Positions 1 through 64,000 of a stretch of 64,000 nt of DNA are shown one piece after another. Where the stretch lies: the sequence record OR513085.1; one strand, written 5' to 3'. Positions within the stretch are counted from its first letter, which is position 1. Each line of letters opens with the position of its first letter. The translations under genes and the position numbers were made by a program. The notes beneath the pieces are model-generated. The model worked only from the letters and a program-made list of their open reading frames with translations, did no database searches and was not told the DNA's origin.

Positions 1-8
1 AGATAATT

Positions 9-998
9 ATGGATTATATGAAAAATGTTTGGCACTTAGATAAAGAATTGCATAAACATTTAAAAGAACATCCAGAACTTAAAGCTTCTTTCAAAGACCC
101 GGATTGGCGAGCTGAAGTTAAGCAAATAGATGTTAATTTGGATTACGTACTTTATATGGACACTGACTCGATGTACGTTACGTTTGAGGAATTATTTGAA
201 ACTATTGGCTATGACCCGCAACATGACGGTTCATATGCCAGGTTTATTATGGAAATGAATTCGTTCAGACTACGTGGATTGTTTAAGGAAAAAATTGGTG
301 AACGTGTAGCCGAAAGACATGGTGAAAACTTTTTAGTTTTCGATTTGGAATCGGTATCTGAAACTACATGTTTCCTGGCAAAGAAAAAATATGTGATGTC
401 GTACAAAATGGAAGACGAAAAAATTTATGACGACCCACTTAAACATATAAAAGGTAAAGGTGTTGAGCTAGTTCAGCAAAAATTAGCAGTGCCAATCAAA
501 GACATGATTCGTTTCATGGTAGTTCAAATGTTCAAAGGTAAAATTACGAATGTTAACTACAAAACTTACATGAGGTATATGTTCCAGCAATTCTCGCAAC
601 TACCTTTCCAGCAAAGATGTACTTTAGGTTCAGCAAACACGTATGATAAATATGTGCTTAACGATACTACAAGATGTGAATTTGCTTCTGGCGCAGGTGC
701 AGATGTTAAAGGTATGGCATATTACAACTTTGATGTTAATGCAAAAGGACTTAAAACAAAATATGAAGTTCTTAAAGGCGGTAAGTTAGTTTGGTATTAT
801 GCAAAACCTACGCAAGAGCATCCTGATAGATTTTCATACGCATTCCATGTTGACGAATATCCTGAGGAACTTGCTCCTGAAATGGACATCGAAACTCAAT
901 TTATGAAACTTGTAGCAGGACCTGTTGGTAGAATTGTAGCATGTGCCGGAATTGATGTAGGAAATCCTCTGGCATCTCAAATGATGATGGAATTATAA
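9..998 (+). CDS. gp43: Family B DNA polymerase, C-terminal part (probably continues upstream of the window)
   Basis: Motif C YMDTDSMYV, KKKY and KGKGVELVQ thumb motifs; frame is open to the window edge. Confidence 0.92.
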   Translation: MDYMKNVWHLDKELHKHLKEHPELKASFKDPDWRAEVKQIDVNLDYVLYMDTDSMYVTFEELFETIGYDPQHDGSYARFIMEMNSFRLRGLFKEKIGERVAERHGENFLVFDLESVSETTCFLAKKKYVMSYKMEDEKIYDDPLKHIKGKGVELVQQKLAVPIKDMIRFMVVQMFKGKITNVNYKTYMRYMFQQFSQLPFQQRCTLGSANTYDKYVLNDTTRCEFASGAGADVKGMAYYNFDVNAKGLKTKYEVLKGGKLVWYYAKPTQEHPDRFSYAFHVDEYPEELAPEMDIETQFMKLVAGPVGRIVACAGIDVGNPLASQMMMEL

Positions 999-1053
999 AC
1001 CTAATTTGCTTTAATAAATAATTCAATACAAAATATAAACACATTGTTCGTAA

Positions 1054-1134
1054 AGTAGGTTATGTTGTCACAGCGCCTTGTATCGGCTTAAGTTTTCCCC
1101 AAAATGAATCTGTACAAGGCCTGTTTTTCCTACT
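1054..1134. ncRNA. Candidate structured RNA / long imperfect hairpin
   Basis: AGTAGG 1054-59 pairs CCTACT 1129-34; ACAG/CTGT; GCCTTGTA 1075-82 pairs TACAAGGC 1113-20; intergenic. Confidence 0.3.
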
Positions 1135-1152
1135 GAACTTTGATGCTTAAAT

Positions 1153-1160
1153 TATACATA
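1153..1160 (+). promoter_or_regulatory. T4-type late promoter (TATACATA)
   Basis: Variant of TATAAATA shortly upstream of ATG 1188; recurs before structural genes. Confidence 0.55.
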
Positions 1161-1187
1161 AACCAACAACATAATTTATATTTTACA

Positions 1188-2573
1188 ATGAGTAAGGACC
1201 TATTAAACCCAGCAGAATATGTTGCTGGTCTTCAGGGAATTAAAGCACAAACCTTAACTGGTACAAATTTTGTTAACGAGGCTATTTCGCAAATAACTAT
1301 GAATCCGTTTAGCCACAATATGGCAGCAAACATAGTTAACACTGCAGGTCAAATTCAAGATCAAAATGTACAGAAATGGGCGAACGATGTTTATTCCAGA
1401 ATTGATGAAAACATTATGACTTTTAGCATTGGTTTGCTATGTGAGTCGACACAGTATTCTACGGCTGTTTTTGCTGGATTTAAATCAGTAGCCGGAGATA
1501 TTCTACAAATGGCTGAGGCTGATATTGTAAGACAAATTGCGGTTAACGGAGCATTCGATAAGTATGCATTAATTCCGGAAGTTAAGCAATTAATCCTTAA
1601 AGCTAAGAACATTACGTTAGCTAAATCTGGCGTAACTAATCAAGTACTTACTGCAGATGACAAGTATGCTTTGAAACCTATGCTTGCAATTATTTCTCAA
1701 ATCGCTGCAACTACTTTTGTTGTAGGATTTGACGGAAACGTAAACATTTTGCATAATTCGGCTAACAAAAGAGTAGCTCTAGCGTCTTCTGCTGACATTA
1801 TGGCTAGCGTTGATAGCGAAAACTTTATGTTTGACGGAGGCGAATTTGCTGGTAGAGTAGGAGCTCTTAAAACTTTTGAAAACTATTATGATAGCGACAT
1901 GCAATCTTTTGTTTTCAACATTCTTGGTAATAAAATTCTTTGGAGACTTTCTGACGGATATTTATTCCTTAACGGAGAGGATTCGACATTTGAGGCTATC
2001 GTAAGAGTTCTACAAGCTAAAGCTACTGCGTTATCGCTTAAACAATCAGCTTACACAAACCCTTCGCATTCAGCAACAGACGACCAATTGCTTGAAGCTT
2101 TCCATATCCTTTGGAATGGCAGAGACAACCTAATCATTTTTGATGCTATGATTGCAGTACCTAACAAAGATGGCGGAATAGTTTATACTCTTTGTGCTAA
2201 GAACACTGACGTAACTACGGTTAGACCTAACGTGTATACTTGCATTACTAAATTCCCAGGTTCTACACAACCGTTCACTACAGTTTATGACAGATTCTAT
2301 GACTATGCTAAACAATTCAACAACCAATTTGTTATAGCAACGTTACAAAAAATCTTCTGTGATGAAATTGCGGCTGAGGATGCTATGGCAGCTTTGATTA
2401 CTGTAGGAAATCAAACAGTTAACGACAACATTGCTAGATTAGTTCAAACAAGAACTGACTTAGAAAATGCAAAAGTTAACTTACCTGCAGCTTCACTAGC
2501 CGGAGTTAATGCGCAGATTATATCAATTGATGATATGATTGCTCAGCAACAAAGTAAAATTCAACAATTTTAA
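1188..2573 (+). CDS. Hypothetical late/virion protein with N-terminal FVNE|A site and C-terminal coiled coil
   Basis: Long ORF; ATG 1188 chosen over TTG 1140; late promoter and terminator flank it. Confidence 0.6.
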   Translation: MSKDLLNPAEYVAGLQGIKAQTLTGTNFVNEAISQITMNPFSHNMAANIVNTAGQIQDQNVQKWANDVYSRIDENIMTFSIGLLCESTQYSTAVFAGFKSVAGDILQMAEADIVRQIAVNGAFDKYALIPEVKQLILKAKNITLAKSGVTNQVLTADDKYALKPMLAIISQIAATTFVVGFDGNVNILHNSANKRVALASSADIMASVDSENFMFDGGEFAGRVGALKTFENYYDSDMQSFVFNILGNKILWRLSDGYLFLNGEDSTFEAIVRVLQAKATALSLKQSAYTNPSHSATDDQLLEAFHILWNGRDNLIIFDAMIAVPNKDGGIVYTLCAKNTDVTTVRPNVYTCITKFPGSTQPFTTVYDRFYDYAKQFNNQFVIATLQKIFCDEIAAEDAMAALITVGNQTVNDNIARLVQTRTDLENAKVNLPAASLAGVNAQIISIDDMIAQQQSKIQQF

Positions 2574-2580
2574 ATAAAAT

Positions 2581-2604
2581 AAAGCCAGGCAATGCCTGGC
2601 TTTT
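2581..2604 (+). terminator. Intrinsic terminator
   Basis: AAAGCCAGGC-aat-GCCTGGCTTTT. Confidence 0.8.
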
Positions 2605-2675
2605 GCAGTTTGTGTGTATAATATAAACATAAATAACAACAACCGATCTTTAACATACTTGAACAATTTACTATC

Positions 2676-3083
2676 ATGGCTGATGAAACAAAGAAGCAGG
2701 ATGCTGTAACTACAGCGCCAAAGAAAAAACCAGGCAGAAAGCCTTACTTAACAAAAGAGGAATTAAAGGCAGAGTTGGCAGTGTCACATGAACGTGGACA
2801 GCTAACAAACAAAAATGCTAAAATGTTCCAGCTTATGGTTAGCAAAATTCAGTCAAGAGTTTTTTATAAAGACCCTGCAGCAAAAGAAGACTGTGCAGCG
2901 CATGCGATGTATATCGTAGCTAAAAATTGGCATAAGTTCGACATGACTCAGGACAATCCATTTGGATTCTTTACAACTACAATTATCAATGCATTATCTG
3001 CAGGATGGAATGCTAATGAACGTAGGCCAATTCACATACCATTGGATGCATTCATTAACAACGACGCAGATAAAGCTGAGTAG
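2676..3083 (+). CDS. gp55: T4 gp55-like late sigma factor
   Basis: YLTKEELKAEL...EDCAAHAMYIVAKNWHKFDMTQDNPFGFFTTTIINAL matches the gp55 pattern (FD...NPxxYxT...NAF). Confidence 0.75.
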   Translation: MADETKKQDAVTTAPKKKPGRKPYLTKEELKAELAVSHERGQLTNKNAKMFQLMVSKIQSRVFYKDPAAKEDCAAHAMYIVAKNWHKFDMTQDNPFGFFTTTIINALSAGWNANERRPIHIPLDAFINNDADKAE

Positions 3084-3133
3084 AACAATACTTGCCGGGT
3101 TACCGGATTTTTCATGATTTTTTTATTTTTTTG

Positions 3134-3167
3134 CACCCTGACTATCGCTTTTAGTCAGGGTGTTTTT
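3134..3167 (+). terminator. Intrinsic terminator
   Basis: CACCCTGACTA / TAGTCAGGGTG + T run. Confidence 0.8.
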
Positions 3168-3200
3168 GTTTGAAAGTTTTTGAAAAAAGTTGCCTAAAAA

Positions 3201-3232
3201 TTTTCATATGTCGTTTATTTTTCTTAAATTTA
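3201..3232 (+). promoter_or_regulatory. Early host-type promoter
   Basis: TTTTCATATGTCG with TTTTC 19 nt before TAAATTTA. Confidence 0.65.
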
Positions 3233-3271
3233 TACTATAATTAAAAACAATTAAAAAAAATCATTTAAGTT

Positions 3272-3466
3272 ATGAAAAATTCAGCAAAATACAAGAAAAA
3301 GCCAATTACTTTACTAGAATGGATTCATGATGACAATCATCCGCAAATTATGGTAACGTTAGCTAATGGTAACGACCAGATTTTAGAAGTTTCCGATTTT
3401 CTAGCAAACGGCGGAAAGTTTAAAGACTTGCAAAATGTAATTAACGAATACGAAGCAAACAAATAA
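3272..3466 (+). CDS. Hypothetical protein
   Basis: 64-aa ORF after early promoter. Confidence 0.6.
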   Translation: MKNSAKYKKKPITLLEWIHDDNHPQIMVTLANGNDQILEVSDFLANGGKFKDLQNVINEYEANK

Positions 3467-3475
3467 ATTAAAAAC

Positions 3476-3910
3476 ATGGCAACAATAAAAATTTTAGAAC
3501 AAAACGGTTACGATGTTTTATACAACCAGGAGACTGAAAAGTTTGAATCAAGCATTATTAAGCACAGACTGCTAGACGTAGTTAAGTCAGGAATTAAGCA
3601 TTATACATTACAAAAGAATTACTTGGATCAGCTTGACCGTGCTACGCTACTACTAAAGGAAAGCATAGCTATGCCGATACTTGGCGTGCATGATAATGAC
3701 TATATTTTTCTTTGGAATGTAGATCATATAACAGTAGTTCCTGCAGGCATGGCATCTAGGTTACGTAGAGTTATCGACCTCAATTCATATATAGAAGCAA
3801 AAGGCAGACTATGTAGACTGCTACAAGAACGTAAAGAACTTGACTTACGCATAGCAGAACTAGAATATGAATTGCCTTTAGCATTCCCGCAATTTAGCAA
3901 AGCAAAATAA
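3476..3910 (+). CDS. Hypothetical protein
   Basis: 144-aa ORF followed by terminator. Confidence 0.65.
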   Translation: MATIKILEQNGYDVLYNQETEKFESSIIKHRLLDVVKSGIKHYTLQKNYLDQLDRATLLLKESIAMPILGVHDNDYIFLWNVDHITVVPAGMASRLRRVIDLNSYIEAKGRLCRLLQERKELDLRIAELEYELPLAFPQFSKAK

Positions 3911-3939
3911 AATAAACCTTACTACCTGACATATTTTTT

Positions 3940-3974
3940 AAAAGCCTGGCGTTATGTAAACGCCAGGCTTTTTG
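3940..3974 (+). terminator. Intrinsic terminator
   Basis: AAAAGCCTGGCG / CGCCAGGCTTTTT. Confidence 0.8.
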
Positions 3975-4032
3975 TTGTTTAGCACAGCAATATGCTTTGC
4001 ATAAGAATACATACCTTATATAAGCTATAATT

Positions 4033-4701
4033 ATGTTTAACAATCCAAATAAAACGTCCTGGAAAGTGTTTTTGCCGCCTAACTTGCTGCCAAACACACT
4101 TAACGAGGACCTTTCGCAATACTTTTTTAATGAGGCTACGTTGCCATATCGTAACGTTCTTGAAGGTTGTTTTGAAGCTCAGATTACTGGCTATGAAATT
4201 CCGGAGCTAGGTATCGAAGCAGTTTCGCAAATGACGTATCCAGGAGGCCAAGTTACTCAGTTGCCTGCGTTATTTACACACGAGGCATATGGAGATAACC
4301 GAGTAGCTTTGACATTCAAATGCATGGATGGCTATTTCAATTACTTCCTGGCCAGGTATGCATTCCTAATTTACACCAATCCAAAGACTAACTCTGACAA
4401 AAACAAAACTGGTCAGATTGGCGACCTCATTATAACATTCAACACTCAAGGCTCACTTTTTCAGTACACTGTAGTTTATCGCCAAGTAGTTTGGGTATCT
4501 GTAGATGGCAAAAACTTTTCGTATGATGCTACACAAATGGACTTTGACACATTTGGAATGACTTTCCGCCACAATGGATTCGACATTATTCCAGGAATCA
4601 ACACAAGAATTGCAGAATCTAAAGGACTAAAAATTGAGGTTGGCGATGTAGATTATAGCAAGAAGGGCTTAGAGGAACTTAAACTACGAGAAAAGAAATA
4701 A
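4033..4701 (+). CDS. Putative tail tube/baseplate tube-initiator-like protein (gp19/gp54/gp48 fold)
   Basis: ITGYEIPELGIEAVSQ..., VALTFK, FDTFGMTF pattern; position before gp53-like gene; late box AATACATA 4006-13. Confidence 0.45.
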   Translation: MFNNPNKTSWKVFLPPNLLPNTLNEDLSQYFFNEATLPYRNVLEGCFEAQITGYEIPELGIEAVSQMTYPGGQVTQLPALFTHEAYGDNRVALTFKCMDGYFNYFLARYAFLIYTNPKTNSDKNKTGQIGDLIITFNTQGSLFQYTVVYRQVVWVSVDGKNFSYDATQMDFDTFGMTFRHNGFDIIPGINTRIAESKGLKIEVGDVDYSKKGLEELKLREKK

Positions 4702-4707
4702 GCGAAC

Positions 4708-5130
4708 ATGGCACTAACAGAACTACAATCATGTGAAAACTTGACTACTGATGGCAATGGTAACATTGTTTTCAACTCAAGTTTCCGAATGAATATTGAC
4801 GATATTAAAGTAGTCAATACATTTACAGTTGACGATATGACTGAACATAGAGCCCAGCTAATTTCGCAATCAATGTTTCAGACACAAAACTATGCAGACT
4901 TAATTTGCATATTCAACCAAATAAACAATCCTTTTTATATACCAAAGGGCACAATTCTAAAAGTTCCTGATTTAGCTCACATTCAAAGCAAAATGCTATT
5001 GTTTAGCCAACAAAACGTAGCGTTCGCAACAGAGAACGTTATACAAGAGAACGTACTAACTAAAAAAGCTAACAAAAGCTCTAACGTTCAACGTTCAGAA
5101 GGTAGACTAATTTTCAGGAAACAAAATTGA
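4708..5130 (+). CDS. gp53: Baseplate wedge gp53-like (LysM-like) protein
   Basis: RAQLISQSMFQTQNYADLICIFNQINNPFYIPKGTILKVP. Confidence 0.65.
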   Translation: MALTELQSCENLTTDGNGNIVFNSSFRMNIDDIKVVNTFTVDDMTEHRAQLISQSMFQTQNYADLICIFNQINNPFYIPKGTILKVPDLAHIQSKMLLFSQQNVAFATENVIQENVLTKKANKSSNVQRSEGRLIFRKQN

Positions 5131-5145
5131 CAATAAGCATAACAC

Positions 5146-7614
5146 ATGGCAACAATCAAAGAAATTTTAAAGCCTAACAACACGGCTAACGACATAGTCT
5201 TGCATGTTGGTGCTAACAAAACTACTACGCCAGAGAACGCATATTCAGACTTGCAATTTCAAGCAGGATTTTATTGGCCTATAGTAAAAGTTAGATCAAC
5301 TACATTCACTAAGCCAGCAATCAAAACGTTTGAGCTTAACTTCGGTTACCAACTATTACCAACGTTAGAGTTTATGGTTGTTGATGACTCTAGGTCGTTC
5401 CAACAATCAGACTATCCTGTTAAAAATGATGTAGTTACAGTATTCCTTGGCAACAACTACGATACCTCATCAAAGCCAATACAACTTGACTTTCTAATTG
5501 ATGACGTAACTACACTAAATAGCATGGATGGTTCCGGCTCGGCTAAGCATAGCTTTACCTGTACGTTAGCAATCGAGCATGCTTTTGAAAACATAAATTT
5601 TGCAGGAGAACAAACATCACTTAATGTTTTGTACGAACTTTGTAAAGCTATGAACTTGGGGTTAGTTACAAATTTGGATAGTACTAACGATCGCTACAAA
5701 TATCGTCAATATAGCAAAACAAATATTGAATATTTGAAAGATGTTTGTTCCAAAGTTTATGTCGATGATGCTACAATTATTCATTACTACATTGACCAGT
5801 ACTTTAGACTTAACGTTATTGACATTAATGCAATACTTAGCGCACCAGCACCTAGATTGCCAGTACGTCGTGACGTTACGTTCTTCAAAACGTTAGCAAA
5901 TCCTGAGGAGCTAGTACTAAACAATGCTCAGTACAACCTAACTAATGTACAATTTAAGTTTGGTAGCTACACTACGTCTAGTAATGCATTTGAAACATAC
6001 AAGGAAGTTAAGCCTGTCGAATCTACTGTAATTAACAAAGATTATTCGCAAGCTATTGTTAAAAGTACAGTAAAAGATACGCGAGTTAAGGCTAACGCTA
6101 CAACCGGAGGAGCTACAAAAAGTGAGAACGTTACAGAAAATAACGTAACAAATAGCAAACGTATACAAACAATTGCTATTGATGGCGAACACAACAGTAA
6201 CGTACAGCAATTAGGTAGCAATGCAAACAAAAGTAGGTTTAGATACTTAACAAACAACTCTATAACGCTAAGGCTTAACAATCCTAGCAACTTACTAAAC
6301 ATTAACCAAATGGTACCTGTTGAGTTGTACAAGCCAGATCAGTTTTCACAAACACCGCTAAAAAATTCAGATACTAACCTAGATAGCACACAACGGCCAA
6401 TAACGCCAGATGGTACAGAAGCCATTAATCCAACGTTATCAGGTGACTATGCAATAACAGGAATGACTTTTGCATATCGTCAAAATCAAAACCTTTGGCA
6501 GGAATTGAAGTTGATTCGTAGAGAATGGAAGCCTCAGCATTATGACGTTGACAAATCTCGTAAAATTGACTTATCAGAAGCTACATTCGGTGCGCCTAAG
6601 CCTTATACTTACCCACCACCGCCACCGCCACCTGCAGTAGACAACTCAGGCTATGGCGGGCAATATGGAGGATCATTAGGCAACTGGATGCAAATTGCTA
6701 GAGGTGAGCTAGGAACTGCGGAAGTTGCAGGTGCCGGTTCAAACCCAAGAATTGACGAATATCACCGAGTTGGAGGAGGACTTTCAGGAGGGCAGGCTAA
6801 CGATGCTACTGCATGGTGCGGTTCGTTTGTAGGCTGGTGTATGGTCAAGGCAGGCTACCCTAAACCTAACGGCTCGGCTGCAGCAATATCATGGGCTAAC
6901 TATGGAATACCTTGTGCTCCAGGTACAGTCGGCGCAATAATTGTGTTGAAGCTTAAGCCTAGTAGCATGACTTATTCAGGTAACCACGTAGGATTTTGTG
7001 CAGGCTTGAATGGTGATAAAGTTTCAATTTTAGGAGGTAACCAAGGCAACAGCGTTAGTCAGCTTAACATGGCTTCTGCAAAAGTTATTGCATGGAGGCT
7101 GCCACCCGGCTCACCTAGCCAAGGCATAGCTAACGCAGGCAATAGCGTAGCACCTACAGGACCTTTAAGAATTTCTAACCAAGGTGTTGAATTTATCAAA
7201 TCTAAGGAAGGTTGTAAGCTTACAGCATATTGGGATAGCTATGGTAAAGTATGGACCGTAGGTTACGGAAATACTAAACAAGCTAAGCCTGGCATGACAA
7301 TTACGTACCAACAGGCTGAGCAACTTTTACGTCAAGACATAGTTTACTTTGAAAACTACATAAATCAAAATGTAAAAGTTAAGCTAACGCAGGCTATGTT
7401 TGATGCTTTAGTATGTTTAACGTTCAACACTGGGCCAGGTAAAGTTTCACCTAGCTCAGCCATTGGAATAGCTTTGAAAAATCGGCAATACCAAACTGCA
7501 GCAGATACATTCCTACGTTACAACACATCAAAAGGTAAGTACTTGCAAGGCTTAGCTACTAGAAGGCAACAAGAACGCCAAATGTTTATGAGTCAAGGCG
7601 TAAATCCAATTTAA
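5146..7614 (+). CDS. Baseplate hub (gp27-like) fused to CHAP-like (TIGR02594-type) and GH24 lysozyme domains
   Basis: N-terminal hub-like region; poly-Pro linker; WMQIARGELG..AWCGSFV..GNHVGF; EGCKLTAYWDSYGKVWTVGYG (E-D-T triad). Confidence 0.75.
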   Translation: MATIKEILKPNNTANDIVLHVGANKTTTPENAYSDLQFQAGFYWPIVKVRSTTFTKPAIKTFELNFGYQLLPTLEFMVVDDSRSFQQSDYPVKNDVVTVFLGNNYDTSSKPIQLDFLIDDVTTLNSMDGSGSAKHSFTCTLAIEHAFENINFAGEQTSLNVLYELCKAMNLGLVTNLDSTNDRYKYRQYSKTNIEYLKDVCSKVYVDDATIIHYYIDQYFRLNVIDINAILSAPAPRLPVRRDVTFFKTLANPEELVLNNAQYNLTNVQFKFGSYTTSSNAFETYKEVKPVESTVINKDYSQAIVKSTVKDTRVKANATTGGATKSENVTENNVTNSKRIQTIAIDGEHNSNVQQLGSNANKSRFRYLTNNSITLRLNNPSNLLNINQMVPVELYKPDQFSQTPLKNSDTNLDSTQRPITPDGTEAINPTLSGDYAITGMTFAYRQNQNLWQELKLIRREWKPQHYDVDKSRKIDLSEATFGAPKPYTYPPPPPPPAVDNSGYGGQYGGSLGNWMQIARGELGTAEVAGAGSNPRIDEYHRVGGGLSGGQANDATAWCGSFVGWCMVKAGYPKPNGSAAAISWANYGIPCAPGTVGAIIVLKLKPSSMTYSGNHVGFCAGLNGDKVSILGGNQGNSVSQLNMASAKVIAWRLPPGSPSQGIANAGNSVAPTGPLRISNQGVEFIKSKEGCKLTAYWDSYGKVWTVGYGNTKQAKPGMTITYQQAEQLLRQDIVYFENYINQNVKVKLTQAMFDALVCLTFNTGPGKVSPSSAIGIALKNRQYQTAADTFLRYNTSKGKYLQGLATRRQQERQMFMSQGVNPI

Positions 7615-8123
7615 TGAAAATAAATATGTCAGAACAAGATAAAAATATAGCTAAAGGCCACAACATCAAAAACTTAAAGCCTCGAAAAGGTGGCCACTTC
7701 AAACAAGGTTATTTCGATGCTTCAGACAAATATGTCGGCGCCAGACCAGTAATTTACAGGTCTGGCCTCGAACTTAAAGTATTCAACCTCTTTGAAAGAT
7801 CGCCAGGAATTAAGCATTGGTCGTCTGAACCAGACTTCATAGTTATCAAGTACATGTACGGAGGTAAGCTTCGCCAATATAATGTTGATGTTTATGCAGA
7901 ATATCACAATGGCGTAAAGGAAATTATTGAGATTAAGCCATATGCGCAAACACAGGCTCCTGAAGCTCATCGCTATTTTGGCAAAGAAGCACGTTACGCT
8001 AAGGACGTAGAAACGTACCAACGTAATATAGCCAAATGGAAGGCTGCATGGGAATATGCTAATGAAAACAATATGAGGTTTAAGATCATAACAGATCATG
8101 CGTTAAAACAATTTAACATTTAG
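7614..8123 (+). CDS. gp4: Head completion nuclease (T4 gp4, TnsA-like)
   Basis: YRSGLELK, WSSEP, YNVDVY, IEIKP, NIAKWKAA, FKIITD. Confidence 0.88.
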   Translation: MKINMSEQDKNIAKGHNIKNLKPRKGGHFKQGYFDASDKYVGARPVIYRSGLELKVFNLFERSPGIKHWSSEPDFIVIKYMYGGKLRQYNVDVYAEYHNGVKEIIEIKPYAQTQAPEAHRYFGKEARYAKDVETYQRNIAKWKAAWEYANENNMRFKIITDHALKQFNI

Positions 8124-8198
8124 TAGCCAAAATATTTTCAAATGTCAAAAAATGTTATATAGTTATTGTAACTTTTAACAAAAGTTTAACAATTAGAA

Positions 8199-8230
8199 TT
8201 TTTTACTTTGTAAAATAATTCTTATATTTG
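8199..8230 (+). promoter_or_regulatory. Early host-type promoter; late box GATAAATA follows at 8245-8252
   Basis: T run 19 nt before TATATTTG. Confidence 0.6.
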
Positions 8231-8357
8231 CATTATACAAATTTGATAAATATAAAACAATCAAAACGCTTCAATACTAGGCCGGAGGACTAAAGTAAGT
8301 GTTCATTTTAACAACAAACCTATTTTTAATCGCCGAAAGGCACAACAGCAAAACAAA

Positions 8358-9164
8358 ATGAAAAACTTTTTCAGCTTTATCAACGAAGCAAATTCATTCA
8401 ATACAGACAACGGAAATCCTTTTAATGCAGGTGACATAGTTTATACAAAATCTGGTCGAATTAAAGGGGTAATTGCATCAGATTACGTAAGCAAATCATC
8501 TAACGGACTTTCAGTTTACGTCGACTACCTAGAACCTGGGTCATACAAAGGCGGCAAGAGTATGAAATTGCATTTAATTTCTGAACTTGTAGCATCTAGC
8601 GAAAAGAACATAGAAGGCAAAGAATTGGTGAAAAACTTCAAGCCTGGTGACTTAATAAAAATTAAAGCAACAGGAAATGTTGGCGAAATTATCGAACATG
8701 ACTTAGGCAAAAACAGAATTCAGTACAAAATTGTACAGGGCGAAAATATTACAAGACTAGATAATTTCGTTTCCGCATTTGGAATTGAACTTGTAGATGC
8801 TAAGAAAATGGCAGATGCTAAATTAGCCGAGCTTAAGGCTAACAAAGACCTTAACAAATTCTTTAAAATTTCAATGAACTGGGAATGCGAATTTACTTTG
8901 GAAAAGGCTGACGACAAAAAGCCAGGTAGGTTCTGGGTTAGAATTCAAACATTCGGAAAACGACTTTCTGAATATGAAGCTTACAAAACTGCAACTAACT
9001 TTGCGCCTCAGTCTAACAAAGAATATTCTGTTTCAGATTCGTATTACTTTGACACTAACGCATCTAAACCAACATCTTGGAAAGAACTTAAAGAAAAGTT
9101 TAGTGAAAGCGAATCAAATTCAGAAGTTTCTGGTAGAATTTACCGTTACTTAGACCTCAAATAA
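8358..9164 (+). CDS. Putative internal head protein with capsid-targeting leader and two KOW/SH3-like barrels
   Basis: MKNFFSFINE|A; FNAGDIVYTK..KGVI and FKPGDLIKIK..GEII repeats. Confidence 0.55.
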   Translation: MKNFFSFINEANSFNTDNGNPFNAGDIVYTKSGRIKGVIASDYVSKSSNGLSVYVDYLEPGSYKGGKSMKLHLISELVASSEKNIEGKELVKNFKPGDLIKIKATGNVGEIIEHDLGKNRIQYKIVQGENITRLDNFVSAFGIELVDAKKMADAKLAELKANKDLNKFFKISMNWECEFTLEKADDKKPGRFWVRIQTFGKRLSEYEAYKTATNFAPQSNKEYSVSDSYYFDTNASKPTSWKELKEKFSESESNSEVSGRIYRYLDLK

Positions 9165-9185
9165 CACATAAACAACAAAAGCTAC

Positions 9186-9220
9186 AAAAAGCCTGAACGT
9201 TCGTAACGTTCAGGCTTTTT
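9186..9220 (+). terminator. Intrinsic terminator
   Basis: AAAAAGCCTGAACG / CGTTCAGGCTTTTT. Confidence 0.8.
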
Positions 9221-9296
9221 GCGTTGTATGCAATATGCGTAGCATGCACAATTTAATTTAAATTGTGTACATATACTACACATTACAACTACAATT

Positions 9297-10055
9297 ATGC
9301 CTAGATTTAACACAAAATCAATATTTGCTTCGGCAACTAAATTTGCAAGAGGCATCCTTAGCTCAACACAAAAAATGTTTAATTCATCGGTTAAGGATGG
9401 CAATTATGACCTCAAAAAACGAATTGAGGAATCAGAATTTGTTAGAGATGATTCGTCCGCTAAGTCAGCTGCGCAAGATTGGCTACGTAAATACATGCAG
9501 AACAAAGACGTTCAGTTCAAGAAAAGACAAATGGAGGCAGGAAAGCTTTACTTTTTTCGCTATATGAAGCCTAAACACATGGACACTTTGGAATACTGGG
9601 ACCGAGGACCTCTAGTACTTTGCTTAGGCGGATATTGGTCGGCGGAAAATCAATACATTGAAGTTGGCTTAAACCTACACTTACTACCACCAAAAATTAG
9701 GCAGCAAGTACTAATTAAAGTATTTGACATGTTCAGACAACGTTATCGTGGCGAAATGTACGCGCCTACGCAACGTCCGCTAGAACTTAATTGGCAGGCT
9801 ATTGCTAGGCCTTTGCTACAATATGGAGCAGCTTTTGCATTTCGTAGCTACATACCACATCTACGTAGCCAAGCCATAGAGTTCAAATATGAAGACTGGG
9901 ATAAAGCAATATTTGTTCCTAACGAATATTTAAACAAAACTACGGCACTGGAATTGAGAAATATGTGGGCTGATTTTACTAGAAATCGTGCACTAAATCA
10001 ATTATCATCTAGCAACTTAGAAAACTTATTGTCTGGTAATGGTCAAAGAAGGTAG
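9297..10055 (+). CDS. gp2: DNA end protector protein (T4 gp2)
   Basis: GKLYFFRY..KH..TLEYWDRGPLV..GLNLHLLPPKIRQQ..RSY. Confidence 0.88.
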   Translation: MPRFNTKSIFASATKFARGILSSTQKMFNSSVKDGNYDLKKRIEESEFVRDDSSAKSAAQDWLRKYMQNKDVQFKKRQMEAGKLYFFRYMKPKHMDTLEYWDRGPLVLCLGGYWSAENQYIEVGLNLHLLPPKIRQQVLIKVFDMFRQRYRGEMYAPTQRPLELNWQAIARPLLQYGAAFAFRSYIPHLRSQAIEFKYEDWDKAIFVPNEYLNKTTALELRNMWADFTRNRALNQLSSSNLENLLSGNGQRR

Positions 10056-10194
10056 AACGTTATTACGTAACAAACGTTCTGCTACAATAACGTAATTGCT
10101 ACATTTTGCAAAAGCCTTAGCTAACGTTATTACGTAACAAACGTTCTGCTACAATAACGTAATTGCTACATTTTGCAAAAGCCTTAGCTAACGT
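10056..10194. repeat. Two perfect tandem 67-bp copies plus partial third, ACGT-rich
   Basis: 10056-10122 identical to 10123-10189. Confidence 0.9.
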
Positions 10195-10368
10195 AACGTA
10201 CGTAAAGCATAACGTTCAACAACAAATTACGTTATGCTTTAATATGCAAGCATGCACAACTTACTAAAAAGTTATGCAAGTAAAACTTTTCCATAGGAAT
10301 ATATAAACTACCTAACTATACACAATAAAGTTCAAATATAGGCATTAGCCTTTAAAGCAATACACCAC

Positions 10369-12078
10369 ATGGCAGTAGAAAATTTTAACAACAACATAAA
10401 CGTTACTAAGCAGAACGACTTGATGCGTAAACGTATCTTCAAGGAGATGCAGAACAACACAACAAAGTCTGTTATTAACAAAATTTACAACTCTATTCAA
10501 GGTAACCAAACCACCATGGACAACATCGTCAATGAAGACGCCGTATCTCCTGGCAACTTGGCAGGCAAAGCTACACAAACAGTTTTCAATACTAAAGTAG
10601 CTTCTGTAGCCGATTGTATTGGTGCTGCCTCTGAAATGGAAATTGCAGATATCCTAGATCGTTTTGTCGATGAAATGATTGTTTACGGAACTGGCAACAA
10701 CAGATTCTGTGAACCTGACTATTCGTCAATTGAGCAATTGGATATTACTGACAATGCTAAGCAGGAACTAAAAGACGAAATTGACAAAGCGTTTTCAAGA
10801 GTTTATAGATTGCTTAAGTACTCACGTCATAACATTCGTAGCGTTGAGGACGTTTCTGCATTAGCAAAACGTTGGCTAACTATTGGTAAGCTAGCATACT
10901 TTATTGTCTATGACAACTTAGAAAAGCCTACAAAAATTCTAGACATTATCCCAATTGACTTACGTAGATACACGCTAATTAAGCATGATATCCCAGTTAA
11001 AGTTAATAATGGGAAATATACATCGACTAAGACAGTTACTTATTGGACACTTCACGAAAACACTGGTAACGACCAGTACGGAAGAACAATGTATAACTCG
11101 GCAATGACTAACTTTACTTACTCGTTAGATAACGCACAGTTCCAAAAAGACATTTTTACTGACATGGAAATTACTATGGCAGACTGGTCTAGAGTAGAAT
11201 TTGAACTATCTAACGTACAGTCATATACTGCCATGCTACTTAGACCTTTCAACATTCTACGTATCATGGAACGTACAAAAATAATCTGGGCTGTAATGAA
11301 CTCACGTTACAGAACAATGTATAAAATTCCTGTTGCTAACTTAGGTAAGCAAAGAGGTAAGCAGGTTATTTCAATGGTAATGAACGACTACAAGGAAAAT
11401 GTAGAATTCAATTCGACTACCGGACAAATTTCAGTCAACGGACAGCCGGACTTACCTTTTAACAAGGACATTTGGATGGGCCGAGGTAATGCAGGTGAAC
11501 CTGAAATTATACCACTTGGCGGTAATGGTCCTGATATGTCAGACACTTCTACATTAACTCCGTTCTACCAAAAGTTACAAAAAGCGTCTAAAATGCCAAT
11601 GTCTAGATTCGAGGAAAACAATGCAGTTTACTGGGATATTAACCCAATGGCAATTTCTCTTGAAGAACGTAGATTTGGTAAATACAACGAAAAAGTTCAG
11701 CAACAATTTATCGAACCTCTACGTAAATGTACGTACTACCAGCTACTTATAGCTAATCCAAAATATATTGGCGACACTAACATTTATGATGCTCTTAACA
11801 TTCGTTGCAACAGATACAATGAACTTGAGCAAATGATGGAACTTGAAACTTTGAACAAGAAAATCGAACTTATCGGAGATGTTAAAGACAAAATGAAAAT
11901 TTACGATAAGGATGGCAACGAAGTTCCACTTATATCTACTAGATTGCTACTTGACAAATACTTACCGCTTACTAAGGCAGAAAAAGAACTTAACGAGAAG
12001 TACATCAAGGAAGAGCAGGAGAATATTAAGAAGGCTATACAAAATCAAACATATTCTGGTGAAAACCAAGGTTATTAG
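10369..12078 (+). CDS. gp20: Portal protein (T4 gp20)
   Basis: ILDRFVDEMIV, LRIMERTKIIW..RTMYKIPVANL, FNSTTGQI, DIWMGR, LQKASKMPMSRF, ISLEERRFGK. Confidence 0.92.
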   Translation: MAVENFNNNINVTKQNDLMRKRIFKEMQNNTTKSVINKIYNSIQGNQTTMDNIVNEDAVSPGNLAGKATQTVFNTKVASVADCIGAASEMEIADILDRFVDEMIVYGTGNNRFCEPDYSSIEQLDITDNAKQELKDEIDKAFSRVYRLLKYSRHNIRSVEDVSALAKRWLTIGKLAYFIVYDNLEKPTKILDIIPIDLRRYTLIKHDIPVKVNNGKYTSTKTVTYWTLHENTGNDQYGRTMYNSAMTNFTYSLDNAQFQKDIFTDMEITMADWSRVEFELSNVQSYTAMLLRPFNILRIMERTKIIWAVMNSRYRTMYKIPVANLGKQRGKQVISMVMNDYKENVEFNSTTGQISVNGQPDLPFNKDIWMGRGNAGEPEIIPLGGNGPDMSDTSTLTPFYQKLQKASKMPMSRFEENNAVYWDINPMAISLEERRFGKYNEKVQQQFIEPLRKCTYYQLLIANPKYIGDTNIYDALNIRCNRYNELEQMMELETLNKKIELIGDVKDKMKIYDKDGNEVPLISTRLLLDKYLPLTKAEKELNEKYIKEEQENIKKAIQNQTYSGENQGY

Positions 12079-12092
12079 CTACAACAAACAAC

Positions 12093-12119
12093 AAAAGCCT
12101 AGCATAACGTTAGGCTTTT
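12093..12119 (+). terminator. Intrinsic terminator
   Basis: AAAAGCCTA / TAGGCTTTT. Confidence 0.65.
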
Positions 12120-12147
12120 GTTTAATTTTTAAAAAATGCAATAATAT

Positions 12148-12396
12148 ATGAAAACATTTACATACTTTATTAATGAAGCTAAACGAAACGAAAATTTACG
12201 TAATGACATTTATGCTAAATTGACTGCAGGCTCATCTAAAGTACCGCTGACAGTTATACAAAGATTAACTGCAATGATACAAAATAAAAAAGTATCGTTG
12301 ACTGCAATTTTATCATTTGCTGAAAGTTTCATAAAAGACAAAGACTTACTTAATGAAATTGTTAGCATGCTAAATTCAAATTTCGTTAATGAATAA
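12148..12396 (+). CDS. Small prohead core/internal protein (position of T4 gp67/68)
   Basis: MKTFTYFINE|A leader; lies between portal and protease. Confidence 0.55.
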   Translation: MKTFTYFINEAKRNENLRNDIYAKLTAGSSKVPLTVIQRLTAMIQNKKVSLTAILSFAESFIKDKDLLNEIVSMLNSNFVNE

Positions 12397-12409
12397 CACT
12401 ATTGTGTAG

Positions 12410-12417
12410 TATACATA
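12410..12417 (+). promoter_or_regulatory. Late promoter TATACATA
   Basis: Shortly upstream of the protease ATG. Confidence 0.6.
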
Positions 12418-12439
12418 CTAAAACCTACAATATTATTTT

Positions 12440-15400
12440 ATGAACAACACACAGAACTTAGGTTTTCTTGTAGAAAATCATGTTTCGCACAACGTCTTCC
12501 AAAGAATTGACGAATCTGTTGCGTTACCAGATGGAGTTCTGATGCTTATGCGAGGTACGTTTATTCCTATGGACGTTCCTGGCGAGAATGGCAGATGGTA
12601 CACTTACGCTGACTATGCACCGCAGGTAGAAATGTTACTACCTAAAATTGCTAGGAAAGAATGTTTTGGAGAAATTGAACATCCTCAAAGAGTTCACGTT
12701 CCTTACGACTTAGCGTCTCACAGAGTTGAGGAAGTTTACTACGACAAAGCATCAAATTCTTGGATTGGTACTATCGCAATTTTAGATACTGACAAAGGTA
12801 GAGCAGTTTACGATATCGCAAAAACTGGAGCTCCTATATACGTTTCGCATAGAGCGTTAGGTTCAGTTGACCAAAAGACTGGCAAAGGAATTCTACTTAA
12901 ATTGCTTACTTGGGACGTAACTTCCAATCCATCGTTTAAGGCTGCAGAATTTAGCAGAGCCGAACTTATCAATGAATCCGCTTACGTTTACTTGCCGCTA
13001 GAAGACGAAATGCTTAACGAATGCTATGCTGAGCTTGGCTTAACGTCAGAAGACTTCATCAACGAATCTACTGTTACTCTAACTCAAAGCGAATTGTTAG
13101 CTATGCTTAATGAAGCGTCTAACAATGCTAACGCTATAGCTACCGAACGTTACGCAAAGCTTTTAGCTAACGCAATTAATGTAAATGCCAATTTTGTTAA
13201 TGAACATATTGCAATTCAGCCATCACAAGTTATCGACGTCGTTAAGAAAATTAAAGAACGTCCTTGGATGACTGCCCAGGAAATGCTTGACCCGGAATTC
13301 AAATTTAACGACGAATATATGCATCCGCTAGATTTAGTTGCTGCAATGCAAGCTCTGGCTTCAGAAGGCATGCTATACGACGAAGATGCTCCTGGTTTTG
13401 ATGAAAACGAACCTCAAATAGCATCAGTTATTGCAGTACCTCAATTAGAAGAAGTAATTGCTAATTGGCAAATGGAGCAAGATGCTTTAGCTGCGGATGT
13501 TATTGCTGCCGAAGAAGCCAAAGCTGCTAAGTTTTCAAATGAATCTGTAGACTTCGTAAATAATTTTGCATCTGAATATGCTTTTGTAGGTCCTTATGAA
13601 GCTACAAAACAAGCAGTAGCTGCATTAACTGGCAAAGCTATTGGTGATCTTTCTGAATCTGTTGAAGCTAGAATTTCCGACATAATGGTTAACGCTAAAC
13701 CTGGTAATGCTGAGGAAATTATAAATGCTTTAGTTGACGCTGAACTATATGTTAGTGAAGCTTTAGAAGCAGCTAGCAATCCTAATAAGAACAAAGAAAT
13801 GCTACAAATTTTAGTTAACTTTACAAAATATGTTGAACTAAAATTACATGTATTCCACCACAATACTAAAAGCTACGCACAACATAAAGCATTCGATACA
13901 GCATACAAAAGCTTCCAAAAGCTAACTGATAGCATAATTGAACAAGCTATGGGATATAGCGGCGAACGCTATGATACTATAGACCTTTCAGTTTCTATGC
14001 CAATTGTATATGCTGACGATTCTGGAGCTGATGTTATAGAATCACTTTATTCGTTGTCAAAAGTTATTAAGCTAATTTCTGAGGATTTGATTGCCGGAGG
14101 ACTTTCTACGTTATCTGACGATGTTTCAGGAATTGGTGCGCAACTTTCGTACTTAATGACATTAAACGAATCTCAGCTAGATGAATTTGCTAATGAAGGT
14201 GTTTCTAGCTGGCTTAAAGATAAGTGGTCTAGGCTTAAACGTTGGGCCAACTCAAACATAGATGCTACTGTAACTATTGATGGAGTAGACTATATTATTG
14301 ATGACATTCAGGAAGACGACAAAGTAATTTGCAGAGATTCCGATGGCAAAGCCAAAGAATTTACCTTTGACGAGGTTTATAAATACTTAAACGAAAACAA
14401 CATATTACAACCACAAACAATGGCAAATACACACATTAACGAGGGCGTTGACGGAGCAAAAGCAAACGTTCTAGCTATTCTTTCCGGAGCAAAATTTGTA
14501 AGCTCGGTAGATAATGCAACAGATTATGACTATTCAATTGACGACGACGGACTTACTGCAGCTTCTGATGAAGTGGCATTAGATATCCTAGCCGTTCTTA
14601 AAAATAACGCAGTTACTGCTTCTGTAGATGGAGCTAAAGTAGCTATAACTTTCGGAATTGTTCCTGCAGTAGTTACTGACCAAATTAACGAATCTTTAGA
14701 AGACTTCTGTAACAAAATGCTTAGCTATGCTAACGAATCAGGTAATGCAGGAAACATTATTAACGCAGCAATGGCTATTCAAAATGCTAATGGCGTTATA
14801 AACATTAACGAATCTTACGTTACGTATTGCGAACAAATTGTAGAATATGCTAACGAATCAGGAGTAGCTTCTGACATTGCTAACGCTGGATCGCTATTAC
14901 AAAATGCTTTAGAAGCAAAATTTGCTAATGAGGCCGAAGAAACTGCAGCAATCGTATCTGATGCTACAATTGCCGGAGATGTTGCTGTAGATGGAGGTAA
15001 TGAAAGATATGCAGTAGGATGCGTATTCTCAGTAGATTCTCAAAACTTCACAGTTGCTGAATTTGACGGAACTAACGTAGTAACTACTACTGGTGAAACT
15101 TTCACTGTAGCTGAACTAAAGAAAGACGATGACGCACCAATTCCTGGAACTGATGATGCATTAGAACCTGGTGCTCCTGTAGAAGGCGACAATACTGTTG
15201 ATATGACTGTAACTCCTGTAGGAACTATCGGTTCAATCAACGAATCTTATAGCAAAACTAACAAGCCAAAAATTGGTGATAAAGTTACTTTCATCATGGA
15301 TAACCCAGACGGTCCTGGATTTGGTAAAGTTAAAAATGGTGAAAAAGTTACTGCTACTGTAGCTGATTTTGGTGACTGGGAAGGTGACGGTTATTCTCTT

Positions 15401-16063
15401 GACGTAGTACTTACTGGAGTTTCTGAGGAATACAACGTTTACACTACTGAACTTATCAATGAAGCTGCTGAGGACTTAACTGACTTACCTTCTGGAACTG
15501 CAGAGAACATTGACCATAAAGTTATCGAGGATGGCAATGCTACTGACATTCCTAGCAACCTCGACAAACCACTAGAAAACAAATTAGCTGAGGACTTCCT
15601 TGCTAGAGCTGATAAAGGCGTAACATTTGAACAATGGATTGTTGACCAAGCTTCTGCTAACGAATTAGTTACTCCTCAGTTAGTAATGACGGTTAAAACA
15701 ATTATTTCTGACATGGAAGTTAAGCAAATGATTAACGAATCTGCAGTACTAACCGCAGCATTTATTAACGAATCTGCAGAAGCTACTGAACAATCAGCTC
15801 ACTTAAAGCTTATTGGTGACCACATCGGACAATCTCACAAATACATGTTTGAACACTTGAACGAATCTGCAAAAGGAGTTCTAGTTGCTCAAGCTGAATT
15901 GTATAACTTGTCCAGCCAAAATATCCACGACTTCCTTGATACAAGAAACTGGGCACAAATCGCTAATACTACAATTAACGAATCAGTAGCTCAAATTTCT
16001 GCAAATATTCAACAAAATGACTGGAAATCTGCACTTAAAGCATCTTTCAGAGCAGGTAGATAG
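12440..16063 (+). CDS. gp21: Prohead protease (gp21 family) fused to a roughly 1030-aa acidic scaffold/cargo polyprotein
   Basis: GENGRWY, CFGEIEHP (His), VSHRALGS (Ser), WDVTSNPSF in the first 175 aa; about 20 xNE|S/A/G sites downstream. Confidence 0.88.
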   Translation: MNNTQNLGFLVENHVSHNVFQRIDESVALPDGVLMLMRGTFIPMDVPGENGRWYTYADYAPQVEMLLPKIARKECFGEIEHPQRVHVPYDLASHRVEEVYYDKASNSWIGTIAILDTDKGRAVYDIAKTGAPIYVSHRALGSVDQKTGKGILLKLLTWDVTSNPSFKAAEFSRAELINESAYVYLPLEDEMLNECYAELGLTSEDFINESTVTLTQSELLAMLNEASNNANAIATERYAKLLANAINVNANFVNEHIAIQPSQVIDVVKKIKERPWMTAQEMLDPEFKFNDEYMHPLDLVAAMQALASEGMLYDEDAPGFDENEPQIASVIAVPQLEEVIANWQMEQDALAADVIAAEEAKAAKFSNESVDFVNNFASEYAFVGPYEATKQAVAALTGKAIGDLSESVEARISDIMVNAKPGNAEEIINALVDAELYVSEALEAASNPNKNKEMLQILVNFTKYVELKLHVFHHNTKSYAQHKAFDTAYKSFQKLTDSIIEQAMGYSGERYDTIDLSVSMPIVYADDSGADVIESLYSLSKVIKLISEDLIAGGLSTLSDDVSGIGAQLSYLMTLNESQLDEFANEGVSSWLKDKWSRLKRWANSNIDATVTIDGVDYIIDDIQEDDKVICRDSDGKAKEFTFDEVYKYLNENNILQPQTMANTHINEGVDGAKANVLAILSGAKFVSSVDNATDYDYSIDDDGLTAASDEVALDILAVLKNNAVTASVDGAKVAITFGIVPAVVTDQINESLEDFCNKMLSYANESGNAGNIINAAMAIQNANGVININESYVTYCEQIVEYANESGVASDIANAGSLLQNALEAKFANEAEETAAIVSDATIAGDVAVDGGNERYAVGCVFSVDSQNFTVAEFDGTNVVTTTGETFTVAELKKDDDAPIPGTDDALEPGAPVEGDNTVDMTVTPVGTIGSINESYSKTNKPKIGDKVTFIMDNPDGPGFGKVKNGEKVTATVADFGDWEGDGYSLDVVLTGVSEEYNVYTTELINEAAEDLTDLPSGTAENIDHKVIEDGNATDIPSNLDKPLENKLAEDFLARADKGVTFEQWIVDQASANELVTPQLVMTVKTIISDMEVKQMINESAVLTAAFINESAEATEQSAHLKLIGDHIGQSHKYMFEHLNESAKGVLVAQAELYNLSSQNIHDFLDTRNWAQIANTTINESVAQISANIQQNDWKSALKASFRAGR

Positions 16064-16113
16064 CACTTAAATTTTTAAAGTTAGGTTTTAAACAACGTGT
16101 GTTACACGTATAT

Positions 16114-16159
16114 TTGAACGAACCTGGATTCTTTTTAGAGTCCGGGTTTTTGCGTTCAA
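16114..16159 (+). terminator. Intrinsic terminator (extended hairpin)
   Basis: TTGAACG-AACCTGGATTCT / AGAGTCCGGGTT-tttg-CGTTCAA. Confidence 0.7.
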
Positions 16160-16238
16160 AACTAGTGAAAATATTTTCAAAAACTTTTCAAAAAAGTGCC
16201 CAAAATGGCCCATTTTCAAAATAACTTTGCAGGTAGGT

Positions 16239-16246
16239 TATAAATA
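16239..16246 (+). promoter_or_regulatory. Late promoter TATAAATA
   Basis: Exact T4 late consensus upstream of the capsid gene. Confidence 0.75.
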
Positions 16247-16278
16247 ATTTAACAATAACAAAAATAAAACATTTTCAC

Positions 16279-18000
16279 ATGCAAACATTATTTCCAAACG
16301 CCAACCAAGTTGGCAACATGGTAGACAGATGGTCTGAATTTATTAACGAAGCAGCTCCTAAAGGTGGTAGTACTCTATCTGATGGTAAGAGAGCAATGAT
16401 CGCTCAGGTTGCAGAATTCCACGCTCATGGCAAGGATATCGCAACTGGAGGATTCTTGAACGAATCTATCATCGGTACAAATATTATGTCAAACGGTGCT
16501 AACATGAACGGAATGGGTTCTATTACTCTTCCTACTAACGTTAAAGCTGGATTTACCCAATTCAACCAACAAACTCCTGGTTCTGGTGATGTTCCTGTGA
16601 CTGTGCTTTCAATGGCAATGTCAGTAGCTGCGACTACTATCGGTTTTGATTTGTTACCAACTATTCCAATTTATCAGCCTGCAGTAATGCTACAGTACGT
16701 AGATTACCTTTACGGTGGTGGTAAACTTGATTCGGCAGATAACCCTCCTTTGATCGTTATGGCTAGAATTGAGGAACTTAGAGGACACCTTGATCTTAGA
16801 CAAGGTTCTAAAGTTGCTATCCACTCTGTTGCAGGTGATGCTACTTCTGGATGGACATTTGAGTTCGTTGGATTTACAAGATTAGAAGGATATGCAACTT
16901 TAAAGGTTGACACTTTCGCTAACAAAGTAACTCCTGCATTAGGTTCTCTTGCTTTAGTTGAATTTACTATTGACGGTGGTGCTCCTGTAACAGTTGCTCC
17001 TGCTGGAAATCCTAAATTGGAATTAGCTAGAGCGGTTGAAAACCACTTCTCAATGTTCACAGCTTACGGAAACCTTGATGGTGAAGGAGTTGATAGAGCT
17101 GAAGCTGAAAAAGGTACAAGATCAGTTATCGAAATGAGAACTTACTCTAAAGTAGTAAGAACTAAAGAACATGCTGTAGAAGGTATCGTTTCAAGACAAC
17201 AAGCTAGAGATATCAAAGCTATGGGTCTTGATGCATTCCCTCAATTGAAAGTTGCAATGCAGAATGACATCTCTCAGTCATTAAACAAGGAAATCCTTAT
17301 GAGAATGAGACAGATGGGTGTTTCTACACACTTAATGTTACAGAAATCTCAAGGAGTTAACTTGAACACTTACATTGACTTACCAGCTAACACTTCTAAG
17401 CCAATTGTACAGTTCAAAACTCAGCCTCTTATCGACAAGAACGGAGTTAACCAAACTGCTAACTTCTTACCAGCTCCTAACTCTGAAACTAACTCAGCTG
17501 CTGAAAACCTTTGGACTAGACAAAGAAGAGTAACTTCTACCATCATCACTGGTGCTGCTCTAGTAGGACAAGCTTCTTTCCACGGTTCTGCTGACGCTGT
17601 AGTTGTTAACTCTCAGTTAATGGCAGCTATTAAGGAATCTGTTGGTTACCAGCCAGCTACTATTGAGAACAAAATCTCTCAGTCTACAAAGGCTCTTTAT
17701 TATGCAGGTACTATTTCTGACGTTGCAGTTTACTGTGACCCTAACATGAAATGGAACGATACTACTGCTATCTTGGCTAGAACAGGTAAAACTGATGACG
17801 GTCTTGATATTAACCAATTAGCAGAAGGGTTAGTTTTTCTTCCGTATGTCTTGAGTTCGGAAGTTGAAATTATCACTGAAGGAACTATGGGTCCTAAAGC
17901 GTTAATCGAAACTGTTTATGCTATCGGAGAAATTGGTATCAGACCAGAACTTGCTTACTTAACTATCGTATTCGATAACGGATTTGGTAGATGGGCATAA
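16279..18000 (+). CDS. gp23: Major capsid protein (T4 gp23 family)
   Basis: PGSGD..VLSMAMSVAATTIGFDLLPTIP, VVVNSQL, YAGTI, EGLVFLPY, EGTMGPK; follows the protease; FLNE|S at residue 62. Confidence 0.92.
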   Translation: MQTLFPNANQVGNMVDRWSEFINEAAPKGGSTLSDGKRAMIAQVAEFHAHGKDIATGGFLNESIIGTNIMSNGANMNGMGSITLPTNVKAGFTQFNQQTPGSGDVPVTVLSMAMSVAATTIGFDLLPTIPIYQPAVMLQYVDYLYGGGKLDSADNPPLIVMARIEELRGHLDLRQGSKVAIHSVAGDATSGWTFEFVGFTRLEGYATLKVDTFANKVTPALGSLALVEFTIDGGAPVTVAPAGNPKLELARAVENHFSMFTAYGNLDGEGVDRAEAEKGTRSVIEMRTYSKVVRTKEHAVEGIVSRQQARDIKAMGLDAFPQLKVAMQNDISQSLNKEILMRMRQMGVSTHLMLQKSQGVNLNTYIDLPANTSKPIVQFKTQPLIDKNGVNQTANFLPAPNSETNSAAENLWTRQRRVTSTIITGAALVGQASFHGSADAVVVNSQLMAAIKESVGYQPATIENKISQSTKALYYAGTISDVAVYCDPNMKWNDTTAILARTGKTDDGLDINQLAEGLVFLPYVLSSEVEIITEGTMGPKALIETVYAIGEIGIRPELAYLTIVFDNGFGRWA

Positions 18001-18036
18001 TCAATAAAGCTTCGGCTAAATTGATTTAACAATATG

Positions 18037-18069
18037 AACCTCGGTTACTTTTTGTAGCCGAGGTTTTTT
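18037..18069 (+). terminator. Intrinsic terminator
   Basis: AACCTCGGTTAC / GTAGCCGAGGTT + T run. Confidence 0.8.
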
Positions 18070-18092
18070 GTGTTAAAATAGTTGCAAAAATA

Positions 18093-18124
18093 TTTTCATA
18101 TGTTAAATAAAATGATTAAATTTA
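18093..18124 (+). promoter_or_regulatory. Early host-type promoter
   Basis: TTTTC-19nt-TAAATTTA. Confidence 0.65.
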
Positions 18125-18128
18125 TATA

Positions 18129-19559
18129 ATGATTAAACGTAAAAGACAAACATATAATGACGTTATAGCCGATTGCAAAAAAGCTCATGGTAATTATTAT
18201 GACTATGTAGATACGTCTGCTACTTGGTATAAGAAAACTGACAAACTTAGAATTATATGTCCTGTTCATGGCGAATTTGAACAATCTGGCAAAAACCATA
18301 GTAAAGGCCAAGGCTGCACAAAATGCAAAAAGAACATACAATCGTATGACCAAATTATAACTAAAGTCCTGGAAATTCATGCGTCCAGAGGCTATATTTA
18401 CGAAGACACTTCGGCAGAATTTACAGTTTCAACATCGTCATTCCTTAAAGCTAATTGTCCTAAGCATGGCGAATTTGAAGTCAGGGCGCATGCACATAGT
18501 GTAGGTGTTTTAGGATGTCAAGGATGCTATACGGATGATTTAGTTGATCGTCAAAGATATAGTAAAGATGAAATGCATAGCATTTGTAAAGTTATTTTAG
18601 CTAAACGTAAATGTACAATTTTAGACATAACTTTTTATGTCGATAAAGCAAATTCAAATTTTATAATAAATTGCCCTAAGCATGGCAATTTTGAAAAGAA
18701 TGCTTATCAAATTTTATTAAAACAAGGTTGCCCTAATTGCGTAGGCTATAATTCCTCAAAGGCTGAAACATTTTTGAGAGATCATTTAGTTGGCCAAGGT
18801 ATTGCAGATGCTGTAGGTCGTAAGCGTTTTAGACATCATGAAACTAATAAACTTTACGAAATAGACGTGCAATCGCCAAGCTTAAAAATTGGAATAGAAT
18901 TTAACGGAATACATTGGCATAGAGGCGAAGTATTCAAGCATAAACATATGCTAAAAACTACAAGCCTAGACTATATGAACTGGCAGTTAATTCATATTTT
19001 TGAGGATGAATATCATGCAAAATTTAATGCAGTAATGTCAATGATTAATCATAAGCACGGAGTTACTAAACAAAAAATTCATGCCAGGAAAACTAAGACT
19101 GCTTTAATTGACGAAGACACTTACGTACAATTCTGCAACGAAAACTGCATACAAATTTTTGACAAGCTGGCATTTAATTACGTAGGGCTATATTTAGCAG
19201 AAACATTAGTTGGCGTAATTGCGTATAACGTAGATACTAAAGCTAACGTAGACATCATAAATATTGCGATGTTAAACAATCATAATATAATTGGCGGAGT
19301 CGGCAAATTAGTAGCTTATGTAGAACGTTCGGAACGTCCTGCATCAATAACCGCTACGCTAAACAGGCAATTCTCAACTAAGCATAACGTTTTTGCAAAA
19401 CTAGGCTTTGATTTTGTTGAATATACAGAACAGAATTTTATGTACAGTATACATAGCAGTCCTAGGATTTTGCCAGAACATACGTCTATTGAACATCAAA
19501 TAGATTCTAATAAAGTCTGGGATGTCGGTAACATTATTATGAAAAAAGTGTTCAAATAA
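18129..19559 (+). mobile_element. Free-standing Hef-like homing endonuclease with three CPxHG zinc-ribbon repeats
   Basis: CPVHGEF..GQGCTKC x3; EIDV..KIGIEFNGIHWH (PD-(D/E)XK, Vsr-like); KIHARK..; VWDVG. Confidence 0.7.
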
Positions 19560-19591
19560 TTTTCATATGTCGTAAAAAATGATTAAATTTA
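19560..19591 (+). promoter_or_regulatory. Early host-type promoter
   Basis: TTTTCATATGTCG, 19 nt, TAAATTTA. Confidence 0.65.
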
Positions 19592-19618
19592 CATATAATT
19601 AAAAATAACGATAACAGC

Positions 19619-19801
19619 ATGAAAAAGACATTCCTACTTAGAGACTGGCAAAATTTATACTATTGCTTTGAGCATTATCAATTTTGGCACGTAGATAAAG
19701 GTCAAGCTAAAATGTTTTATTCAATGGAAGACGTTGAAGCTACAGTAATTGAAAATAACCTACAGGACGTAGAAATCGTAACTTTACTAAGCAAAGCATA
19801 A
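19619..19801 (+). CDS. Hypothetical protein
   Basis: 60-aa ORF after promoter. Confidence 0.6.
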   Translation: MKKTFLLRDWQNLYYCFEHYQFWHVDKGQAKMFYSMEDVEATVIENNLQDVEIVTLLSKA

Positions 19802-19804
19802 AAT

Positions 19805-20245
19805 ATGGCTATGAACAAACAAAACATACAGCGTGCAATAAACCATATTAGAACATTACGGCCTGAAAATTTTGATATGCAAGATTACCGTGCAGCCCAA
19901 TTTACTGACAAAGCTCCTGAATGCAAAACTATAGGATGCATAGTAGGCCATTGCACTATACTTGATGCCAAAAACATCAATGAAAAATTTATAGATATGC
20001 GTAACGATTCCATTATGTTCAACGAATGGTCAGTCGAATTCTTTGGCATTGGTATTTTGCAAAGAAGCTGGGACTATATGTTTTCATGTAATTGGGCTAA
20101 GTCACAAAAAACTAACACTATAGAACATGCAATTTATCGCATGGAACGTATAATTGACGATTATAAGCCAGGCAATATTGACGATGAATATTCATACGAA
20201 ACTGGCGCTACTAGGCTTGAACCTGGATATACTGACAACGACTAA
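19805..20245 (+). CDS. Hypothetical protein (Cys/His motif CKTIGCIVGHC)
   Basis: 146-aa ORF, tightly packed. Confidence 0.65.
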   Translation: MAMNKQNIQRAINHIRTLRPENFDMQDYRAAQFTDKAPECKTIGCIVGHCTILDAKNINEKFIDMRNDSIMFNEWSVEFFGIGILQRSWDYMFSCNWAKSQKTNTIEHAIYRMERIIDDYKPGNIDDEYSYETGATRLEPGYTDND

Positions 20246-20301
20246 CTTTTATGCACTACAGTGCAATCTATAAACATAATAACAAATAAATTTTTAAAAC
20301 A

Positions 20302-21219
20302 ATGACAAACATCAACGCGACCGAAAGACTCATTGCTATCTGGCAAAATGATTATGCTAGGCACACTAAAAACCACAAAACAGTCAACGAAGACGGCATT
20401 CTTAAAAAGTATTGGAAAAATCCAATTACACATTATTATGCTAATATTGGCACTGATGTACTTAGACAAATGCTAGAAGATTCAGAAGCTTATGACTATC
20501 CTGGCTTAGAATTTGCAGAACCTCAGCAAAATCCTAACAAAACTGCAATGCCTGAATACATAGGCAGTTATGCACTTTCAGAGGACCAGGTCATTCAATT
20601 TTATCATGACAAAGACCTCAAAAATGACATGCAGATGTACTATGCAGAAGAGGAATATGATTATCATCGACTACTTTTCGGAAGTCGTAGCAATCCTACA
20701 TTAGGCAAAGTATTCTCAAAAGTTTATTGTAACATCATTACAGATACGCCAATTTCAGACTTCCTTAGACTTCATATTTACCGAGTACTAAACAACCTGG
20801 ATAATGAAGGCACTAAATTCTACTTGCTACTTTCTGCAGCTGCAGCAAAACAACTAAAGCATGAGTCAGACTTTACTGAACAAATTTCAATGACTACAAT
20901 TAGCCAAATTAAACACAACACATCAAAATTTGGCACGTTCCGACCAAAATGGAAAAAGACTTCTAATTATGGCAGAGCATTCAGGAACATTTTAGAAAAT
21001 CATGCATGCATAGAATTGTACGAATGCCATGATTCAGGAGCTTCTATTAACCAGGAGCATAATTATCCTATGGCTGCTATACTTACTAGCTACAAAATGC
21101 ATGAACGTTTCGATAATTGTAGCATACATTCACCAATGCATCCTAACGATCATACGCCAACATCATTAAAGTCAGAACTAATTGAAAATATTTTGGACAA
21201 AGCTTTAAAAACTTGCTAA
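20302..21219 (+). CDS. Hypothetical protein
   Basis: 305-aa ORF. Confidence 0.7.
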   Translation: MTNINATERLIAIWQNDYARHTKNHKTVNEDGILKKYWKNPITHYYANIGTDVLRQMLEDSEAYDYPGLEFAEPQQNPNKTAMPEYIGSYALSEDQVIQFYHDKDLKNDMQMYYAEEEYDYHRLLFGSRSNPTLGKVFSKVYCNIITDTPISDFLRLHIYRVLNNLDNEGTKFYLLLSAAAAKQLKHESDFTEQISMTTISQIKHNTSKFGTFRPKWKKTSNYGRAFRNILENHACIELYECHDSGASINQEHNYPMAAILTSYKMHERFDNCSIHSPMHPNDHTPTSLKSELIENILDKALKTC

Positions 21220-21223
21220 AATG

Positions 21224-21255
21224 TTTTCACGTTTCAAATAATTTTCTTATATTTG
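21224..21255 (+). promoter_or_regulatory. Early host-type promoter
   Basis: TGTTTTCACG core, 19 nt, TATATTTG. Confidence 0.7.
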
Positions 21256-21284
21256 TATTATTAAAATAACACACATACAAAACA

Positions 21285-22019
21285 ATGCAAAACAAACCAA
21301 TCTTAACAAGAGATCAAAAGCTAGCAATCCTAGGAGATAACCCACATAATTGGGACGTTGACAACTTGGAAATTGTACAGGACATTGCAATAACAAACGA
21401 ATTTGTAATGCAGGCTAACGAGGCAAACTACAAAACGTTGCTAGGCTTAGGCTGGACCAACCACTACACAATTCATTTGTTGGATAAAATCAACCTCAAC
21501 TATTACATAGACACTCCAGAAGTTTCAGGAAAACCTTCAAGCGACTTCAAAATTTCAATGAGGAATCACTTTGACCAGGATGTTGCCGAAGACTTAGGAA
21601 CTGTACCGAACTCAGAAGTAGGAACTGCATTTACAAACTTATGGACTAGGCAAAATGCTTTAGTTACACATTTGTTCAAAGCATCAAGCATTATGAATAC
21701 TATGTACGGCAATTTTGGTAAAACTATAATCGTAAATTCACAACTTGCTGCGGCTATTAAAAGTACAGAATTGTTCAAGCCTACACCTGTAGAGGAATTG
21801 GCTGAAACGTCATCAACTTCAATGCCATATGTTGCAGGTACGATTACTACCGAAGATGGCAAAATGTCACTAAAAGTCGTAGTTAATCCTCAGCAGCCAT
21901 GGGCAGATACTACTGCAGTATTGTATGACGGTGACTTTGACTTCCAAACAATTGAACTTGAGGAAGGCTTAACTTCAATTTCATTCGCATTCAATAACGG
22001 ATTAGGCCCATGGGCGTAG
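21285..22019 (+). CDS. Truncated paralog of the major capsid protein
   Basis: Shares NLWTRQ, VNSQLxAAIK, AGTI, WxDTTA and FxNGxGxWA* with 16279..18000. Confidence 0.75.
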   Translation: MQNKPILTRDQKLAILGDNPHNWDVDNLEIVQDIAITNEFVMQANEANYKTLLGLGWTNHYTIHLLDKINLNYYIDTPEVSGKPSSDFKISMRNHFDQDVAEDLGTVPNSEVGTAFTNLWTRQNALVTHLFKASSIMNTMYGNFGKTIIVNSQLAAAIKSTELFKPTPVEELAETSSTSMPYVAGTITTEDGKMSLKVVVNPQQPWADTTAVLYDGDFDFQTIELEEGLTSISFAFNNGLGPWA

Positions 22020-22243
22020 AATTAACCTCAGAAGAAAAGAAGGCGTATATCCAGTCGAAAGGCTGGACTACCCTTTGGCATGACAACTATTGGGTACATT
22101 CAGGAATCATGGCCGGTGCCAACCTAGATTATTGTGGAATTGATTTAAACTCTGCATACAAATGCCAATTAAAGCATGAAGCGCCAAAAGAAGTACAGAA
22201 TAATAAACTTCCAGGCTTCAAAGACCACAACAATTTAACATAG
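22010..22243 (+). CDS. Hypothetical protein
   Basis: 77-aa ORF overlapping the previous stop. Confidence 0.55.
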   Translation: MGVELTSEEKKAYIQSKGWTTLWHDNYWVHSGIMAGANLDYCGIDLNSAYKCQLKHEAPKEVQNNKLPGFKDHNNLT

Positions 22244-22287
22244 CGGCTAAGCTGCAATACTTTTATAACAACAAACAATACAACAAC

Positions 22288-22701
22288 ATGAAACAAAGAC
22301 TAACAAAACTATTTACATTCTCATTCGTACTAATTGCACTACTTTCACTACAATCATGCTGGGAATTTTCAAGACAGCAAGCTATCAATGACGCTGAGGC
22401 TAAAGGTATTGCAACCTTAAAAGAATCCGAGTCTTCCAAGAAAGCTATGGTTGAACAAGCTAAAGCTGAAAACCAGGCATCTACACTTAAGGCTGAAGCT
22501 ATGGTTAAAATTGCAACTGCCCAGGCTAACGCTGAAATTGAACGAGCTAAAGGTGTTGCCAGAGCTAATGAAATTATCGGCCAATCGCTTAAAGGTAACA
22601 ACGAATACTTAAAGTACTTGCAAATTGACGCAATTAAGGAATCCAAAGGTGCCAAAGTTTACATTCCTACTGAGGCAGGACTTCCAATTATTGAAAGATA
22701 G
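22288..22701 (+). CDS. Membrane/lipoprotein resembling the SPFH (stomatin/prohibitin) C-terminal coiled coil
   Basis: Hydrophobic N-terminus LLSLQSC; AEIERAKGVARANEIIGQSL..YLKYLQI..VYIPTEAGLPI. Confidence 0.6.
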   Translation: MKQRLTKLFTFSFVLIALLSLQSCWEFSRQQAINDAEAKGIATLKESESSKKAMVEQAKAENQASTLKAEAMVKIATAQANAEIERAKGVARANEIIGQSLKGNNEYLKYLQIDAIKESKGAKVYIPTEAGLPIIER

Positions 22702-22722
22702 ACTAATTCGTATAAATATAGC

Positions 22723-22754
22723 AATCCCAAGTGCCTGGTGTACTTGGGATTTTT
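22723..22754 (+). terminator. Intrinsic terminator (TATAAATA directly upstream at 22711-18)
   Basis: AATCCCAAGT / ACTTGGGATTTTT. Confidence 0.7.
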
Positions 22755-22814
22755 GTGCTTTGTATGGACCTTGCTAGGCACTAATATATACTTTATCAAA
22801 CAAATTATTAAACT

Positions 22815-23045
22815 ATGACAACTCAACACGACATAACGATTCAAAACGTTACGGGTTCTGACAGCGGAGTTTGCGTTGTCACCCTCAAAAACTCAATTGA
22901 TGAACAGACTAAACTAAGTATTGTAGCTAAACCAAGCTTTGTTTCAGTAGTTCCGGTAATGGGTTCAAACAAAACTTTAAAACTAATATGGCATGCGGAA
23001 ACAATTGCCGAACAATACAACGTCAAGCTCAAAATTGAGCGCTAA
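22815..23045 (+). CDS. Hypothetical protein
   Basis: 76-aa ORF between two terminators. Confidence 0.55.
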   Translation: MTTQHDITIQNVTGSDSGVCVVTLKNSIDEQTKLSIVAKPSFVSVVPVMGSNKTLKLIWHAETIAEQYNVKLKIER

Positions 23046-23083
23046 TTGACGTTCTGCTTCTTGCAACTTTGTCATGTGTATTT

Positions 23084-23119
23084 AGAAAAGCCCTAGTCAA
23101 ATTTGACTAGGGCTTTTCT
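23084..23119. terminator. Bidirectional-type terminator
   Basis: Perfect 17-bp IR AGAAAAGCCCTAGTCAA / TTGACTAGGGCTTTTCT. Confidence 0.8.
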
Positions 23120-23155
23120 TGTGTGTAAAAATTGTTGAAAATACTTGCCAAAACA

Positions 23156-23187
23156 TTTTCATATGTCGAATAATTGTTATATATTTG
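23156..23187 (+). promoter_or_regulatory. Early host-type promoter
   Basis: TTTTCATATGTCG, 19 nt, TATATTTG. Confidence 0.7.
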
Positions 23188-23197
23188 TAATAACAAA

Positions 23198-23476
23198 ATG
23201 AAACATATTAATATTATGACAACTACAAATTATACTGAAATTGAATTGGCTATTTTAAACTCAGAAAATTATAAGCATAACTCACAAAGTATAGATTATC
23301 TTGGTGATTTTTACAAAACTAACAATGACCAAAGCGTATTTTCAGTTATATCAAAAACTGAAAGTGAAATTAAAATGCATATGTTTGATGTTGAAGATGA
23401 TGGAAGTCATTCAAATGCATACACAAAAATTGAATCTTTAAAAACTTTAAATTTTAACGATTTTTTAACACTTTAA
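23198..23476 (+). CDS. Hypothetical protein
   Basis: Start moved downstream of the promoter (23198 or 23216). Confidence 0.55.
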   Translation: MKHINIMTTTNYTEIELAILNSENYKHNSQSIDYLGDFYKTNNDQSVFSVISKTESEIKMHMFDVEDDGSHSNAYTKIESLKTLNFNDFLTL

Positions 23477-23477
23477 A

Positions 23478-23509
23478 TTTTTTACTTTCAATTATTTTTC
23501 TTAAATTTA
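23478..23509 (+). promoter_or_regulatory. Early host-type promoter
   Basis: Shares TTTTTCTTAAATTTATACTATAATTAAAAACAA with the 3201 promoter. Confidence 0.65.
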
Positions 23510-23547
23510 TACTATAATTAAAAACAAACATTTAAAAAATCAAACTT

Positions 23548-23850
23548 ATGAAAAAGCAAATTAGAATTACTGCTACAATGAGAGAAACTCTTACAACAAA
23601 ACAAATTTTAAGCTTAGAAGCTAAACAAGCAAAAATTGCTAAAGCCAACAAGGAGGCTAAAGCAAAACAAAAAATCAAAGAAGCTAAAGCTGCAGAGAAA
23701 GCTGCTAAGGCTGAAGCTAAACGTTCAAAATTTGAACACGTAAAAATGCTTAACTATCCAGGAATGGAGTATATGCCAAATCTTGATAACTTGCTAAAAG
23801 CTACTGATACTGTCGAGTTCTTTGCAAAGAAAAAATCCGACTTCATTTGA
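23548..23850 (+). CDS. Lys/Ala-rich basic protein
   Basis: AKQAKIAKANKEAKAKQKIKEAKAAEKAAKAEAKR. Confidence 0.65.
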   Translation: MKKQIRITATMRETLTTKQILSLEAKQAKIAKANKEAKAKQKIKEAKAAEKAAKAEAKRSKFEHVKMLNYPGMEYMPNLDNLLKATDTVEFFAKKKSDFI

Positions 23851-24136
23851 AATTTTCAGAATCTGCAATAACAAGAAAACTCATGCTTTAGTTATTACGC
23901 CATCCAGGTTAGAACGTAACCACGTACTTTGCCAAAACTTAAATGGCAATTCAAGACAACAAGTAGTTTTAGAATTTGGCGCACAGGATGAAATCCTTGC
24001 ACTACTTGCAGGACTGCCAATCTACAATGACTACGATATGGACTATAACCACACTCAAAAGGACAAATATTACGTAGCAGGTCAATGTATTCAGAACGAC
24101 ATGACTATCTACAGAGCAATATTTGCTTCCATCTAA
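23822..24136 (+). CDS. Hypothetical protein (start uncertain)
   Basis: ORF fills the gap before a terminator. Confidence 0.45.
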   Translation: MQRKNPTSFEIFRICNNKKTHALVITPSRLERNHVLCQNLNGNSRQQVVLEFGAQDEILALLAGLPIYNDYDMDYNHTQKDKYYVAGQCIQNDMTIYRAIFASI

Positions 24137-24159
24137 TACCAACGTTCTAACCTTCCTAC

Positions 24160-24184
24160 AAAGCCTAGTTTCGGCTAGGCTTTT
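24160..24184 (+). terminator. Intrinsic terminator
   Basis: AAAGCCTAG-tttcgg-CTAGGCTTTT. Confidence 0.75.
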
Positions 24185-24211
24185 CTAAAAATCAAACAAA
24201 ATCAAAATATC

Positions 24212-24580
24212 ATGTTCACAATAAAATTACTTCAAGAAGCTTCAAAACTACAAAATGCTAACGATCCTAACGAAAGATTAGTAGCAGTAGTATCACAACT
24301 AACCCCGCAACAATATGTTGAGTTGCTTAGCGAAATTGATTTTGACGGCAATTATTCATTTGATGATGCTGGGCAGCTTTGGTTCTATGATAAAATTGGT
24401 TATTATGACGAACCTAAGGTTAAAGTCGAAGACGCTAAGATTCCTACAAGCATGGTAATGTTTGTAGAACTTACGGATGAGTTACTTACTACATTCGTAG
24501 AAATTTTGTATAGTTTAATACAAACTTACAATTCAGGCTTCAATCACCCTTCAAGAAGACATTTAAAAATCGCAATTTAA
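24212..24580 (+). CDS. Hypothetical protein
   Basis: 122-aa ORF. Confidence 0.65.
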   Translation: MFTIKLLQEASKLQNANDPNERLVAVVSQLTPQQYVELLSEIDFDGNYSFDDAGQLWFYDKIGYYDEPKVKVEDAKIPTSMVMFVELTDELLTTFVEILYSLIQTYNSGFNHPSRRHLKIAI

Positions 24581-24587
24581 AAATAGC

Positions 24588-24869
24588 ATGGCAGAACTTA
24601 CATTTTCAGAAAAATACAAAGCTTTACTGGCAGAAGCGCAAAACAAACTAAACGTTTGGTGTAATGATAATATAAAGTCTAAAGGCTTAAAGTCTATAAA
24701 GCTTAAGCATGAGTTTATCGACAATGGTGATGTGGATTGGTATAATTATGACGAACTTACGTCAGATGGCGAATTACTATCAACTGAAGAAAGCTACACG
24801 TTATCAGTTGCTTCAGCAACTAACGTATTTGGATTCCTTGAACTTATTGACGAACTTACACAAAACTAA
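24588..24869 (+). CDS. Hypothetical protein
   Basis: 93-aa ORF. Confidence 0.65.
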   Translation: MAELTFSEKYKALLAEAQNKLNVWCNDNIKSKGLKSIKLKHEFIDNGDVDWYNYDELTSDGELLSTEESYTLSVASATNVFGFLELIDELTQN

Positions 24870-24877
24870 AACATATC

Positions 24878-25789
24878 ATGGCAAAAACATTTGAACTTAT
24901 AAAAGACGGTAGTATAAAACATGCAGGCCGTACACTTTACAAAATAAAAGCTTTAGTAGACATTCCAAATCATGGCGTAAATGCCGGAGATATTGGTGGA
25001 TGGGTAGAATCTGAAAATAACCTACAAAGCGATGAAGCATGGATTGGCGATGCAGCCATGGTTTATGGTGACGCTGTAGTTTCAGAAAAGGCTTTAGTTA
25101 CTGAATTTGCACAAGTTTCAGGATTTGCTGAAATTAAAGGCTTTGCAAAAGTACAAGGTAATGCCAAAATTTCAGACAAAGCCAGAATTTGGGGAAGCTG
25201 TACTGTTGAAGACAACGTTACGATAGGAGGCTTTACATTCATTGCAGACTTTGCAATAGTACGAGGATTTGCTAAAATTGCAGGAGAAATTCAAATTATT
25301 GAAAACGCTAGAATTTGGGGTCATGTAAAAATTTATGCTAACGCTATAATTAGAGGTCATGCACAAATTTATGGTGATGCTGCCATTTATGGAGGCACTA
25401 TTTCAGGTAATACGGTAGTTTGTGACTATGCAAAAATAGGTTCTCATGTTATGCTAAGCTATGGAATTTTTAAAGGTAGGGCTGTAGTTACTACACCTAG
25501 TGACTACGCAGCAATTGCTAACATAGGCTCAAGGAATGGAACTACTATAGCATATAAAACTAACGTACTTGCTCAAAGACCATCACAAATTGAAATTATT
25601 TGCGGATGTTTCACAGGTGACTTACAACAATTCTACAATATTGTACGTAGACAATATGGCGGGCATAACGTAGGTATTGCGGGTAGACGTTACTACAAAG
25701 AATACATGGCAGCTATACAACTTATTGAAGCCAAATTCTCTGTGAAAGTAAAGCGTAAAGGTAGATTTTTGGCATGGTTAAGATCATGA
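24878..25789 (+). CDS. Left-handed beta-helix (hexapeptide repeat) phage protein
   Basis: GRTLYKIKAL..GDIGGWVESENNL followed by many AxVxGxA hexapeptide repeats. Confidence 0.8.
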   Translation: MAKTFELIKDGSIKHAGRTLYKIKALVDIPNHGVNAGDIGGWVESENNLQSDEAWIGDAAMVYGDAVVSEKALVTEFAQVSGFAEIKGFAKVQGNAKISDKARIWGSCTVEDNVTIGGFTFIADFAIVRGFAKIAGEIQIIENARIWGHVKIYANAIIRGHAQIYGDAAIYGGTISGNTVVCDYAKIGSHVMLSYGIFKGRAVVTTPSDYAAIANIGSRNGTTIAYKTNVLAQRPSQIEIICGCFTGDLQQFYNIVRRQYGGHNVGIAGRRYYKEYMAAIQLIEAKFSVKVKRKGRFLAWLRS

Positions 25790-25887
25790 ACCTACTAATT
25801 GGAATTTTTGGTTTTAGAATTGAAATAACCAACTGCGAATACGAGAATTTTTCTAACGAACAAAGACAAATCGACAATGAATTATAA
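25786..25887 (+). CDS. Small 33-aa protein not in the ORF track
   Basis: MNLLIGIFGFRIEITNCEYENFSNEQRQIDNEL; ATGA overlap upstream, 11-nt overlap downstream. Confidence 0.45.
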   Translation: MNLLIGIFGFRIEITNCEYENFSNEQRQIDNEL

Positions 25888-26587
25888 CGACATATCAATA
25901 CCAGTAGCTAATTTAAAGGCCGGTTGCTATGAAAATCACATAGGCAACAATATTTCGCCGAACGCTACGATAGCTGTGCTACTTTACGTTCTTTACGATA
26001 ACGAAGTTATAAACAAGCAATCATTACTTGACAGAACAAAAGTGTTACGTAACACACCTAAAGGGCTAGGCGAAATTAAAAACGATTCCGAATTGTACCA
26101 TTACTACGAAACACATAAATGCCCAATTACTGGCGAGTGGTATAGTGACACTAGGAATCATCACATTCTGAATGATGCTATTGACGAAAAAGTTGAATGG
26201 AATGTACTAAATAGCCTTAGGATTCCTTACGCAAAAATGGTTGAATTCCTTATGTTAATCTACGGAGTTTCAAAAAGTAAGGCTAAGGATTTGTTCAATA
26301 AACTATACATTCTGGATGCTTTGGTTGATTTTAGATCACTAGGAAGCCATACAGTTGAATGGTACAAAAGTCTTGGCTTTATTGACATCGAACCTAAAGA
26401 TTTTGAAATGCCTGACTACAAGCATAATTTCAAGTTTGCTTTTACTGGACCAGTTGATACTGATGATTTTGAAGCTAAATTTAACGATGAGAAACGTAAA
26501 GCCTACGCTAAGCTAGAACAACAAAAACGTTCGACATTAGGATTGCTAATGCAAACTCATGCAATTAACTTAAAAGCTACTTACTAA
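25877..26587 (+). CDS. Hypothetical protein
   Basis: 236-aa ORF. Confidence 0.7.
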   Translation: MNYNDISIPVANLKAGCYENHIGNNISPNATIAVLLYVLYDNEVINKQSLLDRTKVLRNTPKGLGEIKNDSELYHYYETHKCPITGEWYSDTRNHHILNDAIDEKVEWNVLNSLRIPYAKMVEFLMLIYGVSKSKAKDLFNKLYILDALVDFRSLGSHTVEWYKSLGFIDIEPKDFEMPDYKHNFKFAFTGPVDTDDFEAKFNDEKRKAYAKLEQQKRSTLGLLMQTHAINLKATY

Positions 26588-26589
26588 AC

Positions 26590-26883
26590 ATGGAACTAGA
26601 CATTTTACTTAGCAACATACTAGCCAACGCCAGCAAAACAGAACGTAACGCTTACGAAATGCTTAACGAAACTAACCAAACATTTAGCAACATAGGAACT
26701 TTCAAGCTGAAGAAATTTGACAAGCCATTCACAATAAAAGTTACTAAAGAACGTTGGTCAGGTAAGTTATGCTTTAGGAAGCAGGACAAAAACAAGTACA
26801 AAGGATTCACAGTTTCTACTGTACTTACAGACGATGAGCTATCAGAAATCTACGGAAAATACTCAGACAACGATATAGCATAA
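26590..26883 (+). CDS. Hypothetical protein
   Basis: 97-aa ORF. Confidence 0.65.
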   Translation: MELDILLSNILANASKTERNAYEMLNETNQTFSNIGTFKLKKFDKPFTIKVTKERWSGKLCFRKQDKNKYKGFTVSTVLTDDELSEIYGKYSDNDIA

Positions 26884-26916
26884 AAAATGCCAAGCATACT
26901 GTATGCTTGGCATTTT
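26884..26916. terminator. Bidirectional terminator between convergent genes
   Basis: Perfect 16-bp IR AAAATGCCAAGCATAC / GTATGCTTGGCATTTT. Confidence 0.8.
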
Positions 26917-26927
26917 GTTTTCTCTTT

Positions 26928-27155
26928 TTATTTCTTTGCAGATTCAAGTTTTTCAAGCTGGTCAGCTTTTATTTTCTTGTCTCCTTTTAACTTCTCCATT
27001 ATAGCTTTGTAAGTGATTGTTCCACCTACTGCAACAGTCGTCATTAGTGCAGTTGCTAAGTATTCAATTTGTTCTGGGCTTAATCCTGAAATTATGTCTG
27101 AAATTGATTCGTTAGCAAAAGATTGCTTAGGTCCTTGTTTTCTAAATGTACTCAT
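26928..27155 (-). CDS. Small late protein with FANE|S site and hydrophobic helix
   Basis: Occupies a + strand gap; late box TGTAAATA on the - strand at 27180-87; shares the bidirectional terminator. Confidence 0.65.
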   Translation of the reverse strand: MSTFRKQGPKQSFANESISDIISGLSPEQIEYLATALMTTVAVGGTITYKAIMEKLKGDKKIKADQLEKLESAKK

Positions 27156-27245
27156 TGTTGTAAGATGTTTATGTTGAATTATTTACACAACTTGCTAAAA
27201 GTTGTGAATGCTTCGCATATTAATGTAAAAGTTTTTGCAAAAATG

Positions 27246-27277
27246 TTTTACGATGTCAAATAAAAGTTATATATTTG
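27246..27277 (+). promoter_or_regulatory. Early host-type promoter
   Basis: TTTTA, 19 nt, TATATTTG. Confidence 0.6.
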
Positions 27278-27298
27278 TATTATACAAAAACAAACAAT

Positions 27299-27571
27299 AT
27301 GAACCAAATAAGCAAAACTGCTTTGGCTATAACTTTCGCAGTACTACTTTTCTTTGGGCCGTTAGGTTACAAGATTTACAAAGGCAATTTTCAGCCTAAA
27401 GAAAACTTTACAATTGAGTTAACTTATATTGATGGCTACGTTGAAACTAAAACGTACAACCTAAACAAAGACTCTGAGTTCTACGTACAAACATCCAAAG
27501 GTAGCTATAGCCTGCAAACGCAATACGTTGTAGTAGCTCCTGGTGTTATACGTTACAAACTAATTAAGTAG
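27299..27571 (+). CDS. Hypothetical membrane-anchored protein
   Basis: N-terminal TM TALAITFAVLLFFGPLGY. Confidence 0.6.
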   Translation: MNQISKTALAITFAVLLFFGPLGYKIYKGNFQPKENFTIELTYIDGYVETKTYNLNKDSEFYVQTSKGSYSLQTQYVVVAPGVIRYKLIK

Positions 27572-27601
27572 GAAAAGTTTTTGAAAATAGTTGCAAAAAC
27601 A

Positions 27602-27633
27602 TTTTCATAAGTCAAAAACTTTTCTTATATTTG
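27602..27633 (+). promoter_or_regulatory. Early host-type promoter
   Basis: TTTTCATAAGTC, 19 nt, TATATTTG. Confidence 0.7.
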
Positions 27634-27686
27634 TATTATACAAAATCAATAATTAACATTTATTAATCAAACAAATTCAAAACAAA

Positions 27687-28970
27687 ATGACAACAAACGT
27701 ACAAAACTTAGGAACTATTTTCGCAGATAAATTCAATGAAGTAATGGCTAACGAAGCTAATGTAACAAAAGCTTACCAAGTCATAGCTAAATTTTGTATA
27801 AGCCAAGCTAACCAGGCAGATGAAGATGACTCAGAAACTATAGCTTTCTGGAATGAAAAAGAAACTTATTGTATGGACAAAGCTAAATCAGGAGTTGCTA
27901 AAGTTGCAACGACAATCGAACGCTTCCAAAAGAACACTTCAAACTTCAAAACTGAATTTAAGTTTTCAAGTAAGGAGGAAAGAACAATTTACCAAAGATT
28001 CGTAGAAAACAAGGAAAACACTACAAACAAGTTAATGTACTACACAGTAACTGATGAAAACTTCAATTACAGAACTGAGTCTGGCATTTACTTCCACAAC
28101 ATGGTTAATGCAATTGTTGAGAGATTTAACGAAATTTCAAACTACGAATTTGCTATAGTTGACAAGGAGTTCTTAGTTAACAACGAATTTGCTATTGATA
28201 CTGAACTTGGTAGAAGATATGCATTCTATGTAGATACTGATGACTTCCATGCATCTACAAAAGAACAAGTAGCATCAGTTTATTCAAAAGTACATCCAGG
28301 ATGCAGAGTATTCGTTTCTTACGAAGCATTAGCCGAACATATCTCAACTTACATCAGATACAAAGCTATCTACATTCTAAGCGACCAGGCATTCAATGCT
28401 TTACGTTACTTAGTAGATTCAATTGAGGTAGTTAAATGCCCAAACCTTGATCTTTCAGAATTTGGTGATGATAACTTGGTAAGCCATGACTTTCAGGCAT
28501 ACGCAGAATTCCTAAGCTTCAGAAAATTCAATACTGTACATTACACAAATTCAGAAGTTGTAGAAGTAGAAGTTGAACAAAAACAAGAGTTCTTCTCTGA
28601 CTTTATCAGATTCAAATCTACAGGAAAGGCAGAGAAAAAGTCAGTAACAAAGGACATTACTTACGACCTAGTAACAATTTCTAAACCGGCATCAAAGGTA
28701 CCAGTTTACCGATTTGCTAAAAGAATGAAGCAAAATCCAGGTACTAGACAAATCCTGATTCAAAACATCCTATTGACATTGAACGAAAACTTACAATTGG
28801 AAAACATTGAAGTTATGCCAGAAGATTTTACGTTAAGCAACAACAAAGATTACGTTATGCATAGCCAACTTAACTCCATCATTACAATTGCTAACAGAGA
28901 TGCAGACAAATTCCATGCAGGAACGTTAGAAGCATTAACAAACATTTTGCAAATACAAATTAGAAAGTAG
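27687..28970 (+). CDS. Hypothetical early protein
   Basis: 427-aa ORF with its own promoter and terminator. Confidence 0.75.
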   Translation: MTTNVQNLGTIFADKFNEVMANEANVTKAYQVIAKFCISQANQADEDDSETIAFWNEKETYCMDKAKSGVAKVATTIERFQKNTSNFKTEFKFSSKEERTIYQRFVENKENTTNKLMYYTVTDENFNYRTESGIYFHNMVNAIVERFNEISNYEFAIVDKEFLVNNEFAIDTELGRRYAFYVDTDDFHASTKEQVASVYSKVHPGCRVFVSYEALAEHISTYIRYKAIYILSDQAFNALRYLVDSIEVVKCPNLDLSEFGDDNLVSHDFQAYAEFLSFRKFNTVHYTNSEVVEVEVEQKQEFFSDFIRFKSTGKAEKKSVTKDITYDLVTISKPASKVPVYRFAKRMKQNPGTRQILIQNILLTLNENLQLENIEVMPEDFTLSNNKDYVMHSQLNSIITIANRDADKFHAGTLEALTNILQIQIRK

Positions 28971-28999
28971 GATAATTTTTCATAGACATATAATTTTTG

Positions 29000-29032
29000 C
29001 CTGGGTAGTCTTTAAGATTGCCCAGGATTTTT
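29000..29032 (+). terminator. Intrinsic terminator
   Basis: CCTGGGTAGTC / GATTGCCCAGG + T run. Confidence 0.65.
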
Positions 29033-29051
29033 AAAACAAACTTAACAAACA

Positions 29052-29522
29052 ATGGAAACTATAACAGTCATAACAAGCCCAGTTCACAGAAGTATTTATG
29101 AAGTCAACATAGGCGTAAATAGCTACGACATTACTTATGTACAACAAAGCGGAACGTCAATACATAGAAACAAAGCTACAAATGATTTGTTGGAACTAAA
29201 TACTAACGATGAAGCTAAGCTAGAATTAGTTTGTGCGTACTTTAATGCCCTACGTAACTGGCAATTAGCATACATTAACGAAGACTATCTTACGTTTAAC
29301 ATTGGCAACTTATTAATTCCTGATACACTTAAGGAAAAGTTTATTGGCGAAGTACGTAAGCATACGCTAACTTCAATGTTTGGTACATTACAACTTATGG
29401 ATTCTATGAACATCAAAATTGAAGTTCCTCAATCAGAAGTTGTAGGCAGACCTTTGCTAAAATATGCTAAAGCTATCAACCACTACCACAACTACTGCAA
29501 ACAACAACTTAACAATGGATAA
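29052..29522 (+). CDS. Hypothetical protein
   Basis: 156-aa ORF. Confidence 0.65.
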   Translation: METITVITSPVHRSIYEVNIGVNSYDITYVQQSGTSIHRNKATNDLLELNTNDEAKLELVCAYFNALRNWQLAYINEDYLTFNIGNLLIPDTLKEKFIGEVRKHTLTSMFGTLQLMDSMNIKIEVPQSEVVGRPLLKYAKAINHYHNYCKQQLNNG

Positions 29523-30120
29523 ACAAAAACATACACCAAAGCTAATAGCTATTTTTGCTATAACTACTAACAACGTTATTGGTGACGTTAAGGATGGTCA
29601 GCATATCATGCCATGGCCTAGAATTAGCCAGGACATGAAAAGATTCAAGGCGCTAACTGATGGTCATGTTGTAGTAATGGGACGTAACACTTGGGATAGC
29701 CTAGGCTCCTATGCGCCATTACCAAATCGAACAAACATAATTGTTTCGCGTACGTTACGTTACACTGACGTTATGCATCACCCAAATACTTACGTTTTTG
29801 ATAGTATTGATGATGCTATAGCTTATGCTAAGGAAATTTGTGAGACTAATTTGCCTGAACTTGGTAGAAATGTTTACATCATGGGCGGCGGCCAAATATA
29901 CAGGCAGACTAAGGGCATTGTAGATCAGATTGAAGTTACTAATATTATAGCATGTCCTAATGTAGGTCCTGACACTGTAAAATTCAATTCATTCGAGGCA
30001 TACAAAGGATTTAAGCGTACAGAAACATCACCAGTATACAATATGACTGACAAAAGTACTGGTAAAAAGTTGGATTTTTATTTCTATACGGAGGTACGCG
30101 ATACCCAAAAATTGCCTTAA
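29515..30120 (+). CDS. folA: Dihydrofolate reductase
   Basis: AITTNNVIG, MPWPRISQDMKRFKALT, VVMGRNTWDSL, PLPNRTNIIVSR, IMGGGQIY. Confidence 0.95.
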   Translation: MDKQKHTPKLIAIFAITTNNVIGDVKDGQHIMPWPRISQDMKRFKALTDGHVVVMGRNTWDSLGSYAPLPNRTNIIVSRTLRYTDVMHHPNTYVFDSIDDAIAYAKEICETNLPELGRNVYIMGGGQIYRQTKGIVDQIEVTNIIACPNVGPDTVKFNSFEAYKGFKRTETSPVYNMTDKSTGKKLDFYFYTEVRDTQKLP

Positions 30121-30178
30121 ATTTTTGTACTTTAATATAACTTAACAAAATAATTTAAATACACAGATAAACACTACA

Positions 30179-30841
30179 ATGGCAAAAATCTTAAAAGAAA
30201 CTACAACAATTGACTTAGGCATAAAATATGCTGGCAAAGTATCAAAATCAATCACAGATACTTTCGCTGACCGACTTAACAACATTACAATCAATGCAAT
30301 CGTAACACAGTTTGCACATTCGCCAGAAGGTGCAAAAATTATGTTCATGGGTGTTGGCAAAAATTCATACCTTTCGCATAAACTTGCAGCTACTTGTCAG
30401 TCATTGAATATCAATGCAAACTACTTTGATTCTGTACATGCTATGCATGGTGACTTAGGCGCTTTACGTTCAGGTGATATTGTAATTGCGTTTTCAAAAT
30501 CTGGCAAAACTGCCGAGTTGCTTCACACTTTAGCTTACCTTAAAAAGCACAAAAAACATTTTGGTGTAACTACTGTAGGTGTTTTTGCATCAGATGATGA
30601 TTATAATTCTGAGGCGGTTACTTCAATGGAAATAACAAAAAACACAGACTACCAAATTTTGCTTAAATCATGCCAAGAATTGGACGACAACAAAACGGTA
30701 CCGACAACTTCAGCATTGGTTATGCAGGCAGTAGGCGACGTTATAGCATTACAAATTGCATCTAATAACGGCCTTACTACAGAACAATTTGGATTAACAC
30801 ACCCAGGCGGCTTAATTGGTGCAACACATAACAAAGACTAA
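30179..30841 (+). CDS. kdsD: Arabinose-5-phosphate isomerase (KdsD/GutQ SIS domain, no CBS)
   Basis: MGVGKN..KLAAT, AMHGDLG, SKSGKTAEL, VPTTS, GDVIA, FGLTHPGGLIG. Confidence 0.85.
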   Translation: MAKILKETTTIDLGIKYAGKVSKSITDTFADRLNNITINAIVTQFAHSPEGAKIMFMGVGKNSYLSHKLAATCQSLNINANYFDSVHAMHGDLGALRSGDIVIAFSKSGKTAELLHTLAYLKKHKKHFGVTTVGVFASDDDYNSEAVTSMEITKNTDYQILLKSCQELDDNKTVPTTSALVMQAVGDVIALQIASNNGLTTEQFGLTHPGGLIGATHNKD

Positions 30842-31087
30842 TGTGGCCTATAAAAGAAAACCTTAATTGCAAAAGTTAGGCATCATTTTGCACAAACCGA
30901 TCATTATGATGCCGAACTTGCTAAGTTATGCCTAGCACATATTAAACCACTTTGGGATAAAGAGCTTTGGCAAGAATGTAAAGATGAAGTCTACAAATTT
31001 TATGAAGGCTTAGACATCTCGATAGAAAAGGACATGATCCTTGCAAACCTAAATAAACGAATAAGATTAAAAACTACACATGACTAA
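30841..31087 (+). pseudogene. Frameshifted ORF of about 81 aa (MWPIKEN / LIAKVRHHF...)
   Basis: ATG overlaps the kdsD stop; one extra base near 30861-65; the shifted frame ends with an ATGACTAA overlap on the next gene. Confidence 0.5.
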
Positions 31088-31328
31088 ACAATACACCGTA
31101 GCGTATATGTCATTCTTTGACAATGACTTAAGACTTGCAGTAGTCGAAGCTACATCAGAACTTGAAGCTGCAAAGAAATTTTTGTATGACATAACTGATG
31201 ACAAATACAAACAAGGAGAACTTGATGAACAGGCTAGCGAAAACTATCCAAAAGACATGGAAGCTTTGAAAGAATATCATTTTAATGCTGACGCAGTTAT
31301 TAACGTTATCGAAATTCCGACTAAATAG
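31080..31328 (+). CDS. Hypothetical protein
   Basis: 82-aa ORF. Confidence 0.65.
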   Translation: MTKQYTVAYMSFFDNDLRLAVVEATSELEAAKKFLYDITDDKYKQGELDEQASENYPKDMEALKEYHFNADAVINVIEIPTK

Positions 31329-31393
31329 TCTAACAAATGCCGGTATTACTGCCGGCATTTGTGTATTTTAGCATTAAATTTAAAAATCTACAC

Positions 31394-33154
31394 ATGACAA
31401 ATCAAAAATTTGAAAATCTTATAATTGTAGCATCTGGTGCAGGTACTAGAATGGCTGAATATACAATGAACAACACAATTCCAAAGCTTCTTGTTAGTCT
31501 TGGAAACGAAACAATCTGGTCGTCTATGCTTAAAAACATTGACCGAGTTGCCGAATATGTTTTTGTTATTGCCAATAGTAAGCATATTCCAATGTTGCAA
31601 GAGGTTGCAAAACTTACATATCCTGAACAGGCTGAAAACATAATTTATGTTGATTACGATGAACAAGATGGTACAGCAAACACGATTGCTAAAACAGTTT
31701 CTGATAGAATGATTGATGGTACTACTTTGATAGTTTGGTCTGACATTCTTGAAGCTTCTACAGAATCTTTGTTACCGTTAACCAGTTCGTTATCTAAGCT
31801 TAAGGAATATGATGGCGATAATTTACAAGTATGTGTTATAGCAGACAGACAGCCAAGACACCGATTTAAAATTGATGGTTCTGTTATAGAAGAAGTTGCT
31901 GATGCTTCAGGTAACATTGTAGGCGCTTATGCTACTAACGAAATTGCAAAATTTGGAGCATGGTCAGGTTCTCATGGAAGAGGTTTAAGAGATTTTAAAT
32001 TTACTGGTGAAGTTCTAAGGCATAACCAGGACTTTATTTCGTTAGTCAAAGTTATGCATGAACGCGATGATTTACGTTCAATCAAAACTTTCTATGGTGA
32101 CTTTATTGATCTTGGTGATTCTGCAAAATACCAGGCATACATGGCTTCCAAGGAAATAAAAACTCGCTATTTCAACAAGCTAGAAATTGGTACTGACAGA
32201 GTTACTAAAACTGCCACTAATGCTAAAGGCAGAGCAGTTATGGCTAATGAGGCAAGTTTTTATATGTTCATGGAAAAGTCCGGATTTGACCAAATGTTTG
32301 CAGGAGTTATTGGAATGATTGGCGATAGTATTGAAGATGATATGTCTACTTTAGTACTTGAAAAGCTTGACAAAACAGTACACCAGCATATTACAGAACA
32401 TGTAGCTAATGTAAAGAATGTAGATAAACATGCATATACTGCAAGATCGTATGCTGCAAGGATAGCTTACAAAAACTTCAAGGAGTTTATGAAGCCTTTG
32501 CATACAGCAAATCCTGATCATTTTTTACCACAGTCGGATTTTTCAGATGATGTATTAACTAATGCTGCATGGAAGGAATACATTGAAGTAACTAGGTCAA
32601 GGTACGAATCAATCAAAGGATTGCTTTCAGCATCTGACATTATCAGGTTTAATGGCGAAGTTGTGCCAAGCTTTGACTATGTAATGGCTAAGCTAGAAGA
32701 CTACTTACGAAATTCAAACGTACTAAATTTAGGGCTTATCCATGGTGATACTAACACCGCAAATGTTATGATGGATTCCAAAGGCGCTATGAAGCTTATT
32801 GACCCTAGAGGAGTTTTTGGAGATATGCAATATGCAGGTGATACTAATTATGACCTAGCAAAATTCCTTTACGGCTTAACTGGCTACACTGACTTTAATG
32901 ATTCTACAGACTTCAAAGTTAAAAAGGATGGCACTTCGTTATATTGCGAATTATTCAACAAATTGCCATCACCTTGGTATGTTTGCCAGGATAACGAAGG
33001 TAACGACGACATTAATGCGGTTATCTTAGTAGGTCTTATTTGGCTTAAGCTTCCTGCTTACATTATCAACAATCCACTAAAATCGTTAGTAGCTTACTAC
33101 AAAGGCTTGACGTTGCTAAACAAAGCATTGAACGAATACGAATTTACAAGATAA
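31394..33154 (+). CDS. Sugar-nucleotidyltransferase fused to APH/choline-kinase-like phosphotransferase
   Basis: IIVASGAGTRM..PKLLVSLG; EQDGTA; C-terminal IHGDTNTANV, KLIDPRGVFG, YDLAK. Confidence 0.85.
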   Translation: MTNQKFENLIIVASGAGTRMAEYTMNNTIPKLLVSLGNETIWSSMLKNIDRVAEYVFVIANSKHIPMLQEVAKLTYPEQAENIIYVDYDEQDGTANTIAKTVSDRMIDGTTLIVWSDILEASTESLLPLTSSLSKLKEYDGDNLQVCVIADRQPRHRFKIDGSVIEEVADASGNIVGAYATNEIAKFGAWSGSHGRGLRDFKFTGEVLRHNQDFISLVKVMHERDDLRSIKTFYGDFIDLGDSAKYQAYMASKEIKTRYFNKLEIGTDRVTKTATNAKGRAVMANEASFYMFMEKSGFDQMFAGVIGMIGDSIEDDMSTLVLEKLDKTVHQHITEHVANVKNVDKHAYTARSYAARIAYKNFKEFMKPLHTANPDHFLPQSDFSDDVLTNAAWKEYIEVTRSRYESIKGLLSASDIIRFNGEVVPSFDYVMAKLEDYLRNSNVLNLGLIHGDTNTANVMMDSKGAMKLIDPRGVFGDMQYAGDTNYDLAKFLYGLTGYTDFNDSTDFKVKKDGTSLYCELFNKLPSPWYVCQDNEGNDDINAVILVGLIWLKLPAYIINNPLKSLVAYYKGLTLLNKALNEYEFTR

Positions 33155-33161
33155 AGCTTTG

Positions 33162-33194
33162 AAGCCAGAACATTCGGAACGTTCTGGCTTTTTT
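33162..33194 (+). terminator. Intrinsic terminator; late box TATACATA at 33196-33203
   Basis: AAGCCAGAAC / GTTCTGGCTTTTTT. Confidence 0.75.
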
Positions 33195-33230
33195 GTATAC
33201 ATAACAATATAACTAAACAAACATTACGTA

Positions 33231-36200
33231 ATGGCAAAATTTACAAAACTTGCTGGAGAAGTTGCTAAGCTTTACGACGGTAAAGTTACTGGCAGCATTA
33301 TCAAATTTGACAGTGAGGACGACTTATTTAAAGCAGCTGATGAAATTGCAGATCAGTTCGCATTTACAATGGACCAGGATAAACTGACCATCGAGTTCCT
33401 TAACGAAAACATTGACATAAAATTCCTTAAGCAATTTGCTTCTGCAATGGGAGTTTCTCAATTCACTAACGAATCAGTTGACAAACTTACGAAGCAAATA
33501 GGAATTAGCCTTAACGAGGCTGAAGTTGATACCGTTACTACGTTACTAAACAAAGTAGAAAGTCCTGAATATCCTGACGTTGCTAAAGTTGCGGCTGACC
33601 CTATGCAACAAATTGCTGATACTATTACAAACTCTGCAGCTACAGGTGCTACGTTAGATATTGTAGACGGTGAAAATTCTGCTAAACAAATTGTTATCAG
33701 AACTGATGATAAACTTATTGCAGCTACACCAACTGACATCGTAGCAATCAACGAATCAGCTTACGTACACTATGGAATGCATCAGCTTAACGAAAATGAA
33801 TACAATGCACTTAAAGCTTTGGAAGATGTTAATGCTAGACGTAGATTCCTTACAAGCATGGGTATCATGGACTTAGATGCCGATTCAATTTCAAAGAACT
33901 TGGAGTTGCTTAAACCTCTTCATCCTGACATGGATGCTAATGGGTTGCTTCCGCTAAATGAAGCTAACGTAACAATTATTAACGTAAGCAATGCTTTTGC
34001 TAACGAAGCCAGTAACGCTCTAGCTAATGTAGCTAATCTTTATGCTAAGTTTGTTAATGAAAACAATTCATGGACAGTTAAGTCTTACGATGCTGCTGAT
34101 GTTAAAGCTACTTTAGTTTCTGCAGGAATTCCTGCAAACGAAATTTTTATGAATGAGTCTAAAGACATGGACATCTACAACTTACAATCTAAAGTTGCAT
34201 TATTCTGTAAAAAGTCAGGACTTTCAGGAGCCGATGTACAAAAAGCTTTACTACTTGTTAACCTAGAAGCTAAAGAAGCTAAACCTAATTTTAGCAAATA
34301 CGTAAACATAAAGGACTCAATGCTAAACGAATCTGCCGATGCACAGGATGCTGAGGAAATGTTTGAACGTAAAAACAAAGCATATGCTAAAATGATTAGC
34401 AAAGACGGCCTAGCTGCTGAGCTTACTGAATTCCTAGCTTCTTTTGGAGAAAATGCTAAAGTTCCTGAGGATGGTTTAGTTGGTGAGTATGGTGAACTTT
34501 CTGCAGACTTGCAAGAAGGAATCAACAAATTCATGGAAGAGCGTGGTTACTTTGCTAATGAAAGTACTAATTGGACGCTTGATAAAAAATCAAAAGGTGA
34601 ATATAACGAATGGCATATTACTGGCGATGCACTAAACAAAGTAAAATCACGTGATGAAATTTTTGATGTATTACCTGAACTTAAAGGAATCTATAAAACA
34701 CTAATTGATTCTAAAAATGGACTAAAGTACAGCGACCGTGTTAAAGTTGGCAGCATTACAGTTACTGGTGATGATATGGGCGATATTTTAAATTTTCTTA
34801 AAGGTAACGGTTCACTAAATGAATCTGTTGATGCTAACGAGGAAATTGAAAGTGTATACAAATTTGAATCTATAAAAGACATTGAGGTTGCTGCTGCAGC
34901 TAAAGGTTATGTTTGCAAAGGACATTCAGGACAATCCGAATCTTCTGACAAGTATAAATTTGATATTCTAGCTAAAGGTGGCAAAAAATGTGCAATGGGT
35001 ATTTATGACAAAACTAAAAAAATTGCAATACTGGATGTTAACGATGAACATAAAGGTACCGCTTTACTAGAAGCTAAAATGATTAATGAAAGTTTCACTA
35101 ATGAATCTGCAGGCATTGAAAACTTATTCGCATCTATGGGAGCTACATTCAACAAAGAGTTACGTACAGATGGCACTTACAAATACCAAGTTACTGGCTT
35201 AGTAGGTTATGCTAACGAGGCTACTGAAGTACCAAACACTGCCGACCTCATCGCATTTGAAATTCTTAAATTGTACGGAAACTTCAAAGAAGCTACAAGG
35301 CTATCACGTTCAGTAGTTAAACAAGCGTTACGTAATGTTATTGATACATTGAAAGTTGATGACTCTTGGTTAACTGACGAATCTAAATTTATTTCGCTTT
35401 TTGAAGCTATTGATACTATGAGAGTAGACTTTGGCCCAATTGACGAATCTTCAAATTTGCCAACTAAAACAAGCGAATTAAAAATTAACGCATATGTAGC
35501 ATTTAAAAATAATGGTGCAAGAATATTTGGTAAAATTTCAGGCATAAAAGGTGACGAAGTTTCAGTAAAACTAACAAACGGCAAACAAATGCTAGTTGAT
35601 GCTAAAGATGTAATTTTAGGTCTTGAAAATTACGTTAATGAATCAATACCTCAGCAAGAAGCTAAGATTGCCGGAACTAAAGCTAAGATTGCTGAAATTA
35701 AATCAGAGGCTAAGGCTGCTTCGGCTAACGCATCTTCCAAAATTTCCACTGAAAAGGCTAAGTTAGTAAATGCCAGAGCTACTTTGAAAAACCTTAAAAA
35801 GTCAAAGTCGTTAAATGAGTCTAAAGCGCCTCAAGGAGTTGGAGGAAATGTTTATGTAGTACCAAACTCGTCTTTCCAAAATCCTTGGCTAACACATAAG
35901 CTTGAAACTTCACTAGGTATGCGAGGATATCAATTTGCTAACCAATTCAAGTCTGACATCGTAAACGCCGACATTATGGTTGACTATTATGTTGCAAAAG
36001 ACGACAAAGTTAGTGAAGTTTGTATGGACATGGAAGGTACTTCAAAACCTCAAAAGACTGAAATTATAGCTACACCAGTTTCAATTTACATTAACGAAAA
36101 CAATGTACTTTGTTTCAATGAAAATCCAATTCCTACAGAAATTGCAGAAAACGGGCAGATTGGTTCAGTAGCACAATTCAAGGAATATGCTAAATACATT

Positions 36201-36365
36201 CTGAGTGGTGGCATTCCTGGTGCAGATTCTGCATGCGAAGAGGGCCCAGTTACTCAGGAAGATATTGCAAAAATTGACAGTATTTGTGATGCTTGCGGTG
36301 AAAACTATGGTGCTATGATGGGTAAATTTGATGATTATCTTAGCCAGAAAGCTACTGTTAACTAA
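33231..36365 (+). CDS. 1044-aa late protein with about 18 xNE|S/A/N sites; probable internal head polyprotein
   Basis: Late promoter; motif density matches the protease scaffold. Confidence 0.7.
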   Translation: MAKFTKLAGEVAKLYDGKVTGSIIKFDSEDDLFKAADEIADQFAFTMDQDKLTIEFLNENIDIKFLKQFASAMGVSQFTNESVDKLTKQIGISLNEAEVDTVTTLLNKVESPEYPDVAKVAADPMQQIADTITNSAATGATLDIVDGENSAKQIVIRTDDKLIAATPTDIVAINESAYVHYGMHQLNENEYNALKALEDVNARRRFLTSMGIMDLDADSISKNLELLKPLHPDMDANGLLPLNEANVTIINVSNAFANEASNALANVANLYAKFVNENNSWTVKSYDAADVKATLVSAGIPANEIFMNESKDMDIYNLQSKVALFCKKSGLSGADVQKALLLVNLEAKEAKPNFSKYVNIKDSMLNESADAQDAEEMFERKNKAYAKMISKDGLAAELTEFLASFGENAKVPEDGLVGEYGELSADLQEGINKFMEERGYFANESTNWTLDKKSKGEYNEWHITGDALNKVKSRDEIFDVLPELKGIYKTLIDSKNGLKYSDRVKVGSITVTGDDMGDILNFLKGNGSLNESVDANEEIESVYKFESIKDIEVAAAAKGYVCKGHSGQSESSDKYKFDILAKGGKKCAMGIYDKTKKIAILDVNDEHKGTALLEAKMINESFTNESAGIENLFASMGATFNKELRTDGTYKYQVTGLVGYANEATEVPNTADLIAFEILKLYGNFKEATRLSRSVVKQALRNVIDTLKVDDSWLTDESKFISLFEAIDTMRVDFGPIDESSNLPTKTSELKINAYVAFKNNGARIFGKISGIKGDEVSVKLTNGKQMLVDAKDVILGLENYVNESIPQQEAKIAGTKAKIAEIKSEAKAASANASSKISTEKAKLVNARATLKNLKKSKSLNESKAPQGVGGNVYVVPNSSFQNPWLTHKLETSLGMRGYQFANQFKSDIVNADIMVDYYVAKDDKVSEVCMDMEGTSKPQKTEIIATPVSIYINENNVLCFNENPIPTEIAENGQIGSVAQFKEYAKYILSGGIPGADSACEEGPVTQEDIAKIDSICDACGENYGAMMGKFDDYLSQKATVN

Positions 36366-36575
36366 CATAACGTTCTGCTAACATAACGTAACAATTACAA
36401 AAGCCTGAACTAACATAACGTTCAGGCTTTTAAAACGTTCTACAATATTTTGCAAAAGCATTACTTACGTTAAACTATCGTTACGTTAAGCTTACGTTAC
36501 GTTAAACAACAAATTACGTTCGACTACATTTTGCAAAAGCTTACGTTACGTTCTACAACATTTAGCAAAATAATA
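36366..36575. repeat. ACGT-rich intergenic repeat element related to 10056-10240, containing a terminator (36399-36431)
   Basis: TAACATAACGT x3; shared CTACATTTTGCAAAAGC and CAACAAATTACGTT. Confidence 0.75.
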
Positions 36576-36598
36576 CATACTAAAACATAACAAATACA

Positions 36599-37900
36599 AT
36601 GTCAAATTACATAAATGAAGCAATGTCACTTAATGGCAAAGTGGCATATAACGAAGGCCAAGTAGCTTTCAAGACTAACACTGCATTCTCCATCATACAA
36701 CATTTAGCTTGGCAATACAACGACACTTACGTTGGTAGCGTTAAGACAGTTAAGCTACCTTACGAAATAAAAGCCAAAGCAGTTAAGCAACTTTCGTTAA
36801 ATGGAACGCCTTGCATTTTCAGAGAACTTGGCGAGCTTGAAACATTCAAATCTGTAGGTGAATTTGACTTCCTACAAATGGTTTATATGTTCACTGATAA
36901 ACCTGAATTACTACAATACATCGATCAATCTTACGTAGAATTTGGTGTTTTCTTACAAAATGGAAATTGGTGGTTTGTCGAAAAGCAAAACAATGCTAAG
37001 CTTTTTGAAGAGATTGACGAACTTAACGTAGGCTATTACAACCTAGACTTACCAACTGCTAAGCTACCAAAAACAATTTCAATGATTGATTCTGTTAGCC
37101 AAGGCAAAACCGCATTACGTACGTACGCAAAGGATAACGCTCTAACTGATTTTGTTATGTCAACGTTTACTACTCCAATGGCAGTGCAACTTAATGCGTA
37201 TCCTTCAATAGCTAAATTTGCATCGTTTGTACCAGATGCTAACGAATTTACTAATCAACTAATTGCGGTAGTTTTAAAAGAAGAAACTGAAGTTCCTTTC
37301 TTGCTAGACAAAACTTCTGAGCATATGATATTGTTAGTTTGTGTAGAGGGCGTAAACAAATGGTTCAAAATTTCGGCATCCGACGTTCTTGCAGCAATTA
37401 GTAAAAACCAGCAAAACTTTTTTGTAGATAGCGTTAAGAACTCACTAGAATCTAGTAGACTTAATGCAGGACTAAAATCAGAGGACTTATATGCTGCAAT
37501 TAAACGTTTACGTGCAGTAGCATTATTCAACAATTTGCTACAAGATACAGGCTTCTCAGGCTACTATTACGTTAAGAACAACTCACATACAATAAAGGCT
37601 GATGCATTTAACAAATTCAGTGTTAATTCTCAAGGCTATGTTAATCAGATTTTTAACGACAAGGATTTAGTACTTTACAAAGACACTATAATTTCATATA
37701 GCGCCGATCTTAAAGCTGGCATAGTAGTTATTGCATATCCTGGATTAAACCATACTTGCTACATAACTTCAATTGACCAACTACCAGAATTGCAAAATGA
37801 ATTCCTGGATGGCAATGCTAAATTGGACACCGTAGTTTCAATTTCCGACATTTACTTCAAGGACAACGGTTCCAAGAAGGGCGACAGTGGTAAAAAATAA
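36599..37900 (+). CDS. Late protein with MSNYINE|A leader
   Basis: 433-aa ORF; late box AATACATA 36572-79. Confidence 0.65.
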   Translation: MSNYINEAMSLNGKVAYNEGQVAFKTNTAFSIIQHLAWQYNDTYVGSVKTVKLPYEIKAKAVKQLSLNGTPCIFRELGELETFKSVGEFDFLQMVYMFTDKPELLQYIDQSYVEFGVFLQNGNWWFVEKQNNAKLFEEIDELNVGYYNLDLPTAKLPKTISMIDSVSQGKTALRTYAKDNALTDFVMSTFTTPMAVQLNAYPSIAKFASFVPDANEFTNQLIAVVLKEETEVPFLLDKTSEHMILLVCVEGVNKWFKISASDVLAAISKNQQNFFVDSVKNSLESSRLNAGLKSEDLYAAIKRLRAVALFNNLLQDTGFSGYYYVKNNSHTIKADAFNKFSVNSQGYVNQIFNDKDLVLYKDTIISYSADLKAGIVVIAYPGLNHTCYITSIDQLPELQNEFLDGNAKLDTVVSISDIYFKDNGSKKGDSGKK

Positions 37901-37963
37901 ACATAAATTTAATATGCCGAATATGCTTAGACTTAGCACAAATCATTCGGTTTTCTCAAATCC

Positions 37964-37986
37964 AAGCAGGCTTCGGCCTGCTTTTT
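37964..37986 (+). terminator. Intrinsic terminator
   Basis: AAGCAGGC-ttcg-GCCTGCTTTTT. Confidence 0.8.
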
Positions 37987-37998
37987 AAAGCTAAAATC

Positions 37999-38217
37999 AT
38001 GACACATGTACATATCACGGATTCCTGGATAATCCAAAACGTTAACAATCCAGAATTAGTATTAGAACGTTTTGAATTGCCTGAAGTAGCTTATGCAGTT
38101 ACTAAACTTACGCAAAGCATTGATGACGTTATTGCTAACAAAACGCTAAGCCAAGCAGAACGTATACATACAATATCCAACATAATCAAACAATACCACA
38201 GAGAACTGTACTCATAA
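37999..38217 (+). CDS. Hypothetical protein
   Basis: 72-aa ORF. Confidence 0.55.
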   Translation: MTHVHITDSWIIQNVNNPELVLERFELPEVAYAVTKLTQSIDDVIANKTLSQAERIHTISNIIKQYHRELYS

Positions 38218-38220
38218 ACT

Positions 38221-39066
38221 ATGCTAAAAACATTTACAAATATGACGTCCGCGGATAACAACGCATTTATAAATGAATGTGTTATCGCAGCTAAGAAATT
38301 CGATGGCCACTTTATTATTGCAAAAAATCGTGACCGTCCGTATGACCCATCATTAACGCTAATCCACGAAATTATTGATGGCATTGAAACTGTGTGGATG
38401 GTTGACGAAGACACTGACTGGTCCGAAGGCATGAATGAATTTGGCATTAGCATAGTTAACTCGGCACTTATGGTTGCTAGAGACGAGGCTGAAAAGAAAA
38501 CTGCCAAAAAAGAAGGCAAAAAGTTTTTGAAAGACGGTACTATTATTCGTGAGGCTTTAAAACATTCTGATGTCGAAAAGATCATCGACATTATAATAAG
38601 CAAAGACGGCGGGCTTAAAGGTCATACTTTTGTTTGTACTAAGGATGAACTTTATGCAGTCGAATTAACGTCCAAGCATAATCCTGAAGTTCAAAATATT
38701 TCTGACTCAGACAATGAAGTTCGTACAAATCACGGAATTAAGCATACTTCTGCAGGCTACCAAAAAGGTTTATCATTCAAGTCATCTGCAATTCGTAAAA
38801 ATTCTGCAATTGCTCAGATTAGCAAAGCTAACACACCTGAGGAGGTTCTACAAAGAATGCGTAAACGTCTTTATAAAAAGGACTCTATGCTTAACATGAA
38901 GCGTGATACTAAAAAGCTTTGGACATCTTCGCAACTTATGATGGACCCAACTAACTTAACTATTAAGCTAGTAGCGTTTTCTGACAAAACTCAGGATTTG
39001 AAAATAGACAACAGATTGCCAGAAGGTTATGTTCCTAAAATAAAACTTGAATTGCAAGTCATTTAA
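38221..39066 (+). CDS. Ntn-hydrolase (C45/C59-like Cys nucleophile) with 19-aa propeptide ending FINE
   Basis: C20-VIAA..IIAKNRDR; WSEGMNEFGISIVNSAL; VRTNH; late box TATACATA 38163-70. Confidence 0.75.
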   Translation: MLKTFTNMTSADNNAFINECVIAAKKFDGHFIIAKNRDRPYDPSLTLIHEIIDGIETVWMVDEDTDWSEGMNEFGISIVNSALMVARDEAEKKTAKKEGKKFLKDGTIIREALKHSDVEKIIDIIISKDGGLKGHTFVCTKDELYAVELTSKHNPEVQNISDSDNEVRTNHGIKHTSAGYQKGLSFKSSAIRKNSAIAQISKANTPEEVLQRMRKRLYKKDSMLNMKRDTKKLWTSSQLMMDPTNLTIKLVAFSDKTQDLKIDNRLPEGYVPKIKLELQVI

Positions 39067-39106
39067 TTTCCTAAATATTTGTATTTTAAATAAACAACTA
39101 AACAAT

Positions 39107-39811
39107 ATGAACTTTAACAAAAACGAAGCCTACGGAATTGGAGGCGAGAATCTAACGTACAAAGGCAGCACGTCAACAGCCAATAAAATATATCATGCAT
39201 TCGTTAACGAATCTGGAGGTAATATTTTCTTAACTGCTGAGCAGATTAACGAAGCTACTAACGGTTCAGCCGACGAAGAAGTTTATAATCAATGGGCTGA
39301 GCTATTACTTCAGCATATCGGAGTAGACAGAGCTAAAAAATACTTGAATGCTAACGATATTAACAAAGAACTTAAGGCTATGCTTGATGCTAACCATGAC
39401 ATGGAGTCTGACATTCTTTACGATAAAGCAATGAATGCTAAACTTATTGCTGCAGTTAGCAGACGTAGAAAGGCTGCAGGATATGTAAACGAATCTACAG
39501 AAAGCTTTGATTCCAAAGATACTGTAGCATTCATCAGCAAAACGTTTCCTGGAATTTCAACAAAATTCTTACCTGCTAACTTCATGACTAAAATGAAGTA
39601 CGAAAACAGTAATGTTATTGCTGACAAAGAAATGGGAATTTTCTCAGCAGTTTTAGCAGACTGTGCATCTAAACTTACTGTTAGAACTTTCGGAGTTAAT
39701 GAAGTAGAGGTATTCTTTGACTTAAACTACGAACTTAAAAATCGTAGAAGCAATGGAATGTCAGTTTCTTATACATCATCCGACGGTGGTAAGAACTTCA
39801 AAATTCAATAA
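39107..39811 (+). CDS. Probable internal head protein (FVNES, QINEA, YVNES)
   Basis: ATG 39107; three motif sites. Confidence 0.6.
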   Translation: MNFNKNEAYGIGGENLTYKGSTSTANKIYHAFVNESGGNIFLTAEQINEATNGSADEEVYNQWAELLLQHIGVDRAKKYLNANDINKELKAMLDANHDMESDILYDKAMNAKLIAAVSRRRKAAGYVNESTESFDSKDTVAFISKTFPGISTKFLPANFMTKMKYENSNVIADKEMGIFSAVLADCASKLTVRTFGVNEVEVFFDLNYELKNRRSNGMSVSYTSSDGGKNFKIQ

Positions 39812-39833
39812 GCATACTTTATTTAAAAATAGC

Positions 39834-39865
39834 AATGCCTAGCACTCGAAAGTGCTAGGCATTTT
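39834..39865 (+). terminator. Intrinsic terminator; late box AATAAATA at 39885-92
   Basis: AATGCCTAGCACT / AGTGCTAGGCATTTT. Confidence 0.8.
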
Positions 39866-39916
39866 CGGCTTTATATGACTGCATAATAAATATACAAACT
39901 AAACAAATTTTTTATA

Positions 39917-40315
39917 ATGGCATTTGACTTTAAAGATATTTTGTACGACAGAGTCAGATTTGAAACGCCAGGAATTCCAGGTAATGTAGTTATTGAGGAC
40001 GGTTTGGTACGTCAAACACAAATGCCTGATGGTGACATCGACAATCTTTTTAAGTACATTTACATTTATGCAGGCGATGGTACGCCACGAAAACTTTTAG
40101 CAACATCAATTGCTAGTGTTTACTATACAGATGGCAAACTATCATCAAACAGAATTATTGACACTAACGGATTTACTTTTGCAATATCCGGGCTAACTAA
40201 ACAAACAACCAATCTAAGCAACTATACTGTCATGCTACAAGATGCTAACTCAAACACGCATGTAGCAGATGCTGATAATTTCATTAACAACGTCTATACC
40301 GAAACTGATTGGTAA
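39917..40315 (+). CDS. Hypothetical structural protein
   Basis: Late promoter; upstream of fibre genes. Confidence 0.6.
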   Translation: MAFDFKDILYDRVRFETPGIPGNVVIEDGLVRQTQMPDGDIDNLFKYIYIYAGDGTPRKLLATSIASVYYTDGKLSSNRIIDTNGFTFAISGLTKQTTNLSNYTVMLQDANSNTHVADADNFINNVYTETDW

Positions 40316-40371
40316 ACTTTAACTTGATCGAAAAGACTACATAAAAATCTACAACAACAAAACAAACACTA

Positions 40372-41295
40372 ATGGCAAACAAGGCTGTAGGGATGTTATG
40401 GAAGACCGCACTACCGGCTGTAGCGGACTTACTCCCTAATTCAATTTATTTTATCAAACCGGCTACTGGCGTAAAACCAGGAGTATTCGTAACAAACAAT
40501 GATGCTACGCAGGTTATGCAAATTAACCCGGACACTATTGTAGGAGACTTTGTTGCCAAAATTAACAACATAGCGCCTACAAATGGCAATGTTGATTTGG
40601 ACATAAGCTTTAACAACACTACCGGAGTACTTACGTTTACTGGCGGGGCTAATCAAATTAACCTTGACGCTAGGTACGTTAAGAAAGCTGATTTTGCGCC
40701 ATGGCAAGCTACTACAGATAACAGACTAACTGCATTAGAAGCATTAGCTGCTACAGGTCTAAAAACACCAGTAGCATTCGACGCATCGGCTAATGCAACA
40801 TTCCCTACACAAGCACAAGGTTTTACTTACAAAGTAACTGTAGCAGGTACGACTTCAGGAGTGCTACTTGAAGTTGGTGATACTATTATTTACGACAAAC
40901 CAGGAACATCTAATACACCTTACGTAGTTCAGGCTAATATTGATGCAGCAACTACAACTGTAAAAGGTATCATCAGAATTGCTACGCAAACTGAAGTTAA
41001 CAACAAAGTAGTAGGTTCGTTAGTTGGTGATGCTTCTGTAACTCCACTTACACTTTACTACAAACTTAATGCTTGGCTAGCAGATATTACTGCATCTCAA
41101 ACTGATGTAAATACAGGTACTCGTAATGACGTTTTCGTTACTCCGGCAACTTTAAAAGTTAGGCTTGACACTATTGTAGCTAGTTTGCATACTCACACCA
41201 ACAAAACACAGTTGGATAAAATTGCAGAAGACCCAGGAGGTAATATGACTTACGGAGGTAAGCCAGTTTATACTCTGCAAATTTCAGAGTGGTAA
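40372..41295 (+). CDS. Tail fibre-associated protein
   Basis: gp34/gp12-like repeats ATTTVKGIIRIATQTEV..VTPLTL and ASQTDVNTGTRNDVFVTPATL. Confidence 0.65.
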   Translation: MANKAVGMLWKTALPAVADLLPNSIYFIKPATGVKPGVFVTNNDATQVMQINPDTIVGDFVAKINNIAPTNGNVDLDISFNNTTGVLTFTGGANQINLDARYVKKADFAPWQATTDNRLTALEALAATGLKTPVAFDASANATFPTQAQGFTYKVTVAGTTSGVLLEVGDTIIYDKPGTSNTPYVVQANIDAATTTVKGIIRIATQTEVNNKVVGSLVGDASVTPLTLYYKLNAWLADITASQTDVNTGTRNDVFVTPATLKVRLDTIVASLHTHTNKTQLDKIAEDPGGNMTYGGKPVYTLQISEW

Positions 41296-41342
41296 GCTAA
41301 AGCTAACTTTGCAATAGACTAATTTTACGACAACAAAACATA

Positions 41343-41371
41343 GCCTGGCACTTATAAAGTGCCAGGCATTT
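41343..41371 (+). terminator. Intrinsic terminator; late box TATACATA at 41383-90
   Basis: GCCTGGCACTT / AAGTGCCAGGC-ATTT. Confidence 0.7.
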
Positions 41372-41417
41372 GTCGTTGGCTATATACATACTTAAAATAT
41401 AACATAACTTTCCGACG

Positions 41418-44400
41418 ATGCTATACAAATACACAACACTCCCGGCAGATACTTCAGCGTTACCAGTAGGCGCTTTGATTCTTACAAAGAGTGGTGACGG
41501 TTACATTCTTGACAACAATAAAGTTGCAGTACCATTCAAAGGTAACGTACTTACTCCTGCATTAATTAACAGCTGGAATGACGCTGCTACTAAAGCTCAC
41601 GTACATTCTAACAAAGATACACTGGACCTTATTAGCTTGCTTTCAATTCAAAAATGGGATGAAGCTTATTCACTAAGACATACGCATTCTAACCTTGCAA
41701 CGTTAGAAACTATAACGCCTGCAAAAATTGCTGAGTGGAATAGTGCAATGAAATTTATAAAAACATTGTCTACTGAGGACTTAGATACTGTAACAGTTAA
41801 TGGAATCTACACACAGCCATCTAATGCTAATGCAACAACCGCAAATCACTATCCTATTGGTTATGCAGGAACTATAACAGTGCTAGGTAATGGTGGCAAT
41901 CACATTGTTCAGGAATATGTTAGACTTGCATCAGGTGCTACAGGTAACACTAAATATCGCAGATACTATTATGTTAGTTCAGGATGGTCTAATTGGCAAA
42001 AATCTTTAGATGATCGTGACATTACTCAGGCAATGATTGATTCTTGGAATCTTGCAGTGTCTTGGGGTAACCATGCTAATGCAGGTTATATGACTCAAAC
42101 GACTTCGGATGCTAGGTATTTAAGACTAATTGGTGGAACGTTAACTGGTGATGTTGCTGTAACTGGAGGCAAAACATTTACATTCACTGCTGCCGATGGC
42201 AAAACTTATGAAGTTAATGGCTCAGGAACTAAACATACTTCAGGTGCTAATGTGTTTTCATCAAATTTTGTAGATTCTAACACTTGGGGAATTACTCACG
42301 GAACTCAGCAAATTTTGACTAAAGACATAGCCAACAATGTTGTAAAAATTGGTAATGACACTTCACCTGCACAATTAAGAATAAAGTCTGCAGTATCTCC
42401 AAATCCAACTTCTACTGTACTTACAAACCCATCCGGTGACGTTTCAATAGTTCCAGCTTTACCGCTATTTACTAACTACCTTGAGCCTAGCTTATTAGCA
42501 AATGCTGATAGCGTAACAACAAAAGGAATTGAAGTTAACTACATTGACGCATCTACACTAAACAAACCGACAACATTAGCTAATGGAACGTTAATGACAC
42601 TAAACATTAACAACTCAGGAGGCTCGCAATTAGCAATATCAACTTCAACAGACCCAGCAGTTTATTTTAGAACTAGAACAAATTCAAATTTTGGAGGATG
42701 GACTAGGTTAGCTACAACTAACGATCTTACTGCATTAGGCCAGGACTACATTAGCAAAACTACTAACGACTTACCTGCTAACTCGGCTTGGTACGTTAAG
42801 AAAGGAACATCTGGAATTGGTGTAGTTGATACTAACTTTATAGGATTATTTGACGCTACTACAAAGGCTTATGTTACTGCAGGCGTACTAAAAATTGTTA
42901 ACGGTGGTATACAAACTGATGCAGCTTCAGTTATTGGAGGAACTACTACATTCAATGCTAACGCTACGTTCAACTCAGCTAACGTTACGTTTGCTAATGG
43001 CGCTAACAGCTCAACGTTAGCTATGGCTGGCACTAGATTAGCTATAGCATCAGGTAATGCCGGCAAAACTGGAAACATAATTGTTGATGGTGATTCGCCA
43101 ATTATTGCAAGACCTGAAACTGTAGTTAATTCTGACACTGTATTAGCAGGATTACCTGTAGGTACTCATGGTGCAGGTACATCCATTGGCGGTGTTAACG
43201 CATCCTTTATAACTTTTGGTAGCCCAGTTACTGGAACTAAAACAAACTTGATAGGTTCTACTACAGGCTTCCTTAAATTTAGATCATCATCAGGCGCTAC
43301 ATTTTCAGATTGGAAATCGTTAGTTGCTTTTGAAGACTTAACGTTAGCTACTACAGATACTTCTGTTAGCTTAACATTCAATGGCATTACAAAGACTGCA
43401 CCATTAACTACCGGAACGTTAACAAACGTAACGTACACCAACAATTGGACATTGCCATTCGGTACAACTAAAGGTTATATTGACATTGAAATGCCTACAT
43501 CTACATCAGGTGACATTATACTTACGTTAGTAGGTTATTGGGGCAATGAAAGACAATCAGGTTCAGTTAAATATCAAATTGGATTTGGTTCAAACACTAC
43601 ACAAATATACGATCAATATGCTAACATAGTTTCCGTTACTGCAGGCCAAGTTTTACTAGATAGTTATGCAGTTAACTTATCCGCAGCAATCGTGTTAGTT
43701 AATGCTAAACCTTGTTTACGTATTTGGTGCATGCGTGACGGAATTTCGCAAACTAACACAGTTAGAGCATTCATGCAAATTAAAACTAGACAAGGTACTG
43801 CATTTACTTCGTTGAACGATGTTAAGCCTCTAGCTTTCGTAGCCGAGCCTAACATTCCAACATTTATGGACCTCGATCAAGCACCTAAGTCAGTTTCATT
43901 TAACCAAATTGCAGTTAGATCATCTGCGCAAAACGATGATAATGCTGCAATTAAGCTTAAAACTGCTAGAATTTCAACATCACCAGCAAATGCAAATGGC
44001 ATTCGTGTAGTAGGTACATCAAATACTGCAGCAGGTTATCTTTATTTAGGTTCAGGTAACAACAGACTGGGTGTTGACGACGGTACTGCAAATTCACCTT
44101 TGCTTTATAATGCATCACCAGTAGTTACAAGAGACTATGCTATAGCAAATGGTTTTATATTTTCAGAAGGCAATGCTATAGGTACTATAAATGGAGTTTC
44201 TGGAGAAATTGGTCTACCTGCTAACTCATTTAAGCCAACAAAATCAGGATTCTACCGAGCTAATGGTGAAAATAACTGGGGTGCATTGTCAATGGCGATA
44301 GCACATCCTGCTAGAAGTGATGGAGGCTTTATGGCTGGTATAGCTTTTGATTATTCAGGAGCCAATGCATACTTAACAGGTAATGATTCTACAGGAGCCA

Positions 44401-47400
44401 AACTTCCTAACAAGAAAATATTAACTTCTGCGGATATCGACATATCTAAGTATTGGGAGAAATGGACAGATGGTACTAACGTAGGATTTAACAATGCTAC
44501 AGCATATTACTTCCTAGGTGCAGATGCTAATACTGCTCAGAAAGTTTATACAGGAGGTCTACTTACATCAGGCTCATTTGGTGATGGTAGTAAAATTCCA
44601 ACATTTGGAATTTACTCTAAAGGCGATATTGCTTTTGATGGAGTATTAAACAAGCTTACAGGAGAACTTAATTTACAAAAAGCTGGAGTTAACCGAATTA
44701 GAACTAGCGGGCCATCTACAGTAATATCAGCAGAAGCGGTCAATACAACTTCAGGCGTTACGGTTAGGCCTCTTGGTGATGCTAATACTGCTAACCAAAC
44801 AATGTTTGCTAAGGATATTGTACGTTACACTACAAAAGCTAGACAATTCAGTGACGTTGTAAACATTGCAAAATATGAAAACGTTGCAGCAGCTTCATTA
44901 ACACATAATGGTCCTGCAACAATAAAAATTATGTTCCCTCATAGTTTGAACACTGTAATGTGGAGCATTAAGCTTACTGTAGTTTCATATACTGGCGCTA
45001 ACAACACCAACATCAACCAGTTGCCAATGGAACTTACAATTTCTGGTTATGGTACGATGCCTGCAACGCCATCAACTAACACAAGTGCTTCAGTAGTTAA
45101 TGAATTTCCATCGTTTACTGGAGTTAAAATTGGATTAGATGATGCTACTGGCTTTAAAACGTTAATGCTTAACTTTAGTGGTACTTTAGCATATCCTAAA
45201 GTTATAATCGACCAGATAATTTATCATCACTCCGGATTAGCTAACAATACTGATATTGATGGTGCATATTCAATCACTCAGGTAGCCGATGAAACTGGAT
45301 TTACTAGCCAAACTGAAATTTTGCTAGCGCAGTTCAAAAATTATCTTGACGTGTCAAAGGCAAAAACTGCATTCCCTACTAACATGGCAAACGCAATTGA
45401 TTCGGTTGGTACTTCTCCGGATTTAGGCGCATTAGCTAACGGAAATTATTCAGGAGCAATTAGCTTAGCATCTACGAACAAACCATTTGCATCTACTGGA
45501 GGTTTGCTTTCATTTGGAGGAGGCGCACAAACTACTAGAATACTAGGTGCTCGTGATGGTTCGGATAACTTATGGTTCCAATCAGGTCCTGGTTCTGTTG
45601 CATGGAGACAAATAGCCTCAAGAGATTACATAACTACGCAATTAACAAACTACATTCCAACGTCCCAAAAAGGCGTGGCTAATGGCGTGGCTACATTAGA
45701 TGCTAATGGTTTTGTACCATCGGCACAGTTACCTAGTTATGTGGATGATGTTTTAGAATTTGCATCGTTATCAGCATTCCCGCCTACTGGAGAATCTGGT
45801 AAAATTTATATTGCTATTGACACTAACCAACAATATAGATGGTCAGGAACTACTTACGTTTTGATTAGTTCTGGTGCAGTTCAGTCAGTAAATGGTAAAA
45901 CTGGAGTCGTTGTCATTAATAAAACCGATGTAGGCTTAGACAACGTAGATAATACTGCAGATAATGCAAAGAATGTACTTAGTGCAACTAAATGGTCTAC
46001 ACCAAGAACATTTACATTAAATGGTGATATTGCGGCTACTGGTTCAGTCGATGGTTCAAGTAACGTAACGTTCACGACTACTTTGCCTAACATTGTAACT
46101 GCAGGAACTTATAAAATTACTACGGTTAACGCTAAAGGCCAAGTTACTGGAGGTTCAAACCCAACTACTTTGGCAGGTTTTGGAATTACTGATGCTATGT
46201 CAACGTCGCATCCGGCTAACGTAATTACTTCAACTGACATTGCTAACTGGAATGCTCAAGTTGCAGTAGGTAATTTTAGATCTTATGGTTTAGGAACATA
46301 CAATGCACTGACTATATCTGATTTTAACACGTTACAGACGCAACTTGAAAATGTAACTAGATTTTATGGTTCAGTTAATGCTGCAGTTACTAATGGTCCT
46401 ACTGGAATTGATTATCCTGCAGGTGTTTTTAATAGCATAAGTAATGCAGTACAATCTGTATTAGTTTTTGGAGGCCACGGTACTAACAATGGTTTAGCAT
46501 TCAGAAATAAAACTGGTACTAATACATGGGGTAACTGGGTATATGCTTGGACAGACAAACATTTTAGTCAGACAAACATAAACAATTGGAATACTGCATA
46601 TTCTTGGGGTAACCACGCATCTGCCGGTTATCTAAAAGCGGCAGATATTGCAGGACTTGTTAAAAAGACAGGTGACACTATGTCAGGCATGCTTACAATA
46701 AGCTCATCGTCACAGCCATTGGCATTACGAGGAACTTCTGCAAGTACTAACTACACTACTTATGTTAAACATGATGGTAGTGGTAACATTGGATTTATTG
46801 GTTCAAATGGAGGTGGTGCTATTGGTGACGGCGGTAATGGCGACAGATTTGTTGTTCGTGGAACTGCCGGACTTGATCTTTATTCAGATGTAGGAAATGT
46901 TACTGCAAATGGCGGTGGTATTTGGACAACTAACCATTTTGAAGCTACTGACTTAACTAATTTCTTTGAAGCATATAACAATAGCATATCAGGCGGAACT
47001 ATGACGCCTACGCAATTGCAGCTTACAAGAACAGGGTCTGCACCAATAAACATTGCAATACCTACGTTCAACCAAAATACTACTGGTAATGCAGGTACTG
47101 CAACTAAATTACAAACTGCAAGGACTATTAAAATTGGTGAACAGTCCGGACCTTTTGATGGAACTTTAAACTTAACATTTGGCCACAATGAAATGAAAGT
47201 TACGATGTGCGGTGTTAAGACTTACGGCGAATCTTGGAACTCGGTAGTAGTGCTAGATACTAGAAATGCCAGTCCATTACCATCAACAGATTTACAATCA
47301 GCAGTTACATTTGACTTTAAGCAGTCATCTGCAATTGGATTAAATGGCATTCCTGGAGTTTCTACATATGCAAGTGCTATTACTATGGCACCGTTCGTTA

Positions 47401-48521
47401 ACGACTCTGGTAATAATAATTCTGCATTTACGCTAGCTCAATCTAATGGTGTTTTAGCATTTAAAAATTATGCTAACGGTGCATGGGGTTCATGGATTAA
47501 ATTGTTAACATCTGCAGATATTTCTACAGCGTCAATTAACAACTGGAACCAGGCATATTCTTGGGGTAACCACGCATCTGCTGGATATATGTCGAAATCT
47601 ACTATAATGGGTACTGCCAACTTTAATTCATTGGCAGGCACTGGAGCTAACGGAATTTATCGTTCAGACCAAGACCCTACTGTAGCTAATGGTGTTAAGT
47701 ACAAATATTCGCCAATGTTGCATATGGGCGCTTCTGATACAATGACCCAAATGTCTATAGCTTATGCTACTGGCGAAATGTCATTCAGGGGAGGCTATAA
47801 CAACACTTGGCAAGATTGGCGTACTGCTTGGGATAACGTTAACTTACCTCAGCCAGTAACAAGAAACACTGCACAAACTATTACTGCAGATAAAACTCAT
47901 ACCGAGAATATCTTGCTTAATGGTAACAACATGATTAAGTTTTTTGGTACTGCATCAACCAGAGTAATGATACTATCTGCTGATAGAATTACTGGTTGGA
48001 CAGGTATCTCCGATGACCAAGATCGTAAAGTTGCAGGGATAGACTATGGTTCAGGTAACTATACTCTAGGTGAAATGATCTATGTTAGGAAGACTAACAA
48101 TAGCACCGGTAATGTAGGTATCAGATCAACTCCGCATGCAACGTATCCAGTTTACTTAAATGGTGATACTGCATGTACAGGTAACTTCATTGGTGTAGGA
48201 TTCTATGAGTCTTCACGTAGAGAATTGAAAACTAACATCAAAGCTTTTGAAAAATCAGGGCTTGACTTAGTTAACGAACTTGACATTGTAACGTTTGACC
48301 GTAAGGACAACGAGGAAATTAAAGATAAAATCGGAGTTATCATTGATGACACTCCATCCGAATTTGCTTCAGTTTCAGGTGATGAGGTTGACTTATACAA
48401 AACAACCTTCATTCAAGCCAAGGCTATTCAGGAACTTTCTGCTACTGTCGAAAAACAATCTGCTGAAATTGAAGAGCTAAAGAAAATGGTAAATATATTA
48501 CTAAAAGGTACGAATGGATAA
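41418..48521 (+). CDS. 2367-aa long tail fibre with pyocin-knob-like modules and C-terminal intramolecular chaperone (S74-like)
   Basis: G/T/N-rich; KGVANGVATLD..SVNGKTG motif; WSNW/WQDW knob ends; ESSRRELKTNI..AIQEL + coiled coil. Confidence 0.88.
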   Translation: MLYKYTTLPADTSALPVGALILTKSGDGYILDNNKVAVPFKGNVLTPALINSWNDAATKAHVHSNKDTLDLISLLSIQKWDEAYSLRHTHSNLATLETITPAKIAEWNSAMKFIKTLSTEDLDTVTVNGIYTQPSNANATTANHYPIGYAGTITVLGNGGNHIVQEYVRLASGATGNTKYRRYYYVSSGWSNWQKSLDDRDITQAMIDSWNLAVSWGNHANAGYMTQTTSDARYLRLIGGTLTGDVAVTGGKTFTFTAADGKTYEVNGSGTKHTSGANVFSSNFVDSNTWGITHGTQQILTKDIANNVVKIGNDTSPAQLRIKSAVSPNPTSTVLTNPSGDVSIVPALPLFTNYLEPSLLANADSVTTKGIEVNYIDASTLNKPTTLANGTLMTLNINNSGGSQLAISTSTDPAVYFRTRTNSNFGGWTRLATTNDLTALGQDYISKTTNDLPANSAWYVKKGTSGIGVVDTNFIGLFDATTKAYVTAGVLKIVNGGIQTDAASVIGGTTTFNANATFNSANVTFANGANSSTLAMAGTRLAIASGNAGKTGNIIVDGDSPIIARPETVVNSDTVLAGLPVGTHGAGTSIGGVNASFITFGSPVTGTKTNLIGSTTGFLKFRSSSGATFSDWKSLVAFEDLTLATTDTSVSLTFNGITKTAPLTTGTLTNVTYTNNWTLPFGTTKGYIDIEMPTSTSGDIILTLVGYWGNERQSGSVKYQIGFGSNTTQIYDQYANIVSVTAGQVLLDSYAVNLSAAIVLVNAKPCLRIWCMRDGISQTNTVRAFMQIKTRQGTAFTSLNDVKPLAFVAEPNIPTFMDLDQAPKSVSFNQIAVRSSAQNDDNAAIKLKTARISTSPANANGIRVVGTSNTAAGYLYLGSGNNRLGVDDGTANSPLLYNASPVVTRDYAIANGFIFSEGNAIGTINGVSGEIGLPANSFKPTKSGFYRANGENNWGALSMAIAHPARSDGGFMAGIAFDYSGANAYLTGNDSTGAKLPNKKILTSADIDISKYWEKWTDGTNVGFNNATAYYFLGADANTAQKVYTGGLLTSGSFGDGSKIPTFGIYSKGDIAFDGVLNKLTGELNLQKAGVNRIRTSGPSTVISAEAVNTTSGVTVRPLGDANTANQTMFAKDIVRYTTKARQFSDVVNIAKYENVAAASLTHNGPATIKIMFPHSLNTVMWSIKLTVVSYTGANNTNINQLPMELTISGYGTMPATPSTNTSASVVNEFPSFTGVKIGLDDATGFKTLMLNFSGTLAYPKVIIDQIIYHHSGLANNTDIDGAYSITQVADETGFTSQTEILLAQFKNYLDVSKAKTAFPTNMANAIDSVGTSPDLGALANGNYSGAISLASTNKPFASTGGLLSFGGGAQTTRILGARDGSDNLWFQSGPGSVAWRQIASRDYITTQLTNYIPTSQKGVANGVATLDANGFVPSAQLPSYVDDVLEFASLSAFPPTGESGKIYIAIDTNQQYRWSGTTYVLISSGAVQSVNGKTGVVVINKTDVGLDNVDNTADNAKNVLSATKWSTPRTFTLNGDIAATGSVDGSSNVTFTTTLPNIVTAGTYKITTVNAKGQVTGGSNPTTLAGFGITDAMSTSHPANVITSTDIANWNAQVAVGNFRSYGLGTYNALTISDFNTLQTQLENVTRFYGSVNAAVTNGPTGIDYPAGVFNSISNAVQSVLVFGGHGTNNGLAFRNKTGTNTWGNWVYAWTDKHFSQTNINNWNTAYSWGNHASAGYLKAADIAGLVKKTGDTMSGMLTISSSSQPLALRGTSASTNYTTYVKHDGSGNIGFIGSNGGGAIGDGGNGDRFVVRGTAGLDLYSDVGNVTANGGGIWTTNHFEATDLTNFFEAYNNSISGGTMTPTQLQLTRTGSAPINIAIPTFNQNTTGNAGTATKLQTARTIKIGEQSGPFDGTLNLTFGHNEMKVTMCGVKTYGESWNSVVVLDTRNASPLPSTDLQSAVTFDFKQSSAIGLNGIPGVSTYASAITMAPFVNDSGNNNSAFTLAQSNGVLAFKNYANGAWGSWIKLLTSADISTASINNWNQAYSWGNHASAGYMSKSTIMGTANFNSLAGTGANGIYRSDQDPTVANGVKYKYSPMLHMGASDTMTQMSIAYATGEMSFRGGYNNTWQDWRTAWDNVNLPQPVTRNTAQTITADKTHTENILLNGNNMIKFFGTASTRVMILSADRITGWTGISDDQDRKVAGIDYGSGNYTLGEMIYVRKTNNSTGNVGIRSTPHATYPVYLNGDTACTGNFIGVGFYESSRRELKTNIKAFEKSGLDLVNELDIVTFDRKDNEEIKDKIGVIIDDTPSEFASVSGDEVDLYKTTFIQAKAIQELSATVEKQSAEIEELKKMVNILLKGTNG

Positions 48522-49416
48522 AATTATAACTTTTGAATATGCTGCCACTAACTTGGCAGCATTTCAATTGCAACCAATACCAAATACCAAGAAAGGTATG
48601 ACTAAGGACGAGGTCAACGCTTACATTAGCGTTGACCAAGTTCCGTTAGCTTCATATGCAAGTAACCGTTTAGTACCTATTAGCAAAGTTATTGGAGTTA
48701 CAAAAGCGCCTACAGATTTAACTTATTACGTAATGGGCGCAATGTATAATGAACAAGGCAATTACAACGAGACTTATGTATGGAACAACGGATTCTCCGA
48801 ATATCGAAGATTTTCAACGTTAGCCAATGACGACATGGTAGTAAACGTAGTAGATTATTTTCAAAAGGTTTACAGACGATCAAATTCCGATCCTTCGTTT
48901 AATGCAGAAATTGCACTTAATTACAGAGAGCCGCTAAACGCTATACTTGAAGATGCATTTAATATTGCAGCATTTCCGCTTAATGCAAATAACGTAGAAA
49001 TGTCTAGGTCTATGCTAAGCATGATAGGATGGCCTGCATCAGATTACGGCGACCAAATTTACAAGGAAACTGGTTCAGACATTACAAAGTCTACTACATA
49101 CCAAAAAATGTTTACGTCATCGCCACCTGTAGTTAATCCTAGTTCAAATTTAGGAATTATGACTTATGGCGAATCTGACTTGCCTAATACTAACGCACAC
49201 AATAAAGTTAGAGATCGTGAATTACTTAAAATTAGTGTAGGTCCTCCAGGACAGAATGAAATTTTGTCTCAAATGACCAGGGATACGCTTAACACTAACA
49301 CTAATGGTTATTGGGACGTTCAATTTAGTCTTAATCCATTTGAATGTTCTTATGTAATTAAGCGATTGACTGGGGGTGACGCTAAGTTTGCAGTTAAATA
49401 TTTTGCACCTTTATAA
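48514..49416 (+). CDS. Putative tail-associated protein
   Basis: 300-aa ORF overlapping the fibre stop. Confidence 0.6.
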   Translation: MDKIITFEYAATNLAAFQLQPIPNTKKGMTKDEVNAYISVDQVPLASYASNRLVPISKVIGVTKAPTDLTYYVMGAMYNEQGNYNETYVWNNGFSEYRRFSTLANDDMVVNVVDYFQKVYRRSNSDPSFNAEIALNYREPLNAILEDAFNIAAFPLNANNVEMSRSMLSMIGWPASDYGDQIYKETGSDITKSTTYQKMFTSSPPVVNPSSNLGIMTYGESDLPNTNAHNKVRDRELLKISVGPPGQNEILSQMTRDTLNTNTNGYWDVQFSLNPFECSYVIKRLTGGDAKFAVKYFAPL

Positions 49417-49427
49417 ACCAATAGCGC

Positions 49428-49793
49428 ATGAAAAATATTGAATTAACAAAGGAAAATGCGTTAGTATCGAAAGTGGTCGAGATAGCTGAATACAACAATT
49501 TCAGTGCTTTTCTTGTTGGTTCACAGCTTGACGACAGTAAACAATCAAAGGATATAAATATCATAGGTGTTATGGAAAACCAAGACTTTATTGACAAGTT
49601 CGGCTTTCCTTACGCTGAGATATTCAGGCGTTTAATGCAATCAGAATATTCTGACTTGCGTACAATACGTTACATAAGCATAAGCAACAGAATTAAAATT
49701 GAATTGCGATTTACTACTGCAATGAATGTTACTTTTATTCTAATGGATGTCGAAAGCTTTGACTACGACTTACCTTACAAACAAATACACTAA
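49428..49793 (+). CDS. Hypothetical protein (weak Pol-beta NTase-like motif)
   Basis: AFLVGSQLDDSKQSKDINII. Confidence 0.55.
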   Translation: MKNIELTKENALVSKVVEIAEYNNFSAFLVGSQLDDSKQSKDINIIGVMENQDFIDKFGFPYAEIFRRLMQSEYSDLRTIRYISISNRIKIELRFTTAMNVTFILMDVESFDYDLPYKQIH

Positions 49794-49804
49794 ACAAAAC
49801 AAAA

Positions 49805-50914
49805 ATGAGCATAAAATACGGCTTAAATCAATTTAAAAATACTGCAGATAACAGTACAGAGGTAGTAATTGACAATGGGCTACTTTATGAAATTGGCATA
49901 CCAATTGGCGAAGTTAACGAAGCTACAAACAACATTTACGTAACTGATGCTTCTGGCAAAAAGATACGAGTGCCTATACATGATGCAATAATTCAGTCAA
50001 TTCAGTTAATGTCAGATGATGTTAAAAGCCAATTTAGGTCTAGCGTTTTTGGTGAAATAGATTTATTGCCAGCATCAATTTCTGGAGCTATGCCATTCAT
50101 GCTAACTTCTGCCGATTTTGGTAAGTCTGTAGATGTCATAATTTATGGCAAAAACATGAATATGCACGATACTGCAAATACTAAAGTTGCATTAGTCGAT
50201 AAAAATTCAGGTGCTGAGATTATAGCCACTACCTGGAATACGCTTAATATCAACCAAATGCAGGCTACTTTTAAAATTCCTGCAAAATGTAAAGCTACGG
50301 CATTCTTAATTTCGATAAAATATGGCGATATGCTGGCAGAATCTACTGCCGAAATTATAGTAAATTCTGCAGTAACTTTAGAACCTGTAGAACTTAACTT
50401 TAACAAATTCGGCGAGGAATATTGTATAGCTACTACACCAAAGTCCATAAAATTTGCACCGCTTTTCAACAACAATATTGGCGCAGATTCAGTGTCTGTA
50501 ACATCTGAAGCTATAGACTGTACAAAGAATTTCATATTGTCAGCAGACTTAGCAATCAACACTAAGGCAGGATCATCACTTAATGCAATTGACTTAACTA
50601 GATCAGGCTTTGGTTTAGGATATGCTGGTCAACCAGGAGAAGTTAGATTTGACGGAATTAACATGGACTTACGTGATTTTAAGCCAAGGTTCAACACTTT
50701 CCTAACAAAAGACAATATCAAACATGTCAAATTCATAAAGCAAGGCAATTCGATTTACAAACTGCTGTATTCAGATAGCAACGTTTATACATTCAAAACT
50801 ATATTGCTTAGCGACTCTGAACCTATTGCAATCTGTGCATCTATGCAAAGACTTGATGATAGCGGAAGCATCATAAACGTATCTTACAACAACATAACTT
50901 TAAAAACATTCTAA
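49805..50914 (+). CDS. Putative structural protein (beta-rich)
   Basis: 369-aa ORF in the late operon. Confidence 0.6.
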   Translation: MSIKYGLNQFKNTADNSTEVVIDNGLLYEIGIPIGEVNEATNNIYVTDASGKKIRVPIHDAIIQSIQLMSDDVKSQFRSSVFGEIDLLPASISGAMPFMLTSADFGKSVDVIIYGKNMNMHDTANTKVALVDKNSGAEIIATTWNTLNINQMQATFKIPAKCKATAFLISIKYGDMLAESTAEIIVNSAVTLEPVELNFNKFGEEYCIATTPKSIKFAPLFNNNIGADSVSVTSEAIDCTKNFILSADLAINTKAGSSLNAIDLTRSGFGLGYAGQPGEVRFDGINMDLRDFKPRFNTFLTKDNIKHVKFIKQGNSIYKLLYSDSNVYTFKTILLSDSEPIAICASMQRLDDSGSIINVSYNNITLKTF

Positions 50915-50918
50915 CAAA

Positions 50919-51341
50919 ATGGCAAATTTTTTAATTGCATACAAAAAGACTGGAGGCTTTGAAGGTGGCTGGAACCACGTAAAAGGCGATACTGGCGGAG
51001 AAACATATTGCGGAATTGCAAGAAACTATTGGCCTAAATGGGCTGGCTGGGCAATCATAGATTCCAAAAAGCCAATAAAAACAGGCACAATTTTTAAAGA
51101 CAATGTTAAACTTGAAGAACTAGTACATGCATTTTATAAAGCCAATTTCTGGGATGTAGTTGGCGGTGATAGCATAGAGGATCAGACTACTGCAAACACT
51201 CTTTATGATTTTGGTGTTAACGCAGGAACTTCAAGATCAGTTAAGCAAATTCAAGGAGCTTTAGGCTTAACACAAACAGGCAAAGTAGACAAAGCTTTAG
51301 TTGAAGCTATCAACAATCCAACTAAACATTTATTAAAATAA
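50919..51341 (+). CDS. Endolysin, glycoside hydrolase family 108 (no C-terminal PG-binding domain)
   Basis: EGGWNHVKGDTGGETYCGI, FYKANFW, LYDFGVNAG..VKQIQ. Confidence 0.88.
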   Translation: MANFLIAYKKTGGFEGGWNHVKGDTGGETYCGIARNYWPKWAGWAIIDSKKPIKTGTIFKDNVKLEELVHAFYKANFWDVVGGDSIEDQTTANTLYDFGVNAGTSRSVKQIQGALGLTQTGKVDKALVEAINNPTKHLLK

Positions 51342-51348
51342 AAAGACA

Positions 51349-52017
51349 ATGAAGAACATATTTTTTAGCATGATGTTAGGACTTTTTGCCCTAACATCGT
51401 GTAACAATAAAAACGCTAGCAACGTTAAGCATGAGGCAGATTCATTAACACTAATAGACACTGCATTTATTGTAGTAGATTCTGTAACAAAGGATTCGGT
51501 TCCAATCTACATTGAGCAGGAGGCTTACGATAATAAAGCACAAATTGCTAAGGAAGAGTTTAACAGACTTAAAAAATCTGCAGATTCACTTTACAACATT
51601 ACGCTGTCGCTTAAACACTTAGAAGGCCAGTATGCTACAATTATTGCAACAGGTAAAGCTGACTACAAAAGCCTAGATACTAAAAAAATCACGTTAGCAC
51701 AATATAAAGCAAAACTTAAGGCTAACTTAGAACGCAAAATTGTCAAAAAGTCATTTGATGATGAGGTCATAGCTTCGCCAATATTTACTGAAGCAGACTC
51801 TGCAAAAGACAAATTTATAGTTTATCTTGGTGTTATAGAAAAAATTGAAACTGAGATCATACCTACGTTAAAAGAGCAGGAACTTGAAATTTCAAGATCG
51901 ACTTTACATAAAAAGTTAGTAGTCGCAAATGCACAATATTACTTAAACATTACATTACGTAACCCTAGCCAGGACAAATTCCTTAAAGGCTGGACACGAA
52001 GAGCCTGGTCACAATAA
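51349..52017 (+). CDS. Lipoprotein in the lysis cassette (spanin-like)
   Basis: Lipobox LTSC; coiled coil. Confidence 0.55.
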   Translation: MKNIFFSMMLGLFALTSCNNKNASNVKHEADSLTLIDTAFIVVDSVTKDSVPIYIEQEAYDNKAQIAKEEFNRLKKSADSLYNITLSLKHLEGQYATIIATGKADYKSLDTKKITLAQYKAKLKANLERKIVKKSFDDEVIASPIFTEADSAKDKFIVYLGVIEKIETEIIPTLKEQELEISRSTLHKKLVVANAQYYLNITLRNPSQDKFLKGWTRRAWSQ

Positions 52018-52051
52018 AAGCAGGTACATCTTTTCACTTTTGAGTGAAGCT

Positions 52052-52059
52052 AATAAATA
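52052..52059 (+). promoter_or_regulatory. Late promoter AATAAATA
   Basis: Upstream of the PAS gene. Confidence 0.5.
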
Positions 52060-52104
52060 CTAAAACTTTTAAATAAACAAAATCCAGAATAAAACCAAAT
52101 AACT

Positions 52105-52713
52105 ATGTCTATACTACAAGACTACAGCGTGGTTATAGGAAGCATTCTAGTTATTGTCGCTACATTTTTGAAAAAGGGTAATGTTCAACAACTCAATCAG
52201 TATATTAACACAATTAATATGCTTAGAGTTGACTTACTTGCACTCAAAAAAGACAACGCAGATATTGCATCCGACATACGTAAGTTACAGGCCGAATTAC
52301 ACGACAAGGATCGTTTGGTTGCATTATTGGAGGCAACTTCTTGGGACTTACCGTTTCCTTATTGGCTTAAGGACATGCAACATAACATGGTGTACATTAA
52401 TGCCAAGTATGAAAAAACATTTAACGTTAGGTCGATTGATTATGTTGGCAAAAAAGACCTAGACGTCTGGCCAGCAGAAATTGCCGAAAAGTTCAAAGCT
52501 AATGACCAAAAGATGATGGACGGTGACGACGAGTTTATAATTTCGCAAACCGAAGTCGATGGTTTTGTAGTTATAAAATGGAAACGTTGGGCTGGCAGCA
52601 TCTTAATTGGAGTTGCAGGAATGTGCATACCTATCGGAGTATTCCATAATTTCACGCAAGATGTCTTGAACGTAGTTAATCAGAATAACAGCAATGAGCG
52701 AACAAGAAACTAA
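52105..52713 (+). CDS. TM-coiled coil-PAS domain protein (holin/lysis regulator candidate)
   Basis: TM VVIGSILVIVATFL; LPFPYWLKD..YINAKYEKTF..VGKKDLDVWPAEIAEKFKANDQ (PAS_4 pattern). Confidence 0.75.
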   Translation: MSILQDYSVVIGSILVIVATFLKKGNVQQLNQYINTINMLRVDLLALKKDNADIASDIRKLQAELHDKDRLVALLEATSWDLPFPYWLKDMQHNMVYINAKYEKTFNVRSIDYVGKKDLDVWPAEIAEKFKANDQKMMDGDDEFIISQTEVDGFVVIKWKRWAGSILIGVAGMCIPIGVFHNFTQDVLNVVNQNNSNERTRN

Positions 52714-53092
52714 CACAGAATACACAATGCCGCAAGAGGAAACTACAACCAGCGGCATTTTAAATAACATGGAGCTTGCTCAAAAAAATCCTAGCTTATG
52801 GCTTTGGATAGGAATTATCATAGCAATCGTAGCAATTTTTGGCTATTTTACAAGATCACAGGAACTTAGAATCGACGAGGTTAAAGCTGAACGTGATACT
52901 TGGAAAGGCAAATTTGAAGAAGTATCAAAAGCTTACAATGAATTATTGATGAGCCGATACTACGGAAATGTTACTACTATGCCAGGAGTTCCTCAAGTTC
53001 CTCATGATTCAGTTGGCAAATTCCAAAACCAGGATGCAGTAAGACCAAAAGAACTAGAAGACAAAACGAAAACAAATACTGACAATGATTAA
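52694..53092 (+). CDS. Single-TM coiled-coil protein (holin or i-spanin candidate)
   Basis: LWLWIGIIIAIVAIFGYF followed by coiled coil. Confidence 0.55.
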   Translation: MSEQETNTEYTMPQEETTTSGILNNMELAQKNPSLWLWIGIIIAIVAIFGYFTRSQELRIDEVKAERDTWKGKFEEVSKAYNELLMSRYYGNVTTMPGVPQVPHDSVGKFQNQDAVRPKELEDKTKTNTDND

Positions 53093-53717
53093 AACAATGA
53101 AAAGCGCGATAGTTATTACAACAATTGCGCTTTTTACGTTTGGATGCGGTGCACGCAAAGTCGATCTTTCAAAACATAAGGAAGTTGAAACTACTGAGTA
53201 CACTAAAGAAAACGTAAAGCAAACAGAAAGTAACGTACAAACTAACGTTACGCAGAGCGAAAAGAACGTAACTACTAAACAAACAGAAGCTACGAAGAGC
53301 GAAAAGGCTGATAATTCTGAATTAAACATAACAATTGAACCTACAGAAAAGGGTGAAGTTGCAGAGTATGAATTTGTATTTGGTGACAAAGTTTTCAAAG
53401 GTAAAACGTCAGGTAAGCTAATAGTTTCCAACAAAACAGGAACTAACGTTAAGGACGAAAAGAACGTAACTAACGAAAATGCTAACAACGAAAAGAATGC
53501 TAGCGACAATAACGTAAGTAACACAAAAGCTTCAGAAGCTAACAAAGATTCAGGCTCTAGCGAAAAGAAAGTTGAAGACAAATCTAAAAGTTCTGACAAA
53601 AAAGAACCTTTTATTTTCAATTTCATGTCAGGCTTAGCTATAGTAGCAGGCGTGGCTATACTAGGATTCTTGGCGTACTTAATACTACTTAGATTTGGAT
53701 TGATTAAAAGGAAGTAA
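53085..53717 (+). CDS. Unimolecular spanin-like protein
   Basis: N-terminal lipoprotein signal (FTFGC), polar linker, C-terminal TM GLAIVAGVAILGFLAYLIL + basic tail. Confidence 0.7.
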   Translation: MIKTMKSAIVITTIALFTFGCGARKVDLSKHKEVETTEYTKENVKQTESNVQTNVTQSEKNVTTKQTEATKSEKADNSELNITIEPTEKGEVAEYEFVFGDKVFKGKTSGKLIVSNKTGTNVKDEKNVTNENANNEKNASDNNVSNTKASEANKDSGSSEKKVEDKSKSSDKKEPFIFNFMSGLAIVAGVAILGFLAYLILLRFGLIKRK

Positions 53718-53736
53718 GCTTTAAAAGAAAGTCAAC

Positions 53737-53763
53737 AAAAACCGGCAAATTTTGCCGGTTTTT
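53737..53763. terminator. Terminator
   Basis: AAAAACCGGCAAA / TTTGCCGGTTTTT. Confidence 0.8.
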
Positions 53764-53828
53764 GTTGTGAAGTGCTCAAATTGACTGGCAAATTTGTATA
53801 ATAAACTTACAATATAAAACAATATATT

Positions 53829-54383
53829 ATGAGCAACTTAACAGACAAGCCGGATAACAAGCGGTTTGCAGACAACAAAATCATTCACTCGTTATTCCGT
53901 AACTATATAGGAATTTATCATTACGGAGGACCGTCACCAAAATCGCCAAATGCTAAGCAATATAAAAAATTTAGCGAGCATGGATATCAAATGGTTAGCA
54001 GAGAGGACGGCAAACCTTCACATTTTTATATTTTCGACCCTACAGATGATCCTAACAACTATTTTAGGTTACAGATTATTTGGAGTTTTAGTACAATTAA
54101 TCGTATACTTAAACATTATGATTTGTCAGTAACTTTTGAATTTATTGACGTAGACTATTGGCAATTCTTTTATTCGGAGTTTATAAACAATCCTGTAGAT
54201 GAATCTAAACGTTACAAATTTGAAGAAGGTTTAAGAGGCTGTGCATCACAAACATGGGGATTAGCATCATATGGCTATACAGTCAATGATGTTTTAGCTT
54301 TTGAAAAAGTTCAAGCATCTAAATACAGACTTAACAAAAATAAACTCGGCACGCTAAGCACTGAAGAAAATCAGGCGTCTTAG
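53829..54383 (+). CDS. Hypothetical protein
   Basis: 184-aa ORF between terminators. Confidence 0.65.
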   Translation: MSNLTDKPDNKRFADNKIIHSLFRNYIGIYHYGGPSPKSPNAKQYKKFSEHGYQMVSREDGKPSHFYIFDPTDDPNNYFRLQIIWSFSTINRILKHYDLSVTFEFIDVDYWQFFYSEFINNPVDESKRYKFEEGLRGCASQTWGLASYGYTVNDVLAFEKVQASKYRLNKNKLGTLSTEENQAS

Positions 54384-54425
54384 CCGGCATTGTTGCTATC
54401 ATGTCGACTGAGATGCAACCGGTTT

Positions 54426-54456
54426 AAGCCCAGCACTTTTAGTGCTGGGCTTTTTT
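54426..54456 (+). terminator. Intrinsic terminator
   Basis: AAGCCCAGCACT / AGTGCTGGGCTTTTTT. Confidence 0.85.
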
Positions 54457-54487
54457 GTGCAATTTTTTGAAAATAGTTGCCTAAAAA

Positions 54488-54519
54488 TTTTCACATGTCG
54501 AAAATTATGCTTATATTTA
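54488..54519 (+). promoter_or_regulatory. Early host-type promoter
   Basis: TTTTCACATGTCG, 19 nt, TATATTTA. Confidence 0.65.
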
Positions 54520-54547
54520 CATATAATTAATAAACAAAGATAATATC

Positions 54548-54853
54548 ATGACTACAATTACAAATCAATCAGTTAAAACAGTTTGGCATGCGGCACAAAG
54601 CATTAAAGATGCTAACCTTCAAGAACACCAAACTATCAATATACGTATTGGTGACCAAACGTTACTAGAAGTTTACAAAATGATTGGTGACATTCATATT
54701 GACTTAAAGAAACATAAGAAAATGTCTACTATGACTGCAGAAGAAATTACATTCATTGAAGCAGAATCTACATTCATTGAAGCTACTAAGCTTAACAAAA
54801 TGTCAGTAGACAAAATTGAACAAGTTGTCATTAACCTTTTATTAGCTTACTAA
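54548..54853 (+). CDS. Hypothetical protein
   Basis: 101-aa ORF. Confidence 0.65.
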   Translation: MTTITNQSVKTVWHAAQSIKDANLQEHQTINIRIGDQTLLEVYKMIGDIHIDLKKHKKMSTMTAEEITFIEAESTFIEATKLNKMSVDKIEQVVINLLLAY

Positions 54854-54856
54854 AAT

Positions 54857-55267
54857 ATGGAACATTTAGCAACACCTTGGGACGGTCAAACACAATATAT
54901 TAAGGCTTTACATAGAGAGTTAACTAATGTACTACAAGGCGAGCCTTTTAATCTACAAGATTATGGCTACGCTTTCATACCAGCTGGCATAACTAACCCA
55001 TTCAACAATGAATTTCTTGGATGCCAGATTGTCAATGAAACTATTGAAGGCTATTTGCCAGGAAAGTTGACAATCAAACTTTGGTATTTCGTATCTGCAG
55101 GACTTACAGCATATGAATTGCATACAAAGCAAGTCATTGAAAAAATCATTGCCAAAGGACCTAACAGTTTTTACGAAGATGGAGTTTACAATTTTGATGC
55201 AAAGACAACTTGGCAGGAACTGTACAACTACTTCAATGACGTACAAAACGTACTATTTAGCAAATAG
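54857..55267 (+). CDS. Hypothetical protein
   Basis: 136-aa ORF. Confidence 0.65.
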   Translation: MEHLATPWDGQTQYIKALHRELTNVLQGEPFNLQDYGYAFIPAGITNPFNNEFLGCQIVNETIEGYLPGKLTIKLWYFVSAGLTAYELHTKQVIEKIIAKGPNSFYEDGVYNFDAKTTWQELYNYFNDVQNVLFSK

Positions 55268-55316
55268 TAGTAAGCTACAATACACATATAAACTAATTTT
55301 TTAAAACATTCATAAA

Positions 55317-56183
55317 ATGAACACATTTACCGAAAGCCTAGATAAATTCAGGCTTAACAACGAAGACTTACAAAACTTAATCTGGGCATTAAACAAGCGC
55401 TATAATGCCGAACCTTCAGTAAACAATCCAAAACAAATGACTATTGCTGAAGTTGGAATGCTTTACGGAAATTCGCCATTCACTTCAAATTATCGTAGAA
55501 TGTCCGAACTATTGATTAAAGATGCTAAAATTGTAGGTGATTCGCCACACTTCTTTTATAAACTTGAAGATTCTAGGGAATTCTTTACTACGCATTTAAC
55601 ATCTAAACTTTCGCATCGTAGTTGCAAAACTAATGCTACTGTTGTAGACAATGACTACCTTGAAGATGTATACTTCATAGAGTTAAAACGACTTTACACT
55701 GCACTTTTCGTAAAATCATTTATACACGGGCATCTGGAAGTTGACTTGGACGGATTCAAAGAATTGTACATTGCGTTACATTTACATTTGGACGACTTCA
55801 AAAAATACGATGAGTCTCGCAATAATTCTAATTCAGCATACATGGCTAGATACATTATGAATGCATTCTACGGAGTTATTTGCGGTAAAGCTAATGCAAA
55901 AGTATTCCAAATTTCAGGACATACTCAGCCAATATTCTACGACTTCTACAAAAAGCTTAATGAAATTGTGCCTACTGAAAAACTTATTGTATTTTCCACC
56001 GATGACTTGATACTTCCGCAGACGGATGAGTCATTGGAAATTCTTAAAAAGCTATTACCTATTTGCGAAGACTACGGCGTAAGTATGAACGCTACAAAGC
56101 TCAGACACTACAAAGTTGAACGTAATATTTTACGCAGACAACTGGATATGAAAGTACACAGACCTAACAAAAACACTAGATAA
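55317..56183 (+). CDS. Degenerate family B polymerase palm/fingers-like protein
   Basis: EDVYFIELKRLYTAL (motif A-like), RYIMNAFYG (motif B-like), IVFSTDDLI (motif C-like) in correct order. Confidence 0.55.
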   Translation: MNTFTESLDKFRLNNEDLQNLIWALNKRYNAEPSVNNPKQMTIAEVGMLYGNSPFTSNYRRMSELLIKDAKIVGDSPHFFYKLEDSREFFTTHLTSKLSHRSCKTNATVVDNDYLEDVYFIELKRLYTALFVKSFIHGHLEVDLDGFKELYIALHLHLDDFKKYDESRNNSNSAYMARYIMNAFYGVICGKANAKVFQISGHTQPIFYDFYKKLNEIVPTEKLIVFSTDDLILPQTDESLEILKKLLPICEDYGVSMNATKLRHYKVERNILRRQLDMKVHRPNKNTR

Positions 56184-56187
56184 TATC

Positions 56188-57063
56188 ATGACAAAAAATA
56201 TCGAACTACTACAAAAAGAGGCTAAATCATGTCCAAGACTAATTAAGCCATTCACTTCAGTACATAATGCACTAAAACAAGCAATGTTTGCCGGCCATAA
56301 AAAATTCAAGTTATACAAGGTAGAGGCATTCGACATCTACAAAAATAACTTGGCTGATGATGACTATGACGTTATGATTGACAGCCTAGCTAACAATGCG
56401 CCAGTCAACTTTGACAACTGGGATAACGATGCATCTTACGTTACTAAACAATCAGTTATCCGAGCAATTTCAACAAGAGTTATCGCATTTACTAAAGCCG
56501 ATCCTTCCAGATTGCCTTACGTTACAGGAGTTCTTGGTGGCAAAAGCGTAACGTTAGCTAACGTAACCGCCTACGTACGTAAACATATTGAAGAGGTTAA
56601 CATGGCCAAAGTAATGCTTACAGTTGCTGAAGAAAACAAAGATACAGTTTACGAAAAATACAACAGTATTTTAGCATCCGGCGAATATGGCTTAATAGCT
56701 TTAGGTACTACAACTTTTGCAATAGCTAAACGTTTAGAAGGTGGAATGTTTGATGTAGCTTACAACGTAAATGTTATATTCAATCCGGTTGCTGAAATTT
56801 ACGCAGTAATGGTACAGACTCCTGAACAATTCAAGGAATCTAGCGACACTTACCTATTTGCATTTACATCCGACGAGCCTACTACTTTGCTAACTGTGCT
56901 TAACATTTATTACGTTAAGCCTAGCATCGAACTAAAAAGCAATTCATGTATTTGCGGATTTAAGCCTGAACGTTCAACTATCGAAACGTTCTACCGCATA
57001 ACGCAAGGACTATTAGAACATACACTTATTAACTTTGGAAGTTCAGAATATGGTGAACTATAA
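56188..57063 (+). CDS. Hypothetical protein
   Basis: 291-aa ORF. Confidence 0.7.
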   Translation: MTKNIELLQKEAKSCPRLIKPFTSVHNALKQAMFAGHKKFKLYKVEAFDIYKNNLADDDYDVMIDSLANNAPVNFDNWDNDASYVTKQSVIRAISTRVIAFTKADPSRLPYVTGVLGGKSVTLANVTAYVRKHIEEVNMAKVMLTVAEENKDTVYEKYNSILASGEYGLIALGTTTFAIAKRLEGGMFDVAYNVNVIFNPVAEIYAVMVQTPEQFKESSDTYLFAFTSDEPTTLLTVLNIYYVKPSIELKSNSCICGFKPERSTIETFYRITQGLLEHTLINFGSSEYGEL

Positions 57064-57781
57064 TAATTTGTCAAATGACAGCCTGGCTGAACGTTCTACT
57101 ACGTATCGCCAGGTTAAATATAAAGCTTTTACTACACTTAGTCAAACCGACTTAACGTTATGGGAGTTGTACAAACAGGATGTAGAAGCCTTTAGATTGT
57201 ATAGCTTTGAAATTGCTGGGCATAAATACTTTGTAACGCATGACGATTATAGCAACTTAGAGTTGTTACGTCAACAATGTATAGCTTACGGACTTATGTA
57301 CTTTCATGCGGCTTGGCTTCACTCAACGTTACGTAACGAAGGCTTTAAGCTAACAGAGCTAATGCCAGACAACTACAAACTAACAGGAACTAAATTGTTT
57401 GACACTACATTAGCTAAGTCTGAGGTAGCTGATATTGTAGTACAAAATTCAGCTTTACGACTAATTCGCGTTAGCTCTGCAAATGGCAGCTTTGCACATA
57501 GCATAAACATATACAACAAAAAGGTTATCATAACATCACGTTACCATACGTCAAACGTTTACGACTTTGAATGCTTTATGCATATGATGCTTTTTGTTGC
57601 TCGCTACGAAACGTTCTATGCGCTAAGCTTCATCAAAAATATGAAGGCTTTTGGTAAACGTTTTATTGCTGATCGTGATAATGTTACCGACTTCTTAACG
57701 TACGGTGATGTAGTTATAAACCACCTCAACAAGTCTAAAATTTCATACAAAATACTACAAAACAATGTCGGAACAATATAA
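57050..57781 (+). CDS. Hypothetical protein
   Basis: ATG 57050 overlapping the previous stop. Confidence 0.65.
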   Translation: MVNYNNLSNDSLAERSTTYRQVKYKAFTTLSQTDLTLWELYKQDVEAFRLYSFEIAGHKYFVTHDDYSNLELLRQQCIAYGLMYFHAAWLHSTLRNEGFKLTELMPDNYKLTGTKLFDTTLAKSEVADIVVQNSALRLIRVSSANGSFAHSINIYNKKVIITSRYHTSNVYDFECFMHMMLFVARYETFYALSFIKNMKAFGKRFIADRDNVTDFLTYGDVVINHLNKSKISYKILQNNVGTI

Positions 57782-58259
57782 AGTAATTTGCGGTACTGGC
57801 CATAGACCTGACAAACTAGGAGGCTATGACAACCAAGCAGCGCACAACAACCTAGTACATTTGCTAATTGATGCTTTACGTGAGTTAAGACCAGAATTAG
57901 TAATTGTCGGTATGGCTCAAGGTTTTGACCAAGCTTTAGCCGAAGCTGCTTATGAACTTGACATACCTTTTATTGCAGCATTACCTTGCAAAGGGCAGGA
58001 GTTACGTTGGCCTACAAAAGCTCAGCAACATTACAACTATCTGCTAAGTTTAGCAAAAGCAGTAACTATTGTTAACGAAGGCGACTACAAACCTTGGTTT
58101 ATGCAAACACGTAACAAATTTATGGTCGACAATAGTCAGGCTACTTTAACTGTTTGGGATGGCACGCCTGGCGGAACTTACAATACAATCGAGTATACTA
58201 AACAAAATGAAAAACCAATAATCAACTTATACGATAAATGGAAAACCAAATACAACTAA
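57765..58259 (+). CDS. YspA/DUF1273-type SLOG nucleotide-binding protein
   Basis: GTGHRPDKLGGY, GMAQGFDQ, MQTRNKFMVD, WDGTPGGTYNT. Confidence 0.85.
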   Translation: MSEQYKVICGTGHRPDKLGGYDNQAAHNNLVHLLIDALRELRPELVIVGMAQGFDQALAEAAYELDIPFIAALPCKGQELRWPTKAQQHYNYLLSLAKAVTIVNEGDYKPWFMQTRNKFMVDNSQATLTVWDGTPGGTYNTIEYTKQNEKPIINLYDKWKTKYN

Positions 58260-58813
58260 AAAACCGGACACTAAATGCCTTTGTTAATAAATCTGCAAGG
58301 CGTCAAGATCATGAATACATTACATCTGATTGTCTTTATTTAGGCAACATGACATCATCTACAATTGATTTATGGTTAGGCTATGACTACAAAGACCCAT
58401 CAGGTTTAGTAGGATTTGCTACACTAAATTCAGATGATGAAACTTTTCAAGTACGTATAGATCATGACGATTCTGAGTATGGTACATTAGCCGACGAATA
58501 CGAATACATTGTACTTGAGGAAATTCGTAAACGTGCAGTAGCATTAAATTTAATTAGCGAAGAATACCTTAAGCTTAATGTTAAGATACATGCAACTAAA
58601 GCTGTATGGTTAAAACAAAATAGTTGGGTTAGAATTGGCGACTATTGGATATTGCAAAAACCTAACAAGGCAATTAGCCAACCGCCCCAATATGGAACTG
58701 ATCAGGCATACTACGTTGCCGTGCTATCAAGGATTAAGCTTGATGACGAAAGACGCTTAACTTTAAGAAAACAAATTGAAGAGCAGCAAGCACTAGCAAA
58801 CGAACAAAAATAA
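58238..58813 (+). CDS. Hypothetical protein
   Basis: 191-aa ORF. Confidence 0.65.
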   Translation: MENQIQLKNRTLNAFVNKSARRQDHEYITSDCLYLGNMTSSTIDLWLGYDYKDPSGLVGFATLNSDDETFQVRIDHDDSEYGTLADEYEYIVLEEIRKRAVALNLISEEYLKLNVKIHATKAVWLKQNSWVRIGDYWILQKPNKAISQPPQYGTDQAYYVAVLSRIKLDDERRLTLRKQIEEQQALANEQK

Positions 58814-58838
58814 ACAACACTACAATTATATAACAAGC

Positions 58839-59339
58839 ATGACAAAACAACAATTAGAAAAGCTAGAAGACAATGTTATCAAATGGGCTGACGCGCGTAA
58901 TATGTTTGACAAAGACAACGGCGGAACTATAACAACTCAATTATTCAAACTTGTTGAAGAACAAGGTGAAGCATTCTCAGCCAAACTTAAAAACAAAACA
59001 GACTTATTAAAGGATGGTACAGGTGACCAAAAAGTATGTCTAATAAACATGAAAAAATTGTTTGAGGAATTTGGCCTGGGCCAGGTTGACCGACTTGAAC
59101 TTTGGGAAAAGTTAAGACTACTTCAATTAGCTACAATAGGTAAGATTGCCGAAAGTATTTTGACTGACGATGTCATTGGCGTAAGTGAATGTATCGACTC
59201 ACTTGACGATATTCTTAAAGACTTGGCTGAGGCTGATGGCCTAGACTTCCTTGAATGTCTTGGTATAGCTTATGACGAGATTAAAGATCGTAAAGGTAAG
59301 ATGGTCAACCGAACTTTCGTCAAGGAATCCGACCTTTAA
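58839..59339 (+). CDS. mazG: MazG-like nucleotide pyrophosphohydrolase
   Basis: WADARN..QLFKLVEEQGE..KDGTGD..ECLGIAYDEIKDRKGKMVNRTFVKESDL. Confidence 0.85.
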   Translation: MTKQQLEKLEDNVIKWADARNMFDKDNGGTITTQLFKLVEEQGEAFSAKLKNKTDLLKDGTGDQKVCLINMKKLFEEFGLGQVDRLELWEKLRLLQLATIGKIAESILTDDVIGVSECIDSLDDILKDLAEADGLDFLECLGIAYDEIKDRKGKMVNRTFVKESDL

Positions 59340-59397
59340 CTGCCTTATTTAAAATGAATATAAATTGCAACTATTTTTGAAAATAGTTGCAATTTTG

Positions 59398-59429
59398 TTT
59401 TCAAATGTCGTTTATTTTGATTAATTTTA
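59398..59429 (+). promoter_or_regulatory. Early host-type promoter preceded by a perfect 16-bp inverted repeat (59362-59395)
   Basis: TTTTC-19nt-TAATTTTA. Confidence 0.6.
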
Positions 59430-59478
59430 TACTATCAAAATAAAACAATAATTTTTAACAACTTAAAACTTTAAAACA

Positions 59479-59889
59479 ATGGCAAAATTAAGATTTATCG
59501 CAACTGGAAGAGATCCTTTAACTAGACTAGGTGGATATCCTAACGTGGAAGCAGCCAAAAATCTTTGTAAATCGGCAAAGATCACTAATGAAGGTTCAGC
59601 AACTTACGGTCATAAAGAATTGGCAGATGGCAAAAAGTCATATTTTTATGACCATACTACTAATGTATACTTATTAACTAACGAAGGCGTAGCAATTGAG
59701 TTCTCAACGTTACAAACAACTTACGTTAATACTTCACAAAAATTACCTTTAGGGCCAAGAACTTCCCTTAAAGAGGCTACTTTAAAAATTGATGGAGTTC
59801 CAGTAGAGGCTTTACCTCATGAATTATTTTTGAACAACTGGGAAAGTATATCAAACTTAGTTGAGAACCTTGTAAACTTAACAAAATAA
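59479..59889 (+). CDS. Hypothetical protein
   Basis: 136-aa ORF. Confidence 0.65.
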   Translation: MAKLRFIATGRDPLTRLGGYPNVEAAKNLCKSAKITNEGSATYGHKELADGKKSYFYDHTTNVYLLTNEGVAIEFSTLQTTYVNTSQKLPLGPRTSLKEATLKIDGVPVEALPHELFLNNWESISNLVENLVNLTK

Positions 59890-59902
59890 CAAATACTAAA
59901 AC

Positions 59903-59933
59903 AAAGCCAGGACGTTATGACGTCCTGGCTTTT
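59903..59933 (+). terminator. Intrinsic terminator
   Basis: AAAGCCAGGACGT / ACGTCCTGGCTTTT. Confidence 0.75.
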
Positions 59934-59946
59934 AAATGCAAAATAT

Positions 59947-60402
59947 ATGGAAGCTACAAACAACATAACGTTCAACTATAATTACGTTAACACATTACTT
60001 ACGCCATACTACGATAAGCCTGGCAAACTAACAATGCCAGCATCCGATACTACAGGACTACAGCTTGGAGTAAACCAAGGAGGCCATACAAAATTCTTTG
60101 TACATGACGACAAAATTTCGTTCATTCATAACGGAACAAATTATACTGCAGTCCAGGATTTTGAGTATATGCTAAACAAAACTACACAAAATTTGTTGAA
60201 AATATCTTGTCTAGACTATAACAAACTGGACCCTGAACAATTCAAAGGTATACATAGCGGCTACGATGCTTTACGTAATGGATTACTTGAATATTTTAGC
60301 ATACAACTATGTGCCATTTACTTTGACGACATTAAGTCAATTGAGGTTAGTCAAGAAGGCTTCGTAGTCAATGGCGTAACTTTTAAACTTAGTGTAAAAT
60401 AG
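59947..60402 (+). CDS. Hypothetical protein
   Basis: Start moved past the terminator hairpin. Confidence 0.6.
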   Translation: MEATNNITFNYNYVNTLLTPYYDKPGKLTMPASDTTGLQLGVNQGGHTKFFVHDDKISFIHNGTNYTAVQDFEYMLNKTTQNLLKISCLDYNKLDPEQFKGIHSGYDALRNGLLEYFSIQLCAIYFDDIKSIEVSQEGFVVNGVTFKLSVK

Positions 60403-60413
60403 TTGCCAAAATA

Positions 60414-60445
60414 TTTTCATATGTCGTTTATTTTGATTAATTTTA
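60414..60445 (+). promoter_or_regulatory. Early host-type promoter
   Basis: TTTTCATATGTCG, 19 nt, TAATTTTA. Confidence 0.65.
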
Positions 60446-60466
60446 CTATAACAAAATAACAATAAA

Positions 60467-60715
60467 ATGATTAACGAAGAACTTACCACAGATCACTTTA
60501 AAGGACTTCCAAAATTTGGAACTTGTAAAGTAGGAATGCGAATTGAATGTTTAGATGCATTTGGCGACCCAATCAAGGAAATTTCAGGAGTTATTCTTGA
60601 ACTTTCAGAAGACAAAAAAGAAGCTTTGATTCAGTCAAGCTATGGCTTTGGAAAGCTACGCACATCAAAAATGCTATACAATAGAATCAAACAAATTAAC
60701 CAACAAGAATATTAG
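60467..60715 (+). CDS. Hypothetical protein (SH3/KOW-like)
   Basis: CKVGMRIEC..SGVILEL pattern. Confidence 0.55.
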   Translation: MINEELTTDHFKGLPKFGTCKVGMRIECLDAFGDPIKEISGVILELSEDKKEALIQSSYGFGKLRTSKMLYNRIKQINQQEY

Positions 60716-60719
60716 AATT

Positions 60720-61838
60720 ATGTTTATCTACCCATTACACGAAGACCCAAAGCAGTCAGTAAAATATTTAACTGACTTCCACATAAAGAAACACGTTAAG
60801 TCAGTAACTAAGCTTTTGCTAGCACACTTAGTAAACAACGAAGCTGAAATTTACGATGAGGTTCCTAAACATTTGAAGCTTTTCAAATTTGAAAATGATA
60901 TCAACAAAACTGAAGAGTGGCTAAACGAAAGCATGGCTAACGTACATTGGTTGCTAATCTACGGAACTACAATGTTCGACGAGTATAAATTAAGATTTGG
61001 TAAGGACTACAAGTACTTGAAAACATGGTCCGAATTAATGTCATTAGTTTACGGTGCTGCCATGAGACATTACAAAGACTTGATTTATGAAGATCATACG
61101 CCATTCCCATTAACAATTCCGGATATGTATGTTGTTTATGAAGAACCAGTAGATTGCTACAGATACTTCTATGTACATGCCAGACTTTCAGGTGACAGAA
61201 ATGTTAAGTGGACAAAAGGTACTCCGCCAGACTTCCTAGATCAAACAAAATACACACAGGAAATTGACTCTTTTGAAGGTGGCACTAAACTAGCCAAGAT
61301 GGTTGCGAAATACAAAGATTCTGCAGTAGCTGCCGAGGAAAAGGATATGATTCTAGGCTTTATTCAAAAAGAGGCTGACAAACTAAGAATGCCAGTAGAA
61401 CGACTTATCTACGACAAATTTGAAAAACGTAAATGGCATTTTTTCAGATGGCATACTCAATTAGATAGCCAGTTACTTACTAAAATTGTACTTCATTTGT
61501 TTGGCGATATTCCTCAGTATTATGGCTCACATTCCAAAAAAGTTAAGGAATGGAAGTTTAAACTTACAGACATTGAGGCTATAAAACTTCGTGAACATTA
61601 TGACTTCCATAGAGCTAAGCTTTGGCAAGAGTTCAAAAAGGTTGAGGATTCTATGGCTACTGCATATGCTGCTGCACAAGGCTTGGACATTAACGAAAAC
61701 GTAGACATTGACTATGCCAATGACGATGACGACTACAAATCAAAGGATATGTCATTCTACGATCATGCTACTGCAGCCGGATTAACTATGGGTATGGAAA
61801 AACATACGTACACAAAAACGCTAGGTAATAAGAAGTAA
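60720..61838 (+). CDS. Pyrimidine-dimer DNA glycosylase (DenV-related)-like domain fused to a helical C-terminal domain
   Basis: MFIYPLHEDP..TDFHIKK..LLLAH; EYKLRFGK; PFPLTIPD; VDCYRYFY; WTKGTPPDF. Confidence 0.6.
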   Translation: MFIYPLHEDPKQSVKYLTDFHIKKHVKSVTKLLLAHLVNNEAEIYDEVPKHLKLFKFENDINKTEEWLNESMANVHWLLIYGTTMFDEYKLRFGKDYKYLKTWSELMSLVYGAAMRHYKDLIYEDHTPFPLTIPDMYVVYEEPVDCYRYFYVHARLSGDRNVKWTKGTPPDFLDQTKYTQEIDSFEGGTKLAKMVAKYKDSAVAAEEKDMILGFIQKEADKLRMPVERLIYDKFEKRKWHFFRWHTQLDSQLLTKIVLHLFGDIPQYYGSHSKKVKEWKFKLTDIEAIKLREHYDFHRAKLWQEFKKVEDSMATAYAAAQGLDINENVDIDYANDDDDYKSKDMSFYDHATAAGLTMGMEKHTYTKTLGNKK

Positions 61839-61861
61839 TAAATAAACAAATTACAACAACA

Positions 61862-62161
61862 ATGAAAACATTTTTCACATTCGTTAATGAATCCGTAACA
61901 AACTATCCTAAGGTATCATCTACTGCAGATTTAGTTGCGGCTTTACCTGGATTAGTTGCAGAAAAATCAAAAGTTCAAGAAGGCAAACTATATAACACAC
62001 TATTAGCAAAAAACGATGGTAGCGTAGTCATAGAATTGCAAACTTCTAATGCTGCAATAAAGGATGCTACTACAGAAGTTCTTGAATTTTACAAAAAAGT
62101 AAAATCATTTAAGACTTATGAGTACGATAGTAACATGGGCATATTTTCTGTAAAATTCTAA
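61862..62161 (+). CDS. Small protein with capsid-targeting-like leader MKTFFTFVNE|S
   Basis: 99-aa ORF. Confidence 0.6.
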   Translation: MKTFFTFVNESVTNYPKVSSTADLVAALPGLVAEKSKVQEGKLYNTLLAKNDGSVVIELQTSNAAIKDATTEVLEFYKKVKSFKTYEYDSNMGIFSVKF

Positions 62162-62185
62162 ACAATATAAAAATCTAACAATAAA

Positions 62186-62563
62186 ATGACATTTACCGAA
62201 ATTTTCAGCGAAGAGATTATTGCGGAATTCAGAGCAGAATTGGCTAAAATTAAAAAATCACAAAGTGTTAATATGTTCACTGATTCTGTTATTGATGCAT
62301 ACGAGGACATCTTGGAATGTATTGAAAATGGTTCAATAAATGATATTGACGAATTGGAGGACTATATCGACATCCATTACGGAAGCACTGAGGAGGACGA
62401 CAATGAATACTTTATAATTTGCTCACTTACGCAATATGCTGACGGCGATTTTGGCGATGTTCACCAAATTTTCAGACAAGCTACATTATCCAAAAAGAAA
62501 ATTAACCTTGAGGAGTTGTTAGCCGAAGAAGGTGATGCATTTGCATATGACGACGAATTCTAG
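62186..62563 (+). CDS. Highly acidic small protein
   Basis: About 33 D/E versus 8 K/R in 125 aa (hand count). Confidence 0.65.
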   Translation: MTFTEIFSEEIIAEFRAELAKIKKSQSVNMFTDSVIDAYEDILECIENGSINDIDELEDYIDIHYGSTEEDDNEYFIICSLTQYADGDFGDVHQIFRQATLSKKKINLEELLAEEGDAFAYDDEF

Positions 62564-62587
62564 GTAGCACAAATAAAATACCGACAC

Positions 62588-62842
62588 ATGGCAGAGTTAA
62601 ACACAGACAACACAATAATACTTTATGACATTTATGATTATAACGTAGTACCAATCGAGGTTATCATGCAGATAAACGAAAATTATACTGCATGCATAAA
62701 CAGAGCCTCAGATACGCCTATCAAAATTTATAACAAACGTTTACTTGAGCTTTATACTAACAAACGTAGCGCATACGAGGCTTTGCGTGAGCTTTTGGTA
62801 GCAAAGCTACAAGAAACTTTAGGAAACATAAACGAACTTTAA
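62588..62842 (+). CDS. Hypothetical protein
   Basis: 84-aa ORF. Confidence 0.6.
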   Translation: MAELNTDNTIILYDIYDYNVVPIEVIMQINENYTACINRASDTPIKIYNKRLLELYTNKRSAYEALRELLVAKLQETLGNINEL

Positions 62843-62850
62843 AACAAACA

Positions 62851-63135
62851 ATGAAGATTTTAAAATTTTACGCTGACTGGTGCGGACCATGTAAAGCGTT
62901 AAGCAATGCACTAGCAGGAATTGAAGGAGACTTAGCCGAAAGAAACGTAAAGCTAGAAAACATAAACGCCGATGAAAAGGATGATCTTGCAGCAGACTTC
63001 GGCATACGAGGATTACCTACAACTTTAATTGTTGCCGAAGATGGTGAAACTGTACTTTTCAGAAAGCCTGGAATGTACAGCAAAGAGGACCTCTTGGCAA
63101 TTGTAGATGAACTGCAAAAAACTAAACAATCTTAA
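62851..63135 (+). CDS. trxA: Thioredoxin
   Basis: KFYADWCGPCK; FGIRGLPT. Confidence 0.93.
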   Translation: MKILKFYADWCGPCKALSNALAGIEGDLAERNVKLENINADEKDDLAADFGIRGLPTTLIVAEDGETVLFRKPGMYSKEDLLAIVDELQKTKQS

Positions 63136-63147
63136 ACAACATACATT

Positions 63148-63213
63148 ATGAAAAGACGAGACATTATTGTAATTGGCGACTATCACGGATTTGCTGAATA
63201 CGACGGCGTATAA
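63148..63213 (+). pseudogene. 21-aa remnant of a metallophosphoesterase N-terminus
   Basis: MKRRDIIVIGDYHGF (motif I, D-x-H-G) then an early stop. Confidence 0.45.
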
Positions 63214-63233
63214 AAACTTTTAATGAAAATAAG

Positions 63234-63275
63234 TTCCCAAACGTGAAAACATTTGGGAAATTTTGTTTAAATTTG
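63234..63275 (+). promoter_or_regulatory. Early-type promoter with its -33 core inverted between 8-bp inverted repeats
   Basis: TTCCCAAA-CGTGAAAACA-TTTGGGAA, 8 nt, TAAATTTG; late box CATAAATA 63289-96. Confidence 0.6.
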
Positions 63276-63310
63276 TATATAAACTAAACATAAATAAACC
63301 AAACAACAAC

Positions 63311-63910
63311 ATGAAAAACTTCTTTCAGTTTATAAATGAATCCATAAAATCGGATAATGTAGACTATTCAAAAAATGTAAAGCTTACTAATGCGGCGTTA
63401 CAAGATAAAAATGTACTTAAATTCGTTGCTAACGTAATATCTTTGTACAAACTTGATTGTAGCGTAGAGGAATTTATTAAGCAATCAGTATTCAGTATTT
63501 CAGATGCTAAACGACAATTCAAAGTAAAAGCTAAATCAAAAGCCGGCAAAGCTATTGAAGTTACTATGATTGATTCTACGCAATACGAATACACTTCTGC
63601 TAGTCCAAGCGTGCCATTTGGAGAATACGACACTGCTAAGCATACTAAAGGCAAACTAGTAAATGTTACTTCATCAAATTATGCTAATGAAGTTAATGAT
63701 GGCGACACTGTACTTTGCGGAACTACTATAGCACCACAAAGCCAAGTTACTTTAGCTACTAGACTTGAACCAGATTTACGTACAGTAGTTGACAAATATG
63801 CCGATAGTAAAGAAAAATCTGTACGTATAACTAAAAACAAATATCGTAATGAACCAGGCCGAGATGATGAGGTTATGGACATTAGCATTATTACTGCAGT
63901 AGTAAAATAA
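63311..63910 (+). CDS. Putative internal head protein with leader MKNFFQFINE|S
   Basis: ATG 63311; leader nearly identical to that of 8358. Confidence 0.6.
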   Translation: MKNFFQFINESIKSDNVDYSKNVKLTNAALQDKNVLKFVANVISLYKLDCSVEEFIKQSVFSISDAKRQFKVKAKSKAGKAIEVTMIDSTQYEYTSASPSVPFGEYDTAKHTKGKLVNVTSSNYANEVNDGDTVLCGTTIAPQSQVTLATRLEPDLRTVVDKYADSKEKSVRITKNKYRNEPGRDDEVMDISIITAVVK

Positions 63911-63930
63911 AACAATTTTTTAAAAATAGT

Positions 63931-63972
63931 TTCCCAAATGTTTTCACGTTTGGGAATTTTTGTTTATATTTG
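63931..63972 (+). promoter_or_regulatory. Early host-type promoter
   Basis: TTCCCAAA-TGTTTTCACG-TTTGGGAA, 8 nt, TATATTTG. Confidence 0.7.
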
Positions 63973-64000
63973 TATTATAAAATTAATCAAATTAATTGGT

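Follow-up and report, generated by a model that had tools for sequence, protein, structure and literature searches.

A ten-residue leader resembling T4 capsid-targeting propeptides is shared by unrelated proteins of Chryseobacterium phage MA9V-2

MA9V-2 is a T4-like jumbo phage of Chryseobacterium that is under study for the biocontrol of a plant-root pathogen. The window analysed here is the terminal 64 kb of its 218.5-kb genome. It contains a head module with gp4-, gp2-, gp20- and gp23-like genes and a gp21-type protease of family S77; all genes for which coordinates are given below are on the plus strand. ORF268 (MA9V2_205, positions 8358–9164) encodes a ten-residue leader (8358–8387) followed by an orphan body of 258 residues. 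The preliminary description of the locus correctly placed ORF268 between a gp4-like head-completion gene on its left (7614–8123) and a gp2-like gene for a DNA-end protector on its right (9297–10055), and the terminator assigned to it corresponds to a bidirectional, terminator-like hairpin with an 18-bp stem and T/A runs located 3' of the gene (9184–9222). Two other features attributed to ORF268 were not borne out. The promoters of its own correspond to sigma-70-like matches that occur at chance level, with seven found versus 8.5 expected, and the two KOW/SH3-like repeats have no match in Pfam, PHROG or NCBIfam. Self-alignment of the protein for an internal repeat gave a score of 30, which was equalled in 112 of 1000 shuffles and is not significant. 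The AF2 single-sequence model of ORF268 has a pLDDT of 38.8 and is unusable, being too poor to judge the fold. A word-indexed search and tblastn against phages identified only the orthologue in MA9V-1, with 92.6% amino-acid identity, and a full HMMER search of 1.84 billion representatives found no relative beyond it. MA9V-1 and MA9V-2 are 90% identical phages.

Three further genes of the window start with the same type of leader. The first (12148–12396) encodes an 82-residue protein ending in FVNE and lies between the gp20-like portal gene (10369–12078), identified by profile matches, and the protease gene. It is the positional counterpart of the prohead-core genes gp67/gp68 of T4-family phages, and gp67 of RB43 also has 82 residues and occupies the same slot; the two sequences cannot be aligned and have no similarity. 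Because of its placement in the gp67/gp68 slot, the protein is more likely to be an accessory of the prohead core or scaffold than an injected effector, which speaks against the initial view that all four genes encode injected effectors. The second gene, MA9V2_265 (61862–62161), encodes 99 residues and has an 88% identical orthologue in MA9V-1, the leader of which differs solely at a free position. The third, MA9V2_269 (63311–63910), encodes 199 residues and is absent from MA9V-1. Both MA9V2_265 and MA9V2_269 are surrounded by non-structural genes. The sequence ATAAATA is positioned 24 nt upstream of MA9V2_265 and 21 nt upstream of MA9V2_269. It is present within 100 nt upstream of four of the ten tagged genes described below and of 19 of 285 other genes (p = 0.004). 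ATAAATA is also found upstream of the capsid gene.

The four leaders are MKNFFSFINE/A (8358), MKTFTYFINE/A (12148), MKTFFTFVNE/S (61862) and MKNFFQFINE/S (63311), where the slash marks the predicted cut. The claim that four genes share this leader stands: all four reading frames are present where they had been described, and their start codons agree with the GenBank annotation. The back-translated pattern MK.F..F[IV]NE has four matches in the window, versus 0.00 expected from 100 dinucleotide-preserving shuffles, and permitting two mismatches yields no further matches in the window. The genome-wide pattern search proposed earlier as a check was run over the entire 218.5 kb, and the strict pattern occurs at the starts of exactly these four reading frames. 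The codons of the leader vary at synonymous sites among the four genes, which indicates that the leader is conserved as a peptide and rules out a signal at the RNA level.

The bodies that follow the leaders are unrelated, as originally stated: the four proteins range in length from 82 to 268 residues, and BLASTP comparisons among the bodies found no similarity (all pairs E > 0.1). Searches of the bodies against Pfam, PHROG, NCBIfam and PDB sequences returned nothing above noise, and no homology to T4 IPI, IPII, IPIII or Alt or to a known anti-defence protein was detected in these databases. The mature bodies have a net charge of +1 to +4 and are thus weakly basic, whereas the T4 internal proteins are strongly basic. 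ORF268 and the products of the genes at 61862 and 63311 would be orphan cargo. A literature search found no paper on the leader strings.

The four genes are real members of the tagged family but under-count it, as about six more genes have variant leaders of 7–10 residues and one has a 19-residue propeptide. Genome-wide, about ten genes carry the tag when variants of 7–8 residues are included, and there are about 11 candidates together with a Cys-Ntn-hydrolase; the leader lengths up to the predicted cut are 7, 8, 10 or 19 residues. In all tagged genes of MA9V-1 and MA9V-2, NE is followed by S or A. The six leaders of ten residues all have F at position 4, I or V at position 8 and E at position 10, and five of the six have F or I at position 7. 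Seven-residue leaders are found in a 433-residue protein (36599–37900; MSNYINE/A), which is also present in the metagenomic relative L140, and in a 234-residue protein with three internal sites (39107–39811; MNFNKNE/A). The terminal module of the 234-residue protein is encoded in MA9V-1 by a free-standing gene that starts with an MK.FFINE leader of its own. The putative cargo is heterogeneous overall: besides the Cys-Ntn-hydrolase, a GNAT acetyltransferase, a ParB-like protein and a beta-solenoid protein carry the tag. MA9V-2 has three tagged genes that MA9V-1 lacks, MA9V-1 has two that MA9V-2 lacks, and one module is free-standing only in MA9V-1.

The gene at 12440–16063 encodes a 1207-residue fusion of a gp21-type prohead protease with a polyprotein. 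Residues ~23–267 form the Peptidase_S77 domain, which matches PF03420 with 27.3 bits (cut-off 27) and phrog_207 with E = 5.5e-26. The fused polyprotein of ~1000 residues contains 17 sites of the form [ILVAFM]NE[SAG], all of them beyond residue 179, and a Dps/ferritin-like DUF5856 module (13856–14155) is positioned between the sites E368 and E577. A second polyprotein of 1044 residues (33231–36365), which is without a protease domain, has 12 strict sites and is predicted to give about 15 pieces after cutting. The gp23-like major capsid protein (16279–18000; E = 6e-13 to Pfam Gp23) has a predicted propeptide (16279–16464) and two sites in its N-terminal region, FINE/A (E24) and FLNE/S (E62). The motif [ILVAFM]NE[SAG] occurs 67 times genome-wide versus 19.6 expected, the surplus being concentrated in the protease polyprotein (17), the second polyprotein (12), the 234-residue protein (3) and the N-terminus of the capsid protein (2). 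Indels between the polyproteins of MA9V-1 and MA9V-2 fall on site boundaries. In 35 internal NE[SAG] sites, P4 is F, Y or M in 20 and P3 is I, L, A or V in 31, and by these preferences the internal sites share positions P4–P1' with the leaders. The end of the leader, [FY..][ILVA]NE followed by S, A or G, is the motif of the polyproteins and of the capsid-protein propeptide, an identity that is one of sequence only.

It is likely that the shared N-terminus is a T4-type capsid-targeting propeptide that loads proteins into the phage head. The tagged proteins would be produced alongside the head proteins, and the N-terminal part of the leader, with Met-Lys and the aromatic residues at positions 4 and 7, would dock them onto the prohead scaffold or core. 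The end of the leader, [ILV]-Asn-Glu followed by Ser, Ala or Gly, would be the recognition site of the gp21-type serine protease of the phage. After assembly of the shell, the protease would remove the leader and use the same motif to cleave the scaffold polyproteins. The head would retain the mature bodies together with the DNA, and some of these bodies, if not all, would exit with the DNA upon infection. The motif, its identity to the polyprotein sites, the presence of an S77 protease and the variation of the cargo between close relatives are features of the sequences, and from them we infer core docking, cleavage, retention in the head, ejection and a role in counter-defence. Injection and anti-restriction are a matter of pure inference, as none of the bodies has an informative homologue. 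The virion proteins reported in PMC13414440 and PMC10537231 are those on an SDS gel of MA9V-1 only, with no mass spectrometry.

In T4, the first ten residues of IPIII suffice for encapsidation, with residues 4 and 7 serving for targeting and residues 8 and 10 for processing (PMC9026906). The internal proteins of T-even phages are diverse, and their CTS alone is conserved (PMC3012670). The CTS of T4 IPI, IPII, IPIII and Alt, which is removed by gp21, is a propeptide of 10–19 residues; the leaders of MA9V-2 have 7–19 residues, and those of ten residues share the key positions 4, 7, 8 and 10 with it. Both phages have an S77 protease and Glu at the end of the site, the cleavage in MA9V-2 being a prediction (PMC9026906, PMC5694885), and in both the bodies are unrelated and fast-changing and the repertoire is not conserved among relatives (PMC9026906, PMC3012670, PMC5694885). 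The portable tag like that of the T4 internal proteins, as put forward in the preliminary description, is supported at the sequence level by the T4-like positions, the S77 protease, the motif shared with the polyproteins and the capsid protein, and the repertoire that varies between MA9V-1 and MA9V-2.

The two systems also differ. MA9V-2 has a Bacteroidota host, is distantly T4-like and, unlike T4, is known here from sequence alone. P2 of its sites is fixed as Asn, whereas PMC9026906 and PMC5694885 show few determinants besides Glu at P1. Unlike in T4, the protease of MA9V-2 is fused to a 1000-residue polyprotein and accompanied by a second, protease-less polyprotein, and one cargo module of MA9V-2 and MA9V-1 is either an internal segment of a polyprotein or a free tagged gene. 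None of the MA9V-2 bodies is homologous to T4 internal proteins. In the giant phages phiKZ, 201phi2-1 and SPN3US, a homologous protease cuts after Glu at A/S-x-E, and many inner-head proteins are processed, with several sites per protein (PMC5694885). The propeptides of these phages are mostly longer than 100 residues, whereas those of MA9V-2, with 7–19 residues, are like those of T4.

It is possible, if unlikely, that the leader is a propeptide for cleavage only. The prohead protease would then cut after NE, and the upstream residues would have no addressing role. Entry of the proteins into the head would depend on different contacts or on bulk capture, and MK.F..F would be a by-product of the sub-site preference of the protease. 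The P4 and P3 preferences shared by the internal sites are consistent with this explanation, as are the leaders of 7–8 residues (MSNYINE, MK.FFINE), which do not have the 4/7 spacing. However, F at position 4 of the leader is invariant, whereas the matching position P7 is hydrophobic in 37% of the 35 internal sites. Furthermore, the action of a protease that is confined to the prohead is limited to proteins already inside it, and the targeting determinant of T4 is the N-terminal part of the propeptide (PMC9026906).

The distribution of the leader beyond the two phages was analysed in IMG/VR, and the figures for the strict pattern apply among the matches listed and are lower bounds. The pattern is at the start of a reading frame in at least 96 of the 111 matches listed, which represent at least 54 body clusters, and 19 of 119 loci among the matches listed carry T4 core genes. 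The capsid protein alone, used as a query in IMG/VR, found no relative. The residue after NE is S, A or G in 49 of the 96 matches listed at the start of a reading frame. The strict pattern is also present in UvsW.1 of RB43, a true T4-family phage, where it is a small reading frame adjoining the UvsW helicase gene. We know of no report that puts UvsW.1 in the capsid, and this match means that the pattern alone is no proof of packaging. The match in RB43, the 49 of 96 residues after NE and the non-structural surroundings of the genes at 61862 and 63311 favour the explanation that the leader is a generic N-terminal amphipathic helix that resembles a protease site by coincidence and serves, for example, stability, the context of translation start or some other interaction. 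This explanation has little probability, since the leader ends in exactly the motif that recurs 35 times in the head polyproteins that the genome encodes, S or A follows NE in every tagged gene of MA9V-1 and MA9V-2, and the Cys of the Ntn-hydrolase is positioned exactly at P1'. Moreover, independent contigs have tagged reading frames within T4-like head modules: in L069 the tagged frame lies between gp20 and gp21, and in L116 it follows gp20 directly on the downstream side. Chance, or paralogy in which diverged duplicates retained just the N-terminus, would fit the sharing of ten residues and nothing more, and is very improbable given the 0.00 matches expected, the lack of mutual similarity among bodies of 82–268 residues and the occurrence of the same leader on the 54 or more unrelated body clusters in IMG/VR.

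The capsid-targeting reading extends to the Cys-Ntn-hydrolase of 281 residues (38221–39066), the 19-residue propeptide of which (38221–38277) ends in FINE and is followed by Cys20. The predicted structure of the protein has a pLDDT of 89 and a pTM of 0.87, and its first strand is formed by residues 21–27. The best Foldseek match is 2x1c (E = 4e-8, TM 0.62); the top matches are isopenicillin-N acyltransferase, NAAA and bile-salt hydrolases, and acid ceramidase was also found. The modelled chain has the alpha-beta-beta-alpha Ntn fold. PF03417 gives the protein a score of 21.9 bits, which is under the gathering cut-off of 23.2, and several homologues carry PF03417 according to precomputed matches. 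Cys20, at P1' of FINE/C, is invariant in 119 of 121 homologues. In homologues with a propeptide, the propeptide ends in Glu (104 of 104) and has I, L or V at P3 (103 of 104), and 15 members of the family have only the initiator Met before the Cys.

Isopenicillin-N acyltransferase, NAAA, acid ceramidase and bile-salt hydrolase, which are known Cys-Ntn hydrolases, have the same fold, and residue 1 of their mature chain is an invariant Cys. They are activated by autoproteolysis, whereas the Cys of the phage family is preceded by Glu within [ILV]-x-E, which is the prohead-protease site. Since the Cys always follows either this Glu or, in the 15 members, only the initiator Met, unmasking in trans is indicated, and the sequences of the family point to the capsid protease, not self-cleavage, as the agent that unmasks the Cys. 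The catalytic N-terminus of the enzyme would arise from cleavage at the leader motif. In the literature search, no paper was found that connects Ntn hydrolases with prohead proteases.

Host defences first encounter those phage products that are packed in the head and enter the cell together with the DNA, and one of these, IPI* of T4, blocks a restriction enzyme. Packaged proteins are difficult to identify, since their bodies change rapidly and lack homologues. A leader that is tied to the protease motif of the phage itself would provide a way to list packaged candidates from sequence. The leader of MA9V-2 most likely represents a further case of T4-type capsid targeting, a mechanism already known, and it occurs on dozens of body families among metagenomic T4-like phages in the IMG/VR matches listed. 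The Ntn-hydrolase adds the testable idea that a capsid protease may arm a packaged enzyme. A wider reading, which we put forward tentatively, joins these observations: MK.F..F[ILV]xE may be a label used throughout the T4 superfamily, the protease an activating convertase, and the modules may recombine at the site-coding sequence. If so, the label would span from Bacteroidota jumbo phages to marine myoviruses, and the packaged proteome could be read from genomes. The prohead protease would cut [ILV]-x-E/Cys and arm the packaged Ntn-hydrolase inside the capsid alone, and cargo modules would shift between polyproteins and free genes through recombination at the site-coding sequence.

Among named phages, the Sphingomonas (Sphingobacterium) phage PAU has the head module most closely related to that of MA9V-2, with identities of 29% for the protease and 33% for the capsid protein. 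About ten PAU genes around those for the portal and protease (gp142–gp154) start with MK[TS][LI]..L[YF]E, and two of them are annotated as 'internal capsid protein'; the literature searched contains no paper describing these leaders. The leader genes of PAU, including that of the scaffold protein, are clustered in the head module, unlike those of MA9V-2. The aromatic positions are Leu/Tyr in PAU versus Phe/Ile in MA9V-2, and many PAU leaders have a second KLNE/ site. The same arrangement as in the PAU head module is found in the metagenomic relatives L138 and L140. Fusions of protease and scaffold with [ILV][NTS]E/S sites also occur in the Tenacibaculum phages pT24 and PTm1, and no common N-terminal leader was seen in the stretch examined. 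The largest body cluster among the IMG/VR matches listed has a relative in gp114 of Syn9.

Four open reading frames (ORFs) in the window begin with the ten-residue leader MK.F..F[IV]NE: ORF268 at 8358 (268 aa) and the genes at 12148 (82 aa), 61862 (99 aa), and 63311 (199 aa). These are the only matches to the pattern in a six-frame search, each starts at the first methionine of an ORF, and the start codons agree with the GenBank annotation. The back-translated DNA pattern also has four matches, compared to 0.00 in shuffled sequences. The leader codons differ synonymously among the genes, and therefore the conservation is at the peptide level. Once the leader is removed, the four bodies have no similarity to one another. 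The shared start and unrelated bodies put forward in the preliminary description are thus real.

The window is identical to the final 64 kb of the 218,539 bp genome of phage MA9V-2 (OR513085.1; record position = window position + 154,539). MA9V-2 and phage MA9V-1 (OR050627.1) share ~90% DNA identity, and both are lytic myoviruses that infect C. indologenes MA9. The virion-protein data in the papers describing them consist of an SDS gel of MA9V-1 alone. The proposed genome-wide search returned no strict match in MA9V-2 beyond the four ORFs; however, a family of four is too small, because variant leaders occur both in the window and elsewhere in the genome. They are MRTFTQIINE/S (the slash marks the predicted cut) in MA9V2_054, which adjoins the terminase gene and has a weak ParB-like match; MKNFFINE/S in the beta-solenoid/bactofilin-like MA9V2_023; MKQFFVNE/S in MA9V2_101; MSNYINE/A in a 433-aa protein at 36599; MNFNKNE/A at 39107; and MQTFLQTINE/S in MA9V2_179, outside the window (locus L005 of MA9V-2, 40538-40918). 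MA9V2_179 is a GNAT acetyltransferase (Pfam E = 1.3e-6) and a candidate packaged modifying enzyme with a role comparable to that of T4 Alt.

The leader is likely to be a T4-type capsid-targeting propeptide coupled to the S77 (gp21-type) prohead protease of the phage. In T4, propeptides of 10-19 residues direct the internal proteins to the prohead core and are cut off by gp21. For IPIII, the ten N-terminal residues are enough for targeting, which depends mainly on residues 4 and 7, whereas processing depends on residues 8 and 10 (PMC9026906). Positions 4, 8, and 10 of the leader are invariant here, and position 7 is almost so; these are the determinant positions of T4, although this likeness is based on published residue positions rather than on aligned T4 peptide sequences. 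The internal proteins of T4 are diverse and only their targeting sequence is conserved, and one of them, IPI*, blocks the GmrS/GmrD nuclease (PMC3012670). Ejection of the tagged proteins of MA9V-2 and a counter-defence role for them would be plausible.

The evidence is stronger for cleavage after the NE of the leader than for targeting. Members of this protease family recognize a three-residue motif and cut after its Glu (PMC5694885). The motif [ILVAFM]NE[SAG] occurs 67 times across the MA9V-2 genome, compared to 19.6 expected. The excess is in the 1207-aa protease polyprotein (17 sites), a second, 1044-aa polyprotein lacking a protease domain (33231-36365; 12 strict motifs), the 234-aa gene at 39107 (3), MA9V2_054 (2), and the capsid protein (E24 and E62). 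All 24 Asn-Glu dipeptides of the 1207-aa protein are located beyond residue 179, and 18 of them are followed by Ser, Ala, or Gly. Among 35 internal NE[SAG] sites, the fourth residue before the predicted cut (P4) is Phe, Tyr, or Met in 20 and P3 is Ile, Leu, Ala, or Val in 31, whereas the residue after the cut (P1') is Ser in 25, Ala in 8, and Gly in 2. The P4-P1' features of the leaders are exactly those of the internal sites. Position 4 of the leader is an invariant Phe, whereas the equivalent sub-site P7 is unconserved at internal sites. A DUF5856/Dps-like module (phrog_858, 13856-14155) is embedded amid the cleavage motifs of the protease polyprotein and is a candidate DNA-binding protein of the head interior.

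The cluster with the 39107 gene also contains a 281-aa gene (38221-39066), the product of which has FINE at the end of its first 19 residues, followed directly by Cys. The protein has 144 homologues at E <= 0.001. In an alignment of it with the best 120 of the 144 (121 sequences in total), the Cys is invariant in 119; 15 of these 119 begin Met-Cys. The propeptides of the remainder end in Glu in 104 of 104 sequences and have Ile, Leu, or Val at P3 in 103. An AF2 model based on a 62-sequence alignment (pLDDT 89, pTM 0.87) has low confidence for residues 1-20, and its first strand starts at residue 21. Foldseek places the model among Cys-Ntn hydrolases, with matches to isopenicillin-N acyltransferase (E = 4e-8), NAAA, bile-salt hydrolases, and acid ceramidase; the fold is AAT/C45-like. 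Cys-Ntn hydrolases require a free N-terminal Cys. The placement of the Cys always after [ILV]-x-E would be hard to explain without a protease cutting there. Since all 104 propeptides end in Glu immediately before the Cys, the alignment suggests that the capsid protease, rather than self-cleavage, arms the predicted hydrolase. Our literature search found no paper tying a prohead protease to an Ntn-hydrolase, and no description of a packaged Ntn-hydrolase with its nucleophile at the protease site.

The gene surroundings of ORF268 are a T4-like head module. It comprises genes for a gp5-like lysozyme hub (5146-7614), a gp4-like head-completion protein (7614-8123), ORF268, a gp2-like DNA-end protector (9297-10055), a gp20-like portal (10369-12078), the 82-aa tagged protein, the 1207-aa protein, and a gp23-like capsid protein (16279-18000). 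The 1207-aa protein has a gp21-type protease as its first ~270 residues (Pfam S77; phrog_207, E = 5.5e-26). The position of ORF268 between gp4-like and gp2-like genes was therefore described correctly. This interval is a variable slot, occupied by other genes in phages PAU, pT24, and PTm1. ORF268 was also credited with its own promoters and terminator; a strong hairpin just past the gene (9184-9222) agrees with the latter, but sigma-70-like promoter matches near 8358 are no more than chance level. The mature body of 258 residues is mildly basic (net +4). It has no family or PDB match, and no relatives beyond MA9V-1 among 5.8 billion clustered proteins or 1.84 billion representatives. Because the body is an orphan, its single-sequence structure model is of unusable quality, and the proposed KOW/SH3-like repeat is not significant, our reading of ORF268 is confined to a leader-tagged, probably packaged protein. 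The motif FVNE is also present at the C-terminus of the 82-aa protein (12382-12393), where it is kept in MA9V-1, and MA9V2_054 (L003 of MA9V-2, 40608-41072, minus strand) has a second motif three residues from its end. Either processing of the C-terminus or binding of the protease by a product-like tail may account for these motifs.

Orthologues of seven tagged genes are present in MA9V-1 (88-97% amino acid identity), and their leader substitutions are confined to free positions. Counterparts of 63311, MA9V2_101, and MA9V2_023 are absent from MA9V-1, in which an unrelated, untagged gene replaces 63311; two tagged genes, MRDFFINE/A and MKNFFVNE/A, are peculiar to MA9V-1. When the polyproteins of both phages are split at the motif, all large indels coincide with module boundaries. 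MA9V-1 lacks one 87-residue module of the 1044-aa protein with a site at each end, whereas both flanking modules match. In the MA9V-1 protease polyprotein, ~133 residues are inserted between two modules that adjoin each other in MA9V-2. The C-terminal module of the MA9V-2 39107 protein, which follows VNE/S, is a separate gene in MA9V-1 (MA9V1_184), with the start MKGFFINE/A and the same body, seemingly shortened by one in-frame stop. Because this module is free-standing and tagged in MA9V-1, a module may be releasable by cuts within a polyprotein or by removal of its own leader. We found no description of cargo modules that occur alternately as part of a polyprotein and as free-standing tagged genes. 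The MA9V-1 homologue (L010, 6449-7676) of 39107-39811 has a different C-terminal part of ~200 residues.

The closest relative for the protease and capsid protein is Sphingomonas phage PAU, the actual host of which is a Sphingobacterium (PMC3738902), followed by Tenacibaculum phages pT24 and PTm1 and Lak megaphages, and by cyanophages for the protease. PAU gp142-146, 149, 150, 152 (scaffold), 153, and 154 share the start MK[TS][LI]..L[YF]E; these approximately ten head-module genes span 10876-18560 of the PAU locus L013. Two are annotated as "internal capsid protein", and the PAU capsid protein contains KLNE/S. Our literature search found no paper describing the PAU leaders. The Ntn-hydrolase led to two metagenomic relatives, in which the polyprotein and tagged genes are arranged alike. 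The back-translated strict pattern matches at least 119 IMG/VR loci. Among the matches listed, 96 of 111 peptide matches are at ORF starts, the bodies form at least 54 clusters, and the largest cluster has relatives in T4-like cyanophages. At least 28 more ORFs in these loci bear a looser leader with P2 free. At least 22 loci contain two to five tagged ORFs each, and at least 19 short loci contain T4 core genes. In L069, gp20 and gp21 flank the tagged ORF, and in L116 the tagged ORF immediately follows gp20; both places correspond to the gp67/68 slot. Five tandem genes of the IMG/VR contig L031 (5914-9422), starting MKTFKQFI.E or MKSFKSFINE, are flanked by T4-like gp19 and gp18 genes. A strict match followed by Ala is also present in UvsW.1 of coliphage RB43 (L133, 695-925, minus strand), which adjoins the UvsW helicase gene and is the sole ORF with a loose leader within 48 kb of RB43. 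We know of no report placing UvsW.1 in the capsid; its leader is either a chance look-alike or an unsuspected capsid link.

The heptamer ATAAATA was noticed in upstream regions of the window before being counted; 4 of 10 tagged genes have a copy in the preceding 100 nt, compared to 19 of 285 others (p = 0.004). It is positioned 21-39 nt ahead of 61862, 63311, and the capsid gene, 112 nt ahead of 8358, and 21-52 nt before several starts, including that of the capsid gene. Copies are located at 2629, 8246, 16240, 22712, 39886, 52053, 61838, and 63290. Eight of 15 plus-strand copies are intergenic, within 5.2 kb of non-coding sequence, which represents an enrichment. The copies upstream of the tagged and capsid genes hint at an expression signal. 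A small sigma-like gene with region 2 only is located at 2676-3083.

The family-B DNA polymerase is annotated as two pieces, at 9-998 and within record positions 149314-155537 (L006, 1-5537); two hypothetical genes and one of the TnpB family intervene. A 476-aa endonuclease-like gene (18129-19559) immediately follows the capsid gene; a Hef-like homing endonuclease occupies the matching place in PTm1. Genes for an LpxD-like acyltransferase (24878-25789), KpsF/GutQ isomerase (30179-30841), and GlmU (31337-33154), together with Kdo-8-P phosphatase and CapA elsewhere in the MA9V-2 genome, form an envelope-sugar metabolic gene set.

Follow-up and report, generated by a model that had tools for sequence, protein, structure and literature searches.

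In herpesviruses and in phage lambda, one cut past the protease releases it, and at maturation the scaffold is detached from the shell by another, some two dozen residues short of the C-terminus. These systems use a protease-scaffold fusion with nested transcripts (PMC11565193), and a separately expressed scaffold is a known feature of both. The phage T4 protease gp21 cleaves behind the Glu of L/I-X-E; it fragments gp22, gp67 and gp68 and trims off capsid targeting sequences of 10–19 residues (PMC9026906). The catalytic triad of the S77 family, His, Ser and Asp, has been named in work on giant phages of the phiKZ/SPN3US type, for which no scaffold counterpart had been confirmed (PMC5694885); SPN3US gp245 cleaves a propeptide off its own C-terminus, with a preference for Ser at P1' (PMC10052503). 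Proteins of the clade that includes PHROG 207 and BPT24_140 of Tenacibaculum phage pT24 are described as 'protease' or 'prohead core scaffold' and nothing else.

We analyzed a 64,000-nucleotide stretch (the window; positions 154540..218539 of record OR513085.1) of the Chryseobacterium jumbo phage MA9V-2. An ORF check of the window recovered the single 1207-aa ORF at 12440..16063 (+) reported by the initial annotation, with an ATG start and identical to MA9V2_209, annotated 'prohead core protein serine protease'. It consists of a protease, a variable acidic middle and a conserved C-terminal domain, and contains 18 N-E-[S/A/G] sites. As membership of the S77 family asks, it sits in the head module between the genes for the portal (T4 gp20 family; 10369..12078, +; zero N-E-[S/A/G] sites) and the 573-aa major capsid protein (Gp23 family; 16279..18000, +), with an 82-aa ORF (12148..12396, +) between the portal and protease genes; the order is thus portal, 82-aa ORF, MA9V2_209, capsid. 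A 162-kb metagenomic relative has identical synteny to these head genes, and the window ORF list holds no separate scaffold gene between the protease and capsid genes. MA9V-2 resembles T4 in having a portal and capsid of the T4 families but differs in that the protease (~212 aa) and scaffold of T4 are separate genes, whereas MA9V-2 has one 1207-aa chain.

The T4 gp21-type (S77) protease domain occupies residues 1–179 (12440..12976, +), close to the first 175 residues or so assigned to it initially. Pfam Peptidase_S77 (PF03420) matches residues 37–148 marginally, at 27.3 bits with a cut-off of 27, and PHROG 207 matches residues 23–267 with an E value of 5.5e-26. A single-sequence search with MA9V2_209 gave no match to the T4 'Prohead core protein protease' (PDB 5JBL); a profile built from 18 homologues matched it with an E value of 3.2e-12. 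All sequences of the 18-sequence alignment have S136 and D159, and at least 90% have H81. D159 aligns with an Asp of 5JBL. Opposite the His and Ser columns the deposited chain has Ala; it is presumably an inactivated crystallization construct. By these profile and alignment criteria the MA9V2_209 protease is a relative of T4 gp21. Its first strict site follows E179, and there is a possible N-terminal cut after E25 (I-D-E|S), where relatives have N-E|S.

MA9V2_209 contains 24 N-E dipeptides. For 18 of them the next residue is S (13 times), A (3 times) or G (twice), and these have their Glu at positions 179, 209, 225, 368, 577, 586, 668, 751, 766, 791, 806, 831, 935, 1008, 1100, 1111, 1142 and 1181. 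The initial annotation had counted about 20 NE|S/A sites, and all of the pentapeptides it quoted were found. Only 1.69 sites are expected from the protein's own composition (Poisson p ~4e-13), and the highest count in 2000 shuffles was 7. Counting the motif in 257 ORFs (~98% of the genome), a control that had been proposed together with the motif, identified three enriched ORFs, MA9V2_209 among them, while all others are at background (48 observed, 43.2 expected). This control is decisive in establishing that the enrichment is real. The 2367-aa tail-fibre-like ORF (41418..48521) is indeed free of sites, as had been claimed, though with 1.18 expected its zero is not significant alone.

The motif is strict. 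Asn alone is enriched at P2 (17 versus 0.66), and among 45 sites P4 is F/Y/M in 27, P3 is I/L/A/V in 40 and P1' is Ala or Gly in 14. It shares with T4 a short form ending in Glu with an aliphatic P3 (on the MA9V-2 side, a prediction), but P2, free in T4, is fixed as Asn in MA9V-2; the (S/A/G)-X-E or A-X-E motif of phiKZ gp175 and SPN3US gp245 is also different. Both AAT and AAC serve as codons for the motif Asn, and P1' can be Ser, Ala or Gly, which indicates that the signal is at the protein level and not a DNA repeat. Readings in which the motif is no cleavage site, but marks glycosylation (an N-x-S sequon), is a structural repeat or stems from DNA repeats, are very improbable. N-E-S formally fits N-x-S/T and the P1' Ser codons are always TCN, yet the 14 sites with Ala or Gly are impossible as sequons, the Asn codons vary, and the motif is retained at the protein level in relatives whose protease domains are just 64–66% identical.

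Where else the motif occurs in the genome also bears on this question. The capsid protein has F-I-N-E|A at E24 and the F-L-N-E|S ending at E62 pointed out in the initial annotation; its predicted propeptide is residues 1–62 (16279..16464, +), comparable to the ~60-residue propeptide in T4, and the capsid site is conserved in relative L008. Applying the hallmark of T4-type internal proteins, a short N-terminal leader ending in the motif, we found nine MA9V-2 ORFs: eight small proteins with leaders of 8–10 residues ending in N-E|S or N-E|A, and a 433-aa protein (36599..37900, +) with a 7-residue leader and two sites within its first 19 residues. Leaders of 10 residues are found on a 268-aa protein whose mature part is basic (8358..9164, +), on a 99-aa protein (61862..62161, +), on a 199-aa protein (63311..63910, +) and on the 82-aa ORF upstream of the protease gene, whose own C-terminus reads ...F-V-N-E. 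Leaders of about 10 residues on small head proteins are likewise known from T4, and a motif that ends 7–10-residue leaders and sits in a capsid propeptide is placed like T4 protease sites (PMC9026906), which again argues against a role other than cleavage. A second multi-site protein, for which T4 has no parallel, is the 1044-aa MA9V2_236 (33231..36365, +), with 14 N-E-[S/A/G] versus 1.45 expected; its counterpart in phage MA9V-1 has 889 aa, 155 residues fewer, and lacks a match to one 87-residue site-bounded segment. A 234-aa protein (39107..39811, +) has four sites versus 0.42 expected. MA9V2_236 and the leader-bearing proteins were missing from the initial annotation.

The leader ends, capsid sites E24 and E62 and conservation in relatives, together with the kinship to gp21, suggest that the motif behaves like the maturation site of MA9V-2, as had been proposed. 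The most likely reading of the sequences is that N-E-[S/A/G] is the MA9V2_209 protease's own cutting site. A ClpP-family gene, MA9V2_099, is annotated in the genome, and the sites might in principle be cut by this ClpP-like protein, by a host protease or by some other enzyme. We consider this very unlikely, given that S77 is the family known for cutting after Glu in such motifs, that the motif flanks the S77 domain itself, and that the motif type (hydrophobic-x-E|small) tracks the S77 clade over 117 proteins.

Past the protease domain, the sites divide the chain into a series of segments, all on the + strand. Residues 180–225 (12977..13114) comprise short acidic linker peptides; E209 and E225 each end a site here, and E194 is followed by Cys (N-E|C). 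Within residues 226–368 (13115..13543), residues 256–368 form a helical module that is conserved and collinear in relatives P0003, P0004 and P0008; ahead of it relatives have N-E|S where MA9V2_209 has N-E|H (E255). Residues 369–577 (13544..14170) are specific to the MA9V phages, contain an additional site in MA9V-1, and include DUF5856 at residues 473–572 (13856..14155; PF19174, 53.7 bits with a cut-off of 34.6, Pfam E value 4.5e-14; PHROG 858), a segment with weak matches to Dps in the PDB (E 0.18–1.4). Two small alpha/beta modules, residues 587–668 and 669–751 (14198..14692), also occur in P0003 and P0004, and are followed by a tandem duplication of a ~40-aa helical unit with two sites per copy (residues 752–831; 14693..14932). 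The next two modules, residues 832–935 and 936–1008 (14933..15463), are an MA9V-specific small beta part joined to a disordered acidic Pro-rich linker and a small beta module also present in P0003. Residues 1009–1100 (15464..15739) form a conserved module present in all close relatives, and the chain ends in the conserved C-terminal domain (residues 1101–1207; 15740..16063), which has sites after E1111, E1142 and E1181, is matched by its HMM over residues ~1102–1205 and corresponds to positions 410–519 of the PHROG 207 profile.

Structure prediction of the segments, a check suggested with the initial annotation, was of little help. The models of MA9V2_209 parts are of low confidence (mean pLDDT 39.8 and 51.5), with residues 587–668 and 669–751 the best-modelled parts (pLDDT up to ~80); a fold search with them returned no significant match, and DUF5856 is the sole recognizable domain. 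Low-confidence stretches account for 39% of residues and hold six of eight sites, which, the models being poor, supports a location of the sites in linkers weakly.

Comparison with relatives provides a view of how the chain changes. MA9V-1 keeps 18/18 sites, with no change in 54 N-E-P1' positions versus 8.7% divergence elsewhere, and has two extra modules (133 aa) inserted precisely where the site following residue 1008 lies, such that the indel runs from site to site. Relatives of ~700–1758 aa retain the protease, the motif (13–26 sites versus 1.1–2.0 expected; 8–9 in two contig-truncated relatives) and the ~105-aa C-terminal domain, and differ by whole site-bounded modules, the sets of which are unrelated in different lineages. 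These comparisons suggest that whole site-bounded modules are gained, lost and duplicated as the middle of the chain evolves; that module indels are bounded by the motif is a further argument against its being anything but a cleavage site. T4 differs in this respect from MA9V-2, whose core part has domain-size modules that differ between close relatives, and herpesviruses and lambda are without cassette-like modules. The search of phage records and metagenome proteins gave the expanded form in two named isolates alone, MA9V-1 and MA9V-2.

A point absent from the initial annotation is that fused protease-extension proteins are common in the clade and not unique to MA9V-2: of the closest 155 homologues, which mostly have 500–750 aa, the typical member is a protease with a long extension. 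The C-terminal domain is present in 116/132 clade members of at least 450 aa, always at the very end. BPT24_140 of pT24, which is followed by the capsid gene, shares with MA9V2_209 the S77 protease, the extension and the conserved C-terminal domain, but is a 527-aa protein whose extension is plain and charged and whose hydrophobic-x-E|S sites are mixed, as opposed to 1207 aa, folded-looking modules and strict Asn at P2. In phage PAU the protease is a separate 246-aa protein, and the C-terminal domain lies apart from it, just upstream of the capsid gene, adjoining an acidic coiled-coil protein. Clade extensions contain 1295 hydrophobic-x-E-[SAG] sites versus 397 expected. In 117 proteins the median position of the first site is residue 168, and the median distance of the last site from the C-terminal end is 26 aa, the MA9V-2 counterparts of these two sites being E179 and E1181; at the level of the motif, the clade thus resembles herpesviruses and lambda in having conserved sites past the protease and near the C-terminus. 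The terminal fragment is net positive in 90/117 members and the rest of the extension net negative in 114/117.

Several lines of evidence suggest that MA9V2_209 fuses a T4 gp21-type serine protease to an acidic head-core or scaffold protein, and that the fusion is cleaved into pieces at the motif, a reading to which we give a probability of roughly 0.68. A protease at the head of an acidic chain with 18 probable cutting sites looks like a protease plus an assembly scaffold, and the scaffold role put forward in the initial annotation is supported by the conserved ~105-aa C-terminal domain, by the arrangement in PAU and by the lack of a separate scaffold gene. We infer the cutting of the sites, its attribution to the MA9V2_209 enzyme and the fate of the fragments from sequence; at the protein level, the publication on MA9V-1 presents an SDS gel. 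The whole chain would be built into the prohead core, with the C-terminal domain, including its basic tip, contacting the shell or core. The active protease would then cut after Glu, favoring an aromatic or hydrophobic P4, an aliphatic P3, Asn at P2, Glu at P1 and Ser/Ala/Gly at P1'. The conserved cut at E179, just past the protease domain, would free the enzyme, that at E1181, ~26 residues from the C-terminus, would detach the chain from its anchor, and the remaining ~16 cuts would reduce the acidic middle to pieces of 9–209 residues that make room for DNA. The same protease would also remove residues 1–62 of the capsid protein and the 7–10-residue leaders of about nine small, mostly basic proteins, and would dismantle the 1044-aa MA9V2_236 too.

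As in the herpesvirus precursor and lambda C/Nu3, an N-terminal protease is in frame with a putative scaffold, though those make two or few cuts and MA9V-2 a predicted ~20. Core proteins cut into many pieces, predicted here, are found in T4 (PMC9026906). phiKZ gp175 and SPN3US gp245 are likewise diverged gp21 homologues that lose their own C-terminal propeptide and prefer Ser at P1', but gp245 loses 64 residues and MA9V2_209 a predicted ~1030. Giant-phage substrates also have long propeptides cut at several sites (PMC10052503, PMC9026906); in phiKZ and SPN3US, unlike MA9V-2, these multi-cut regions are N-terminal propeptides of other proteins.

Domain-size segments (70–209 aa), one of them DUF5856, are unexpected for a disposable scaffold, and folded pieces may be hard to clear from the shell. 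The inter-site segments could instead be folded cargo that is freed in the head, stays with the DNA and may reach the host, in the manner of T4 internal proteins or phiKZ-type ejection proteins. Seven segments are domain-sized, some predicted by the models to be small alpha/beta or beta modules; T4-like phages have DUF5856 as a protein in its own right; like accessory genes, modules are gained and lost among close relatives, and their sets are unrelated in different lineages; and both T4 and SPN3US retain some processed proteins in the head (PMC9026906, PMC10052503). We nevertheless consider cargo unlikely. The predicted fragments, from a chain with a net charge of roughly -110, are strongly acidic (pI 4.1–5.7) with the exception of the last 26 residues (pI 11), while seven of the nine leader-bearing proteins are basic after leader removal (pI 7.8–9.5) and two are acidic. 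Discarded scaffold fits acidic fragments better, and the leader-bearing, mostly basic proteins are likelier to be the retained internal proteins. Moreover, no module of MA9V2_209 has a homologue among free-standing ORFs of MA9V-2 or a related phage, the fold search offers nothing in favor of cargo, and sequence cannot reveal retention. The initial annotation is thus confirmed in its observation, and its reading is supported for the maturation site and scaffold, but the cargo domains it proposed have no direct support. A more speculative version, which we think rather improbable, is that the variable middle of MA9V2_209 and of MA9V2_236 is an evolvable 'cargo bay': site-flanked modules would enter every head and be freed, and acidic folded ones, including the Dps-like one, would stay with the DNA into the host, for example as DNA mimics or DNA-handling factors.

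The fusion of a protease to an acidic scaffold would also fix their ratio at 1:1, unlike T4, with ~72 copies of gp21 and 576 of gp22 (PMC9026906). The main scaffold could thus be another protein, for example the 1044-aa MA9V2_236, or a shorter MA9V2_209 product. The latter would arise if most scaffold were made from an internal in-frame start, with the full-length fusion a minor product that brings the protease into the prohead. Such nested expression is compatible with the protease-scaffold reading and not exclusive of it, would solve the stoichiometry problem and is a conserved strategy in Herpesvirales (PMC11565193). A TATACATAC box (12410..12418, +), 30 nt 5' of the MA9V2_209 start, is a candidate late-promoter element common to five window genes including MA9V2_209, four of the five being structural or multi-site, but it has zero copies within the MA9V2_209 ORF, and we consider nested expression quite unlikely. 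Translation starts in Bacteroidota are not known to carry a clear signal.

The strict four-residue motif makes the processed head proteome of MA9V-2 predictable from sequence: the protease-scaffold chain, one further multi-site protein, the capsid propeptide and about ten leader-bearing proteins. If the cargo bay were true, phage effectors would have a delivery route other than that of leader-tagged internal proteins. The module indels, bounded by sites, show how a head-core protein can gain or lose length and yet retain its processing, and the protein points to the location of the scaffold in a large clade of Bacteroidota jumbo and mega phages, mostly uncultured, to which relatives of Lak phages belong.

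Sequence comparison gives good support to the view that the protease gene of Chryseobacterium phage MA9V-2 carries a long extension that would be cut at many sites. MA9V2_209 is a single ORF of 1207 aa with an ATG start (12440..16063, + strand), annotated in OR513085.1 as 'prohead core protein serine protease'. The phage, a lytic myovirus according to its own paper, has a genome of 218.5 kb, of which the window is the final 64 kb (record 154540..218539). The head module here runs from a DNA-end protector gene (9297..10055) through a T4-type portal gene (10369..12078) and an 82-aa ORF (12148..12396) to MA9V2_209 and, after it, the gene for the Gp23-family major capsid protein (16279..18000), with no separate scaffold gene in the interval between MA9V2_209 and the capsid gene. 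An artefact of assembly or annotation was rejected as the origin of the long ORF because two isolates carry it and so do several contigs from metagenomes.

The initial annotation had confined the protease to the start of the chain, and we find the same: the first strict motif (N-E-[S/A/G], with the cut presumed after the Glu at P1) follows E179, so the enzyme takes up no more than the leading 15% of the chain. Residues 37-148 match Pfam Peptidase_S77 barely over its cut-off (27.3 vs 27 bits), and residues 23-267 match PHROG 207, the 'head maturation protease' family (E 5.5e-26). A PDB search with residues 1-205 as a single sequence returned no match; a profile of 18 short homologues reached 5JBL (E 3.2e-12), which is titled 'Prohead core protein protease'. 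The alignment of these 18 homologues shows S136 and D159 to be invariant and H81 nearly so, and the three residues correspond to the His/Ser/Asp triad of T4 gp21 named in PMC5694885.

The chain had also been described as holding about 20 NE|S/A sites. Indeed, it contains 24 N-E dipeptides, 18 of them followed by S, A or G, where composition predicts 1.69 and the maximum in 2000 shuffles was 7. When motifs were counted per protein across the genome, using ORFs called piecewise over ~98% of it (257 ORFs, 66,788 aa), enrichment was limited to three ORFs: MA9V2_209, a 1044-aa ORF at 33231..36365 (14 observed vs 1.45 expected) and a 234-aa ORF at 39107..39811 (4 vs 0.42). The remaining ORFs pooled gave 48 motifs against 43.2 expected. 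Over 45 sites, P4 is most often aromatic or Met (F 17, Y 6, M 4), P3 is mostly I 20, L 8, A 7 or V 5, and P1' is S 31, A 12 or G 2. Given an aliphatic P3, Asn alone is enriched at P2 (17 vs 0.66), with the other tested residues, Asp, Thr, Ser and Gln among them, near background. Both Asn codons are in use and P1' differs in amino acid, which places the selection on the motif at the protein level; this variation was also the reason to reject a DNA-level repeat as its origin. An N-glycosylation sequon was rejected because of the Ala or Gly found at P1' in 14/45 sites. That the motif is the maturation site of this phage, as had been proposed, is well supported by sequence, cleavage itself being presumed.

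Close relatives, found by a word-indexed search limited to long proteins, retain the sites while their modules (the segments between two sites) turn over. They include the 1347-aa orthologue in the isolate MA9V-1 and several metagenome proteins, namely P0003 (1758 aa, from a 162-kb contig whose gene order matches that of MA9V-2), P0005-P0007 (three proteins of ~702 aa) and P0004 (787 aa, incomplete at a contig end). Full-length relatives carry 13-26 N-E-[SAG] sites vs 1.1-2.0 expected, and the shortened P0004 carries 9 vs 0.78. Between MA9V-2 and MA9V-1 all 18 of 18 sites are conserved, with 0/54 N-E-P1' positions changed against 8.7% divergence elsewhere, and the sole large indel, of 133 aa, is bounded exactly by sites and adds modules of 59 and 74 aa. 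MA9V-2 and P0003 share collinear modules by BLAST (1-179, 256-368, 587-652, 669-751, 936-1008 and 1009-1100) and, by HMM, the C-terminal tail; segments 369-577 and 832-935 occur in the MA9V phages alone, and many modules are peculiar to P0003. A tandem duplication, sites included, makes up residues 752-831. A further metagenome protein, P0017, is a 1345-aa protease-extension protein whose protease domain is 38% identical; its cluster holds 107 near-identical sequences from many metagenome samples, and the expanded form would therefore be abundant in some environment.

The motif also stands where T4 places its maturation sites. Eight small ORFs in the genome have leaders of 8-10 residues ending in N-E|S or N-E|A, four in the window (8358..9164, 12148..12396, 61862..62161 and 63311..63910) and four elsewhere. 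A 433-aa ORF (36599..37900) has a 7-residue leader with a second site 12 residues further on. In the capsid protein the sites follow E24 and E62; a metagenomic relative keeps the latter, and at its upstream site P2 is Asp. T4 cleaves after L/I-X-E, removes propeptides of 7-65 residues, marks its internal proteins with capsid targeting sequences of 10-19 residues and cuts its core proteins to many fragments (PMC9026906), and the placement of the MA9V-2 motif in leaders, a capsid propeptide and multi-site proteins follows the pattern described there. The 1044-aa protein (MA9V2_236), annotated as hypothetical, is acidic over most of its length, with a single basic coiled-coil piece; its MA9V-1 counterpart has 889 aa and lacks a match to at least one site-bounded segment, of 87 residues.

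The 82-aa ORF before MA9V2_209 contains four N-E dipeptides, and besides its motif-ending leader its own C-terminus reads ...F-V-N-E, resembling an already cut product. Motif-ending leaders are also present in MA9V2_023, annotated 'polymer-forming cytoskeletal protein' (20104..20622 of locus L005 in the MA9V-2 genome), and in a 154-aa ORF beside the terminase gene (L005 40608..41072, - strand), which has a second site 3 residues before its C-terminus. A 244-aa ORF (21285..22019) is a capsid-protein paralogue or fragment, because it is 28% identical to capsid residues 325-527; it has an A-N-E|A site after residue 46.

Residues 1-180, used as query in an exhaustive HMMER search, returned 1701 proteins at E <= 0.001. 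Among the best 155 of these, 117 have 500-800 aa, 7 exceed 1300 aa and only 21 fall below 400 aa, so a protease with a long extension is the rule among proteins near MA9V2_209. The extensions of 117 clade members contain hydrophobic-x-E-[SAG] 1295 times vs 397 expected, with Asn at P2 in 27% of the sites (background 8.7%). A locally iterated HMM detects a C-terminal domain of ~105 aa in 116/132 clade members of at least 450 aa, always at the extreme end. This domain corresponds to PHROG 207 profile positions 410-519; Pfam and PHROG scans with it gave no named family except that PHROG 207 end, and no Pfam family.

The main reason for calling the extension a scaffold comes from Sphingomonas phage PAU, in which the genes are separate: a 246-aa protease, an annotated scaffold, leader-bearing internal capsid proteins, an acidic coiled-coil protein and the capsid gene. 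The HMM of the C-terminal domain matches PAU at E 3.5e-18 in an unannotated open stretch (locus L004 9058..9351, + strand) flanked by gp155 and, just downstream, the capsid gene gp156, so that by sequence the domain belongs to the scaffold-like region and stands apart from the protease. No ORF of at least 60 aa with a start codon is listed at that stretch, which may be part of gp155 in another frame or an unannotated small gene. The fused arrangement is found in pT24 (527 aa, capsid gene immediately after), and the fused and expanded one in the MA9V phages and several metagenomic lineages, with differing module sets. A search of the phage collection with the capsid protein did not reach T4-like coliphages. 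That the MA9V2_209 extension includes a scaffold-type part is well supported by these comparisons, in agreement with one half of the proposal that the gene doubles as scaffold and cargo string.

The other half, in which the segments are cargo set free within the head, may hold but is the weaker reading. Over the 117 proteins, the first site past the protease domain has a median position of residue 168 and the last lies a median of 26 residues before the C-terminus (interquartile range, 19-32). Net charge is positive for the terminal fragment in 90/117 and negative for the remainder of the extension in 114/117. The predicted MA9V-2 fragments all have pI 4.1-5.7 except the last 26 residues (pI 11). 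Leader-bearing proteins minus their leaders have pI 7.8-9.5 in 7/9 cases, the other two being acidic. MA9V2_209 thus runs from a front enzyme through a release site, an acidic body and a further site to a basic tip, and herpesvirus protease-scaffold precursors have enzyme, release site, body, site and tip in the same order. Because of this shared layout, we read the body as a core to be cleared, and the layout argues against cargo kept beside the DNA.

Herpesviruses combine the protease-scaffold fusion with nested transcripts (PMC11565193). A scaffold expressed separately from inside the MA9V2_209 frame may also exist here, at a low probability. MA9V2_209 is preceded at 30 nt by a candidate late-promoter box, TATACATAC, closely similar boxes precede the genes at 4033, 33231, 36599 and 41418, and there is no copy inside MA9V2_209. 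As a consensus, (T/A)ATACATA(C/A), a candidate late promoter, occurs at 4007, 12411, 33196, 36573 and 41384, at distances of 26-35 nt before five genes, of which four are structural or multi-site, with only one in-gene copy in the window. A second box, TTTTCA[TC]ATGTCG (3201, 19560, 23156, 54488, 60414), precedes many small genes by 42-71 nt and has an AT-rich box after it; it has degenerate copies before 18129, 21285, 23548, 27299, 27687 and 59479, and probably marks a class of phage promoters. At the window start, MA9V2_192 and MA9V2_196, both annotated DNA polymerase (locus L001 1..5538; record 149314..155537), flank two hypothetical genes and the TnpB-family gene MA9V2_195.

When ten segments were scanned one by one with Pfam and PHROG, DUF5856 alone was recognised (residues 473-572, 53.7 bits; PHROG 858 also matches). 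Against the PDB this segment gave faint Dps matches (E 0.18-1.4), and in a weak alignment with Dps 1N1Q two His, one Asp and one Glu are identical (13856..14155). AlphaFold2 gave a mean pLDDT of 39.8 for residues 1-1200 (7 sequences), the protease domain included among the poor regions, and 51.5 for residues 587-1008 (4 sequences). In the better parts of the models, residues 587-652, 669-751 and 936-1008 look like small alpha/beta and beta modules, and 752-831 like helical hairpins. Of the eight strict sites in the 587-1008 model, six fall in stretches of pLDDT < 50, which make up 39% of residues; the model faintly favours linker positions for the sites. Foldseek against the PDB and BFVD found nothing at E <= 0.001, only faint Tudor, PWWP or SH3-like hints. 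With phmmer, 139 modules from 13 multi-site proteins had no credible match among free-standing ORFs of MA9V-2 and a related contig, and none between lineages.

T4-type proteolytic head maturation, capsid targeting leaders, protease self-trimming and the principle of protease-scaffold fusion are already known. Our literature search for a phage protease polyprotein or C-terminal extension found no description, and four features are apparently new relative to the searchable literature: a gp21-family protease on a chain of 1200-1750 residues with ~20 sites, a maturation motif with P2 fixed as Asn, the clade-wide C-terminal domain and the cassette-like turnover of modules. If the alignment with 1N1Q is real, a ferritin-like metal site would lie within a head-core protein.

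Follow-up and report, generated by a model that had tools for sequence, protein, structure and literature searches.

A predicted miniature Dps-type domain in the putative head protease/scaffold polyprotein of Chryseobacterium phage MA9V-2

Introduction

In bacteriophages P2 (gpO) and lambda (C/Nu3) protease and scaffold are derived from one gene, while in giant phages, such as phiKZ and SPN3US, numerous head proteins undergo trimming at a short motif ending with Glu. Proteases of the T4 gp21 type cleave their substrates behind the Glu of a short hydrophobic-x-E motif, and the propeptide removed from the capsid protein comprises ~65 residues. To our knowledge, a ferritin-like module has not been found in protease-scaffold fusions such as P2 gpO or lambda C/Nu3. 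Ferritin-superfamily proteins (Flp/EncFtn) are, however, known as cargo of encapsulins, where a targeting device brings them inside an HK97-fold shell. Encapsulins contain no DNA, rely on C-terminal cargo-loading peptides, and their cargo has intrasubunit or EncFtn-type di-iron sites. Proteins loaded into the T4 head (IPI–III, Alt) carry an N-terminal targeting peptide of ~10 residues, stay in the prohead core as non-structural cargo until they are freed by the gp21-type protease, and proteins so delivered are ejected and target host defences (PMC3012670).

In Dps proteins the ferroxidase centre is split across the dimer; in HP-NAP it is composed of H25, H37, D52 and E56, the two His residues being contributed by one chain and the Asp and Glu by its two-fold partner (PMC4192664). 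The DUF5856 family (PF19174, PHROG 858) is represented in over 800 sequenced phages; its member in T4 is RI.-1, and no mention of DUF5856 was found in the searchable literature. Its stand-alone members are free proteins of 115–145 aa, encoded in early or accessory regions outside head modules, for instance beside rI/tk in T4-type phages, and have no targeting peptide. The sole phenotype reported for the family is a modest prolongation of lysis inhibition upon overproduction of T4 RI.-1 (PMC2962797).

Here we analyse a window of 64,000 nucleotides from record OR513085.1 (all coordinates below refer to this stretch unless stated otherwise), belonging to MA9V-2, a jumbo phage of Chryseobacterium. 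Together with MA9V-1 this phage is under development against Panax root rot. Three already known kinds of elements, namely a Dps-like fold, a head internal protein and a protease-scaffold fusion, meet there in one locus, and the DUF5856 copy, which is normally free, appears as an internal module of a polyprotein. Sequence comparison indicates that the capsid of MA9V-2 probably packages a miniature ferritin-like protein.

Results

The gene of interest, MA9V2_209 (Table 1), is 100% identical to positions 166979–170602 of the full record, where it is annotated as ‘prohead core protein serine protease’. Pfam recognised Peptidase_S77 at aa 37–148 with 27.3 bits against the cut-off of 27, and phrog_207 (head maturation protease) matched the same protease with E 5.5e-26. 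The S77 gene lies downstream of the portal gene and upstream of the major capsid gene. The order of head genes is T4-like, and no separate scaffold gene was found between these two neighbours. Judging from its sequence, MA9V2_209 joins a protease of the T4 gp21 type to an acidic array resembling a scaffold. Like P2 gpO and lambda C/Nu3 it would combine protease and scaffold in one gene; its array has ~1000 aa, ~24 sites and a cargo that varies between relatives.

Table 1. Features of the MA9V-2 head locus, given in window coordinates (the slash marks a predicted cut)
Feature	Position	Strand	Basis
T4 gp20-type portal gene, upstream neighbour of MA9V2_209	10369..12078	+	Pfam Portal_T4, E 4e-56
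Head protease/scaffold polyprotein gene MA9V2_209 (putative)	12440..16063	+	Intact ORF; 1207 aa, 131.6 kDa, pI 4.3
Protease domain (prohead, T4 gp21-type), aa 1-179, end L-I-N-E179/S	12440..12976	+	Pfam, PHROG
S366-N-E368/S369 (F-S-N-E368/S), nearest upstream canonical site	13535..13546	+	Site map
Predicted fragment S369-E577, 209 aa, 22.8 kDa, pI 4.5	13544..14170	+	If cuts occur at N-E sites only
Alternative predicted fragment A441-E577, 137 aa	13760..14170	+	If Y-V-S-E440/A is cut
DUF5856 mini-Dps four-helix bundle (predicted), aa 451-577	13790..14170	+	Pfam, AF2, Foldseek, profile vs PDB
H473 codon, helix A; corresponds to His25 of HP-NAP	13856..13858	+	Invariant in 81/81; aligned to H25 of 1ji4
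H482 codon, helix B; corresponds to His37 of HP-NAP	13883..13885	+	Invariant in 81/81; profile alignment
D497 codon, helix B; corresponds to Asp52 of HP-NAP	13928..13930	+	Invariant in 81/81; profile alignment
E501 codon; corresponds to Glu56 of HP-NAP	13940..13942	+	Invariant in 81/81; profile alignment
L575-N-E577/S578, predicted protease site, C-terminus of DUF5856 domain	14162..14173	+	Site map, relatives
Basic C-terminal 26-aa peptide, pI 11, past the final site	15983..16060	+	Composition
T4 gp23-type major capsid protein gene, downstream of MA9V2_209	16279..18000	+	Pfam Gp23 from aa 109

The initial annotation, made from the letters alone, had placed a DUF5856-type, Dps-related ferritin-like fold inside this polyprotein. 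The peptide it quoted was reproduced by translation of positions 13790–14175 (+), in frame within the intact ORF, and HMM, profile comparison with PDB and the predicted fold all concur with the assignment. With the excised segment as a query Pfam registered DUF5856 at aa 473–572 (E 5.3e-14, 53.5 bits against the gathering score of 34.6), while with the whole MA9V2_209 the score was 48.7 bits; PHROG 858 matched the same domain with E 6.5e-15. Only one copy of DUF5856 is present in the genome of MA9V-2. The AF2 model (pLDDT 95, pTM 0.88) has four helices, aa 452–475, 479–507, 529–550 and 553–577, and the best structures retrieved with it by Foldseek were Dps and ferritin-like proteins (probability ~1, TM 0.6–0.72, E 0.09 or worse). 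Weak E-values are usual for helical bundles, and weight was given to the ranking, the TM-scores and the sequence profile. The profile built from 81 DUF5856 members placed ~33 Dps entries at the top of the PDB search, with the best E of 1.7e-6, whereas the MA9V-2 domain as a single sequence reached Dps only at E ~0.1, so that significance required the 81-sequence profile. The Pfam Ferritin/Dps model PF00210 gave no match to the MA9V-2 segment at E ≤ 1 and matched none of the 81 members at E ≤ 0.01; NCBIfam had a model for neither this domain nor the S77-type protease domain of MA9V2_209. On the evidence of profile and model the segment is a genuine folded DUF5856 domain, predicted to be a shortened Dps-type four-helix bundle.

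With stand-alone family members, T4 RI.-1 among them, the MA9V-2 domain shares 29–38% identity, four invariant residues and the C-terminus, which is of the Y-L-L-T-L type in the family and Y-L-M-T-L here; the column of Y571 is kept in at least 90% of the 81 members. The invariant residues, H473, H482, D497 and E501, are the only such columns in this set, and at the level of sequence all of them fall on the positions occupied by ferroxidase ligands in HP-NAP (Table 1). DUF5856 is thus predicted to retain the four ligands of the Dps ferroxidase centre, and since no other residue of the family is invariant, this provides a direct and testable hypothesis for DUF5856 as a whole. An intrasubunit di-iron site of classical ferritin, bacterioferritin or rubrerythrin, which is built on two E..ExxH motifs, was considered too and rejected: the 128-residue segment is devoid of ExxH, and its conserved residues are arranged as in Dps.

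Compared with HP-NAP, Listeria Dps/Fri and E. coli Dps, with which it has the four-helix bundle and the His/His/Asp/Glu positions in common, the MA9V-2 domain is ~30 residues shorter, lacks three residues between the two His ligands and in the AF2 model has a 21-residue non-helical loop (segment residues 58–78) instead of the short BC helix, which in Dps belongs to the long B-C loop and is situated at the two-fold interface. Due to this shortening and the missing BC helix a dodecameric cage is not assured. Unlike DNA-binding Dps the domain is acidic (pI 4.9 from its composition), and no basic N- or C-terminal DNA-binding tail was found either in the segment or in the 209-aa fragment. DNA coating by charge was rejected on this ground, and protection of DNA, if any, would rest on iron/peroxide chemistry.

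Potential sites of the head protease were searched as [LIVMAFS]-N-E-[SAG], with the cut after Glu, and the level expected by chance was estimated from 20,000 shuffles. MA9V2_209 contains 18 such strict motifs, while the shuffled sequences had 0.79 on average and 6 at most (~23-fold enrichment); N-E dipeptides, including that of E577, amount to 24 against 7.1 expected. The predicted sites are thus characterised by a nearly fixed Asn at P2. The same motif appears in the gp23-type capsid protein at E24 (F-I-N-E/A) and E62 (F-L-N-E/S), ahead of the Gp23 fold, and also at residues 7–10 in several other ORFs. MA9V-1 has retained it, and so have distant syntenic relatives. The motif that ends the DUF5856 domain behaves like a maturation-protease site, where the chain would be cut within two residues of the C-terminus of stand-alone relatives, which stop 1–2 residues earlier.

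As the initial annotation had it, the segment ends at a predicted cleavage site, the motif L-T-L-N-E577/S578. A correction concerns its start, N451, which is not at a site, and the 80 residues upstream contain no canonical one. Y-V-S-E440/A is degenerate in MA9V-2, whereas its counterpart in MA9V-1, Y-A-N-E440/A, is canonical. Depending on whether this position is used, the released product may consist of 137 aa or of 209 aa, the latter with a poorly modelled 82-residue extension: in the AF2 model of this fragment aa 369–450 are helical with pLDDT of only 52–75, while the DUF5856 part exceeds 90. S369-E577 would be the longest of the predicted pieces that follow the protease.

The word-index homology search retrieved only MA9V-1 with the whole protein and had no matches with the DUF5856 domain alone; the relatives described here come from an exhaustive representative search. 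Among 111 cluster representatives DUF5856 is stand-alone in 96 and embedded in 15, and all six IMG/VR loci found with a narrow alignment (6/6) have it as a stand-alone gene. This agrees with the earlier suggestion of a normally separate gene, which codes for ~120–140 aa ending with Y-L-L-T-L-x, as in rI.-1 of T4-type phages. Its capture into the protease polyprotein was borne out as well: the protease polyproteins of syntenic relatives have no DUF5856 but contain 26 and 12 strict motifs, and the domain can accordingly be considered an acquired module. Two of the relatives, P0114 and P0118, have at E188 and E190, respectively, a site equivalent to the end of the MA9V-2 protease domain at E179. 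In the tree of representatives the embedded label occurs in clusters, with 6 changes where shuffles give 14.3, and the MA9V pair is placed on a long branch. The topology does not resolve one origin of embedding from several, and a single capture is not claimed.

In the metagenomic embedded relatives of the near clade x-N-E/S stands ~22–25 residues before H-H-N-T, and the domain ends with L-T-L-N-E/ or a close variant. A different arrangement was found in P0008 and P0011, where a single DUF5856 domain follows a 10-residue peptide ending with I-T-E/ or I-N-E/; P0009 and P0012 also start with a T4-like peptide of the capsid-targeting type, and in P0006 the DUF5856 gene is immediately downstream of a T4-type portal gene. 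Dps-like domains were also seen in BFVD in ‘Prohead protease’ proteins of uncultured phages. The ‘ferritin’ detected by mass spectrometry in the Vi01-like phage Sajous1 was dropped as a candidate family member: the record that matched, STML-198, comes from a T4-like Gelderlandvirus, and no link with Sajous1 gp217 was found.

Discussion

From the data described above we infer cleavage, head retention, oligomerisation, metal chemistry and a biological role in the following way. DUF5856 has been inserted as a putative cargo module in the gene supplying both the gp21-type protease and the acidic scaffold or core array, and the polyprotein would be incorporated in the prohead core. After assembly of the shell the protease would cut behind Glu at hydrophobic-N-E/S/A/G, reducing linkers to short peptides and releasing a few folded pieces, with the mini-Dps among them. 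The freed protein would then end with L-T-L-N-E, almost exactly as the stand-alone members of the family do. Being of 15–23 kDa it is probably too large for leakage and would therefore remain in the head alongside DNA. Two copies may pair as in Dps, so that inter-subunit metal sites bind and oxidise Fe(II). This would reduce the Fenton damage suffered by the packed genome or, in the case of an ejected protein, by the entering one. The complete scheme, i.e. a mini-Dps fused to the protease/scaffold, freed by proteolysis, kept in the head and oxidising iron there for the benefit of the genome, has in our estimate a slightly better than even chance to be correct. It resembles the loading of T4 internal proteins in that non-structural cargo of the prohead core is freed by a gp21-type protease, but a fusion with the protease/scaffold and sites with nearly fixed Asn at P2 replace the N-terminal targeting peptide. 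The iron-related part of the scheme has to be taken with caution, as T4 RI.-1, the only family member with experimental data, points to the timing of lysis inhibition instead (PMC2962797). The degenerate site upstream of the MA9V-2 domain, its shortness and missing BC helix, the lack of PF00210 matches, the weak Foldseek E-values and the replacement of the Trp beside the first His ligand also speak against the scheme.

The bundle could, on the other hand, be a dimerising or oligomerising brick, used only to give order to the scaffold core or to determine its copy number, while the metal site is structural, for instance in metal-bridged dimerisation, or vestigial and serves neither redox chemistry nor iron storage in the virion. 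The domain does lie in the sole protein left to act as scaffold between portal and capsid genes, the metal site of Dps is at the dimer interface and might merely join two polyproteins (PMC4192664), and the lack of the domain in related protease polyproteins suggests that such modules are interchangeable fillers or cargo. Yet all 81 proteins, which are mostly stand-alone and encoded outside head modules, have the ligands without exception, as if the chemistry were retained for its own sake; cut sites flanking the domain in relatives suggest that it is meant for release, and some relatives deliver it alone after a targeting peptide. We consider a purely architectural role unlikely. Absence of release, with the N-E motifs or the flanks of the domain left uncut and the domain working within the intact protein or being degraded, would fit the 80 residues without a canonical site upstream of the MA9V-2 domain, and cleavage is itself something that we infer. 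This is very improbable in view of the ~23-fold enrichment of the motif, its positions resembling the gp23 propeptide, its conservation in MA9V-1 and distant syntenic relatives, and its coincidence, in embedded relatives of the near clade, with the point where stand-alone proteins naturally end.

Another function would be performed outside the virion, if the protein travels with DNA and in the host sequesters iron or quenches peroxide, blunting an iron- or ROS-dependent response or tuning the time of lysis. Such an effector is suggested by the T4-like 10-residue targeting peptides of relatives, by the ejection of T4 internal proteins, which are delivered likewise and act on host defences (PMC3012670), by the longer lysis inhibition upon RI.-1 overproduction (PMC2962797), and by expression of stand-alone homologues in cells from non-structural regions. 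A Dps-like oligomer must, however, dissociate or unfold for passage through the tail, there is no rI/rIII-type context around the MA9V-2 domain, and homologues of RI.-1 were found by the authors of the RaK2 study in phages having no lysis-inhibition genes (PMC3622015). In sum this function seems less probable still than the architectural one.

A broader and distinctly more doubtful generalisation is that a whole lineage with T4-type heads (MA9V-1, MA9V-2 and their uncultured aquatic relatives) deliberately loads mini-Dps by a 10-residue targeting peptide, a cargo polyprotein or fusion with the protease/scaffold, thereby turning the virion into an encapsulin-like compartment that detoxifies iron and peroxide. 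If so, a ferritin-superfamily cargo would be shown for the first time within a true virus capsid, phage heads and encapsulins would be bridged functionally, and a biochemical role could be assigned to DUF5856 and T4 RI.-1. The likeness to encapsulins is meant in functional terms; the shell of MA9V-2 is a DNA-filled T4-type capsid and the predicted site is of the Dps type. Three routes to the capsid would suggest selection in virions either for protection of DNA from iron/peroxide chemistry or for an iron-handling protein delivered together with the genome. This bears upon the survival of phages outside the host, the shelf life of phages used for therapy or biocontrol and the relation of phage capsids to encapsulins. 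With its strict hydrophobic-N-E/S site and variable cargo array the polyprotein may also offer a natural template when capsids are to be loaded with foreign proteins.

Two smaller features of MA9V2_209 deserve mention. Its basic C-terminal peptide is a possible shell-docking tail. Next to the first His ligand Dps and most DUF5856 proteins have a conserved Trp, which is replaced in MA9V-2 by His.

Predicted metal site and fold of the embedded domain

The ferritin/Dps-like fold proposed in the initial annotation was upheld by both HMM and structure searches. DUF5856 (PF19174, Pfam) was recognized at aa 473-572 of the polyprotein, and the excised segment scored 53.5 bits at a gathering score of 34.6. 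With the single sequence, all top matches in PDB were Dps proteins (E ~0.1). An exhaustive family search over 1.84 billion representatives recovered 112 relatives. Exactly four columns were invariant in the 81-sequence alignment, H473, H482, D497 and E501 (polyprotein numbering), and a second alignment confirmed them. When the 81-sequence profile was compared with PDB, about 33 Dps-family structures ranked ahead of all else, the top one being HP-NAP (1ji4, E 1.7e-6), with the invariant residues aligned on its H25, H37, D52 and E56. These constitute the Dps ferroxidase centre, to which one subunit gives two His and its two-fold partner Asp/Glu (PMC4192664). AlphaFold2 with the same alignment predicted a four-helix bundle (pLDDT 95, pTM 0.88), for which Foldseek ranked Dps and other ferritin-like bundles on top (TM 0.6-0.72, probability ~1, weak E-values).

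Compared with canonical Dps, the domain is ~30 residues shorter, acidic (pI 4.9), has a three-residue deletion separating the two His ligands and, in the model, lacks the BC helix; Pfam Ferritin matched 0 of 81 family members. Since evidence of Dps relationship is combined with these differences, we call the domain mini-Dps: its putative metal site appears Dps-like, and any place in Dps proper is tentative. The segment has no ExxH motif, which ruled out a di-iron ferritin of the classical intrasubunit type. In the embedded clade the Trp beside the first iron ligand is swapped for a second His, giving invariant H-H-N-T instead of the H-W-x-T of most family members and Dps (both alignments), and this could change the metal site.

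Polyprotein and putative cleavage motif

Translation of nt 13790-14175 (+) of the window, which is part of Chryseobacterium phage MA9V-2 (OR513085.1, 218.5 kb), reproduced the peptide quoted initially, and the domain indeed lies inside the protease polyprotein, in frame within a single intact ORF of 1207 aa. Peptidase_S77 (T4 gp21 family) occupies aa 37-148 (Pfam), and PHROGs matches were phrog_207, head maturation protease (E 5.5e-26), and phrog_858. The polyprotein gene is flanked upstream by that of a T4 gp20-type portal and downstream by that of a gp23-type major capsid protein. As no separate scaffold gene is present between these two and the polyprotein is of 131.6 kDa with pI 4.3, it most likely serves as protease and scaffold/core in one. 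Its final 26 residues, past the last site, have pI 11 against 4.3 for the whole and could be the tail by which the scaffold binds the shell. Other genes noted in the window are listed in the table.

Asn-Glu dipeptides occur 24 times in the polyprotein (7.1 expected), and 18 of the 24 are strict [LIVMAFS]-N-E-[SAG] sites with the predicted cut (↓) after Glu (shuffle mean 0.79, maximum 6, 20,000 shuffles). Ile, Leu or Ala occupies P3 in 20/24, and Ser, Ala or Gly occupies P1' in 18/24. In the capsid protein the motif occurs twice, at E24 and at E62, on the N-terminal side of the Gp23 fold, which starts at ~aa 109. T4 gp23 sheds a 65-residue propeptide, and a similar one is predicted for the MA9V-2 protein from these motifs. 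Several other ORFs bear the motif at residues 7-10, with N-termini such as M-K-x-F-x-x-F-I-N-E↓A. Four of them, for which no family match was found, are candidate internal head proteins, since their N-termini resemble T4 capsid-targeting sequences (background in PMC3012670). Another large acidic ORF, 1044 aa long and with no Pfam or PHROG match, contains 23 Asn-Glu against 6.1 expected, 12 sites being strict; it probably encodes a further head polyprotein, for cargo/ejection. Based on the enrichment, the capsid-protein positions, the ORF N-termini and the sites in syntenic relatives, the motif appears to serve in this lineage as the site of the maturation protease, and we infer that it is cleaved.

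Features in the window and in two syntenic metagenomic loci
Feature	Position	Strand	Remarks
Protease polyprotein gene MA9V2_209	12440-16063	+	100% identity to record's gene, annotated 'prohead core protein serine protease'
H474 codon	13859-13861		second His of H-H-N-T
66-80-aa pieces between sites	14198-14395, 15005-15463	+	small beta-rich modules by eye
C-terminal 26 residues	15983-16060	+	pI 11
Major capsid protein	16279-18000	+	gp23-type
HNH/homing-endonuclease-like gene	18129-19559	+	directly downstream of major capsid gene; phrog_559, E 4.7e-51
Candidate internal head proteins	12148-12396, 8358-9164, 63263-63910, 36599-37900	+	motif search; N-terminal peptide of 7-10 residues with F-I-N-E↓A/S or Y-I-N-E↓A at its end; count for 63263-63910 from internal Met
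Second large acidic ORF	33231-36365	+	probable cargo/ejection polyprotein
UDP-3-O-acylglucosamine N-acyltransferase, LpxD-like	24878-25789	+	GenBank annotation
Sigma-70 region 2 protein	2676-3083	+	GenBank annotation
Syntenic protease polyprotein	L018:10001-15277		1758 aa, 26 strict sites
Syntenic protease polyprotein	L019:10001-12112		703 aa, 12 strict sites

Domain boundaries

Of the two ends of the domain, the C-terminal one coincides, as initially claimed, with a putative cleavage site, L-N-E577↓S, and the start at N451 is not a site. Stand-alone relatives stop 1-2 residues earlier (..Y-L-L-T-L-x-stop), so a cut at E577 would recreate a near-native C-terminus. The closest upstream N-E site in MA9V-2 is E368; the predicted S369-E577 fragment (209 aa, 22.8 kDa) is the biggest piece besides the protease, and its first 82 residues are modelled as helices with low confidence. 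The related phage MA9V-1, 93% identical across this region, has Y-A-N-E440↓A in place of Y-V-S-E440↓A, and its sites bracket a 137-aa domain on both sides. Whether the same holds for MA9V-2 depends on tolerance of Ser at P2.

Relatives and origin of the embedding

That the gene is normally separate agrees with 839 family records in sequenced phages, essentially all T4-like, where it is almost always free; in T4-like phages it is rI.-1, adjoining rI and tk. MA9V-2 carries a single DUF5856 copy, the embedded one. In nearly all of the closest representatives (35-44% identity) the domain is embedded, the host proteins being metagenomic and 317-1124 aa long. In the near clade x-N-E↓S precedes the domain, ~22-25 residues ahead of H-H-N-T, and behind the domain comes L-T-L-N-E↓ or, a few residues further on, a variant. 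Several closest relatives start with a 10-residue peptide ending I-N-E↓ or L-N-E↓, and P0008 and P0011 consist only of a peptide of this kind and, behind it, one domain. Among metagenomic relatives, the P0006 gene lies immediately downstream of a T4-type portal gene and that of P0014 downstream of a tail sheath gene. Mapped on the tree, the embedded state is clustered, with 6 changes where shuffles gave 14.3 (0/500 shuffles that low), yet the tree does not resolve embedded proteins as one clade, so that there may have been a single capture or a few.

Syntenic metagenomic relatives keep the order DNA polymerase ... lysozyme, gp2, portal, protease polyprotein, capsid protein, and one site sits just past their protease domain. 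Cargo content differs strongly between L018, L019 and MA9V. Since DUF5856 is absent from the L018 and L019 polyproteins, which are closer relatives of the MA9V one, sequence comparison suggests that it is an acquired, dispensable cargo module within a variable array. Several pieces of 66-80 aa between sites show G-D-K-V ... V-T/V patterns and by eye resemble small beta-rich modules, and ~140 extra residues of MA9V-1 P0002 (aa ~1012-1144) seem to form further such modules, site-flanked; the array evidently grows through module gain.

Possible function

A protease domain is joined to a linker/cargo array with ~24 sites and an embedded mini-Dps with intact ligands. For this architecture we infer the following course of events. 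The polyprotein would join the prohead core by co-assembly and the protease would cleave the sites; short acidic peptides (9-44 aa) would exit the head, and folded pieces including mini-Dps would remain with DNA. Paired domains would then form Dps-type sites binding and oxidising Fe(II), which would curb the damage that hydroxyl radicals do to the genome while it is packed or entering. Given its acidity, the domain would protect DNA, if at all, through chemistry and not by coating it.

Alternatively, the domain may be a purely architectural dimerisation module, or it may never be released. It may also be ejected and act as an effector in the host, including on lysis timing: such an effect was reported for overproduction of T4 RI.-1 (PMC2962797). 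Against this reading, homologues are present, according to the RaK2 authors, in phages without lysis-inhibition genes (PMC3622015).

Dps-like proteins, T4-type internal proteins and protease-scaffold fusions are known components, and the bare co-occurrence of two domains is not new, as the pair PF19174 and PF03420 is already in precomputed annotations. The searched literature does not mention DUF5856, and the MA9V papers treat the protease gene by name only. What appears new, judging from sequence, is the identity of DUF5856 as a mini-Dps family with invariant ferroxidase ligands, the apparent targeting of one of its clades to capsids through three different devices, and, seemingly, the carriage of mini-Dps on the protease/scaffold itself in MA9V phages. 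Ferritin-loaded encapsulins offer a suggestive functional parallel. In BFVD, models of uncultured Caudovirales 'Prohead protease' A0A6J7XDU5 (333 aa), A0A6J7WPK9 (763 aa) and A0A6J7WIS1 (432 aa) contain a Dps-like bundle (structure matches with TM 0.70-0.74); they may represent an independent protease-Dps fusion, which hints that the design recurs.
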